Assembly (NCBI RefSeq): GCF_037042905.1
Contig: NC_087251.1
Location: forward strand, 21,330,001-21,394,000
Direction of reading: 5' to 3'
Length of the DNA: 64,000 bases
Source: Lytechinus pictus
Lineage: Eukaryota
Made by a program: the position numbers and the translations under genes. The notes below the pieces were generated by a model, which did not search any database, had not been told where the DNA came from, and saw only the letters and a list, made by a program, of their open reading frames with translations. Of this stretch, positions 1-64,000 are shown piece by piece; the first letter of the stretch is position 1; each line of letters opens with the position of its first letter.

Positions 1-56
1 GAGTGTTTGTGCGTGAATATTTTATTGAAGCGATATTCTCGCATAAACTCCCAATA

Positions 57-3000
57 GTAGAGCGGATTAGCTCCAAAAATCACAACAATTGTGCAAATTT
101 TGACTAAAGCATGAAACTTTCACAAGTATTAGTATATGCCGTAAGATTTATTTTAAAGATGGGAGGTAAATTTTTAAATGCCATTTTCGGCCGTTGCCAT
201 GGCAACGGATTAATTTCTCCAAAACAACATACATTCCCATGTAAATGGTAAATAAACATGATATAGATGACCAAAATGATAATTTTCAGGCTCCCGATTG
301 AATACATATGAAATTTAGAAATATTCAAGATCATCAAGATAGTTCCAATTGGTCCGTTGCCATGGCAACGGCTTGTTTTTCCCCAGAAAAATAAAAACAT
401 TTGTTTGAAAAACCTTGTAGAATATGATTTATCTTTAATTTCCCCTAATTTTACAGTGCTTAACAAAGATATTTTGGTTGCTAAATGTGTAAATTACATC
501 TCAAGCCATTGCCATGGCAACCAAATATAAACTAGTTTACAAAAATAACATGGTTGACAAGACAATGGACAGGTGGAAAATACAATTGGAATTGACTTTA
601 ATCTGTATGCTTAAGTTTTGACCCCCTCATTTGAACAAAATATACAAAAAGTGTTCTGCAGGAGTTCTTTATAAAGATACAAAATTTTGTTCCCTTGGTT
701 ATGCTTGAATTAAATTTAAAAAGGAACAATTTTACAAAGGGCCTGTTGCCATGGCAACAGCTTATTTCTCTCTAGAAAGGTAAAAATATTGATAAAAATG
801 TAGAATACATGTACGGTATGATCATCATTCCATTTTCCCAAATTTAAAGGTACTAATCGAGATATGTTTGTGACTAAATTTATAAATATAACATCTTAAG
901 CCATTGCCATGGCAACCAAATAACATCTAATTTTTTTTTTAAAGTGGATGATAAGGTTAACAACAGGTGAAAAATACAATGAATATTAACTTAATGTACA
1001 TGCGTAAGGTTTGACCTACTCAACTAATTTAGGGGAAAATAATACAGTCAGTGTTCTGCATGAACTAATTAAAATGATAAACATTGATGTTGCCTTGGTA
1101 ATACTTGAATTCAACGATAAATATCAATGTTCCAAATGGCCTGTTGCCATAGCAACGGATCATTTACCCAAGAACAGTACCAGTTTTGATTTAAAAAAGG
1201 ACTGTATAATTTTAGGATTAGAATAGATATGTTTGCTGTTAACATGCAAATAATATCTAAATCCATTGTCATGGCAACCAAATAACATCTGATTTGAAAA
1301 AAATATATAACATGGTTGACATGATAATGGACAGGTGGAAAATGCAATTTATAACAATTAACTCAAGGTTTGACCCAGTCATTTAATTTTGAACAAAGAT
1401 TACAGTGTTTCGCATTAGTTCATTAGAATGATGAAATTTGAGATTGCCTTGGTAATGCTTGAATTTAATGATAAATATCAATGTTGCATATGGGCCGTTG
1501 CCATGGCAACAACTCTTTTTTCCCCAAGAAAAGCACCAAACTTGATCGAAAAACAGTTTAGAATCTGCATTTTGTCATAAATTTCCCCTAATTATAGGGT
1601 GCGAAGCATAGATATGTTTGCTGTTGATGTACAAATAACTTAGGCCATTGCCATCAATGCCATGACAACCAAATAACATCTAATTCAGTGGCTTAATTTG
1701 GTTTCTATTCAATGGTTTTCAGGGTGAAGTAGTACATTGGGACTAGTTACAAGGACAGCTCGTGGTCTGACGTGTCCAAAACCCTAAGACGGCTTCCAAA
1801 AATGGAGTTTTAAATGGCTGTTGATGTATAAATGGACATAGCTCATTTCATATCCGTCTGAGATATATTATTTTGGTGTCTAGACCATGGTTTCAATGGT
1901 CAAATAATACACTATGACAAGTTGAACGGACAGTCAGTATATAAAAAATCCAAGATGACTTCCAAGAATGGAGTCTAAAATTGCTGTTGCTGCATTGAAA
2001 AACGTAGTTTGTTTAATATCCCGGAATATGTTTATGTCATGGTTGAATGGGTCAAATAATACATTAGGACAAGTTACAAGGACAGTCAGTGGTCAAGTAT
2101 GTCCAAAAATCCAAGGTGGCTTCCAAAAATGGAAAAGCTCCTGTTACTAACAAATGGACATATTTCGTGTAATATATGCCAAAGGCATATTATTTTGATA
2201 TCTAAACCATGGTTTGAAAAGTCAGTAAATACATCATATACATTGGAACAAGTTACAAGGACAGTCAGTAATCCAGTATGTCTAAACATCCAAGATGGCT
2301 TCCAACAATTGGAGTCTAATCGGAGTCTTTTACTTTAAAATTGACATAGTTCATTTAAAATCCACCAAGTAAAAATATTTTGGTGTTCACACTTTGGTTT
2401 CAAGGTTTAAAAAATATGTTTAGACTGGTTACAATGATATCCAGTTGTCCATTTTTTCTTTAAAAATCCAAGAGGGTTTTCAAAATGGCGTCTAAAATGA
2501 CTTCTATCACTCAGAAATTATCTGAGTTCATACAACATCAACCTGTGAGAAATATTGTTGGTGTCTACACTGTGGTATGAAGGGTCAACTATTACATTAG
2601 GACAAGTACCAAGGATGATTGGTTATCAATTTTGTCCAAAATCCAATGTAGATTCTAAAATTACATCAAAATGGGTGCTGTTGCCAACTCATACCTGCTT
2701 GCATTTTGAATGTAGGCACCAAAATTATTTCTCCACTTCAAAGTAACAGTCGTCATTTTAGAATCCATTTAAGGAAGCCATCTTGGATTTTCAGGCAAAA
2801 TGGACAATTGTAACCAGTCCCAAAGTATATTTTGATCCTTGAAACCCTAGTGTAGACACCAAAATAACATCCCCAGGTGTATTTTTGATGTACTATGTCC
2901 AATTTTAAGTAACATTAAAACCCCCATTTTTTAAGCCATCTTTGAATTTTTTGACACAATAATGACACCTGACTGTCGTTTCAACTTGACCAAATGTACA

Positions 3001-6000
3001 GTATTACTTGACCCTTTTAATACTAGTTTAGACACCAAAATCATATCCCCAATGTATATTATTAATGAACTATATTATGTCCATATTGAAGTACCAACAG
3101 TCAATTTAGACCCCATTTTGAAGGCCATCTTGGATTTTTTAACATACCAGTCCACTGACTGTCCTCGTAACTTGTTCTAATGCATTAAACCATGGTTTTA
3201 TGATTATGGTTTAGACATCAAAATCATATTCCCCAGACAGATATTGAACAAACTATGTCCTAATTTATTATTTGACTCTTGAAAATATGGTTTAGACACC
3301 AGAATCACATCTCACATGCGGATATAGAATGAACTATGCCAATTTTTAAGTAACAACAGTCAATTTTAGACCCCATTTTTGGAAGCCATCTTGGAATTTT
3401 GGACATACTAGACCACCGACTGTCCGTGTAAGTTTTTCTTAATGTATTATTGGCCTTTGAAATCATAGTTTAGACACCAAAATCATATCTCACAGGTGAA
3501 TATAAAATGAACTATTCCACTTTTTCACTATCACTATTCCACTATCAGCAGCCATTTTCGTTGTAACTTGTCCTAATATTATTAGACTCTTGAAACCAAT
3601 GATTTAGAGTCAAATTCACTTCCCCAAGGCCAATATGAAATGAGCTACGTCCACTTAAGGTATCAGCAACCATTTTAGATTCAATTTTTTTGAAGCCATC
3701 TTATGTTTTTGGACATTCCAGACCACTGGCTGTCCCTGTAACTTGGCCCTATGTACTATTTGATCCTTAATAACCAATGAATAAAAAACAAATTAAAGCC
3801 ATTTTATGAAGTAATGGATGAGTTGTGGATTTTAGCATACGGCAGCCAGTGAGGGCACCATCTTGGATTTTCCTGTTACCCTGGAGTACTTAATTTTTCT
3901 TTTCAACCTTTCAACCAGTATAAAGGGTATTTAAATTTTTTAAATATTTTAATAAGTCTACTTGTCATGTAAAATTAGCAGTGAATAGATTATACTTCAT
4001 GTTGATTCCATTCATAATCATGTTAATCTAAAAATTATCACAGCATTTCAAAATCTTTTTCGTCAAAATCAGTAGCGTAATTTGGAGGGATCCAGATATG
4101 ATGTATCGAGTGAAATGTATTTTTAAAAGTTGTCAGCTAGCCCAGCGAAAGAGTAAAACATTCGAAATTTTTCATTTTTTTTTACAAAAATAAAATTTTG
4201 GGTATAGTATTCGGAAAATAATCATATTTTATCCATATCTCTTTCACTTTCTCTTTATTTTTTCTTGGTAATGATTTTTTTGGGGTGGAGTAGGATTGCA
4301 GAATTCCCGGGAATTTTCTTGATGGAATCTTTTCATGGGTATAAACGGGAATTTTGTGGGAATTTTTGGAATTTTCGGCAATTTTCAAGAAATGATGGGA
4401 ATTTATAAAAAGTAACAATTTTCTATGCAGAAATTAAAATGCATACCCTAGCAGATGATACTTGATAATTCTTTGCCTTCATATTTCAAGCCAAGTATTA
4501 TGCTAAAACAGTCAGACAAAGCAACATTTTAATGATTTCCATGTAAAAGTTGATTTACTGTATTTACTTTGATTAGGAGCTCAAGACCATGTCAACTCCT
4601 CAAATAGACTTAAGATTTTGATTTATCAACGCCTATAATCCCCTAATATATTGGTATGATGAACGGCCTTAAAGCACAAATCACACCAAGACGCTTTCTT
4701 CAAAATGGCAGCCTGCGAATACTTTGAACGAAATTGACCAGCGTCGAAATTAGAGTTTCGGGAATTTATTTGAGCCCAAAAAAGTCTGATATGATTTTTG
4801 TAGGTCTTATTTCGATGCCATGTATAATGAAATAAATTGGTGCTTATCATTTAGCATATTTATGTTCAGCACCCTCAAATAAGGGAAAAGGAAATAAAAA
4901 TAAACATATTATTTTCATAAAAAATGGTACTTTTAAGGGACCATTGGCAACATTGATATGTATCATTATTTTCAAGCATTACCAAATCAACATATCGTAA
5001 TGAAATCATGCATAACACTTAATGTGATTTTAAAATTAAAAGAGTAGGTCAAACCTTACACATATTAAGTTAATTTTATTGTATTTTCCACCTGTCCATT
5101 ATCTTTTCAGCCATGTTATTTATTTGAAAATTAAATGTTATTTTATTGCCATGGTAATGCCTTAAGATGTTATTTATACTTTTAACAACAGCGATGTACG
5201 TGTATGTTTGGCACCCTAAACTTTGTAGAATTGAATGAAAATTAAGATTCTACAAGGCATTTTTTAATCAAAGATGGTATTTTAGGGGGAATAAAATGAC
5301 CCGTTGTCATGGGAACAGAACACACATTTGCAAACATTAATATTAAATTCAAGCATTACCAAGGCAACTGTCAGTTTTTATCATGCTAATGAACTCATGC
5401 GGAACACTGTATTTTTTGTTCAAAACTTAATGACTGGTCAAACCTTATGTAGATTAAGTAAATCTTTACTTTACATTCCACCTGTCCATTATCATTTCAA
5501 CTGTGTTAGTTTGTTTTAAAAATTATATCTTAAGTGGTTGTCATGGCAATGGCTGAAAAGGTTTTTATTTATTAACAGCAAGCATAATAAATATGCTTAG
5601 CTCCCTAAAATTGGGGCAAATGAAATAAAAATCAGATTTTACAATTTTGTGTTTTTCAAAGATGATACTTTTCTGGGGGGAATTGAGCTGTTGCCATGGC
5701 AACGGTACATTTGAAACACTAATATTTATCATTAAATTCAAGTATTACTTAGGCAACATCATTTTATTATTATAATGAACTCATACAGAACTCTTATTGA
5801 AATTTTTGTTCAAAAATTAAATGACTGGCCAAACCTTTCGCATATTGAGTTATTTGTAATTGTATTCTACACCTGTCCATAATCTTGTCATCCCAATTAT
5901 TTTTTTTTGTATTAGATATTATCTGGTTGCCATGGCAATAGCTTCATATGTTATTTATACATTTTGCATCAAACATATCGATGTTTAGCACACTAAGATT

Positions 6001-7534
6001 AGGGGAAATGCAAGAAAAATCAAATTCTACAGTCCCTTTTTTAATCAAAACTGGTACTAAATGATCCGTTGCTATGGCAACAGGCCATTTGGAACATTGA
6101 TATTTATTGTTGAATTCAAGTATTACCGAGGCAACATCAATGTTTATCATTCTAATTAGTTCATGAAGAACACTGACTGTATTATTTTCCCCTAAATTAT
6201 TTGAGTAGGTTAAACGTTACGCGTATGTACACGTTAATTTTTATTATATTGTTCACCTGTTCATAAGCTTATCATCTATGTTGTTGGTTTTTTTCAAATT
6301 AGATATTATCTGGTTGCCATGACAATGGCTTAAGATGTTATATTTATAAATTTAGTCACAAACATTAGGGAAAATGGAATGATGATCATACCGTACATGT
6401 ATTCTACATTTTTATAAATATTTTTACCTTTCTAGAGGGAAATAGGTTGTTGCCATGGCAACGGGCCCTTTGCAAAATTGTTTCTTTTTAAATTTAATTC
6501 AAGCTTTACCAAAGCAACATTAATTTTTATCTGTTATAAATAACTCCTGCAGAACACTTTCTGTATTTTTTGTTCAAATGAGGGGGTCAAATCTTAAGCA
6601 TACAGATTAAGTCAATTCCAATTGTATTTTCCACCTGTCCATTGTCTTGTCAACCATGTTATTTTTGTAAATTAGATGTTATTTGGTTGCCATGGCAATG
6701 GCTTAAGATGTTATATTTATAAATTTAGTCACAAACATATCTCGATTAGTACCTTTAAATTTGGGAAAATGGAATGATGATCATATCGTACATGTATTCT
6801 ACATTTTTATCAATATTTTTACCTTTCAAGATGGAAAAAAAACTGTTGCCATGGCAACGGGCCCTTTGCAAAATTGTTTCTTTTTAAATTCAATTCAAGC
6901 TTTACGAAGGCAACATGATTTTTTATCTTTATAAAGAACTCCTGCAGAACACTTTCTGTATTTTTTGTTCAAATGAGAGGGATCAAAACTTAAGCATACA
7001 TATTAAGTTAATTCCACTTGTATTTTCTACCTGTCCATTGTCTTGTCGACCATGTTATTTTTGTAAATTAGATGTTATTTGGTTGCCATGGCAATGGCTT
7101 GAGATGTAGTTTACACATTTAGCAACCAAAATATCTCCGATAAGCACTGTAAAGTTAGGGGAAATTAAAGATAAATCATATTCTACAACGTTTTTATATC
7201 AATTTTTTTACTTTGCTGGGGAAAAACAAGCCGTTGCCATGGCAACAGATCAATTGGAACTATCTTGATGATCTTGAATATTTCTAAATATCATATGTAT
7301 TCAATTGGGAGCCTGAAATTATTATTTTGGTCATCTATACCATGTTTATTTACCATTTACATGGGAATGCATGTTATTTTGGAGAAATTAATCCGTTGCC
7401 ATGGCAACGGCCGAAAATGGCATTTATAAATTTACCTCCCATCTTTAAAATAAATCTTACGGCATATACTAATACTTGTGAAAGTTTCATGCTTTAGTCA
7501 TAATTTGCACAATTGTTCGGCTAATCCGCTCTAC
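57..7534. mobile_element. Large non-autonomous foldback DNA transposon (possibly Academ-like) with long modular inverted arms
   Basis: GTAGAGCGGATTAGC at 57 is mirrored by GCTAATCCGCTCTAC ending at 7534. The inverted match extends over >1.5 kb (left arm ~57-1685, right arm ~4900-7534). The arms are built from ~370-390-bp units. There is no transposase ORF and the TSD is ambiguous (CAA/CAAT occurs on both sides). The Academ call rests only on TAG..CTA-like ends. Confidence 0.85.
1686..3950. mobile_element. Second, degenerate foldback element nested in the centre of the first; ~180-bp subrepeats in inverted arrays
   Basis: Units containing CCAAGATGGCTTCCAAAAATGGAGTCTAAAAT run forward at ~1700-2700 and reversed at ~2750-3900. 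It is the same family as 38374-41218. The termini are eroded and the boundaries approximate. Confidence 0.75.
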
Positions 7535-8654
7535 AATTCACTGTGCGCTCGTATATTATATTTGCAATAGAACACTTTTACGCAAACTTACCCGGCGAGT
7601 TACACTATAAGCAAAATTCGCTTATAAGATCGTAACAGATGTTAGACGTAAATTACAGTTCTTGTAAAATATTGTCACCATATAGTCGCAATAAATTTAT
7701 TTTTCTGCAACCATTATAAGACCAAATATCTATACAATTTCATAATTTAGATAACATAGGCATGTCTGTATATCTACAGATCTATATCTAAAATTGCAAA
7801 ATAATTTGTGCAATATGGAAAATAATCGAAATGAAAGGCAAAATGCTTTAAAATTAAAATATATGATATTAAAAACCTACATACATTACACTACAAAGTA
7901 GCAAGGGTGATTTGGAAATGAGAAAGCGCAATTTACCACTTTGATAATACAGAATCCTCCCTCTCTCTCTCACACACACACTTTTTACGCACACGCGTGA
8001 CCGCTCTCTTTAAAAAATGACTAATAAATTACGATTATATATTTGCAATATATGAAATTTATTTTTGGGGTTAAAACTGAATTTGATACATTACCAGCAG
8101 ATCGGCCTTATCCACAGATGAAGAAAGAGAGAGAGAAGATCACGTTCACTCACCGAACCTATATACACAAGTCTACCGAATTAAAAAGTCCCGGTTTTGA
8201 ATTTCACGAAAATGTTCACTTCATATTGTCAATGCTTTACATGTAGACAAAGCTGGGACCAGTCAAACGAATGCAAGGCAGTTCGTAGCTTGTAACAAGG
8301 TTATTAATGAAAATCACTGCGAAGATACCCTCTGACAATGATCGGATACCTTTGCATTGAGCTTTACCACTGAACTCGTTAAATTCAATCGATAAAGCTT
8401 TCATCTGAATCAGTGGATTAACAGATTTTCTGGATGTACTTGGCCACCATGAGCTCAATAGTAGTACCGCAGTCAGAATGGCGATACCGGCTCTAGACCG
8501 ACCAAACCTTTTATTACTAATGACATTCCATTGGTCTGGTTGGAGATGGTTTCGTTGGCATGATGGCGGATCGACACTTGAACACACAAAAAAAAACTAT
8601 AGAGGCAGTCATGAGGGAAAGTGGATTCGATTTTACAATAAACTACCCCCCCCC

Positions 8655-8655
<1 letters not shown>

Positions 8656-8686
<31 letters not shown>

Positions 8687-8766
8687 TAAATAAATATACA
8701 AATAAATAAATAAATGAATAAATGAATGAATGAATAAATAAATAAATATATAAATAGATAAATAAA
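8656..8766. repeat. (CA)n followed by (TAAA/TGAA)n microsatellites
   Basis: Directly visible simple repeats. Confidence 0.95.
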
Positions 8767-8900
8767 TGGTAAATGTTCGTTTGCCTTTTCTACGCAATTC
8801 ACATTCAATCAGGCCCGTAACCAGGGAGGAGGGTTTCGCGCTTCCATCATTTATAGTAACAACAATCGACCTCTTCATAATGGTCCAATATGTTTGAAAG

Positions 8901-11145
8901 CAGAGGCGGATCCAGCCTTCGCCAATAGGGGGCCCGGATTTTTTTTCAGCCATATTTTCCCCGATAGGCCGCTCGAAGTTGATTTTCTTTGTTTCTTTGA
9001 AGGGGTAGTCCTAATTATCACTTTTTAGCTTTATTCCAATAATCTCATAATCCTTATTTAAATAGTGCGAGCGCGAGCTATTTTTTTGTATTCTATGTAT
9101 TTTGTCCTAAAATTTAAACATTCTGGGCAATGTCTGTGATCCTGAACAAGTATGCAACTAAATAATTACAACAAGCGCGAAGAGCGAGCATAAATTTTTA
9201 ATATACTTTTGAACTGATCAAAAAGGTACCTGTTAGGGACTACTTGCAGTTAGCCATGAAGACGTTACATATTTCAACTGTCACGAGCGAAACTGCTCTA
9301 ATTAACTCATTAATCTACAGGCTACTTAACCACCCTGAATAAAAGACCAAAGGCTATTCAAGATATAAATGAAGTGATCAATTTAATGTCATAAAATATA
9401 ATAAGCCATTAACATTGAATCGTTGAGAACATAAGTATATTGGCAAATGGATATTCAATAAATCTTTGCATATAAAAATCATAAAATGCCATATATGCAT
9501 AAGATGAATATAATCATCATCGATTGTTTATGGGAAGAGATCGATCTAAAAATAGGCCTTTAAATTATGTTACCGAAAGTCTTAATCGGGTAAAGTGGAG
9601 TTCGAAAAACAGAAGAGATCGACAAACCACGGCGACTACGAAGAGGCGACGATTACGACGAAGAACATGTCGATGATTGACGACAACGAAGAACAATTAT
9701 GGGACGATGAAAACGCGACACACATCATCAGCGAAGACACGTGTCCTTGAAGAACGAAGAACCATAGTTGAGTTGAAGCTCTATAACTAGGAAGAATTAT
9801 GGTCGAGTCCGACGAACAGAAGCTTCGGCTGACTGAAGTGAGTCATTCCTCTCTGTGACTCATGACCTTGACATAGCGGGTATAGGTGCTACCCTGACCT
9901 ACGTACGTTGACTCTACATTAACCCTGGGTTGACCCTAGGTTGACAGCCGCCTAAAATAGGAATAGACCAAATACTTAACAGCAAAGACCCTAACAATTT
10001 TCTATTCACAAAGATGTCAGCTTATCGAAATTAGCTGTCATATTATCAAAGTAAATAAATAACAATCTTTTATTAGCATGAGCTTTGTGATAGTCAAAAA
10101 ATACATAACAGTGTGGAGAAATCTAATATAATTAACTTTCTCTCTGAATCGTAGATCGATTATATAATTGACTTTAACAGACTTGCAAAATACGTTTCCT
10201 TCACCGGAGGTATCACATGAAATATTCATAATTTGCAAAACAAGCTTTTTATAAATGACACAGAATTGTACGACTTTAAATAGCAAAATACAACTTTGTT
10301 CATTTTAGTAAGGATAATTGTATTCACTTTGAGGAATGGAGTAAGATAAGAAATATATGTAATTTGGTGACAAAATGAGCAGAATATATATATGTAAATC
10401 TATCTTTCTTTCCGAAAACAGACATGCCATATTAAGCATAAGAATTGTATTAACATTAAAACCATATAAACCAAACATTACTTACAATTCGGCATGAGTA
10501 GAAAGGAACCTGCCCGCACTGTGGCACACGCCCTTTTCCTTGGTTAGGAAACACCCCAAAACGGACCTTCCTCTCCAAAATCAGAAGTCAGAGTGAGCTG
10601 GCTTGGCTTTTCTTGCCAGCACACCAAACAGAAATATGTAACACAAAGAGTCTGTCATCCTACACACCTGTTAACCTATAGTCTACTTATTATGACAACC
10701 CAGCCTGTTGAAATACCAGGCAACCTATCATGCCTATAGTTCAGTTACTAAGGTATGCAGTCCACATCTGTACATGGAGTTTAACAAAAGAGTTTAACAA
10801 AACATGGACTTTAACAAAAGGGTTATCTAACTTTGAATAAGATCCTACATCAACAATCAAATAATACGAGCGTGAAGCGCGAGCTGAAATTTTTTACATT
10901 TCTACCTAAAGAATGGAAATTCTAAGCACTTTTTGTTATCATGAACAGGATAGGTATATAACTAAACAATTCACGCTCGCGAGCGGAAAAATTCGAGATT
11001 TTGACCTTTAAACGAGACACTTTATTCATGTTTCGTAAATCATGAAAAGGATGGCTAATATGGGTATCTTCATACATTAATCATACGAGCGCAAAGCGCA
11101 AGCAGAAAACTTTGATATTCTGATCTGAAACTGGATAATGATTTA
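8901..11145 (-). mobile_element. Truncated free-standing copy of the 'inner' hAT-type non-autonomous element, interrupted by a solo LTR
   Basis: It starts CAGAGGCGGATCCAGCCTTCGCCAATAGGGGG, the reverse complement of the inner terminus ending at 15818 and 28748. GCGAGCGCGAAGCGCGAGC-type motifs recur. The match to ~14795-15818 ends at a TTAA near 11143. Confidence 0.8.
9279..10849. mobile_element. Solo LTR (1571 bp) of an LTR retrotransposon
   Basis: TGT...ACA termini flanked by an exact 5-bp TSD, TCAAC (9274-9278 and 10850-10854). The host element reads continuously when it is removed. There is no coding sequence. Confidence 0.8.
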
Positions 11146-11899
11146 AGGACGTTCCACAGTTATGTTTGTGAGCATCAAGATCTGCGCATATTTTACACTC
11201 TGCGCGCTAACGTCACAATGGTGAACAGGATTGATCAGCTGTAGGTATGAGCTGATTGTCCTCCTTATGATCAGATCCGATGTGTTATTTTATGAAGCTA
11301 ATAAACTGGAATTATTCCATGGACCATTTTTTTTCATTCCCCAACAATTTTAAAACACTTTACTATATAGTGCTGCAAAGTATGACGAATTTGACCGCGA
11401 GTTTGAATAAATGGTAGGCCTATAGTGGTTTGGAAATTTTCCTCACAATAGAAAGCTATTCGGCGCGTTTTAGGTGGTTTAAAAAGTACATTTGCTCTGA
11501 TAAAAGTGCTGAAAGTTTGAGAATAAGCACATGAACCCATAATTTTTAATGTTTGCACCTCTAAGGTATACCTTCCTCTACAATTTTGCAAAGTTTAGTG
11601 AAAGTGATATGGGGTTTGAATAAAGTGCAGCATTTCTTGTACTTCTCAAGTTTGTTATTGAAATTTCACATTTTTGAAATTGAGTTTTTTTTTTGTCTTT
11701 CGCGCAATCTCTGAGAATTGAGAACGCTGTTAGACTTAAAAGAGCAAATAAATACCAGCATAAATAGATTATCCATCATAAGGATACAATTATTAATTAT
11801 AATGCGAAATTTGATGAAATTTTCATGGATTTTGACTGAGTAATAAACTCTTTGTTGTGATATCTGGTTGTGATGGTATCAATATTGCAAAACACATCA

Positions 11900-12224
11900 G
11901 CCCAGAGCTTGCAGCATCCGACTTCGAGCCCGTCCAATCATCGTGCGATTCACCACAAGACGTGCTCGGAACATCATGTATGATGGAAGAAGAAAGCTGA
12001 AGACCCTCAGCACAAAGGATCTTGGATACAACAGCGATGGCAAGATCTACCTCAATGAAAACTTGATCGCTTCCACTAAGGAGCTTATGAAAGATCTCAA
12101 CAAGGCCCGCCGAGATGCCGGATACAAGTTCTTGTGGACCCAGAATGGCCGAATCTATGTAAGGAAGGATGAGAAGTGTCAACCCATCATCATTCATTCC
12201 AGAGAGGACTTTTCCAAACTGTAG
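11900..12224 (+). pseudogene. LINE ORF1 C-terminal fragment
   Basis: PIIVRF...KIYLNENL...GYKFLWTQNGRIYVRK is typical of the ORF1 C-terminus in CR1/L2-group LINEs, and it lies just upstream of ORF2. Confidence 0.8.
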
Positions 12225-12608
12225 TAGTAGGACTATCCTTCACCCATTCCATGTTATTCGATTTTCCAGTATTCTTTTCATTTATTATGAAATTCTCGTC
12301 CCAAAATTGTTCGCATTGTTCAATATCTGTGTTATTTTCCGTGGTATATTTTGCATTCCTTCACTGCCCTTTCAATAATGTTTCAATACCAGACATTTTA
12401 TGGAGGTCATTTTACTTATTTTTGTGTGCAAATATTCTTCATCGCCCGTTAATAATTGTATTAGATAATCTTTATTTTGTTAACTATTACAACTGTAGTA
12501 TTTTCCGAACTCGAATTTTGGGTCATGATGGTATCAAATCTAAAAAATGCTTTATATGCTTAGCTTACAAAGATTTTGTTTTAAAATGGCAATATATTAT
12601 ATTTCATA

Positions 12609-13438
12609 ATGGAGGATGATATGCGTGATTTCCCCTTTTATCATCTGAATAATGATGATTTCTTATTAATAAATCATCAAGATAAAAGCAATATTATCTC
12701 AAATCATCATAATCCATTTGATAGATTTTCTACTGATATTCTTACAAATAATTTTGATGAACTTCAAGTTGAATTCGATATTCATGATAAAGCATACAAT
12801 CTTTCCTCTTCTCCATATTATACAGAAAATTCATTCAAAGACTAAGCTAAATTGATTGGAGAAGATGATGTTTTTATTTTGCATTTGAATATAAGAAGCG
12901 CTAACCAAAACTTCGAGAAATTACGATTATTATTAGAAAATACACAGTTTGCCAATCCCCCAATTATTGCTCTTACTGAAACTTGGTTCACGGAAACCCC
13001 GAATTCCTTATGCACCCTCCCGAATTATGATATTGTTATAAACAATAGGAAAAATAAAATTGGAGGTGGACTAGCATTATATATTCCGTCTTCATTTGAT
13101 TATGCAATTAGACATGAATTTGAATACATGAATGAAATCATCGAATCCTTATTTGTAGAAGTAAAAATTCAAAAAGTTAAGAAAGCTCTAATAGGTGTCA
13201 TCTACAGACCTCCTCAAACTTCTTGTATAGAAGATTTTTTACTTGCTACTAATGAACTTTTGCAAAACGGAGAATTGATAAATAACAATTGTATCATCAC
13301 TGGTGATTTCAATATTAATCTCTTGACCAGTAATCACTCTTTAACAAATGATTTCCTTGAATTAATGTTATCTTCTACTTTTTTGCCTATTATTTCTAGA
13401 CCAACCCGTATTACTGATCATTCTGCTACGCTTATAGA
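12609..13438 (+). pseudogene. Host LINE ORF2, part 1: apurinic-type endonuclease domain
   Basis: Motifs HLNIRS, LTETWF, GVIYRPP, GDFNIN and PTRIT..SATLID. There is one in-frame stop at 12843-12845, and the ORF is cut by the insertion at 13439. Confidence 0.9.
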
Positions 13439-15855
13439 CATGGGCGGAAATCCCAGGGGGGACAGGGGGGACGTGTCCCCCCTACTCAAAATAGTAGGGG
13501 GGACACAATATCAAATGTCCCCCCTACTATTTTTTGTCTTTAATGATGGTAAGAAATACATCATTCTAAATCGAAATAAAACATGTATTTTGGGACGAGA
13601 TATGACCTTACTTTGGCGATGATAACTTTTTTTGCTTGTCAAATTGTCCCGCCCCTTGTCCCCATAGGCGGATCCAGGGGCCGAGGGGCCCGCCCCCCCC
13701 CCCCCCCCCCCCTCTTGGCGGAGCAAAAAAAAAAAAAGGAAAGAAAGAAGGAAAAAAGGAGGGAAAAGAGAAGAGAAAAAGAAGAGGACGACGAGTGCAT
13801 AAAATAAGATGAGGGGAAGACTTGGAAAATAAACGAATTTTTCGTGCCACTATATAAAATTTTTCGCTCGCGCTTCGCGCTCGCATTGCCTGTTAGGTGA
13901 TTTACATATCTTGTTCAATATGGAGTTCGAATATCAAGTTTGGAAGTCAATATACAAAACATGTTTCACCTCGGAAATCGAACTTTCATTATTTTGTGTG
14001 ATTTACAAATTGGTTTTTAAAAAGTGCTCTGTAAAAATGTCAGTTTTATGGTCTGAATGTTAACATTTGCTGCTTGCGCTGCGCGCTCGCAAATTTTGAT
14101 TTATCAGGTACCTATTATTTTCGTGTATTCCATAAAGTTTTCAAAATATCCCTTTTCAGGTCTGATTGTCAAGACCAAGACGTATCAGCTAGCGCGCTGC
14201 ACGCTCGCATTTTTATTGGCGAGTTATATAAATGTTTCAATATTGATTATACAACAAACTACTTAAAATCCCCTTTTCATGACAGTTTATCAAAAATTTT
14301 AGCTCGCGATTTGCGCTCGCATTAATGGTTAAAAATATATTAACTGATGCATCCCATTCATAAGCACAAAAGTGAAATGTCCAATTTTTATGCCAATATA
14401 TAATCAGATTTCGCGCCCTCATAAGGCATTAATAAATACGATATTAATTTAATAATTAAATTGTCCCTTTTGTTTCATCTCGCGCTTAGCAAGAGGATTA
14501 GGAAGATAGTCATCATTGTCATATGATGACATGTCGTAAGAATGTCCCGGTCCTATGTCAAAACTCAAAGTAATAATAATATCAGCTCTTTTTTATAAAG
14601 TGCGATCCATATCCACCTTACAATTTTTCTACAAAGGGCTTGAAATATAAAGCTGAAATTGACACTTTTTTCAGATCGGAATATCAAAGTTTCATGATTT
14701 TCATGATTAAACTTGTATTTAGAATGCCTAGATACTAGGTCTAAATATGAAACACGCTCGCGCATGTTTATTCAGATACTCAACTTGTTCTCTAATTTAA
14801 ATCATTATCCAGTTTCAGATCACATATCAAAAATTTTCTGCTCGCGCTTTGTGCTCGCATCATTATTGTAGGAAGACCCCATATTACTCATCCTTTTGAT
14901 GATTTACAAAACATGAACAGATTGGCCCATTTTAGGTCTAAATCTCGAATTTTTTTCTGCTCGCGCTTCGCGCACGCATCAATCGTTAAATTATATAGCT
15001 ATCCTGTTCACGATTACAAAAACTGATTAAAATTTTCAATTCTTTCTTTAGAAAGTTCAAAATTTTTCAGCTCGCGCTTCGCGCTCGCATTTTTTAATTG
15101 TTAAAATATGTAACGCCTTCATGGCTAAATGCAATCAGTCCTTAACAGGTACCTTTTCAACAGGTACCAGTTCAAAACGTATATAAAAATTTTCTGCTCG
15201 CGCTTTGCGCTCGCATTATTAATACTCATCCTTTTCAGGATTTACAAAACATGTATAGAGTGTCTCGTTCAGTAAATATTATAGGACTAAAATCTCGAAA
15301 TTTTCCGATCGCACTTTGCGCTCGCATTAATTGTTTACTTATATACCTATTCTGCTTGAGTTACAAAAAGTGCTTAGAATTTCCATTCTTTAGGTGAAAT
15401 ATCAAAAAAAAATTCAGCTCGCGCTTCGCGCTCGCATTATTTGATTGTTAAATGCTACTTTAACAGGTATGTTTTCCATCATTTCATTTCTGCTCGCGCT
15501 TTGCGTTCGTAGTAATTATTAAGTTGCATACACATCTTTTTCAGGATAGCAAACATTGCCCAGAATCAGTTCAAAGATTAGGAAAAAATACATAAAATTT
15601 CCAAAAAAATTAGCTCGCGCTTCGCGCTCGCATCATATAAATAAGGATTATGATATTATATATTAATTTATAAGAAAGAATAAAGCTAAGAAGTGATTAA
15701 TGAGGACTACCCCTTCAAAGAAACAACAAAAATCATCTTCGAGCTGCCGATCGGGGAAAATATGGCTGAAACAAATTTCCGCCCCCCCCCCTATTGGCGA
15801 AGGCTGGATCCGCCCCTGTGTCCCCCCTACCTTTTGGGAGAGATTTCCGCCCCTG
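13439..15855. mobile_element. Composite non-autonomous hAT-type element (outer MITE plus nested inner element 13663-15818)
   Basis: Outer TIR CATGGGCGGAAATC / GATTTCCGCCCCTG with an exact 8-bp TSD, CTTATAGA (13431-13438, 15856-15863). Inner TIR CATAGGCGGATCC / GGATCCGCCCCTG. Confidence 0.9.
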
Positions 15856-15863
15856 CTTATAGA

Positions 15864-17220
15864 TAATATATTCTGTAACTCTCATCCTCTTCCGAAAGCT
15901 GGCATTGTAACAACAGACATATCCGATCATTTTCTTATTTTTACCCATATCCAAACAATGCAATCACTCGCAAAAATGGAAAAGAAATATAGGATCTGTC
16001 GCAACTTTAGTGATAAAAATATTGAACGCCTTCAAGAAGATTTAAGCTCTGTTGATTGGTCTGACGTTTATAACTCGAATGTGAATGTCGATGACTCATT
16101 TGACATATTTTTGAAATCTTTCAATGACTGCTTAGATTCTTGTGTTCCTTTAAAGAAATATCGAAATTACGATTATAAACGTGTTCCAAAGCTCCCATGG
16201 GTTTCAAAATTGATATTAAGGTCTATAAATCGGAAAAATAATCTGTATGTTTCTTATATATCAAATCCAAATGATATTTTAAGGAATAGATACACGTCTT
16301 ATAAAAATACCTTAACAACTACTCTCCGAATAGCAAAAAAGAGGTTTTATTCAGAAAAATTAAAATCATATAAAAACGACATTAAAAATACATGGAAAAC
16401 AATAAATGGGGCCCTAAACAAAATTAACAAATCTAGTGCTGTTCATAAATTATGTGTAGATGGAAATATGGTTGAAGATACTCATTCTATAGCAAATGAA
16501 TTTAATACATATTTCTCTCAAATTGGACCAAAGTTAGCTGGAAATATTATGCCTGTAGAAAATTCGTTTAAGGACTTTTTGGATAAACAAAATGAAAGTT
16601 CAATATTTCTTACTCCAGTTCATAAAGAAGAATTACTTGAGATTGTATTTAATTTGAAAGCAGAAAAGACTCCCGGTTATGATGGCATTACAAATAGAGT
16701 TGTGAAAAACATTATGCATTCTCTTGCTGATCCTCTGCTTCATATATTTAATTTATCGTTGCAGCTTGGCCAGGTCCCAAAGAAGATGAAAATAGCTAAA
16801 GTTATACCCATTTTCAAGAAGGGAGACCAATTAATTACTAGTAATTACCGCCCAATATCTTTGTTAACTTCGTTCTCAAAAATTCTTGAAAGGATAATTT
16901 ATAAAAGGACAGTTGCTTTCCTTAAGAAATATAGTATTATATGTGATAATCAATTCGGTTTTAGAGAAAAACATAATACAACTCATGCTATATTGACATT
17001 AATAAATAAAATATCTACTTCTTTTGACGATTCCGATCACACCGTAGGGTTATTCCTCGACTTCTCAAAAGCGTTTGATACAATAGATCATGAAATACTA
17101 TTATGTAAGCTATCAAATAACGGTATCAGAGGGACAGCTTTACAATGGTTTAGGAGTTATCTTACTGATAGAATTCAGTTTGTTACAGTAAATGAATCAG
17201 AATCTCCAACAAGGCCAGTT
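15864..17220 (+). pseudogene. Host LINE ORF2, part 2: end of the endonuclease, linker and first half of the RT
   Basis: NIFCN..ISDH, PGYDGI, AKVIPIFKKG..NYRPISLL, QFGFR, FLDFSKAFDTI, WFRSYL. Confidence 0.9.
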
Positions 17221-19757
17221 GGTGTGTTATGTAATGGGATGAGTGATCATTACATTAGTTATTTTATATGGAAATCCCAACAAAAATTATCATCTGGTGA
17301 AACTTATATAAGGTATAGAAAATCCAGAAATGTTTATTTGGAGTCTTTCAGAAATGACCTTCGTAATCAAAACTGGAGGATAATAAAAGATTTTGATGAT
17401 ATTAATGACGCTGTCAATAAGTGGGAAATAATACTATTAGAAGTTGTTAATAAACATATGCCCTTAAAATCTAAGCGCATTCGTAAAAAATCTTCTCCTT
17501 GGATGAATAATGAGATCTTGTCTTTAATGAAAGAAAGAAATAAAGCTAAAAGAAAGGCCAAAACTAAAAACGATAATGATTTATGGAAATTATATAAAAC
17601 TCTGAAAAATAAGGTCACTTTTGTCATCCGGAAATCTAAAAGTAAATATTATTGTGACAAATTATCAAATGTAACAAATAGAAATGACTCTTGGAAAATA
17701 CTAAAATCCGTTATGGGCAAAAACAACAACTCGTCTAATAGCACTTTTCCCAAAGTAATGTCAGATGAAGTGGCTAATGGTTTTAACAATCACTTTGCTA
17801 ATGTGGCGTTGGAAATTGCTGATGAGTCAACAAATGTACACCATGATCATGTAGCGTCCACTCTGCATGAAAACTTTAAATTTTCGCCTATCTCTGAAAA
17901 CGATGTCTTGAAAGAGTTTCATAATTTGAAGAATACAAAGTCTGTTGGTCTAGATGGTATTTCAGTATATATAATCAAAGAATCAATTCCAGTTTTAATC
18001 GAACCTATTACTTTCTTGATAAATAAATCTTTATGTGATGGTGTTGTACCTGAGAAATGGAAAGTAGCCAAAATTGTTCCTATTCACAAGAAAGGTGATA
18101 AGTTTGAATTTAACAACTATAGACCGATATCGATTCTACCCTGTGTGTCTAAATTAATGGAAAAAATTGTGCAAAAGCAATTGCTTCGTTATATTCAAAC
18201 TCATTCTTTACTTTCTGCTTTTCAATCTGGATTCCGTCCGAAACACTCTACCATTACTGCTCTTGCTAAGGTAACGGATGACTGGTTTCATTCTATGGAC
18301 AATGGGCAGTATACAGGGGCTATTTTTATAGACCTTCAAAAGGCTTTCGACCTGGTCGATCATGCAATTCTCCTATCCAAACTTAAAAATATTGGTACAT
18401 CTGGTGATGAATTGCATTGGTTCAAAAGTTATTTGACTAATAGAAGAATACGTACATCCATTAATGGAATTTTATCTGAAGAAAGGGTAATTTTTAAGGG
18501 AGTACCCCAGGGATCTCTCCTTGGACCCTTCCTGTTCATTTTATTTATTGATGATATAATTTCTGTATTTAAAGAGTGCACCGTACACCTTTATGCTGAC
18601 GACACAGTAATATATTTCTCACATAAAGATATTAGAGTTATCGAACTCATCCTTAATAAGGAGCTGGAAATTCTATCTGTCTGGATGAACAGGAATAATT
18701 TGAAAATAAACTATGATAAAACTGTAAGCATGTTGATTGGAACACCTAAAATGCTTAAAAGGTCACAACATTTACAACTAAAAATTGACTGTCATTTACT
18801 GACTCAAGTGAATAGCTTTAAGTATCTAGGTGTCTTTGTGGATGAAAACATGAAGTGGGACTATCACGTAAATTATTTATGTAAAAAACTGGGGAGAATG
18901 ATTGGTTATATTGCACGGCTAAAGCATTTTGTAAATTTGTCAGAATTAAAGTTAATATATAAGTCAATAATTTTACCTCATTTTGATTATGGTGACATTA
19001 TCTATCAATCTGCAAACAAATCTCTACTTGACCAACTTCAAAAAATTCAAAATAGAGCTGGAAGAATAATCTTGAAAATTGACCCCTATTCACACACTTC
19101 AACCTCTCAAATTCATTCTATTATTGGTTGGGACACTATTAAAAAGAGACAGTATACTCACTTGATATTATTCATGTATAAGATTTGTAACAACATGTCC
19201 ACTGAATATATGAAAAATTTGTTTCATACAAAAGATACTCCTTACCCTCTTAGAAATGAAAATAATATATGTTTACCCAGACCTAGAACCAATAGTTGTA
19301 AAAGATCTTTCTCTTACCGAGCTGCATCTGAATTCAACAGAATCCCTTTGTGCGTGCGTAATGTCACCACTTTCAATTCTTTTAAAAATACATTTTTGAA
19401 ATATATCTGTGCTAAATGAAATTAAACCACTGATTTGTACCGGGGGGAGGGGGGTAGGTGTAGGTTATATGATTTTTCTTTGTTTTTAATGATTTCACTT
19501 ATATGTCTGATGGTCAACTTTCTTTATTTTATGGTAATCATAGCATTTTTGTAAGTAAACTGGCTCCATGGAAGACCAGCAGCAATGCATTATTGCAGCT
19601 GAATATGGACTACCAGCCGTATAATTTACTTTATTTTTTACCTTTTATTATTGTATCTTAATATTGACCTCATCATATCATGTTATATGTATTTGTATGT
19701 ACTTTGTATCTGTTATTTTATATACGGAAATAAAACAAACAAACAACAAACAAACAA
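17221..19757 (+). mobile_element. Second 5'-truncated L2/CR1-group LINE inserted into the RT of the first; its own RT is open from 17221 to the stop at 19419
   Basis: It begins just before the endonuclease SDH motif and has a complete RT (NYRPISIL, QSGFR, DLQKAFD, GVPQGS, YADD, YLGV). It has its own 3'UTR and an AATAAA-(CAAA)n tail. AGTT is duplicated at 17217-17220 and 19758-19761. Confidence 0.9.
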
Positions 19758-19761
19758 AGTT

Positions 19762-20646
19762 TCCTGTGGAATTCCACAAGGTAGTATTCTTCGCCCTTTG
19801 CTATTTGTACTTTATGTTAATGATATGAAAAATTCATCTCATGTTCTCTCATTTATTCTCTTTGCTGATGATTCCAATATTTTCTTTACACATCATGATC
19901 CACATGTACTTGTGAGCACTATGAATGCAGAATTTAAAAAAGTAACAAACTGGATTAAAGCCAACAAACTGTCATTGAATCTGCAAAAAACTAATTATAT
20001 GCTTTTTAGTCATTCATTGAAACATCTACCGCATCAAATACTTTTAGATAATACTGAAATCAAAGAAGTGCAAACAACAAAATTCTTAGGTCTTACTATT
20101 GATCACAAGCTTACGTGGAATGCTCATATCAACAATATTTGCAAAACTGTGGCAAGAAATATTGGAGTCACCAATAAGCTTAAAAACGCTCTTCCAGCAC
20201 AGGCGCTATCCATGTTGTATTGTGCATTAATTCTACCATATCTTAATTATGGAATTCTGGCATGGGGTAATGCCTCTCAAACGAGACTCAATAAAGTCTT
20301 GCTACTTCAGAAAAAAGTACTGAGAATAATATGCAATATGTCCTTTAGAGCTCATACAGATGAATTGTTTCGCTTGCAACTATTCCAATTCATGTATCAG
20401 CTAGATAGAAATAGTGTACCTAATGTCCTACAAAAGAAATTTATGAAAAACAATACTTTACATTCATATAATACGAGACATTCAAATGACTATCACTTAC
20501 CCAAAAGTAGAACAGTATTTTCTAGCAAAACTGTATTTTTCACAGGACCAAAACTCTGGAATTCTCTGGACAGAGTAATAAAAGAGGCAGCTAATCTAAA
20601 CCGATTTAAATTACTCATCAAAAAATTTATTCTGAATTCTTATTGA
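19762..20646 (+). pseudogene. Host LINE ORF2, part 3: second half of the RT and C-terminus
   Basis: It resumes with SCGIPQGS, FADD, KFLG..ID..L.W..HI, YGILAWG and GPKLWNSL, and joins SPTRPV from part 2. Confidence 0.9.
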
Positions 20647-21206
20647 TTCAATCAAATATTTTGTGAACCTCATACTTACCCACGGTAGTATTGATTATTT
20701 TAAAGTCAATATTTAATTTTGTATATAGTGTAAATACATTTGTGTTACAGTGTTTATATATAATTTTATAGAATTTTGCTGATTATTTTACTCTACTTAT
20801 ATCATATTACCCTTTTATAAAATTTTGATAGGGGGTCTACATTTTACAAGCTTTGCTTTTTATTAGGCCCCTCCACTTTTTTCATTTCATTGCTACGTTT
20901 CAATCCTGCATGTGTTATGCATTTTTTTCAGTGTTAAAATGATTTATTATAAATGTACTTTGATGATTGTGGAATATGAATATATCAATAAATAAATAAA
21001 TATCGTGAGGTCTAAAAATGCCAATTCTTTTAAATGCGCAATTTTAAGAACATCCATTTGTGAACTTGAAGCTATATAGCAAAAACCAAGCACAGGGACC
21101 CATGTTAATTTTTGCATATTTGGAATATTCAGGTGCTAAAGTATCTGTGCTCAAAGTACGATGAAAAAATGAGTCGGACATCGTGGTGGTGCCATGTATT
21201 GATGAC

Positions 21207-21499
21207 CACTTGCGTACCTACGGGGGGGGGGGGGGCAGGTGGGCAGTGCGCCCCCCCCTGACGAGCCACAACCCATACAAAAGACATATCCCTGCCTTGA
21301 AGAGCTTGAAAGACCTTTTTTGCCCCCCCCCCCCCTGACGAGCTTGAAGACCTTTTTTTTTTTTTTTTTTTTTGCTTATCAATTTTTTTTTCTGGTACGA
21401 AAGCCTTTATTTTTTATTGAAGACCCCTTTTTTTTTTGCTTGTCAAATTTTCTGGCGGGCGATTTTGCCCCCCTGTGGAAAATCCTAGGTACGCCACTG
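21207..21499. mobile_element. hAT-type MITE
   Basis: CACTTGCGTACCTA / TAGGTACGCCACTG termini; 8-bp TSD TTGATGAC (21199-21206, 21500-21507). Confidence 0.85.
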
Positions 21500-21761
21500 T
21501 TGATGACCCATTGTATAACCCCTAACCCCACCACATTTTTTTCAACTTTGAAACAAAAAGTACTTTTTTGAGGGAAAAAAAAATTTCAGCCAAAAAAGTA
21601 AAAAAGGGTGTGAAATAGATAAGTGCTTTTTACACCCACACGCCTTTAAAAATAATAAAGATATAAGAACAACATTGTTAGTCCAGGTATGAATCTTTAT
21701 TCTTGCTTTTTTACATGATGGATGCATAAGAAATGACTGGATGCGAAATTATTGCATGAAG

Positions 21762-22249
21762 TTAGGACTGGGGTAAGTTGAGCAAACCAACAAGGGGCAA
21801 GTTGAGCCATGGTAATTCTTATGGTAATGTATATAAAAAAACAAAGAAACCTTTAAAGGCCATCGATATGCAGGCAGAAAGGAGCAAATTTACATGACTG
21901 TCCTTTTCCTTTTAGAAGATGTTGGCGTTTATAGAGAATAAGCGTGTAAAAAGACTGTCAATAAAAAAAAATTGACATGGTGGTTCTTCCCCCATACATT
22001 TTGTACATAAGTTTTTGTGGCTCAACTTACCCCAGAAGGTGGCTCAATTTCCCCCACAGATGGGGCAAGTTGAGCCATTTGACATCTCTTTTTGTGACTT
22101 TCAGTGTGGGGGTAGAAAGTTATATATAGGTGATAAATATTTCAGAAGAATTAGATTTTAAGGCAAGGTACCTATTTCTTCAAGATCATTAATCATATCA
22201 GTTCTAACATGCAAAAAGCAAAGAGTGTCACAACTTACCCCGCCTTCTC
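21762..22249. mobile_element. Degenerate MITE with GGGG(T/C)AAGTTGAGC subrepeats (Tc1/pogo-like ends)
   Basis: GGGGTAAGTTG at ~21770 is mirrored by CAACTTACCCC at ~22231, and the motif recurs internally. Boundaries are approximate. Confidence 0.55.
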
Positions 22250-22285
22250 AAACAGACCACAATCCTCGTGTGTTTTAGTTCAGCA

Positions 22286-22983
22286 TAGGCCCCATAGAAA
22301 ATTGACTAAACCTTGTTTTTCATATATACAATATTTTGTATGGTTTCTTGTCAATTCGAGGGTTTTGATTACGAATCTGAATGATGTCACTCGTGCAACC
22401 TTGAGCATTTTCCGCAAATTGGCAAAATCCAATATGGCCGCCAAAATATGCAAATTACCCATGAAAATCACAAAATTGCCCGCACTATAAAATGCATAAA
22501 TTGTGTGGCAGGAGTGAAATACTCTCTGAATTTTTTTTTTTTGACAACATATTTATTTTCTGAATATTCAAAATGGCCGACATAGGCCTCTGTATACTCT
22601 ATTATATGTACAGCATAAATATAGGAAAAACTAATTTTCACACAAATTAGCACTAAACTGCAAGAAATCGTGCTATATATGAAGGAAGTACTGTATGCAA
22701 ATCGCCATTACTAATGAGATATATTATTCATTATGTCATGTATGGGAAAATTGCTGTATTTTGATATTTAAAATAGCCGCCACTGGCCCAAACAGTATTA
22801 TGTACAATGACAATATATATACAATAGCGGCCATATTGGATTTTGCCAATTCGCGGAAAATGCTCAAGGTTACACGAGTGGCATCATTCAGATTCGTAAT
22901 CAGCACCTTCGAATTTACAAGAAGCGATAAAAAAATATTGTATATATGAAAAAACAAGGTTATGCCTCTTCTATCCTGGACTA
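22286..22983. mobile_element. MITE with ~150-bp TIRs and TAG...CTA ends
   Basis: CCTTGAGCATTTTCCGCAAATTGGCAAAATCCAATATGGCCGC is mirrored at ~22827-22869. The ends are TAGGCC and GGACTA. No clear TSD. Confidence 0.75.
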
Positions 22984-23039
22984 ATAACAGTAATTTATCC
23001 TTTATCTTTGGAATCTACTCTGCTTTTAATTCAACTACT

Positions 23040-23790
23040 TTATCTTTAAATATTAAAAAAAAAATCTTGATCTACGCACAAACTGATTAGATTTCCAATA
23101 AGAATTCCCAAAGTGAGGAGCATGTACATGGTTCTGTAATTGAAGCAGTACACCTGAGTGATCTGGTGTAAGTGATTTGAAAATATCAAAAAGGAAACAA
23201 CCAATAATCCAACCGATTTTGAACAATTGGCCACTTTTGTCTAAATGTATTTTTTTAGCTGGATTCTTCTTTCTCCATATATCTACTACAAATGATCTGT
23301 CAAGAAGGTCTTCAAACTTATCATCGAATCGATTTCTAATTAACTTTCGAGGCCCCATAATTCTCCATTCATTATCATATTAAATTTCCAACTAAAATAA
23401 TTGCACCTTCAGAACTGTAAAACTTTGAAATACGATTTTTCAATTCATCTAAAAATTCCATTTGCATCTTTCCTTTATCTCTGGTAGGAAAATAGCAATT
23501 TACTGAGTAAAAAGTAAATTGTTGGTATTCTAATTTCACTATTATAAGTCTTCCATTTTCACCAATACTCACATCTTTCATTTTCATATTCAAATTTGGA
23601 GAAATCAAAACTAAAACACCTTTACTAAGATTTGTTCCATTGTGATGACTAAACAATAGTCGACCATTCCACTCTGATTTCCATTTTTCTTCCACCTCCC
23701 GTACTCTATGTTTCCTGTAAAAATGCTATGTGACTGCCTTCATCTCTGCAAAATTAAAAAAATGTTTCCTCTGACATTTAAAGTTAAGAA
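23040..23790 (-). pseudogene. Decayed L1/Tx1-clade LINE endonuclease fragment
   Basis: Frameshifted pieces: FLQE, W..EW.G...FSH, SKGVLVLI, GRLIIV, NCYFP, DIWRKKNP, PDHSGV. Confidence 0.8.
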
Positions 23791-24622
23791 AGTAAAATAT
23801 GACCTCCTACCGAAGTATTAACGCCCTATCCCGTAAAAATATGCAAATGAAACTGACCAAGTAACAGATTTAAATGTGAACAGGCATCACCACGCTCCAA
23901 ACAATTAATCACTTTCACTACACCACACGAAAGGCACACCCATTCACCCATTCACCCAACACAATTGCACTATCCATCGAAACGTTGATAGTGCATGTAA
24001 TAATAGCCGTGAGACATTAATTGATAAACCAATTAATAAGGAAATATCTTCCAAGTGAAACATAATACACACACATGCACCCGTTGCTCTCACTCGCACA
24101 CACACACATGACTGATTGTCTGCCGATTGTCTGATAGAAATAGCCATTTACGCTCTAAAAGCGATAGAATAGAAAAGCACAATAGAATACAAACTAATAT
24201 ATCATTTTCAGGGTGCACATTTTAATTTCTAAGAAATTCCTGTAAAGGTACAAACGTAATCATACTGGCATTTGCATTTCTATTGTATGTTATACATTGC
24301 CAAACGTGTAAAAGTTTTCGTATTCATTGCAAATTCTCACGAATTCCACCCAAAGTGTGCACAATAATTATATTCTTCGTTTTCATTGTTTGAATCACAC
24401 TTAGCTGTTCGGTAAGCTCCATAAATTCGCTCTTCGCTCCCTCTCTTAAAAACTTAACATTATACGTATTATTGCATCTTAATATAAAATACAACCATGA
24501 TCTCGTGGGTAAAGATAAAGAAACAAAAATGAATGAATGAAAATAATAATCTTCAGGACAATGCTCATTAGGACAACTACCACATATTATGAGTTCACTT
24601 CCCTTAATGACTATAACCTTAA

Positions 24623-25139
24623 AGATCAAGTCCACCCCAGAAAAATGTGGATTTGAATCAATAGAGAAAAATCAAACAACTCAGTGATATGCAAATGGGA
24701 GATTTGATGTCCCTCAGTCCCTATTTCTTTTTTTTTTTATTGTTTGAATTATACAATGTTTCGGTGGTTTTTTTTTTTTTTTTTAATACAAATTTGACCA
24801 TGAGGGCCAATTCAACTGAACCATAAAATGTTAAGATAATGGTGATTCCAAATGTTCAGGGAGGAATAAAACTTGGTTTAATATGATATTGAGGAGAAAA
24901 TAAGAATATTTCATAATCATATGATAAAATACAAAGGAGATAGCGAGTGGGTGACGTCACCAGTCCTCTCATTTACATACCCGGCCGACCAAGCTGTGCA
25001 TGTAACTGTTTTATGAAATTAAACGAAACTTAAAAATGGCATAACTTTCTTATTTTACATCCGATTTCGATGAAGTTTTCTTTGTTATGGTTGTTGGATT
25101 TTTCTTTTTCTATTGTCTTTGTTGTAGCGGGCTTGTCCT
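24623..25139. mobile_element. TTAA-flanked MITE (Kolobok-like)
   Basis: TTAA|AGATCAAGTCCACC ... GGGCTTGTCCT|TTAA. It is the same family as 37353-37900, with a partial copy at ~56600-56960. Confidence 0.75.
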
Positions 25140-25536
25140 TTAAGAATTACCTTATATCCAAAGTAAACAAAAAATATCCACCTAGACTCGGGTGGTCATT
25201 ACCATTGTATCATTGAACCTTTATTCGAGTGGTAATAATCGGCGGAATGATATAAAATTTTCAAGGCAAGATAGAACAAAAAACTGCCGCTCTTTAAATT
25301 TACTAATCCCGTGAGAATTCTATAATCAAATCAAATCAAAAGAAGTAGTATGCACACGCATACATTCTAAATATTCTCCATTTAACGCCTTAACTTCATT
25401 TCTGAATTAATTGAACAAAAGTGGTTTGCTGAACAAACCTTAAAATTATGAATTTGTCTTTTTCTTTCACATTTTTATTATATGTATTTTCAAGGTTTAA
25501 TTTGTCACTTTGGTGCTACCCTGAAGCTTTCGTAAG

Positions 25537-26247
25537 TAATGCACTTTTTCTGCTCATTCACTGAAAAATATCTCTAGCTTTTAGCACCTCCAAAAAATAT
25601 AACATTTCTGTCATCAAACTTACTTCTTGGGCGGCATTTCCCAAGAAGTAAGTTTGATGACAGAAATGTTATATTTTTTGGAGGTGCTAAAAGCTTTTAT
25701 TTAGTTTCACAACTTCACTCTTCTCATAAAGTACAACTAACCTCCTAATTAAGTGTGCATAGCTAATCGCGTTCATTTCACATCCACTGATTGTACATTA
25801 CACATACCTATGGCGTTCATTACACATACTGCGTGTTCATTACAGTTCAAGTATCTGCATACGATTTTTAATGCACTTTTTCTGCTCATTCACTGAAAAA
25901 TATCTCTAGCTTTTAGCACCTCCAAAAAATATAACATTTCTGTCATCAAACTTACTTCTTGGGAAATGCCGCCCAAGAAGTAAGTTTGATGACAGAAATG
26001 TTATATTTTTTGGAGGTGCTAAAAGCTAGAGATATTTTTCAGTGAATGAGCAGAAAAAGTGCATTAAAAATCGTATGCAGATACTTGAACTGTAATGAAC
26101 ACGCAGTATGTGTAATGAACGCCATAGATATGTGTAATGTACAATCAGTGGATGTGAAATGAACGCGATTAGCTATGCACACTTAATTAGGAGGTTAGTT
26201 GTACTTTATGAGAAGAGTGAAGTTGTGAAACTAAATAAAAGCTTTTA
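25537..26247. repeat. Near-perfect 560-bp palindrome (25688-26247) plus an adjacent 120-bp hairpin (25576-25695) with an inverted loop
   Basis: The large palindrome has 276-bp arms, one visible mismatch and loop AAATGCCG (25964-25971). The small hairpin loop is CGGCATTT (25632-25639). Confidence 0.95.
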
Positions 26248-26546
26248 ATGGATTTGTTAGATTATTTCAAGAAAAGTAAAGTAGTATGAGTTAAAGGAAA
26301 ATTAAGCTTATGAAATGAACAAAGGTGAATTTTAGGAGTTTGATGGGCACGAATCGTGCGTGTATGGGCGTGGTCTTTAAATTGCGTGATTTGTTTACAT
26401 TTAATTATATTCAGTCAGATATATTTGAGTAAACATTTATAAAGCACTTTAAGAATTTGTGCGTTTGTAACCAAAATAATTTTGACTTGTTAAGACAATT
26501 TTTGGTCAGAAGTTTTTCATACGAACGAGGCTTAATTATGTGCAAG

Positions 26547-28786
26547 CATGGGCGGAAATCCCAGGGGGGACAGGGGGGACGTGTCCCCCCTACCCAAAAT
26601 AGTAGGGGGGACACACTATCAAATGTCCCCCCTACTATTTTTGGTATTTTACGATGGAGAAAAATGCATAATTCACATTTGAAATAATACATGTATTTTG
26701 GACTAAATGACCTTACATTTTGGGTGAAAACCTTCGTGTTTTTTTTTTTGGGGGGGGGGCTTGTCAAATTTTCCAGAGTGACTAAAATAAGATGAGGGGA
26801 AGACTTGGAAAATAAAAAGAATCTTTCATGTCACTATATGAAATTTTCGCTCGCGCTTCGCGCTCGCATTGCCTGTCAGGTGATTTTTCAATATGGAGTT
26901 TAAATATCAAGTTTGGAAGTCAATATACATTACACATTTCGGAAATCGAACTTTCATTATTTTGTGTGATTTACAAAGTGATTTTTAAAAAGTGCTCTGT
27001 AAAAGTGACAGCTTCATGGTCTGAATATTGACATTTTCTGCTCGCACTGAGCGCTCGCAAATCTCGATTTATTAAGTACCTATTATTTTTGTGTATTCCA
27101 TTTAGTTTGAAAAAATCAAGTCTGATAGTCAAAACGTATCAGATAGCGCTGGCTACTCGCTCGCATTTAATCGGCGATTTATGTATGTCTCAATATTGAC
27201 TTTCATGACAGTTTATCAAAGATTTTGGCTCGCGATTTGCGCTCGCATTAATGGTTAAAAAATATTTTGACCGATGCATTCTATTTATAATCACAAAATT
27301 GCTTGAAATGTCCAGCCTTCAGGCCATAATATCATCAGATTTCTCGCCCTCATTAGGCATTAATAAATAAGATATTAATAATTTAACGATTAAATTGTCC
27401 CATTTGTTTCATCTCGCACCTAGCAAGAGAAATAGGGAGATAGTCATCATTTTCATATGACATGTCCCAAGGATATCCCGGTCCTATGTCAAAACTCAAA
27501 TAACAATGAAAAATATCAGCTCTTTATTAAGTGCGATCCATATCAACCTCACAATTTTCCTACAAAGTGCTTGAAATATATATAGCTGAGATGGACTCTT
27601 TTTCAGATTTTTCATGATAAAAGAGGTGTAGAATGCCTAGATTCTAGGTCTAAATCTGAAACACGCGCATGTTTATTCAGATATTCAACTTGTTCTATAT
27701 TTAAATCATTATCCAGTTTCAGATCACAATATCAAAAATTTTCTGCTCGCGCTTTGTGCTCGCATTATTAATGTAGAAAGATCCCCTATTACTCATCCTT
27801 TTCATGATTTACAAAACATGAATAGAGTGTCCCGTTTTTAGGTCTAAATCTCGAATTTTTCTGCTCGCGCTTCGCTTGCATCAATTGGTTAGTTATATTG
27901 CTACCCTGTTCACGATTACGAAAATTGATTAAAATTTTCGATTCTTTTTGTAGAAATGTCAACAATTTTCAGCTCGCGATTCGCGCTAGCATTATTTGAT
28001 TGTTGAAATATGTAACGTCTTTATGGCTAAGTGCACGCAGTCCTTAACAAGTACCTTTTCGATCAGTTCAAATTAAAAAAACATTTTATGGCTGCACTTT
28101 GCACTCGCATTATTAATGTGAGGACCGGGTGTAAGGAAGGCCCCCAATTACTCATCCTTTTCATGATTTACAAAACATGAATAGAGTGTCTCGTTCTTAT
28201 AGGTCTAAATCTCAAAATAGTTCCGCTCGCGCTTCGCGTTCGCATCAATTGTTTAGTTTTATACCTATTACATGTTTCAGTTACAAAAAGTGCTTAGAAT
28301 TTCCATTCTTTAGGCAAAAATTTAAGCTCGCGCTTCGCGCTCGCATTATTTGATTGTTGAAATATGTAACGTATTCATGGCTAACCTTTTCCATCAGTTA
28401 ACATCTGCTCGCACTTCGCGTTCGAAGTAATTATTTAGTTGCATATACATCTTTTTCAGGATAACAAACATTGCCCAGAATGTTCAAATTTTAGGAAAAA
28501 TACATAAAATTTCCCCCCCCCAAAAAAAAAAAAAAATTTGCTCGCGCTTCATGCTCGCATTATAGATAAGGATTATGATATTATATATTTATGTTGAATT
28601 ATAAGAATAAAGCTAAAAAGTGGCCATGAGGACTACTCCTTCAATGAAACAAACAAAAATCATCTTCGAGCGGCCGATCGGGGATTAACATACGGCTGAA
28701 AAAAAAATTCGCCCCCCCCCCCATTGGCGAAGGCTGGATCCGCCCCTGTTGTCCCCCCTACCTTCCGGGACAGATTTCCGCCCATG
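26547..28786. mobile_element. Second copy of the composite hAT-type element
   Basis: TIR CATGGGCGGAAATC / GATTTCCGCCCATG with 8-bp TSD TGTGCAAG (26539-26546, 28787-28794). It is colinear with 13439-15855, but the inner left terminus is deleted. Confidence 0.9.
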
Positions 28787-29995
28787 TGTGCAAGGTCATG
28801 TCAGGGTCACTCGTTCCGTTTTTCGCACATTCAATTTTAGTGTGCAACCGCTAGCTAAAGAAAGCTTTCGGTCTATATTTTAGATTTTTCTGATAATGTC
28901 AAAATTGGGATAAATAATAATGAAACACCTTGGTAATTTATTTCTTACCGGACTTATTTGGATATAAGCTGAAGTTAGCAGACAAGTTTGCTGTCTGTTT
29001 ACCTTTTAAGGTAATTTTGTTCAGAATATAGAAATTACTAAGTGGGAACGCAAAGTTGATTTAAAGGTATATATTTAAGCAGTTCACTTTGATTTATTGC
29101 AAATATGTATGCATGTATTTAAGTTAGTCTTTTTCAAGACGTTAAAGAAAATGGACAAATTTTAAACTGGTTTTTCTATCGAGGAAAACTCGGATATTTG
29201 TTTATATATATTCGTTCTATACACCTGATATGAATGATAATTAGATTTATATTCCTTATTGTTTAAAAGAGATGACAATTTTGGGAATATTATGAAAACA
29301 TTTATTTTTGTCAAAGCATTGGACATATATTTATGATCCACTTCGTTTTCTTATGTTTATACAGATTGAATAATACACGGTAGTGAGCCTGCCTAACTAT
29401 CCAATTTAAAGCGGCTTTCCTAGCCTCTGTTATTTCGTAGTCTTCGACGATCCAAAAAGATTTTTAACTATTACATAAGTCAAGCGGGTATTACGCACGA
29501 TCCGGTTAGAAATAACCTTTGTGTCAATTCGAGAGTACTAATGGGTGTCAAAGTAAAATTATTTAATTATTTCTATCTCCATGGTAATACACTGTTCAAT
29601 AAGGCACCAATTAGGCATCGAAGCCGGTGATCGGCCGTGGGTTCCTTTAACAAAAAGTCTAAATATTGTATTGGATTAGTCAGTTGAATGATTATAACAG
29701 TCATGTACTCTGTAAAACTGATGTAAAATAATGGCATTTAATAATCGTGATGGCTTCAACTATAATTGTCATTATTGTGTGTATGGTAGTGAAGCGGGTG
29801 TTTCTCTTTCACATGCGATTAATAATCCTTAGAGCTTTTGAAATTAGATTACAATGTATAGTCACAACTTGATTTCAACATCACATTTGACAATAAAATC
29901 GGAATGAGAGATAGATAAGTACCACTTCACCATTTTCCACTTCGTACGTCATTTGATTATGATTCGACAGCAAGCTGCCTATATAACACGCTGTG

Positions 29996-30630
29996 TATTT
30001 CCACTCCTTAAAAAAAGAAAAAGAATATCATCGTTCGATCAGAGTCAGCGCTATACCTTTACAATAAACAATGTCATACTTGTAAATAAAGAGTTCAGTA
30101 TATGCTTACAATATAATGTTAATTCATATCGATGTACAGTTCATAATACAAATGATACTCCCTATTGTGGTGTCCAAATATATTTCGAAGATTTTTTAAA
30201 TAATTTGAGCGAACATGTTTCAACAAGCTTATTTCCACTCCTCAAAAAAGAAAAAAAAAAGAACTGGAGATGTTATTCTCACATTGACATCATCGTTCAC
30301 TCAGAGCCAGCGCTATACCTTTACAATAAACAATGTCATACTTGTAAATAAAGAGTTCAGTATATGCTTACAATATAATGTTAATTCATATCGATGTACA
30401 GTTCATAATACAAATGATACTCCCTATTGTGGTGTCCAAATATATTTCGAATAATAATTTGAGCGAACATGTTTCAACAAGCTTATTTCCACTCCTCAAA
30501 AAAGAAAAAAAAAGAACTGGAGATGTTATTCTCACATTGACATCATCGTTCACTCAGAGCCAGCGCTATACCTTTACAATAAACAATGTCATACTTGTAA
30601 ATAAAGAGTTCAGTATATGCTTACAATATA
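29996..30630. repeat. Tandem repeat of ~250-bp units, about 2.6 copies
   Basis: TATTTCCACTCCT and CAGCGCTATACCTTTACAATAAACAATGTCATACTTGTAAATAAAGAG recur in units starting ~29996, ~30230 and ~30484. Confidence 0.9.
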
Positions 30631-31317
30631 TTACGTTTGCATCACTTTTCTTTGCTGATGATGCAATGCTGATCATGCCTCATATTGCATTTTTTTCTAA
30701 ATAAAAAGACAGGTAACAGGTGGTCCATTCTTGCAAAGCTACACCACTGCCCCGCCGTTGGCTTTCTAACCATGTAATGCTAACAATTATCTGACAATGT
30801 CACCTCAAAAATGAGGACGGTCTAGAGCTATTTGGGGGATGGAGCTGAGCAAATTTTCTTGAGATATTTGCTAATATATTAAAAGATGTAACGAATGCTT
30901 GAATAACATAATATACATCTATACTAATCCAACTGGAATTTTGGCTGCATGGACCCTAAAGAGATCTTGTGTTAAATAGCGATTCATTATGAAATGTGAC
31001 TATGAGCCATAATTACATTCGTTTCAACCTATATGGAGTTATTTATTATTCAATTTGCTTTCAGAACATTCAATGATCTAGCATGATGAAATATACACGC
31101 CTATAAAAAAAAACCTTAATGATTCATACAAATGTTTATTAAATAAATATTTACATCAAATTGAATGATCTCAGAAAGGAGGTCTCTTAGATATCCTAAA
31201 GTTATAAATTCACGCAAACCAATCTAACACCGTCTAAAAGTAAACGTTGTATTCGTATGAGTTGATAACTCGGTAATATGCATATTTTTTTAGCCGAACA
31301 AAATTGAAGAAAATGTT

Positions 31318-32583
31318 TCATTTTTCAGGAATAGGGAATCCAGTCACGGTGGAATGGCAAGAGTTTGTCCACCATTCATCCCAATCGTTGACTAACGGTT
31401 TCCTTCCTCTCTTTCCTCTTTCACCCCGCTCCATTTCCTCGTCTTTTAATACTCGATTAACAACACTATCACAGAGAGCCTGGGGTTGCATGTTTGAAAA
31501 CTGTATATGTGATGTAACAGACCCTTCCTTCTTCCATTCAAAATATTCATTATACAGAGCATCGTTTTCACTGAGCTTCACCAGGTAAGCTGCCAGTGTT
31601 TCTATAGATGAAAAATCTGGAACAAATATGAAGGAATTTGGTGGAGCTACTCTGAGATAGTTTTCCTTTGGGGCTCCAAACACGATGGGTATCAAACCAA
31701 GAGTAAGCGAGGTGTACCAAAATTTTTCAGTGATGTAATCCTCACATTCCGAATTTTCGAGCGCTAGGTAAAACCTGTACTTCTGTAGACCACAGGTAGC
31801 CAGATCCTTACAAGCCATGGTTCCACAAGGGCCGTATTTATCAACTTCGACATGTCGCGCCAATGCATTCACAAACCCTGTGCGATCATAGCTTAATGTA
31901 GAAGGGTGGCAATTAGTAGATACCCAAGCAACCATTTTGTCTTTATTTGCCGCCCAGTTCGTGTTGTCATTCTTTTGAACCAAAGACGTTATTCTATCAA
32001 AATGACCATATCCACCATCAGGGAGATATGCATCTGTCTCCGTTACCCCTTTCCTATATGTCATGATGTAATCATAAGTTTTATTTCTATGTTCTGGTGG
32101 TGGAATTACACGGTGGTTGGTGTGGCGTGGGCTCTCCGATGTCCAGAAAACCCACTTCTGTCTGTCCGATTGATGCTCAAGAAGGTCATACCAATTCCAT
32201 TCTGACTTGTAAAACAAAATTACGACGTCACTGGCAGCAAGTCTGGTCAGGTTGCGACCATGTTCAATCTGAACACCACAAGAAAGGCCAGGACAAGAAA
32301 ACCTACCAGTTTCCTTGAATATCAGGTTGACATGAAATGTATCACGTTCATCCAGCCAAGTATAAACAACTTTATAGCACAATGGATTTTTTCCTCCTGC
32401 AGGCGTGGCTGCCTCGTAATCTACCATGCCTGAAATGCTCCGAGTGAAGTTGCCGTCGAGATAGGAGCGATGTATAAGGTTTTTCTGGGGATGCGTAGGT
32501 GTCATTGTGCGTAGTGAAATTACAATCCATATTACCGAAATGTTCAGTCCAAAGATTATGAATATCTTCTTCAAATGAGGCAT
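31318..32583 (-). CDS. Alpha-(1,3)-fucosyltransferase, GT10 family, type II membrane protein, 421 aa, uninterrupted CDS
   Basis: N-terminal KK plus hydrophobic anchor; SDVVILF, QKWVFWTSESP, MTYR, VAWVSTNC, VDKYGPCG; GT10 signature YRFYLALENSECEDYITEKFW; IPIVFG, PPNSFI, YNEYFEW. A candidate splice acceptor lies in the 5'UTR at 32769-32770. Confidence 0.95.
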   Translation of the reverse strand: MPHLKKIFIIFGLNISVIWIVISLRTMTPTHPQKNLIHRSYLDGNFTRSISGMVDYEAATPAGGKNPLCYKVVYTWLDERDTFHVNLIFKETGRFSCPGLSCGVQIEHGRNLTRLAASDVVILFYKSEWNWYDLLEHQSDRQKWVFWTSESPRHTNHRVIPPPEHRNKTYDYIMTYRKGVTETDAYLPDGGYGHFDRITSLVQKNDNTNWAANKDKMVAWVSTNCHPSTLSYDRTGFVNALARHVEVDKYGPCGTMACKDLATCGLQKYRFYLALENSECEDYITEKFWYTSLTLGLIPIVFGAPKENYLRVAPPNSFIFVPDFSSIETLAAYLVKLSENDALYNEYFEWKKEGSVTSHIQFSNMQPQALCDSVVNRVLKDEEMERGERGKRGRKPLVNDWDEWWTNSCHSTVTGFPIPEK

Positions 32584-32989
32584 CGTAAAATAGTAGCGAT
32601 GTTATAAGGTTTACATACAAACAAGCCACATTCGCATTAGCATGGGATACGTATATGAACGTTATCAGTGCACAAGTGAAAGTACGTATATATCAGCTAT
32701 ATTAGCTCCCGCGGATCATTATGGTTGGATAAGCAGATTGGAGGGATGCAGGTCAGTGATCAAGTGGGCTGTAAAATACTTTTATCAAAACTCAGTCAAG
32801 CTTTTCGCAATGGAATGACAAACACCGGACCTTTCATGGTTGAATAGGGTCCATGGTTGGATATTAGAGCAAAAGAAGTTAACGAAATTCGATTACAGAA
32901 ACCAAACCAATCGACCACGTGCGTTTTTTGTTGTTTTTAAACTTAACCGTGTTGTTGATTTAAATGTTATTCTTTCAAGATTTCATTTA

Positions 32990-33225
32990 CACTGTTAAAA
33001 ATAATCTAAAAAACGTTGTTTACTAAGTTAATCGCACAGCAGTTGTTGTTTAAACAGTTTAAACAAGTTTTTAAAATCTTAAACAACCATGCTTGAATTA
33101 TTGATGATTCCATATTTGAATTTAAACTTTGTTGTGAAAGATTATAAACACTTGTTTAAAATGTTTAAACAACTACTATGTGATTCAAATAGTAAATAGC
33201 GTTGTTGAAATAATTTTCAACAGTA
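32990..33225. mobile_element. Small MITE with CACTG..CAGT ends upstream of the fucosyltransferase
   Basis: TA|CACTGTTAAAAAT ... ATTTTCAACAGTA|TA, with internal inverted GTTGTTTAAAC motifs. Confidence 0.6.
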
Positions 33226-33756
33226 TAGGTTTCTGACCATTGTCAAATTTCATTTTGGCCATACTGTTCTGTTGTATACCTGCACATGCTTAAATATTCA
33301 TAAGGGGTAAAATAAGTAAATATGAAGCAAAGGGTTTATTATTCAACTCATTTAGATGTGTAGCTTTAGAATACTGGTTTTGAACTTTACGTTATTAAGT
33401 AATCATCGTCTTTTTTTTTATGAGAAGCTTTTAACGTTGACCGAATTGGTATTGTTTGTTCTTTTCTAACGTTCATGGTAACTTAAAAGTTTTATCTCAA
33501 ACTTAAAAAAATTTCATGCCGTCTGAAGAAAACAGCTATGAATTTCTTTGAATGACAAGTCCATCCAAATTTCTCTCCGATAGACCCATCACTTATTAAT
33601 GTTCGTTCATCCAATGGATGTCCATTGTTTGCCGTTCACCCAACTCACGGAATCGGTTAAATATATCAGCACTGGACATAAAATAATGCATGCACGAACA
33701 GATTTGCAGGTCAGGAGTCTGGGTGGATTTACATCCGCCATTATTTCGACCGACGG

Positions 33757-34115
33757 CATAGGCGGCGGAAGTGGGGGGGGGGGGGGGAGGGGTCCTGTCC
33801 CCACCTAAATTTGAGGTGGGGGATGGTCCCCCCCCCCCCAATTTTTTTGTTGATAACCTTTCTTTTTCTTATTTTTTGGTTGTCAAAAAATTTTGTGGTC
33901 CCCCTAGAATTTTGGTTGATACCCTTTTTTTTTTGCTTCTCAATTTTGTTTCCCCCCTAAATTCAGGTGGACCCCCTTAAGATTTGTGTGGTCCCCCCTA
34001 AAATTTTGGTTGATGACCTTTTATTTATTTATTTTTTTTTGCTTGTTAAACATTTTACCTGTGTCCATCCCAAAGTTTCAGGTGGACCTGAATTTTTTGG
34101 CTTCCGCCGCCAATG
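33757..34115. mobile_element. hAT-type MITE
   Basis: CATAGGCGGCGGAAG / CTTCCGCCGCCAATG; exact 8-bp TSD ACCGACGG. Confidence 0.9.
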
Positions 34116-34125
34116 ACCGACGGTA

Positions 34126-34260
34126 ATGCTACAGTCACATTTCCCCTACGACGACGAGTCGAAAACAGCCGCTTTCTTCAAAACCATCTATATGTAGCTT
34201 GTACAAAAAAAAATCAAAACGGCTGTTTTCGACTCGCCGTAGAGCAAATTCGACTGATGT
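34126..34260. mobile_element. Short hairpin MITE (same family as 58012-58176)
   Basis: CGAGTCGAAAACAGCCG / CGGCTGTTTTCGACTCG inverted pair. Confidence 0.7.
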
Positions 34261-34331
34261 ATGAACATGGTAAAGGGTACTCCATTATGTATAATGCTGC
34301 CATTACATTCGGGTCGTCAGGTACTAAAGAT

Positions 34332-35924
34332 CAGTGGCGTAACAGGCGGGGGGGGGGGCAGGGGGGCAAGCTGCCCCCCCTGGCGGATTTCACCGGGAAA
34401 ATAAAAGAAAAACGGGAAAAATAAAAAAAGGAGGGAGAAAGAAAGGGAAAGGGGAAGGAAAGGGGAAAAGGAAAGGAGGAAAAGGAAAGGGAAAAGAAAA
34501 CGAACAAAAAAAATCTTTTTTTAATGGAAAAGGAAGGAAAGCGGGAAAATGTACGAAAGAAGAACATTTGAGAAAGAACAAATCATTCCGAAATAGGCCT
34601 ATGTAATACAATAGCACGGTGGGAAATAAATTAAAAGATGACAAAGTGGCAAACAATAGCGGGAAACGAAGGTAAGAGTGTAATTAGTCAAAAGCTAAAC
34701 TGGAAAACTAAAAAAAGGGACAAGAACAAAAATAATAACGCGACCGGGCTGCCGATGATTGAAATTAAAGAGCGGGAAGAAAGATGGACTGCATACAGCA
34801 TTGTGCTATAAGCTTGCTAAATTTTATGCAAATAAGCTACCGGGGCTTTGCCCCAGACCCAACGCAGTAGGGGCTGCTCATTAACCTTCAAATGGCTCTA
34901 TAACGCCCCCCCGTTCAATCACTGGCATACAGGCGCGGGGGGGGGGGGGGGGGGTCTTGGTTCCAGCCCCAAGAGGAAATAAAAAAAATTATAGGAGACA
35001 ACGTATAATGATATGAATGGAAACAAAGAAATGTGTTATTTGCTGAATATAATGGAAAAACCTATCACATAATTAGAATTTGATTTCAATAGGCAATTTT
35101 TTCCAGCTCGCTTTGCACGCTGGCGACTTTTTACAAATTTTTTCCACATTGCTATGTTTTGTCCCCTCAAAATATTTGGTTCATTACGCAACTGGGTTGA
35201 ATAAATGTGTTAATTGTGTAAAAGCTATATTCTGTATAAGCCCGCGATTTGATTAAAATAGCGGCAAACTGTGAGGTTTAACGGCTTTGATATAAAAAAG
35301 TTCCGGGGGCTCCGACCCGGACCCCAACCGCACAGCACTGCGTATAGAAGGGTTGGGCCATGGCCCAAAAAAGTTCTACAAACAAGAACAAAAAAAGGAG
35401 GATGAAAAGCAAAGGAAAAGTGTAGGATATGAATTTATTTACTGAATATAATGTCAAAAAATAGCTCAAAGTTAGATTCTCATGAAAAGGTGATTTTTTC
35501 TCGCTCGCTTCGCTCGCTCGGGACTTATATAAAGCAGTTTTTTAGCACATGCGCTATACTGCGCCCATCGTTTTTTTTTTTTACTCTTCACGCTACTACC
35601 GCAAAGAATCCTGTTCACAGTGGCGCACAGACCACAAAAAAAGAATCTAAAGAGAGAAGAGTGAAATATATTATTCTCTGGATATCATTTCAAAATCTAT
35701 CACAAAATTGGATTTTTGCATTAAAAAGGTCAAAAAATTTTGCTCGCTCGCTTCGCTCGCTCGCAACTTTTTTTTAAAAGATAAATTCTGCCCGATACGC
35801 AATATCTGGCCTTCTAAAAAAAGTCGCCTCATTACACCATTACGCCTGTTCATACCATGATATGACCGGGAAATTTTGGGCTCTTGCCCCCCCCCCCTGG
35901 CCACCGACCCCTGTTACGCCGCTG
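34332..35924. mobile_element. Non-autonomous hAT-type element
   Basis: CAGTGGCGTAACAGG / CCTGTTACGCCGCTG; exact 8-bp TSD CTAAAGAT (34324-34331, 35925-35932). Confidence 0.9.
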
Positions 35925-37352
35925 CTAAAGATGTACATTTCAAAATTGCAAAATTTGTTTCATCTATATGATTATTGACATGTATACTTTTTTATTACAT
36001 GGTATATTTTAAAAAGTTTTGTACCACTTATGAGTGCAGAACATACTGATAGTTTTAAAGCTAACATGGATTTAGGGTCTTTCGCAACAATTCTTATTTC
36101 GGGGAAGACCTGTCGAATATTATGTGTTATGACATTACGAAGCAATCAGTCATATAAAGTGTCTGAGACATTATTGACAATTTTTATTCCTCTGTAAAAT
36201 ATCAAACTTCACAATGGGGGGTATGATATGTCCTGATTTCAAATGATAGTTTCACTGACCCTATGAATCAAATTATAGTTTCACTGACCCTATCCATAAA
36301 TCTGTGTTTTTGGAAGCCAGTTTTTCACCTCCAAAGGAACTATGCCATTCCCATTGCTCGATTGGAATTCAATTTTTTTTTCTTCAGAATCGTACATGTC
36401 ACCTGGAATCAGTAAACTATTGTCCGATTGTTACCACATCCTTCGCTCAATTTTGCCACCTTGACCATTCGCTCAAACGGTATAGTTTAATGACCATTTC
36501 ACAGCGGCAAATTAACATTGGTAAAAAGACGGAAAATTCACGTTAAATGAGTGGCTCATGTTGTTTGCTTGTGTGAGTAAAATTGTGCTTTGATTCCAAA
36601 CAGGCAGGTACACTCAATATTTAGTGACGTAACTGTGGTCATTTTGTCACTTTTGATCCAAAATGATAAATTTTATTTGTCATGTTTGGAAGTGTCGTGT
36701 GCAGAGTCCTGACTTGCGCCTGGTAATCAGAGGGTCGTGGGTTCAAAATAATCTCATCGCGGACTATATAGCGTCCTTTGGTACGACGAGCCGTGGCGTC
36801 AACCCGGCCATGCGCTCAATTTTCTGACTATTAGTTATTTACCGGGATTGTAAAAACAAAAGTGTAATCTATAAATTGATAAATTATCAGATCTCAAATT
36901 AAAAAGGAACAGAGCAAAGACAAAAAAAAAGATGCGCACCGCCAAATAGACTTAACCGCAACTGGTATACAGACTGGAAATATCTAGACATTAAAATAAG
37001 GGGGGGTAGCAAGATCTTAAATTGATCCAGTTAGAGTAGTAGGCATTATGAATGTGTGTTGGTGATTTATTCCATTGAATTGGGGCAGAAACAGAGAAGG
37101 TTAGATCAGTGGCGTATGAAGGAAAACGGCGCCCGGGGCAAGTGGTGAAATCGTGCCCCTAGAGAGAGAGAAAGAGGGGAATACACTTTTAACACATTAC
37201 CAGTCATTTCCCACTGCATTTAAGCAGTGAAGGTCGGGGAAATCTAATTGTTTCAGTATTTCTATTTCTACTGTAAAGTTGGATATGGATAAATAATATT
37301 TCTTACATACCAAATATATACTCTAAAAATGAAGTGCTAATTTAGCATTTAA

Positions 37353-37900
37353 AGGACAAGTCCACCCTAAATAAAATTCAACAAGCATAACACTGACAAT
37401 TTCATCAAAATCTGATGTAAATAAGAAAGTTATGACATTTTTTTAATTTCACAAAACTGTTATATGCACATGCTGGTCCGCTGTATGCAAATGAGGGAAC
37501 TGATGACGCCATCAACTCACTATTTTTTTTTTGTATTTTAATATGACTGTGAAATATAAAATATTATAATTCTCCCCTGACTCGTCATGTGAAAGAAAGT
37601 TTGGTTCCTCTCTGAACATGTGGAATTACAATTGTTTTAACATTTATGGTTCAATCAAGTTGGTCCCTTTTGTCAAATTTGTATAAATTGAAATATTGTA
37701 TAATTCAAATAATAAAAAAAAAAAAAAGAAATAGCGAGTGAGGAACATCACTGACTCTCTCATTTACATGTAACTGACTTGCTTAAAAAATTATTTCATG
37801 AAAAATAAGCAAAACTTAACTAGGTGAAATTTTCAGCGCTATGCTTGTTGGATTTTCTCTATTGATTAAAATCAACATTTTTCTAGAGCTGACTTGACCT
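37353..37900. mobile_element. TTAA-flanked MITE (Kolobok-like) nested in a CACTCTAAAAA-type MITE
   Basis: TTAA|AGGACAAGTCCACC ... GACTTGACCT|TTAA. Confidence 0.8.
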
Positions 37901-37937
37901 TTAAGAAGCATAATGTGACTACACTTCGGAGTGCTGA

Positions 37938-40900
37938 TTTGATGATGATGCACAGCATTTGTATAGCGCCATATATCTGTCAAAGACATTCAAAGGCGCA
38001 TTGGAGGAGCCAGCCAATCTGGGTCGCCAAGAAGTAAAGGGCGCGCGCACAGAACTGTGACCCGCATGTCTCTCCTCCCGATAACTGGTTGGAGAATGCA
38101 GGTGGACCACTACACCGGGGTTCCCCCCCCCCCCCCGTTTCCTCCTACTCTTATTCGAATAGTGCAGTGGGTTCTTAACGTGCAAAGGTGGTGATTCTCC
38201 TCTACACGGGGCCTCCATTTAACGTCCTATCCGAGGGACAGAGTGTTTTTTCACTGTAACATAGCCTGCATCTATGAAACAGGGTAGAGACGTTTACACA
38301 CAACGCACTGGCTTCAGTCATCCGCCCGCCCGGGGTGGACTCGAACCCACGATCTTTGGTTCGACGGGCAAAATAGGCTTAAAAAAGGAAATTTCTGGTA
38401 ACAAGCTGATTTTTTCAGGATAGGTCCAGGAAAATGTCTAGAATAACATACTAAAAGTCCTCATAAATCCTCCGTGGGGGTTTTCCGTAATCCAAGATGG
38501 CGTCCAAAATGACCGCCATTCACAGAAAATGGACATAACTCACTCATAATTCACACTAAATATCAAATTTTGGTGCATATTTCATTGTTTAAAGAGGTAA
38601 AAGATCTAGTGATATAGTTAAGAGTGAAAATAAGCAGACTAGGGTACCTAAAATTCCAAGATGGTGTCCAAAATGGCTGCCAAAGCCTAAACATGCTAAA
38701 AATCCATTATTCATCTATTACTTTCTTTAATGTCTTTAATTTTGTGTCTATTCAATGGTTTTAATGGTCAAGGAATAAAATGGGACAAGTTACAAGGACA
38801 GTCAGTGGTCAAGTATGTCCAAAAATTCAAGATGGCTTCCAAAAATTGAGTCTAAAATGGCTGTTTTTACTTACGAATGGACATAGTTCATTCAATATCT
38901 GCCTGCGATATATGATTTTGGTGTCTAAACCATGGTTTGAAAAATCAAATAATACATTTGGACAACTTAAAAGGACATTCAGTGGTCAGGTATGTCCAAA
39001 AATCCAAAATGGCTTCCAAAAATGGAGTCTAAATTGACCGCTGTTACTGAAAAATCGATATACTTCATTAAAAAATCCACCTGAGATATATAATTGTGGT
39101 GTCTAAACAATGATTTAAAGGGTCGAATAATATATTAGCACAAGTAAAAAGGACAGTCAGAGGTTCAGTATGTCTAAAAATCGAAGGCTGCTTCTAAAAA
39201 TGGAGTCTAAAATGGCCGCTGTTACATACAAATTGACAAAGTTCATTTAATATCTGCATAAGATAAGAGTTTGGTATCTAAACATGGTTTAGAGGGTCAA
39301 ATAATACATTTTGACTAGTTAAAAGGATTGCTTCCAAAAATTGGGTATCAATGATTGGTTACTGTTATTTAAAAGGCACAGGTGACGCCAAAACAAATAA
39401 CAATAATAATAAAACGACTTCTGAGACTTACAAATTCTGCCTGATATATATGATTCTGATGTCTAAACCATGGTTTGAAGGGTCAAATAATATTTTTGGA
39501 TTGTTAACAATGATAATGCAGTTGTCCATTTTCCCTAAAAATCCAAAATGGCTTACAAAATGGCGTGTAAATGACTCCAATCACTTAAAAAATTATCATT
39601 ATTCATACATTATCCTCATGTGAGGAATAATTGTGGTGTCTACGCTTATATACATTTGGGAAAAGTAATCTTAAGGATTTAAGAGTAGGTAACAGCAGGC
39701 ATGTTTGCTCAATTTGGGAACCAAATTGCACATATAATGGAAAACTGAACATTCTTGCAATTGACTTGTCCTAAATATATATTTGACATTTCAAACCATA
39801 GTGCAGAAACAAAATTTATTTCTCACATGTGAATATTGAGTATGACTTATTTTAAGCGATGAGAGTTAAACGCCATACCTTTGATTATGAAGGAAAATTG
39901 ACAATTGCATATCATCATAAGCTGTCCCAAAGTATTATTTGACACTTGAAACTATAGTATAGACACCCAAATATTATCTCTCAGGCGGATATGTTATTTT
40001 TGTAAGAAACATCAGCCATTTTTAGACTCCATTTTTGGAAGCCATCTTGGATGTTTGGACATACTGGACCACTGACTGTCCGTGTAAGTTGTCCAAATGT
40101 TTCATTTGGCTCTTTAGACCATGGGTTTAAGAACCCTAATCATACCTCACAGGCAGATATCAAATAAAGTATGTATTTTTATTAAGTACCAGCGGTCAAT
40201 CTAGACTCCATTTTTGGAAGCCATCTTTGGTTTTTGGACATACTAGACCACTGAGTGTTCTTTTAACTTGTCCATATGTTTTTATTTGACCCTTCAAACC
40301 ATGGTTTGGACAACAAAATCTTATCTCCCATGCAGATATTAAATGACCTATGTCAATTTGTATGTAACAGCAGCCATTTTAGACTCCATTTTGAGAAGCC
40401 GTCTTCGATTTTTGGACATACTGGACCTCTGCTTGTCCTTTCTTCTTGTGCTTATGTATTATTTCGACACTTAAAACCATAGTAAAGACACCACAATCAT
40501 ATCTCTCAGATGGATTTTTAATAAAGTATGACAAATTTTCAGTAACAGCAGTCAATTTAGACTCTATTTTTGGAAGCCATCTTGCATTTTGGACATACTT
40601 GACCACTGAATGGCCTTGTAACGTGTCCAAATGTATTATTTGACCTTTCAAACCATGGTTTAGACACCAAAATCATATATCTCAGGCAGATATCAAATGA
40701 ACTATGTCCATTTGTAAGTAAAAACAGCCATTTTAGACTCCATTTTAGAAGCCATCTTGGATTTTTGGACATACTAGACCACTGAATGTCCTTGTAACTT
40801 GTCCCAAATTATTACTTAGCCATTAAAACCATTAAATAGAAACAAAATTAAAGACATTAAAGTAAGTAATAGATGAATAGTGGATTTTTAGGCTTTGGTA

Positions 40901-41242
40901 GCCATGTTGGACACCATCTTGGATTTTTAGGTACCCTGGTCTGCTTATTTTCACTCTAACCTATATCACTAGATCTTTTTACCTCTTTAAACAATGAAAT
41001 ATGCACTGAAATTTGATGTCTAGTGTGAATAATGAGTGAGTTATGCCCATTTTCTGTTAATGGCGGCCATTTAGGACGCTATCTTGGATTACGGAAAACC
41101 CCCACGGAGGATTTATGAGGACTTTTAGTATGTTATTCTGGACACATTCCAGGACCTATTCTGAAAAAATCAGCTTGTTACCAGAAATTTCCATTTTAAA
41201 CCTAATGCTCTTGGCCTATTTACCGACTGAGCCAACTTCGCT
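37938..41242 (-). mobile_element. tRNA-derived SINE (central domain resembles the Nin domain), head split by a 2.8-kb insertion
   Basis: On the minus strand, A box TGGCTCAGTCGGTA (~41221-41234) and B box GGTTCGAGTCC (~38336-38347). The body contains CTACTCTTATTCGAATAGTG..GGGTTCTTAACGTG and the tail is (CAT)n at ~37941. The Nin assignment is from my memory of the consensus. Confidence 0.8.
38374..41218. mobile_element. Non-autonomous foldback DNA transposon with TAGG..CCTA ends and ~180-bp subrepeats
   Basis: GGAAATTTCTGGTAACAAGCTGATTTTTTC (38386) is mirrored at ~41163-41192, and the inverted match extends ~1 kb inward. The left end lacks ~15 terminal bases. Confidence 0.9.
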
Positions 41243-41654
41243 CTCTATTATCAATTTATTAATGCAAATTTGAACTAGAAAACATCAGCACTCCCAAGTG
41301 CAGTCACTTTACAAGCTCTGCAAGTGCTTAATTGGAATTTCATTTTTAGAGTGTACATACATCAGCCACCGTAAATTATGTACACGCTAATCTGTCATCG
41401 TAATACTATCAGAAGCAGTGTCGGATCCAAGGGGGGAAAATCTGCACCCCCCCCCCCCTGAGAGCCATAATCAAAAGTTGGCGATGGATGAATAGTATTT
41501 CTTTCATACTAAACATATACTCTAAAAAATGAAGTGCTAATTAAGCATTTAAGGAGCATTTTATTTTTTGGCACCTCATTTTGAGAGTGTACATACATCA
41601 GCCATCACCTTAAATTATGTTCACGCTAATCTGTCATCGTAATACGATCAGAAG

Positions 41655-41946
41655 TGGCGGATCCAAGGGGGGCACATCCGGCCGCCCCCCCCCCCCTTTT
41701 AATCAAAATTTTTAATGTAGATATGTCGTTCTTACACAAGTGTGCCCTCCCCCTTTGAAAGTTCACATCATGTATTTTTAGTGGGAGTATATGTCGTTCA
41801 CAAGTAATGACCCTTTTTTTTTGCTTGTCAGATCGTATGTGGACGAAATGAGCTTCAATTTTTGTTGAAAACCTTTTTTTTTTGCTTGTCAAATTTTATG
41901 TGGAAATGCCCCCCCCCCCCTTGGGAGAATCCTGGATCCGTCCCTG
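41655..41946. mobile_element. hAT-type MITE
   Basis: (CAG)TGGCGGATCC / GGATCCGTCCCTG; 8-bp TSD ATCAGAAG (41647-41654, 41947-41954). Confidence 0.8.
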
Positions 41947-42594
41947 ATCAGAAGGGAGATAAATGCAAACGGCCCTATATATCCTTGCATGTGTTCTAAT
42001 ATAAAAGTCATGAAATACTGACTTCTTCCATTTTTTATATCATTTTAACCTCATTATCTCTTTTCATAACCGTACATTTTGTCAGATGGCCTGTCTTGGT
42101 GACTGAAAACAGAAATTATGTGAAATGGAATCTACCTTATAAGCTTATTACAGAAAGAGGATTTACGGCTTCAGACGGTGACTAGATTTTTTTTATCTTT
42201 TCCAACAGTTATCTTTATTTATTGATGTCATTTTTACGGACGAATAAATAAATCAATAATTATTATTGAGTATGAAACAAATACGCAAACTGTTTGCATG
42301 TCAACGTATTACAGAAAATGTTAGTTTCAAACATAATTTATGTAGCGTAACATAAAGTAAATACCTCGGAATATCTCGGCGCAAATGTTTGATTATAATA
42401 CACAAGTGCAATGATTGCTAAGAAAGTTATTGCAAATGACAGTGATGAAATAGTTAACATGTATGTCTTCATTAGATATGAAATTCTCCAGTCTGGCAGT
42501 CTCAGTTCTTTCCATTTATTTATTGTTATAGTCGTTGATTGTGCAATGAATTAGGCAATAAAGTTGCGAGAGTCCTATTGACGAATATTTTTTT

Positions 42595-43960
42595 GGTTTA
42601 TTGCCACTTCGTCTACTGCCATTTTGTCCACTCACCACATGGTCTAATGTCATTTCGTCTACCATCAGTTGGTCCACCATCCACATCGTCCAATTATATT
42701 TTGTCAAATAGCCAGTTGGTCTAATAACCATTTCGTCTATTATTATTTGCTATAATAGCCATTTGGTCTAATTGCATGTTTTGCCAATTAGTCCAATAGC
42801 CACTTTGTACATTTTCATTACGTCTATAATTACCATTTAGTCCAATAGCCAACTGGTCTAAAGGCAAATGGTCGAATGACCACTTGGTCTACTTTCATTT
42901 TGTCTATGTTCCATTTGGTCTCATTGCAGTTGGTCCACTGACACTTAGTCTAAACCCGTTTCGTCCAAAAATCAGTTGGTCTAATTTCCATTTGGTCTAA
43001 TCACCAATGGGTCCAATTGCCATCTCGGCAAATCATCATTCGTCCAATATTCATTTCGTCTACAATCATAAATAGTCTACTACTACTAGCAGCCCTATAC
43101 GTGTTCGGAATCTGTGTATGCCTATTGCTGACTCGCCTCCTGTTTCTCTTGTGATTTGTTATTAATTTGCACCTGTTGTTTTGTTAATCTTTTATACAAT
43201 TGTACACTATTTCAAGCTCCATTACAATAATGTCCTTACGCAAGATGATGTATCTCATTGAACAGGCAATGCCAGCACGAAGCACGATCTAGCGAAAAAT
43301 GTATGATATGGAAGAATTTATATTTTCCTGGTCTTCCCCTCATGTTTTATTTAGTTGTCTTCCTCCTCTTATTTTACCTATTCCCTTTTCTCCCCCTCCT
43401 TTCCCACTTTTCTCTCTTTTTTTCTTCATTTTTGTACCACTGATAGCTTTTATTATTATTATATTATATCATTTTACCATTCGTATTTATTATTATTAGT
43501 ACTATCATAATTTATTACTATAGGGCCTATTATTACTATTATTATTTATCATTATTATCATTGTTATATGATGATGATGAATGATGATTATCATTTTTTA
43601 GGTGTGCAAAAAAGGATGGGAAATTCCAAGTCAAAGGACCCTATTTCAATGTTATCATTTTAACCACTCCACCCCCACCCTTGTGTGTGCGCGATGTGAT
43701 AGAGAGATAGACAGCGGGGGGGGGGGGGGGGGGCTGTATCGTGGTACCGCATCATTCCATTTCTGATAGTAAGCCTAATTATCATCATGATGTCTTAATC
43801 ATTTATTTTATCTTCAATGAATTCAAGGTATAATTAAGAAGTAATTTCGCCGCTCCCGCTCGGATAACGCAATGTATTTGTGTTAGACAGAATGGCTGTT
43901 GGACCAATTGGCTATTTGACTAAATGACTATTGCACGATTTTGGAATTGGACGAAATGTT
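42595..43960. mobile_element. Degenerate foldback-type element with ~20-bp CCATTTGGTCTAAT subrepeats
   Basis: Array at 42595-43080; inverted remnants (TAGACAGAATGG, TGGACCAATTGG, TGGACGAAATG) at ~43880-43960. Confidence 0.6.
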
Positions 43961-44220
43961 TACAAAGAGTTGCTATTGATCCGATCAACCACACCTATGG
44001 AAAGCCAGAAACGACAATATCAAAAATGCATATTTGCTAAAAATATATTCTAGATATTGATATATATTCATAGATTCATTGTTTTCTTGAAAATTCAGTG
44101 GGTTTCTATTTGCTTAGAAAAGACACTAAACAAATTTCCTGTTGTAAAATTATGGCATTGTTGGATTTCCATATTGCCGTGGTTGATTGAATCAATCGTA
44201 ACTCTTTGTAAGACGGGGTC
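43960..44220. mobile_element. MITE remnant
   Basis: TTACAAAGAGTTGC..GATCAACCAC is mirrored by GTGGTTGATTG..GTAACTCTTTGTAA. Confidence 0.6.
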
Positions 44221-47200
44221 CTGATTCCGATGATCGAGATTAAAACGGATTAAATTTACCCCAAAAGAGATCGAAAATAAATTAATTATCAATCTCTACT
44301 GTTCACGGTGGATCATTGTGTTGATTGCTATCATTTGGGCCACCTTGGCCATTTTGCTTAGTGTATATAATTCAAATACATGTAAGTAGCCCTATGTTGA
44401 TATTCCATCTGGAGATGGGGCTATATTAGAAAAGTTCATCTGATGGTATAATTTTACCCTGGCTCCAAATTCTGACTTGTTTTCGCAAACATTGCCAACG
44501 TGTTTTATAATTCCGATGTAATTCATACCCTGAACATTTCTAACAGTTTACAAAGCCGCATTTGCCACTGTGACCAAACTTTCTTTTATGACGATGAGCA
44601 TGATGAAAGCTTAAACTTACACAGAACTTAAAAGACTATGGTTATTTCCAATTATTATTATTATTATTTTATTATTATTATAATTTTATAGAATATCAGA
44701 CTCTATAATGTAGGCCTATAAACATACACCCCCGCACACATCCTGACACACGCCAGCACACCCCCACTCGACTCCGATAATTTAAGATTCAATACTTTTG
44801 GACTTTAAATATGAATGTATTAATACATTAATATGAATCGTACATAGCCGTATAGCATAATCAACTTATATATTTTATACATTTAAAACAATACGAATAT
44901 AGAATGAAATTGCGTTAGTAATATAGGGGGTATTGTCATTAATCAAGACAGAGCCGGTCCATACTTTTAAAACTTATTCATCCACACTTTTATATCATGC
45001 TGGCATTCATCTTCCCCATTTGATATCAAGAACAAAGAAAACACATCTGAATCATCTCATGTATAATCATTTTTTTTTCTAATATTATTGAATTGTACTA
45101 TTATTTTCCTTGCAGAAAAAATTAACAGCATTAATGTGTTCGGAACAGATACTTCATTAAAGCGTGGCGGACTCTACTTGGTTAATGCTTCCCCAAGAAT
45201 ACCGACCGTTGTCCGTCGAAGCATTTAATCCAAGAATCATTAAAATCTAAGAATACATATCATGTGAGATAATACAAATGAATGGCATCCAAACAATATA
45301 AGTGGAGTCATTTCCGATATGATGTATTATGATACAAATTCAAATGCAGTATGGGCAAAATATGAAGAATTTTTGGTTAATATTTTGCGACAGTTTTAAC
45401 ACATAAAATGTATTACAGGTAACATCATTAAACATTCAATTGATTGCTTTCATATTCATGAATTTCATCGAGTATGGTAATAATAAACTATATTGCGAAT
45501 GTAACACGAAATATTATAGGATGCTCCATTTGATACTGTATGCTTGATTTATTTCCGTATTGTGAACATTTCATGAAGGCACTTTCACACAAGACATTCA
45601 TTGACAGCTATAGCAATTCCTATCCAAAGTTCAAGGAATATCAGAGAGTCAAAAGGAAGACATTGCAAACAAGTTATGTCAATAGCAGTTACGGACAGAG
45701 ATACATGACGTCATGTTTTTCAAGGGGGGGTGACCGTGGATCCACTGCACTCTACATTTAATAGTGAGTCACACATAGATCACCCCCCCCCCCCCTTTCT
45801 TCCCGAACAGGTTCGTTCGGGGCTTGTATCTACGCCAGTGAAGCAGTAATCGCGGTGCCTTTATTGCAATTGTGGAAATGATCAGGTTGCTGACCAATGC
45901 TGTCATCGTCGCATATTTTTTAAGCCAATAATGAAGGCTATATTCTACAAAAGGTAGTGGAATTTTGATATGCTGTAAATGCCCTATTTTGGTGTACAAA
46001 TTGCCAGTTAGATTCTTACTATATCGATAAAATTATTGCAATCACTTCAGTCGCTCAATATGCAGAAATTGCTATAAACCACTCAGAAATTCCGAAAAGT
46101 AAAGCATGGTCATGAGATAAATACTTGAAGAGTTTGACATTTTGAAACAAAATGAGTGGCGCAAAATTATCCGCTTCACCCATTAGAATGCAAGGGCGTG
46201 TATCTAGACTTTTTCGCTGAACTCATTTGGAAATTTGTTAAAGTGTGTAGTTTCTTCATTACTTTTGTAATTATTTTCATTACCATAATATTATCATTAT
46301 TATCAGCTTCATCAATTACATCATCGATGTTCATGGCGACTTTAATTATTATTTTTATGAGTATCATCAATAACCAGGATGAATGATATTTATTTCAAAA
46401 TACCGGTTGGGGTGGGGTGTGCCCTCACCACAGGCGTGCAGCCGCGTGCCAGTGAGCACAACCCTATTCTTTACGCTTCATTCAAACGTGCGTGACGTTT
46501 TTCTTGTCTTAGAGCCCATCTCAAAATTAAGTTCATTTGAGAAAAATGGAAGCAGTATCTTACAAACACAACACTGATTATTATATCGAAAGCGGAGGTA
46601 ACTTTAATATAAAAATTTATAATTATTTGGCATATGATAGTTTGCATGGTTTAACAAAAATGATAGCAGGTTAATATTTACGGGAAATAATAAGTCATAA
46701 TTATGAAGTCACACACTCAATACTGCGTTTAGGTCACATAGAAGGTTTCTTATTGGCCATAATTGCCTTTCAAATCTTCGTGCAATTTGTCATGATGGTG
46801 ATAAATATACGTCACGACTATTGTATATAGCGACATTTACTATTTTTTGTACTGAATCGATGCCCCAAGGCCGTGCAATACATCAACAACAACAAAAATT
46901 GTGACATCATTATTAATACGACATCGGGAATTAGTGTTCTTTGGAATCAAACAATGAAATTAATTTGAACCTTTTATTACGTCAATTGATATTCTAAATC
47001 ACTGTTCCAAATAAAAAATAATTAAGTGAGGTCCCATAATCAGTTATCATCTTTTATGTTTTTGAAATGGGAAAGTTTTGAGAATGAGCAACATCCAGCT
47101 ACATAAAAACGGTCTGAATGGGCTTAACATTTGAAACTCCTGACAAGTGCAGTCAGAGTATTTGGAATTTACCCTTGTGTGAATTGGAGAATATGAGCTT

Positions 47201-47467
47201 ACGCTGTACGCAACTATCACAATTGAGCTTTAAAACCAGTTGGCAATGGGTGATGAGTGGATGGATGGGTGTGACGTGGCATTGTACCCCTGTACTCTTT
47301 TGGCGCACAAGAAAAGATTCTTTATATTCATATCCCCTTAAACACATGCACACTCATCTTCTACTAATACAACCGCTTTGCACGCTCGCTCTCGCTCTCT
47401 CTCAATTTTTCTTTACATGGGTAGTTTTACCCATCCAAGAAATCCAGGATAAAGTAGTAATTCCTCA

Positions 47468-48007
47468 TCACATGAGAGCACACACAGAACTTTTCTCACT
47501 GTTCGATGAACCCAACGATGGAGACTTTCGCCTATTAGTCCCTTCACCTGAAGCACCTGATGTCGACGGTTGGCAACCGTCCTCTCCCGACTGAGAATCT
47601 ACTGCGCTTCTTGACGCATGACTTCTCCTGCCGTATTCCTCGGTCAACCCTTGCTCTTGCACACTGCTAACAGTTTTTGCTGATATTCTACTGGTCGAAG
47701 GACTTCGCGTTGAAACCCCACTGTCCTTTCCTAACATTTTCCTTCTCAATGCCGCCTCTTGGTTAATACTGAGGTGATCTTTGCCTAACTGGCGTCGTGA
47801 CGCCCGGTCCCTCTGAAGTTCTTCTATGCGGCTCTCAGCTGATGACGAGGCAACACTGGGACGGTGTCCGTTGATAGGGGGTAGAGAATGCTGGTTGAGA
47901 TGGTTCTGTTTTGGACTACCTAGTTGACTGAGGGCAATCACTAATTGGTTTTCGAGTTGCTTTATTTTCTTTTCGTGGTTTTGTGTTTGGACCTTAGCCG
48001 AGTCAAG
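47468..48007 (-). CDS. Coiled-coil/CaaX gene, last coding exon (LDSAKVQ...SSVCALM*)
   Basis: Pyrimidine-rich ..CCTCTTAAG acceptor, phase 0, open for 179 codons to TGA. It ends in the CaaX motif CALM. Confidence 0.85.
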   Translation of the reverse strand, partial: LDSAKVQTQNHEKKIKQLENQLVIALSQLGSPKQNHLNQHSLPPINGHRPSVASSSAESRIEELQRDRASRRQLGKDHLSINQEAALRRKMLGKDSGVSTRSPSTSRISAKTVSSVQEQGLTEEYGRRSHASRSAVDSQSGEDGCQPSTSGASGEGTNRRKSPSLGSSNSEKSSVCALM

Positions 48008-48903
48008 CTTAAGAGGCAAGTGTGTGAGATAAAACTGTTATTAGTTTATTATCCTTTATTAAGATTACTAGTATAATGGTTAGGGAGCTTCCTAGCAATG
48101 ATTTACTAGCTATTTATATTTGTATGATTTTTAAAACATGTTTGAGAAACAGAGTAAATATTTCATGATACAAATAACCTGATTATATTATTGACATTTT
48201 GAATAAAACATATTGTTGCGTAATTTCGCAATGCAACCTTTCTTATTTATTTTCGGCCCTTTTTTCAAAGAAAGACTTTATTAGATATTTCTCCACAAAT
48301 CATGTAATAAAAATACAAATTGCATGTAATACATAAATAGTATTATTCATATATAGAAAATCAAAAATTTAAATAAGTTCGATTTGACTGGATCCATCAA
48401 TATCTACAATAAACTTAATTGTTTTGCACATTCATAATGCGAACTAACTCGTGTTGATTATTTTGATTTCTTTTGAAATGATGAAAACGATAGATAACCT
48501 TTTGAACATCTAGTAGAAAATATATAATATTTAGCATATAAATATAAAATTAAAAGAAGAATAGTTTCCACCTATAGTATTCCTAGTACGAAATCATTAA
48601 AAGATAACTTAATTGCACTTTTAAGAGTATATTTTTAAAATGAACAAAAATCGACGAGTGAAGGGGCACTCCAAAATAATAAATTCAGTGTGTTTTGAAC
48701 AAAAGGAACACAAAACAGTTTCGACACTTGTATGTTCATATTTAACTTGGGGGAAGGGGCTAGTAATACCGATCAATAAAGAATAGATAAAGTATGATAA
48801 AATTTTACCTCGTCTTATCATCGTGATCGACATCAAATCTTCTTGAGTGTATATCTTATTCATATATCACCCCTATCTGTGTCTTATCTTAAAAGAAAAT
48901 TAC

Positions 48904-49060
48904 CTGTATCTTCAATGAATCCAGTTGCTTATGTAGGTTGGCATTTTCATCTTCGGTCCGTGCTAGGTCTGCCTGACATTTCAGTAAATTCTTTTTCAAA
49001 ATATAGTCCTCTTGATCCGTGGTAGCTTTTGAGTAACTTGCATTCAGTGAAGTATCAGCT
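48904..49060 (-). CDS. Coiled-coil/CaaX gene, coding exon 5 (ADTSL...LDSLKIQ)
   Basis: ACAG acceptor, CAG|GTAATT donor, 157 bp, phase 2-0. It exactly restores the frame between its neighbours and is not in the ORF track. Confidence 0.85.
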
Positions 49061-49955
49061 CTGTTCACAAGAAATGAAATATATTAAGCAGTGGTACTCA
49101 TTCCAGAATCAACAAATATTTTAGTACGCATTTCTATGGAATTCTATCTTCTTCATCCAATGTTCACGAGACAATTCGTAACACATTATTTATATAGTTT
49201 AATTCAAATCATTCTCGTTTCGTCTTTTTCTTCCCATTTCATTCCAAAGTAACATTTGGCCACTTCGATCATAGTCCTTTCTTTTAACAGTGCCTAAATG
49301 ACATAAGTCTGCCCATGATTCATTAGTATAATTCGCCCACTCTTCCCTTCTGAAAATACTGTTAAATCTTATATTATGGTAATAAGGCAGTTGATAGAGG
49401 GCGTGGAAATGGTTTGGCAGCTTTCGATCTCAATTGAGTTTTCTTTGTTGTCCCACATGCTTATATCTTGATTGAAACATTTATGTATTAGCTGATTAGC
49501 AAATTATATTAACCTGCGAAACATAGCCAGTCAAGAAAAAATGAAATTTGTACACTCTAAAAAATGAAATGTTAAATCAACATTCGAAAGGTTAGAGGAG
49601 TGACGACCTTTTCCAAATGCTACATCCAACCTTGCATAAGGCTGAATCCAATATTTTAACTATTGGGTCATATCATTTCAAGTGGTAAATGCAACATTTA
49701 TAAAAACGTCTGACAAGTCCTTTCATTAAACGCTCTCCAGTACTCGCTGTTGTCATGAAAAATATGCCACGGATAGAGTGTGAAATCTGATAACGAACAA
49801 AGATTGGTTAATCGTCATGTGATAATAACATCCCAAAGAGACTTTACATAGGGCCTATAGTATTTATTTATTTAATTACCCCACCCCCCCCCAAAAAAAA
49901 AAGTAAATAAATGAATTGAACGTAATACTTGCAACAAATAGGCGTTTACACTTAC

Positions 49956-50029
49956 TTCCGTTTTGAGGTGTCCGCAGTCTCCAATTGCTGCCGTTTTATT
50001 TCCAATTCATTCTGCCATGCATCAAGTTC
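49956..50029 (-). CDS. Coiled-coil/CaaX gene, coding exon 4 (ELDAWQNELEIKRQQLETADTSKR)
   Basis: AAG acceptor, AA|GTAAGT donor, 74 bp, phase 0-2. It is not in the ORF track. Confidence 0.82.
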
Positions 50030-50129
50030 CTTTATGGATGGTAATAAACATGCATGCAGTTCGTGCTATTAGTATTGCAAAGTCAAATTTGCTTTATTTC
50101 ATTTTCACAGAACAAAATAAAATGGTCGT

Positions 50130-50390
50130 GTTACTATCATAGTCATCATCATCATAACGCCACTATCGTTATCCTTGTTATTGAATATAATTACGATTAG
50201 TATCATTATAATTAATCATAATTACAATTAATAGTATTATTACCGTGATTACCACTAATTGACTTTTAATATCATTATTGTCATCATCGTCATTATCATT
50301 ATCTTCATTATCAGCGACATAATCTTCTTCTTTTTCTTCAATATTATTATCATCATCACAATCATCGTCATCATCATCGTCGTCATCATT
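50130..50390. repeat. Intronic (CAT/TAT)n low-complexity tract
   Basis: Degenerate trinucleotide repeats; these explain the Asp-rich tail of ORF 50178-50507. Confidence 0.85.
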
Positions 50391-50435
50391 ACCCCTACTC
50401 TCATTTTTTTGTACTTCAATATTTATCATACTTAC

Positions 50436-50516
50436 ATCATCTAACTTCGTAATGTCTCTCTCTTTGCTTTTACATAGCTCTTCTCGCATGTTGAGAAATC
50501 TCTCCATTTCCTCGAT
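50436..50516 (-). CDS. Coiled-coil/CaaX gene, coding exon 3 (IEEMERF...TKLDD)
   Basis: ATAG acceptor, GAT|GTAAGT donor, 81 bp, phase 0-0. Confidence 0.85.
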
Positions 50517-51978
50517 CTATTGTGGCGAAAAATAAATTTAAAAAAGAATAAATCCTCAAAATCATGAGTTTATCGTTCCAATCTTCTGAGTTTCGTTCAG
50601 GTCGGGTTTCCTTTTCTAAGGAAATTATCAAATTGCTTTAACTTTTTTTTCTTCCGTGGACCCACATATTATGTTCATCGGCGTGTATATCACAAACCGG
50701 GATCACAAACAAATCGTTTCACCTGCATTAAATGACAATGTTTTCTCTTAATAGCAGTGTTCACTCTTATAATACAAGAAGTTCTTCTAAATTCCATGTT
50801 GGTAAAGTCAATAAAGTGTTTATGTTACTATCCATAAGGCACTCAGGCCCATCTTTATTGGAGCTCCCTTCCCTCATCCATTCTTGTTTCACCTTCTCCA
50901 AATGAATTTTTAAAAAGACTCAAATTATATCTTTTTTATCTCACGATTTGGATTGTTGATTATTTGAACAAGATCCTTGCTTTGTATTTGTAATGTATTT
51001 ATATGTATTTCTATGCATTTGAATGTGTATTTCAGTGTATTTATATGTAGGCCTATTCCAATTGCTTCTAATATTCCTTTCTCAAAAAAATGTTTTAAAT
51101 TCTTTAATTCTTCGACTTTCTCTCGTAGGATTACTGCCTCGACAAAAACTCAATTTTTTGCAGTATTCCTCAATTCCATCCTTTTCTTGACTTGATATCT
51201 CTGTTCATCATTTTATGTATTGTAAGCATGTCCTGAGCATGTTTACATGTATATCTTTATAATGTCTTTCTTTTGTATTGATAATCTGTTATTATGCCCA
51301 CGTGTATTTTTTTGTACATTTCTTTTCATCAGAATTGAAAAGAAATGAGTGGAAAAATAATAATTTGCATGTACCACATTTTTTTCGCACTGCAGATTGC
51401 GCTTTGGGGGCACCTTTTCCTGTATTTGTGTGTATTTGTTTCTGAATGAACCACTATATAACTCGATATTTGTAATGCGTATACCGTACCCATTTGAAGA
51501 AAATAATGAGGGAGATAACGCTCTGCATGTATCAATTAATTATATCTTGTCGCTGAAACATTTGCTCATTCTTTGAAATCATCTAATATTACAAATCTTT
51601 CCTTTTCAGTTTTCTTGCTTGAGAGCAGTTGCGGGACATAAGAGGGCAGATGCGGAAGCCCCAATAAACAAACAGAAAAAAGGGGCACATAAAGAGGGGT
51701 TATAGAAGAAACAATGATAAAGGTAATAGATAATAAAGAGAGGGCTTGGTCCTGGAACTATAAAAGACAAAGTTGATGACTTATTTTCATGACAAAAATA
51801 GTGTCACCTGTTAGTCACCCCCCATACTTCGCTCCCTCACTGTCTGAAGGATGATTGAACAGGAGAGAGGGATATATTATTGGAAAGGGAGGGAGAGAAA
51901 TAGGCAGTCACGGAGAGGGGTGGAGGAAGGGCGAAGAAAACAAAAGACGTACATACAGAAAAAAGAAAATTGTCTTAC

Positions 51979-52152
51979 GTCTGTTTGTTGTTCGATGCAG
52001 TCTTTGAATCGCCTGTCGAGGTCGTCTTCGAGCTGTCCAAGATCACTGATGCGGGTACTGAGACTCTCATACTGCTCCTGTAGCTTTAGGGAACTCAATT
52101 CTTCCAAGTAATCCTTCCGGTGCTCACTCAGATCTTGCTCGTATTTACTTAT
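51979..52152 (-). CDS. Coiled-coil/CaaX gene, coding exon 2 (ISKYEQDL...EQQTD)
   Basis: TTTTTCAG acceptor, GAC|GTAAG donor, 174 bp, phase 0-0. Confidence 0.88.
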
Positions 52153-52537
52153 CTGAAAAATAAAACAGATATCAATTAATCCACGTTTATTGCCAGATGA
52201 AACACTTAAGGGGCACCTTGCACAGATCTAGGGACACATGCCTGCCCCCCCCCCCCCCCGATTAAAAATAAATAAACATTTGAATATAGATATGGAAAGG
52301 CTTGAAATAATCGTCAAAAACTTTGTTCTAAAATTATTGTGACGCATTGTCGGAACAAACAAAAATACTGGATATTATATACAATTAATGAACAAAACTT
52401 TTTAACAAAATCAGAGCTGTATCAGCTGATGGTTGAGATGTTTCAATAAAATCTATTCTAATCCAAATACATGTACATAGTAAACCAAAAGCTGTAATGT
52501 AGAATGAGACTAAAAACCAAATATACAGAAAACGTAC

Positions 52538-53368
52538 CTCTTCTTGGAATTTAGTCCTGGTTTCATCTAATCTTTTCTTTAGCATCTCTTTTTCAATTCT
52601 GTACTGTGATTTTTGCCTCTCCAGTTGCCGATTCATGCGATCTGTCTTCTTGCTGTCACTTGTATCCTGCTGCTTCTTGATGTTCGCAAATTGTCCCTGG
52701 ACGGCATTACTTTCTTTGGTCTTTGACACATCCAAATCGGTTGTAACCGGATGGTTATTTGAGCTTGTGGATGTGATATCCTTCTTTTCTTCAGTATGAA
52801 CAGCATGTTTCACTGAGTCACTCTGACTATCTTCTATGGGAACATTATCATTATATTCAGTTCTACCTTCACTGGGACATTCTGCATGTTTAGTGTCAAT
52901 TCCAGATGCATGCTGAATGGTCTCTTCAGTTGGAGTTACCTGGGAAACTTCCCCAACGACTGTCGAATCGTTTAAGGAATTGCCCAGGCTAAGTCCCGAA
53001 TCATCTCCCGAAACAGTGTCTTTGGGTGAATGTTTGTGATGACGGGCCTTCGATCGTTTCTTTCTAATGGAGGAGGATACCACGATGTTTTCATTACTTT
53101 CAGAGCTGTCTTCTCCGGATCCATCATGTCCTCCGCTGGTCGCTCCATGTTCAGAGTTAGGTTCACCTTCAGGATTGCTTCGACTTCGATGACGATGTCT
53201 TTTCTTTTTACGATGTTGACTGTTGTTCCTTTCGCTTTCGGTATTATCTCCGACTGGCATCGCCCTAGTAGAACTGCTCGTGTCACATACATAGTCTTGA
53301 CATGGTTCAGTTGAGTTGATATCCATTTCATGATAATTTATAACGGTTTTTGCAGGATTCCCCATCAT
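52538..53368 (-). CDS. Coiled-coil/CaaX gene, coding exon 1 (277 aa; disordered, with basic His/Arg/Lys patches)
   Basis: Long ORF whose first in-frame ATG (53368) follows an in-frame TGA. Acceptor TTGCAG lies before 53505; donor GAG|GTACGT, phase 0. Confidence 0.8.
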
Positions 53369-55901
53369 GATTGTTCCATCCCTCAAATCAGCTATAGGAC
53401 TACAGGGTCAAGAAGAGTGTTGACGATTTTGCCGAACACCATGATGTATAATAGTGTACATGTAGAACTTCTTCAAAGTGAACCATCTGGTATCTCCCGA
53501 GATTCCTGCAACAATTCAAAGTACAGTTTAATGTAAATTGTAGTCATGGAAGTAATGTTTTTCTTTGTTTTTGTTTTTTGCAAAACATGCATACATAGTG
53601 ATTATCTGATATTATTGATTGGACTGTTTGGAATGAAACTTTATTCGACGAAAATTCGTGAAACAAATTCCAACAATTATTATTGATAAATGTTCTCATT
53701 AGACTTTGCACCACATAAAACTGAAGAAACAAGTGTTACTAGTTCATAGGCAATTTGAAAAAATAGAATGAATTTAAAAGAAGTCTAATAATATCCCCTC
53801 AAAATCAATTCAGGAAACACATGCTTGGAGCACTTGATATGGCCGCAGGCAAAATTTTAGTTACTGGTTTTTATCTCTTTGAGTTGCCAACTTTGTTTAT
53901 ATTCCGCTTATGTTTATAATCGAATGTGAATGGTTGTATTCCACCCTCTTTCAGTTTCGACCTTCCAATGTTGAGCAGCCCCTTCTCTTCTCACTCGTAT
54001 TACCATTCTCGCCTTCCTGCTCTCTTTCTCTTCCTAACAGCTCCCCTGTCTTTATAATATCATTCTGTCTCTCTCCCTCTTTCTCTCACTTTCTCCCTCT
54101 CACTCACTCCAAATCTGTTGTATCGCCAATGCACTACATTTCATGATATACTTTTATTGTATGAACAATTATATTAACTGAAGTGGCTATCCTGATGAAA
54201 TAAAACTGGAAATGAATAAATAAAAAATAAATAAATAAACAAATATATTAATCCGGACGCGTAATCGTTATTGACATCAATTCCTTTATATCTCCCAGGG
54301 GGTTGTGAAATCGTTTGAGGCCACTACTCGGAATGAGGTTCGTTGATCAGAAAAAATGATATAAAAACGACCCTTTTTTCATGATACATAATAGATTAAT
54401 TTACCTCTGTTCGTAAACACAAAAATTGTAAAATATAAAAGGAATTCCTATATGAAGTTTTTTTTCTATGCACTGGCCGATGTAGGAGGTAGGGATGGGT
54501 ACGTGAATATCACAGATGTTGTGACTCACCGAGTGTTCCATATGTTGCAAATAAAAATGATTTACTCCATTTAAACCAAATAAAAATCATATTGTAACCT
54601 TTGATCTTTGTTTATTGGAAATTGTTTCGTTGCTGGTCAAATTTCAAGATCAAAATGTCCTATATATAGCAGACATCCAACGCCATATCTAAATGACGTA
54701 CGGACAGCAAACAAATCCACTGTCATAAACTTGCATACACGGTCGACCTCTACTAGCATAATAGGCCTATGTGAATATATTATTGTGGCTTGTGAAATTA
54801 AAATTAACTAGATAAGAATAACAGTCTAGATGCTGGGTCAATTTATCAATTTGCCTTTTCAATCAACAGTACATTATGATCATCTTTGTGCATTGCAGAT
54901 GTAATAACAAGGAATAAAAACAGAAATTAAATGGGACACAATGCCCCCATAATATTCTATGTTAATAGTGAAATATGCATCATTGGGAAATGCATAGATC
55001 AGGCCCATCATGATTTTTCGAATCACGAGTTATGAAACATTTAATATCTATATAGATGTATGGTACAGGGTTTAAGGGTATAATCATGGACTAAACAACA
55101 TAATCCCTTTACTTAATTATCTTCCACTGGCTGTTATGTATATCACAATAACCTTAACTGAAGGAGGCATAAGCTCGAACAAAAAAGAAGAAGGAGAAGA
55201 AGAAGAAGAAACAATATCTAAATCACACTTTTTGCAACTATACAATGAAGTCTGTATTGACTTTAATCTTTCAGACAAAATTTGACGGTGCTTAATTTTT
55301 CTGTGTAGGACCTACATAGTCAATTAGTCAATTATCCGCTTACCTTTCTACATTGGACCACGATTCCGTTCGTTTATCATCTGAATAAAATAGAAATATC
55401 CCATATCTCCACATGTCATCTAAAATCAATGCAACATTATCTTTCGCATGAACAGCTAGCGATGGATGTCACTTTTAAATGAAATATAATATATCATGCT
55501 GCTTATTGTCCAATGTATTTTTAGGTTCTTCAAAAGCAATCGATGTTCGCGTATACACAAACTACACAGCACACGCATTGGTTTTATTTTGTTCCATGCT
55601 AATTAGCATGATAAGAGGAGGTTGCTAAGCGTCCCCGCAGCTTTTAGAGTCAACGGGGCGTGAGGTAAATATAGTAAAGGTTTGCGATCTTGTGCACTGG
55701 ACTGTGCCCGGTGGCTGTGCCTTTTCATGCTTTCAATCCTGCATTTTTTATATCGGTCAGTTCAGATGGCAGGGGGAAAAGAAAATCTTTGGTCTAAAAA
55801 GAGAGATGTTTTCGCAGTGCCTATTATCATGATAGGATTATATATATGTTTGTGGATATAACTAAGCCCGCGAAATATTAAAGAAATCCAACCGAGTCCG
55901 T

Positions 55902-56147
55902 CAGGGCCCTGGGAACGATTTTTGACTGGGGGTGCGCTCAGTGATGTCAATTTGACAAGCAAAGAAAAGGTTTCACTACAAAATGGAGGTCATTTTCGTT
56001 CCGAGCAATTTCACAAGCAAAATATGAAGATAATTGTTACATTTCTCCATTTTGTCACATCTTCAAGAATTCATGGGGGTGTTGCCAATGGAATATAATA
56101 AACACAGCATCCCCATGCATGCAGCACTCCCGCTTCCCAGAGCCATG
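55902..56147. mobile_element. hAT-type MITE
   Basis: CAGGGCCCTGGGAA / TTCCCAGAGCCATG; TSD GAGTCCGT / GAATCCGT (one mismatch). Confidence 0.7.
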
Positions 56148-57009
56148 GAATCCGTCCATAAGCATTGGCTGCACTTTTTTGTTTATTGTTCTTTTTAAAA
56201 TAATTTCAACGCTATCATTGTCAATCATATAGCTTAAAGCTTTTATCAAAGCAAACTTTCCCTTTTCTCTGCAGTCCCCCCAAAATAGCTAGTTTACAAT
56301 CATTAGCATGGGTTTTCAAATTATACTGGAATTTTGTGCTAGGAAAAAATTCACAACATTGGTTACTTTGCTTATCATCGAGTGCTAGTTGAAGAACTCG
56401 ATTAGTTTCAATGACAGTTTGTGTTAGTTTTACAGGGGTTCATAATCTGTCATTAAAAAAAAGTGTTAACATTAGTTGTGTTATCAAAACTGTTATATTT
56501 GACTAATTGTCATACATGGAAACCCGCAGAGGTGTTGTTTTCATAGTGAAAACTTGGATGTAGCACAGGTCTGACTTCCTTTCTCTATAAAACCCTTTTG
56601 AAAGGTCAAGTCCTACCCCAACAAGCTCAACAAATAAAGAATAACTAGACAAGCGTTCCATCGAAAATGTTGACCCTCAAAATCGAATTTTGAATATGAA
56701 AGTTTGGGCATTTATTTTCTCAAATTACATAAAACAGTTATACACACATCCTAATCGTTATCGGGAACCAATGATATCACCGTCGGTTTCTTTTGTATTA
56801 TTTTTATGATATGAAATATCAATATTTGATGATAAATTGGATCCTCATCACATCATAGTACATTATAATAATGAAGATAATACATGTTTTCATGAGGAAT
56901 CAAGCCCGGAATCCAGTCAAGTTTTAAATTATTCCCTATAGTGTTAGTGTGCATAACTGTTTATTTAGACACTCATCGAATGTTATTAATGAGATATGTA
57001 TTTCACAAT

Positions 57010-57700
57010 TTACCTCCATGTCAAACATTGCTTAAACATTCCATTTTCGGGTCAATATATATTTCAAGAAGTAACTCGCGATTCGCGCTGGCATTCTGTT
57101 TCGCATCCCGCTCATGATTTCAAAAAGCGCTCAAAATAAAATGTCCTGCGTTTGGGTACGGTAAAAAAAAAAAATCAGCTCGCGTTGCGCACCCGCATTT
57201 CATTTAGAGAGGTTCGTATCAAATTCCTGAATTCTTACTAACATTCTTTTAGACGCCTCTTTTTCATGTCAATACAAAAATATTTTAAAAAATTGGCTCG
57301 CGCTTCACGCTCGCTTTGGAAGTGCTATACCGTTTGAGGTGTTATACCACAAATTTTCAGCTCGCGCTGCGAGATATAACACATTTTATTCAGGTGTGAA
57401 CATAAAACAAAAATTCAGCTCTCTCTTTGCCTCTCGCATTGTTTGATAATCTTATTAATGTGTCACTGCAAACAGTCCTTAAAATTTGTTGTTATGTTTT
57501 GTCAATATGTAAAAACTTTAGCTCGCGCTACTCGCTTGCATTGATTGTTGCAGCTAAATACCATATTGTTCATGATTACAAAAAGAGTGTTTCATTATTC
57601 ACACATGAAATACGAACAAAAGAGTGTTTCATTTTTCACACATGAAATATGAACACAAAAAAACATGCATCAGCTCGCGCTTTGCGTTCACACGGTTCAG
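57010..57700. mobile_element. Decayed internal fragment of the GCTCGCGCTTCGCGCTCGC-motif family
   Basis: Repeated AAAATTTTCAGCTCGCGC-like motifs; no termini. Confidence 0.6.
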
Positions 57701-58011
57701 TTAAGTCGTATGAGATGCATTACATTGCTTGTAATGATAAATTACTAGTAAATGTGTACTAAAATCTTTCGTCTTAACCCTGGTCTTAACTCCCCCTCCT
57801 TTAAAAAAATTGCTGTTGTCCAACCTCGGAGATAAGCATTCGTGGATGCATACCACAAGTCAGTGATTACTAAGTTTTTTATTTATTTATTCATTCATTC
57901 ATTTATTTATTTATAAGTCTTGTTTAGTAGGGTGGCTCAACCGCGTAGCCAGGATTTTATTTTGGAGGGGGCGGTAAACATGGTAAATGCACGCGAAGTG
58001 TGCCAACTCTT

Positions 58012-58176
58012 ATACCTTGGTCACATTTGATCTACGGCGGCCGTACGGCGAGTCGAAAATATCCGTTTTATTAATTTTAATTCAAACCACCTATATGTAG
58101 TTGGTACACAAAATGTTAAAATGGCTGTTTTCGACTCGCCGTACGGCCGCCGTAGAACAAATGTGACCAAGGTATT
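58012..58176. mobile_element. Hairpin MITE (PIF/Harbinger-like size and ends)
   Basis: ATACCTTGGTCACATTTG..CTACGGCGGCCGTACGGCGAGTCGAAAA is mirrored almost exactly. Confidence 0.8.
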
Positions 58177-58822
58177 ACAGAGCTAGAGCCGCGAAGCGAG
58201 CTCCCTAGGGTGGGTGCAGGGAACGGAAGTATCCCCCCTCCCGCGCGAAGCGGGAAGCTTTCGATGTTTCATAAATTAAAATGAAAAGTAGCCGTCTCTC
58301 TTGTCTCTTGTACCCATATCAGCTCCGATTCAGTTGACTTTATTGTGTGATTTTGAACCTTGTTTTCAAAAGTTATTGTGAAGGCACAAAAAGAGATAAA
58401 ATGGAGCTAGGAATTAAAATGATGATTTCTCCGCGCAAAGCGCGGAAGTTAAAGCGTTTTATTTTTTTAATTTCCTTTGTCGGGTGAAGGTGGGTTTTGA
58501 ACAATGACAGGCCGCCATTCCTCGGCTGGATCAAAGGTATTGCCTTGATACAGTACACGTATGGGAGAAAGTATACAAATACATGTACAACATGTTGTGT
58601 GATATTATGTGAAAGAAATGGATGAAGAGAACAATGGTAGGCGTAGCTTAAATCAAGGTTCCCCTGAGCTACCCTTTGGAAAAATTGGTGATGCCGAAAA
58701 AATGGCGGCTTGTCATTGTTCAAAACCCACCTTCACCCGACAAAGGAAATTATAATTGGTATGTGTCGACAATCTGTCTATCTGACGGTCAATCTGATCG
58801 GGGTCGCCCTAGCCACTAACCC

Positions 58823-58887
58823 GTCTCTGTGGTCTAGTGGTTAAGGCACCGGTGTTTAAAGCTGGGGTTCGATTCCCAGCAGAGACA
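58823..58887 (+). pseudogene. tRNA-like sequence (pseudo-tRNA or retroposon head)
   Basis: 7-bp acceptor stem GTCTCTG/CAGAGAC, A box TGGTCTAGTGGTTA and B box GGTTCGATTCC. It is only ~65 nt, with the variable region missing. Confidence 0.7.
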
Positions 58888-59213
58888 TTTTTTCGGCATC
58901 ACCAATTTTTCCAAAGGGTAGATAGCTCTGGGGAACCTTGATTTAAGCTACGCCTACCATTATTCTCTTCATCCATTTCTTTCACACTATATATATATAT
59001 ATATATATATAAATTTAGAGCGAGAGTGAAGTAAATTTAGTTTCGTTAAGGTAATGATTCTTTTGAGAAAAAAAATGAGAATAAAGATTAAAAAAACCCA
59101 ACAAAGCTATACCTTTTTTCCTTTTCTCCTCTCTTTTTTCCCTCCTTTTCTTTTTCTTTTTGGGGACGTTTGGGGGTGACCGCCCCCTGGCTACGCGCCA
59201 GGGGTGGCTCCAG

Positions 59214-60932
59214 GGTGCCGGGTAAAAATGGCAGAGGTAAAAATGGCAAAGGTAAAAATGGCAGAGGTAAAAATGGCAGAGGTAAAAATGGCAGAGGTAA
59301 AAATGGCAGAGGTAATAATGGCAGAGGTAAAAATGGCAGAGGTAAAAATGGCAGAGGTAAAAATGGCAGAGGTAAAAATGGCAGAGGTAATAATGGCAGA
59401 GGTAAAAATGGCAGAGGTAAAAATGGCAGAGGTAATTGATAATGGCACAGGCAAAAATGACAGAGGTAAAGATAGATCAGCAAGGAAAAGATATAGCCTT
59501 TCTATTAATATCAGTCATAATTATTGACCTTGAATGGACTCCTATATCGACAAAATGAGTATTATGAACTGATGAGATATTATTCGGATTTTTTTTTCAT
59601 CATTTTAGGTCTATACTTTATCGTTATTATGATTAAACTCAAACATTTTCATGCCAAAATGATTTCAATTAGTGAGTGATGAAAGGATTTATCTTGGCCA
59701 CTTCATATAGTAGAACAGCACTTCATCACATACCTACCAAACGAATTGTAATGTAAACACCAATGTGCGCTACCATTAAGACACTGAAATAGACGATTTC
59801 GGGATTTCTTTGAACCACTTGCATAACTTGGATAACAGAAAAATAACAAAACGTTCTGTAATAAAAGTAATTTTTCATATTTCAACATAACATAATGGAT
59901 CCGAATAGATATTGATATGATACGTATATAGTTTAATGTAAATGATATAATAATAGCAACTATATAGTGTTCATTTTTTTCAGAGTAATACCTCATTGCA
60001 GCTAGTCAAAGTGGATATCAGGTTCCTTAACTAGTTTCTATGGTAACGGACCCAACGGATACCGCATGAATTTTGAAATGTATAGCGAATCAGGGATTTA
60101 AATTTATAGGTGTTTCTTAGGTACCATTCTATCGACCTGTTTTGAAGGGGAAATTCACCCTGACGATTGGTTTACTGTAAAAATAGCAGTAAAAATATAA
60201 TGGTGAAGGTTTGCGGAAAACCCATCAAAGATTAAGAAAGTTATTAGAAGTTTGAGTTTTTGACCTGTGACGTCATATACTAGTAACTACCCCGTATATT
60301 ATGCACCAAAATGTCTCCTTTTCAATTTTTTTAATCAGTGGTTCATGATTGCTAAAAAAATCTTTTAGGAGCGGATGTGAAATTATTTGTATGTTAATAT
60401 ACTTAAGGTACAATTAGAACCATTTTCTTTTTTGGGGGAAATTTCATTGATATTTTTTATTACACCATATATGGGGAGAACTGCTCGCAAATGAAGTCCC
60501 CATTAACATGTAAAATTTGAGTAGCTTTTTTAATCTTTGATGGATTCCCTAAAACCCTCACAAATATCATTTTAATAAACTTTATGTCAGTGTGAATTTC
60601 CCCTGTAATGAATTAAGTACAATATTTGGGATCGAAAGTGTTCTTCAAATTTGAATATTAGATGAGCGATTTGACATGAGAAGGTCGTGCATGTAATTCC
60701 AGGAAAAAAATAAGAAATACCAACTCAAGTGTTATCATTTTTAACTCAGCCATTTTCACCTCTGTCATTATAACCGCTGCTATTTATTCCCCTGCCATTT
60801 TTACCTTTGCCATTTTTACCTTTGCCATTTTTACCTCTGCCGTTTTTACCTTTGCCATTTTTACCTCTGCCATTTTTACCTTTGCCATTTTTACCTCTGC
60901 CATTTTTACCTCTGCCATTTTTACACCGAGCC
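59214..60932. mobile_element. Foldback element with inverted arrays of the 15-mer GGTAAAAATGGCAGA
   Basis: Forward array at 59221-59470 and reverse array at ~60750-60925. A TTAA-type MITE-like insert lies at ~60146-60604. Confidence 0.85.
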
Positions 60933-61332
60933 GATTCCAGCAGTAATTGGCATACTGTTTTCCTTGGAGGCCCTATATACAACAAAAATACAAGCATAAC
61001 AAACAATATTATGAAAAGGGTATATGTAAAGTTAGACAAACAAACAAGGAAAAGAACACGAAATAATGTTTGAGATATGCACGCATTTCTTTAGCCGGGG
61101 TTCGGTAGAATATTTCTCGTGTGTGAAAAGTAAAAAAAATAGTAATAGTACGGGGTTACCGATAGCAGGTACGTACGGGGTAAAAAAAAAAACTAGTGTA
61201 AGAAAATTAAAAGCTTATCAGTGATTTTATACCTTATACCATAGAGATGTATACTAATAACATCTCTATGTTTTATACCAACGACAGTTTTTCTTTTTCA
61301 ACTTTTGAAAATGTTCTACCATAGAAAGTACA

Positions 61333-63015
61333 CATGGGTATACGGGACGCGCATACCGAACACATGTCATGGTTCATGGCAACGAACGTAGAGGGCAGCA
61401 ACACACAAGCGTGTTGCTATTAGGAAGGTCCACTCGATACGCGCATACAAATGAAGTGCGCGAACAATTTGGTAGTCATGCCAACGAAACCATGATCAGA
61501 TACAATACACTCACGGAGTGACAGCAAAATAGAGGTAAACTAATAGATTATGACAATAGTAGATTAAAACAATGAAAACAAAAAATACATAAAAAATTGA
61601 ATAATAATGTACCACATTCTTAAAATAATATATCACTTAATTATTGTCACAATTTTTCTGTACATCTTCAGTAAAACAGGATTAAATTCTGTCATAAATA
61701 AACCAGTCTGCTAATTTCACCCGGATTTAGCCAAGTCATTTTGTGACCACCGAAAACCTCTCAGAGCACTTTTTTAGTAGATTGTAGAGTTGATTTATTT
61801 TCATTTCCTCTTTATCATTATTTTTGCTTGAAATGTTTTTACATCAAATATCATGCTTAAAAATATGAAATACTTGTTCCTGTATTTTTCATAAAATATT
61901 ACATGGTGGTGACAACAGTTTTATGACTTTGCATATCAATATGATAACAAGTATACGTGAGGTTGATACGTCTTCATCTAAATTTCGCTGCACCATAATG
62001 CGCCTACACAATCCAGCACCGCCTCTTGAGTATACAAGCGCCATGGCTGGCATGACCTCGCCGGCGCCCCGGGCCGGTCGGTGCTGAGGTAGGGTACGGT
62101 GGGCTGCATGCATATGCTAACACAAATTTTTGTAAAATTATAGAATTAAAATAGTAGATGTGACATAGACCTTCGCCCCTTGATAGTTCGTCTCAATTCA
62201 AGACCCGTCGGAATATACATAGCTCGATACTGAACCAGATAATTTCTGTCTAATATTATGTCTAACGTTAGACTGGGACTTGGCTTTGCTGTTTAGTGGT
62301 CGTATTCGATCCTGCCTGATGGATTGCAAAATGTGGGTTGGATTTGTGGATATAGCATAATTATTTTAGATTTTCAGACTACAATCTGCACTGTAAGTGA
62401 AAATTAAAATTCTAACCTTGAATATTTATCGTTACTCATCCGCCATAGTGCCACATCAATGACAGACCAAGTCTATATCTTTCAAGTCCATATCTAGCTA
62501 AGTCGAGTCGCGTCGAGATTATTATGCCAGTGCAGTGAGCATTATCATTCACACAGCGCAGTACGCGCATCGAGGTACAGGTGACCGGGGAAGTTTCGGC
62601 GCGGCCAGACCGGTACATCACGGTCTTGGCTCTGACGTTAGCTTGTGTAGATTTGGTAGGGGCAGCGAAATGAAGCAGAGGAACGGTAACACAAATGTCA
62701 TCAGTCTTTGTATTTTTATTGCTTTGTAAACTACAAGAATCATGATTACCTTTTGTCTTACAATTTTTAAAAAATACAAATATGCTAAAATAATATTATT
62801 TAACATAATTTCTTGGAGATTTTATTATCAATAAAAAATAGTAAAATTGAACAAACGAAAAAAAATCAACTCTACAATCTTCCAAAAAAGTGCTCTGGGA
62901 GAAAATGGTCACAAAATCTGAGCGGAGTGGACCTTCCTAAAAGCAATACTGCAAAGTGTTGCTGCCCTCTACGTTCGTTGGTTCATGGATATACGCGTGA
63001 TGGGTTACCTGCATG
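61333..63015. mobile_element. Non-autonomous DNA element with imperfect ~100-bp TIRs
   Basis: CAACGAACGTAGAGGGCAGCAACAC (61380) is mirrored exactly at ~62956-62980, and GGAAGGTCCACTC is mirrored at ~62925. The outer limits are approximate. Confidence 0.7.
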
Positions 63016-64000
63016 ATGATGATGAAATGTAGGCTTAGTGGACAATTTAATTTCGTAAGTTATTTCCCTCTTCTTCAATTATTGTTATAGGTTATATATT
63101 TTTATGATGTATGAACCCTTAATATTGGAAGTAATAACCATCCATATCACTTAGAATTCGCCAAAGCTTGCCGACTGTAAACCTGACTCGACGTGTCTCG
63201 CGACGAGTACTGGTACCGGTACCAAAGTTAGTCGTAAATTAAGAAGCTCAGTCGCCCCGACTGGCGGCGCATCGTACTTTCCGAGCTTCGCTTGCACTCT
63301 GCACTGTTGCAGACTACATGTAGGCCAGGCCCAACCACACGTACTGCGAGGTTAGTATTACTATTAGTATCTGGCCAGGCCAGATTTTGACTCCTAACAC
63401 GGGACCAACATCATGCATCATTTGCTGCCGTGTCCTTTCATGCCTTTAGTAGGGTGTCTGAAGCCACACTGAAAAGTGTCAGCATAAAACAGGCTGATTT
63501 AGGGGAAAATATGGCACATTTTTTCGGGGAAGTTCAGGCTACTAGAAAAATGTGATCTGAATTGATTATTAACTTGTGTTTGGCATGTATGGAAAGAGAA
63601 AATTCAGGGGCTTCTTTTGACAGTAAGGACAAGTTTATATGATCATTTTAAATAAGGATTTAGAGATAAATTGCAAACCCTTATTTTTGTGTGTGTTGAG
63701 ATTGCCATTTCTCCATGCGTTTTCTATGGGAAAATGAAATTTCTGTTTTGCACAATTTTTTTCACTTTGTCGCAATTTTTCATTGTGATCTGGTTTCCAA
63801 ATCTTTATAAAAATCATACCATCAGCAGGGTGCTACATAACTTTTTTGAAGCACTTGCCCAGTCGGGCAAGCAAATTTTCAAATAGTTGGAAAATACTTG
63901 CCCGAATATAGATTTCACTTGCCCGAAAAAATCCTTCAAAACAAAGTTTTATTGCTTCAAAACAAGTTATAGCCTTATAGTTTTACATACCATACCATTG

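Follow-up and report, generated by a model that had tools for sequence, protein, structure and literature searches.

A loop that stands in both of its orientations is a product of polymerases that copy through a hairpin, and loops are inverted in this way in the flip and flop termini of parvoviral rolling-hairpin replication and in hairpin telomeres. Penelope-like retroelements are marked by an adjacent RT and GIY-YIG ORF, by pseudo-LTRs and often by hammerhead ribozymes.

The closest descriptions of inverted local copies come from work on repair and template switching. In fly assays of synthesis-dependent MMEJ (SD-MMEJ), the passages cited from PMC5728401 describe snap-back and loop-out junctions that most commonly use primer repeats of 3–4 nt lying <10 bp apart, with mean deletions of 9–11 bp, and complex insertions built from overlapping local copies over several rounds are described as well (Yu and McVey 2010, PMC2943611). 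Fold-back priming at yeast double-strand breaks is reported at inverted repeats of 5 bp and of 11 bp, the latter imperfect (PMC10622511), and human inverted duplications are associated with 2–8 bp of inverted microhomology (PMC3907307). Inversion of a spacer by template switching is described as common between human and chimp (PMC5453318).

Here we analyse a nested palindrome in a 64-kb stretch of DNA (the window). The palindrome is most likely the scar of a templated insertion of the snap-back type, a known class of repair error, of which it provides a clean, long example. We put at roughly 0.75 the probability that it is a real, derived and probably rare allele left by a single repair event of iterative snap-back synthesis. 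It has no evident function.

Architecture of the nested palindrome

The larger of the two structures is a palindrome with arms of 276 bp each (25688–25963 and 25972–26247), which differ at one position (C at 25807 against A at 26128) and enclose an 8-nt loop at 25964–25971. Immediately to its left, the segment 25537–25695 is the reverse complement of 25908–26066, and a small hairpin with a stem of 56 bp occupies 25576–25695; its loop (25632–25639) is the reverse complement of the loop of the big palindrome. The two structures share the 8-mer 25688–25695, which lies within a self-complementary 12-mer. The initial annotation had described a 560-bp palindrome with 276-bp arms and one mismatch, preceded by an inverted copy of its apex with a flipped loop; both descriptions proved exact on re-measurement, the inverted copy showing 0 mismatches over 25537–25695.

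The folding of the nested palindrome lies far beyond chance (z = −48.7; 20 shuffles). No other hairpin in the window combines perfect arms of at least 20 bp with a loop of at most 30 nt. A blastn search with word 7 found no extra copy of the arm elsewhere in the window. The DNA around the palindrome is AT-rich (~35% GC) and non-coding, and contains many foldback and MITE-like repeats.

The window has several other features. A large foldback-like inverted-repeat element lies at 84–7517, its arms made of roughly 390-bp units with 178-bp-type units inside. Another foldback-like element at 38379–41200 has outer inverted repeats of 224 bp and, in inverted arrays, 178-bp units related to units at 1.7–3.8 kb, and inverted arms of 15-bp tandem repeats stand ~1.3 kb apart at 59221–60924. 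Fragmented LINE-type endonuclease and RT ORFs at 12846–20646 apparently represent two nested elements; a 2-kb repeat is inserted at ~13.6–15.7 kb, and its family is found again at 26.5–28.6 kb and 57.1–57.6 kb. The segment at 24619–25143 (~525 bp) is bounded by TTAA and has short inverted ends, presumably in the manner of a Kolobok-type MITE. On the minus strand, a single ORF of 427 aa (31318–32601) carries glycosyltransferase family 10 (fucosyltransferase) domains.

An unrearranged allele in other sequencing runs

Four of the 15 runs listed were aligned to the window at 85% likeness. Three of these are contig sets, X1 and X6 (organism label A, study P1) and X9 (organism label B, study P3), and the fourth, X13, consists of raw reads. 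In each of X1, X6 and X9 one contig agrees with the window as far as 25541 and then has 109 different letters, after which it follows the window again from 25960 onward (to 26545), with 0 mismatches up to the contig end. Where this plain allele has 109 bp, the window has 418 bp. The plain allele is seen in all three contig runs aligned, that is, in two studies and under two organism labels, and the new junctions are carried by 0 aligned contigs of these runs, contigs being a form of data that drops rare variants, and palindromes a kind of sequence that reads badly.

A wider view comes from an index of sequencing runs, in which 10 runs from four studies contain part of the stretch, none of them recorded as an RNA run. 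Their shares range from 0.23 to 0.87, with none near 1.0; the share of 0.23 belongs to X10, which has a different organism label. Shares predicted from distinct words agree with those seen, at 0.63 against 0.64 for the plain-allele pieces of X6 (in X6–X8) and 0.55 against 0.55 for those of X9. For the plain allele together with the window's left flank the predicted share is 0.90, and X1–X5 come near this at 0.83–0.87. The plain allele is consistent with every indexed run whose share is >0.5, which we infer for the runs other than X1, X6 and X9.

Collapse of the palindrome in an assembly graph was considered as a source of the plain contig and rejected. At k=31, a graph built from the palindrome allele falls apart into 10 short unitigs without any new letters, rather than giving a single long contig as observed, and the plain contig is therefore not a collapsed palindrome.

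Despite its other organism label, X9 shows 0 differences across 626 bases (window 25474–26517). X1 and X6 differ from the window upstream of 25422, a second structural polymorphism ~120 bp to the left of the scar: the X6 contig is unlike the window for 5.5 kb upstream of this point, and X1 forks there. The loose-end sequence of both was not found in the window.

Anatomy of the inserted tract

Comparison of the two alleles allows each part of the rearranged region to be given a source. The features are as follows.

25542–25959, no strand: templated tract of 418 bp, replacing 109 plain-allele letters; the plain joint 25541/25960 is seen in X1, X6 and X9
25537–25541, plus strand: 5-bp microhomology TAATG at the left break end, matching the reverse complement of 26062–26066; putative final join
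25576–25695, no strand: small hairpin with the flipped loop 25632–25639, ascribed to a second round of synthesis
25688–25695, plus strand: 8-bp microhomology TAAAAGCT, assigned to the second priming
25688–25963, minus strand: left arm, the new copy, attributed to a first snap-back of 272 nt past the 4-bp primer
25807, plus strand: arm mismatch, the derived base, in the copied arm
25960–25975, no strand: 4-bp inverted repeat TGGG/CCCA with an 8-nt spacer, the probable primer of the snap-back, at the right break end; the plain-allele match begins at 25960
25972–26247, plus strand: right arm, the original single-copy template, colinear and identical in X1, X6 and X9
26236–26247, no strand: self-complementary 12-mer, the putative stop of the first synthesis; present at both palindrome ends, where it mimics a target-site duplication

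The tract is accounted for by 102 + 52 + 264 bp copied from 25960–26247, with agreement at 417 of the 418 bases. The left arm is missing from the plain-allele contigs apart from the 4 primer bases. Since the right arm has 0 differing letters in X1, X6 and X9, the base at 26128 is the plain-allele state. The plain allele contains both TGGG and CCCA, which means that the primer existed before the rearrangement, and the 4-nt end has one annealing site in the 586-nt strand. The probability that a junction match of the observed length arises by chance is ∼0.024 for the 4 bp, ∼0.0003 for the 8 bp and ∼0.008 for the 5 bp, each taken singly. Several features expected of a templated insertion are found here: an insertion coupled to a deletion relative to the plain allele, local copies, a pre-existing primer and microhomologies at the switches.

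A model for formation of the allele

Loss of the 109 bp between 25541 and 25960, whose replacement is read directly from the plain allele, would have begun with a break or a collapsed fork. The right piece, whose bottom strand has the 3′ end CCCA, could then have folded so that this end paired with TGGG across the 8-nt loop. Extension from this primer would have copied 272 nt of the strand itself, giving the big hairpin and ending at the self-complementary 12-mer. At the 12-mer the new end may have detached, and its last 8 nt re-paired with a copy of this 8-mer lying 212 nt back on its own new strand. From there 151 nt would have been copied back through the first loop, producing the second hairpin with its flipped loop, a product that the sequence fits. 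The loop isomer would be flipped because this second pass of synthesis ran through the hairpin loop. In the last step, the end CATTA would have paired over 5 bp with TAATG of the left break end, a microhomology that is present in the sequence, before being sealed. The order of steps proposed here resembles iterative snap-back SD-MMEJ or fold-back priming, for which the polymerase might be Pol theta, Pol delta or another.

A bottom-strand simulation with two self-primings rebuilt 1008 of 1009 bases. Its copy lengths (272 and 151 nt) were set by hand, and both stops fall at the microhomology used next; use of the alternative 8-bp site gave 117 mismatches.

The same tract can also be read from the top strand, as the product of template switching at a replication fork (FoSTeS/MMBIR, or an extended four-point model) without a free break. 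Parsed in this direction, the 102 + 52 + 264 bp fit equally well, with 1 mismatch, and the passages cited from PMC5453318 report template switches in human genomes by which inverted repeats arose and spacers were inverted. Fork switching, however, needs four switches, at microhomologies of 5, 4, 8 and 4 bp, against three for the snap-back route, and on two occasions it has to halt at one and the same 4-bp stem, on the edge of the deletion, whereas the bottom-strand route covers both stops with one free end. We regard fork switching as possible, though unlikely.

The snap-back model could be extended at its first step if excision of a small transposon, comprising all or some of the 109 bp that were lost, had opened the break, in which case the scar would be an aberrant footprint. 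Such an origin would suit a window rich in foldback and MITE-like repeats. The contigs that hold the 109 letters are unbranched, however, and an element present in many copies should cause contigs to break; we consider this addition very improbable.

Search for a related mobile element

The initial annotation had offered two readings of the locus, a recent fold-back or template-switch product and a hairpin-ended mobile element. The first is supported by the plain allele and by the rebuilt sequence. According to the second, the palindrome would be the footprint or the body of a non-coding element that is parvovirus-, protelomerase- or Penelope-like, or of the foldback type, and the adjacent flip and flop loops are what such an element might leave. 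Direct repeats of the kind that could mark its ends are also present, one of 12 bp flanking 25700–26235 and one of 5 bp flanking 25542–26245. Against this, the plain allele keeps one whole arm and the loop, so that there is no empty site, and we judge a mobile element to be extremely unlikely.

Both direct repeats were examined as target-site duplications and rejected. The 12-mer is single in the plain allele and is doubled solely by the inversion, and the 5-bp repeat is no more than chance predicts, given the 320 end pairs tested.

The arm looks single-copy, as judged from the 64-kb window and the aligned contigs. In X9, probably a DNA run, 1 of 18,652,641 records aligned to the stretch at 85% likeness, under a filter that omits some records, and 2–3 records aligned in X1 and X6. 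Dispersed copies, as expected of foldback elements or MITEs, were not seen in the 64 kb or the aligned contigs, nor was a target-site duplication with an empty site.

Coding sequence that could serve a hairpin-ended element was also sought. No ORF of at least 150 aa lies within 20647–31317, and no Rep/HUH, protelomerase or GIY-YIG gene was found near the hairpin. A Pfam scan of 11 ORFs, including six of the eight long ORFs of the window, returned solely fucosyltransferase, RVT_1 and Exo_endo_phos. The closest RT ORFs end at 20646, ~4.9 kb off, and are accompanied by an Exo_endo_phos domain, as in LINEs. Rfam gave 0 matches at gathering score between 20 and 32 kb; with this result, and with an RT that is of LINE type and ~4.9 kb away, the hallmarks of Penelope-like elements were not found at the locus. 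Exact matches to viral contigs (2 patterns) and to metagenome contigs (2 patterns) numbered 0, in collections that are poor in animal DNA. A hairpin replicon would have its hairpin at the tip of a linear molecule, with flip and flop as alternative states of a single end. This is likewise not what is seen here, where flip and flop stand in cis inside a chromosome and the flanks are colinear with the plain allele.

With one arm in the plain allele, and with no repeat family and no Rep, protelomerase or GIY-YIG gene found, the hairpin-ended element of the initial annotation is left unsupported. The annotation had itself allowed that a single-copy arm with no related element would point to a one-off repair scar, and this is what the contigs show, as far as their data go. 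Its remark on flip and flop holds in that the loop inversion is explained by copying through a hairpin; the hairpin-ended element that it linked to this is unneeded, a one-time repair being sufficient.

Evidence for the palindrome allele in RNA reads

The raw reads of X13 are RNA reads from 2026 and belong to a third study (P5); ∼6% of the run was read, and 32 reads aligned. Their depth over 25334–25756, which is binned and not read by read, adds up to 602 bases. When the outermost ends are fixed and reads are taken as 149–151 nt long, this depth resolves to four reads, at ∼25376–25526, 25405–25555, 25458–25607 and 25569–25718. Two of these fragments (∼25458–25607 and ∼25569–25718) appear, from the binned depth, to cross the new junctions. 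The plain allele would match these two reads at 98 of 150 and 75 of 150 bases. None of the 32 reads fits two places, which argues that the junction-crossing reads are not misplaced plain-allele reads, and none of the 32 has the plain joint.

Inside the palindrome the X13 depth is 0 (25757–26179), against 5–10 just to the right. This gap would fit the loss of a long hairpin from the library; RNA depth is uneven, and the fit is only suggestive. A 1-bp deletion at window position 26394 is present in six of seven X13 reads and found neither in the window nor in the X1, X6 and X9 contigs, indicating that the main haplotype of X13 is not identical to that of the window.

These reads bear on the question of whether the structure is a technical chimera, a fold-back generated by amplification, library preparation or reference assembly that has no counterpart in living DNA. 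Strand-displacing amplification is known to yield inverted chimeras primed by microhomology, the contigs of X1, X6 and X9 show the plain allele only, and no share exceeds 0.87 among the 10 indexed runs, all of which would agree with such an origin. The X13 reads, however, come from a separate RNA study and appear to span the same junctions, with the plain joint not seen among them; the copied arm carries one substitution; and, despite a three-step detour and the loss of 109 bp, the window continues as it should on either side. A chimera is, in our view, improbable. On evidence that is thin but positive, the palindrome allele is probably real in living DNA.

Transcription and significance

All X13 first mates over 25146–26545 are on the plus strand, and the region is thus probably transcribed from the minus strand. 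This probable transcription lies ~5 kb downstream of the fucosyltransferase ORF.

A more far-reaching proposal is that the allele is heritable, that ordinary break repair made a rolling-hairpin-like second pass through its own hairpin over hundreds of bases, and that the 276-bp inverted repeat survives in a population as part of a transcript, forming allele-specific dsRNA, which would be edited or diced and would alter the host transcript. We hold this to be decidedly doubtful. If the allele does segregate and is transcribed, it would make a small test case for the survival of a long perfect palindrome in an animal germline and for newborn dsRNA. As a product of iterative snap-back, the locus would be a clean natural instance of multi-round repair: knowledge of the unrearranged allele allows each of its priming sites to be identified. 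It would also indicate that flip and flop loops can come to lie side by side without a virus or a mobile element.

Relation to known systems

The ends of parvoviral genomes and hairpin telomeres share with this locus the inversion of a loop by copying through a hairpin. They differ from it in setting and in machinery: the palindrome occupies an internal chromosomal site and would have been formed once, with no nicking enzyme, replicon or repeated copies.

The closest likeness is to snap-back SD-MMEJ, which, in the passages cited from PMC2943611 and PMC5728401, also combines a deletion with overlapping, inverted, adjacent copies made over several rounds and closed by a final microhomology join. 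At the edge of the break, both likewise share an inverted primer of 4 nt with a short loop (PMC2943611; PMC5728401). Synthesis of limited extent, followed by pairing at a newly made microhomology, also belongs to SD-MMEJ as given in PMC5728401. In contrast to the products of the fly assays as given in PMC5728401, the tracts here are far longer, at 272 and 151 nt, with an insert of 418 bp. A further difference is that the second round here passes through the hairpin made in the first, and that the allele is a natural one.

Fold-back priming in yeast and human cells similarly starts from a resected 3′ end that anneals to a short inverted repeat on the same strand and is extended, as described in the parts of PMC10622511 and PMC3907307 cited. 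There, the same passages indicate, the product is hairpin-capped and proceeds to a dicentric chromosome and large duplications, whereas here synthesis would have ended after 272 nt and the break been rejoined locally. The four-point template switch, as outlined in PMC5453318, also yields new perfect inverted repeats and an inverted spacer without a mobile element. That model, in the same outline, involves one short-range switch and return, whereas the present allele calls for two successive copy events, one of them on the new strand. The palindrome is no pointer to a new system; what is distinctive about it is the length of its tracts and the second pass through a hairpin of its own making.
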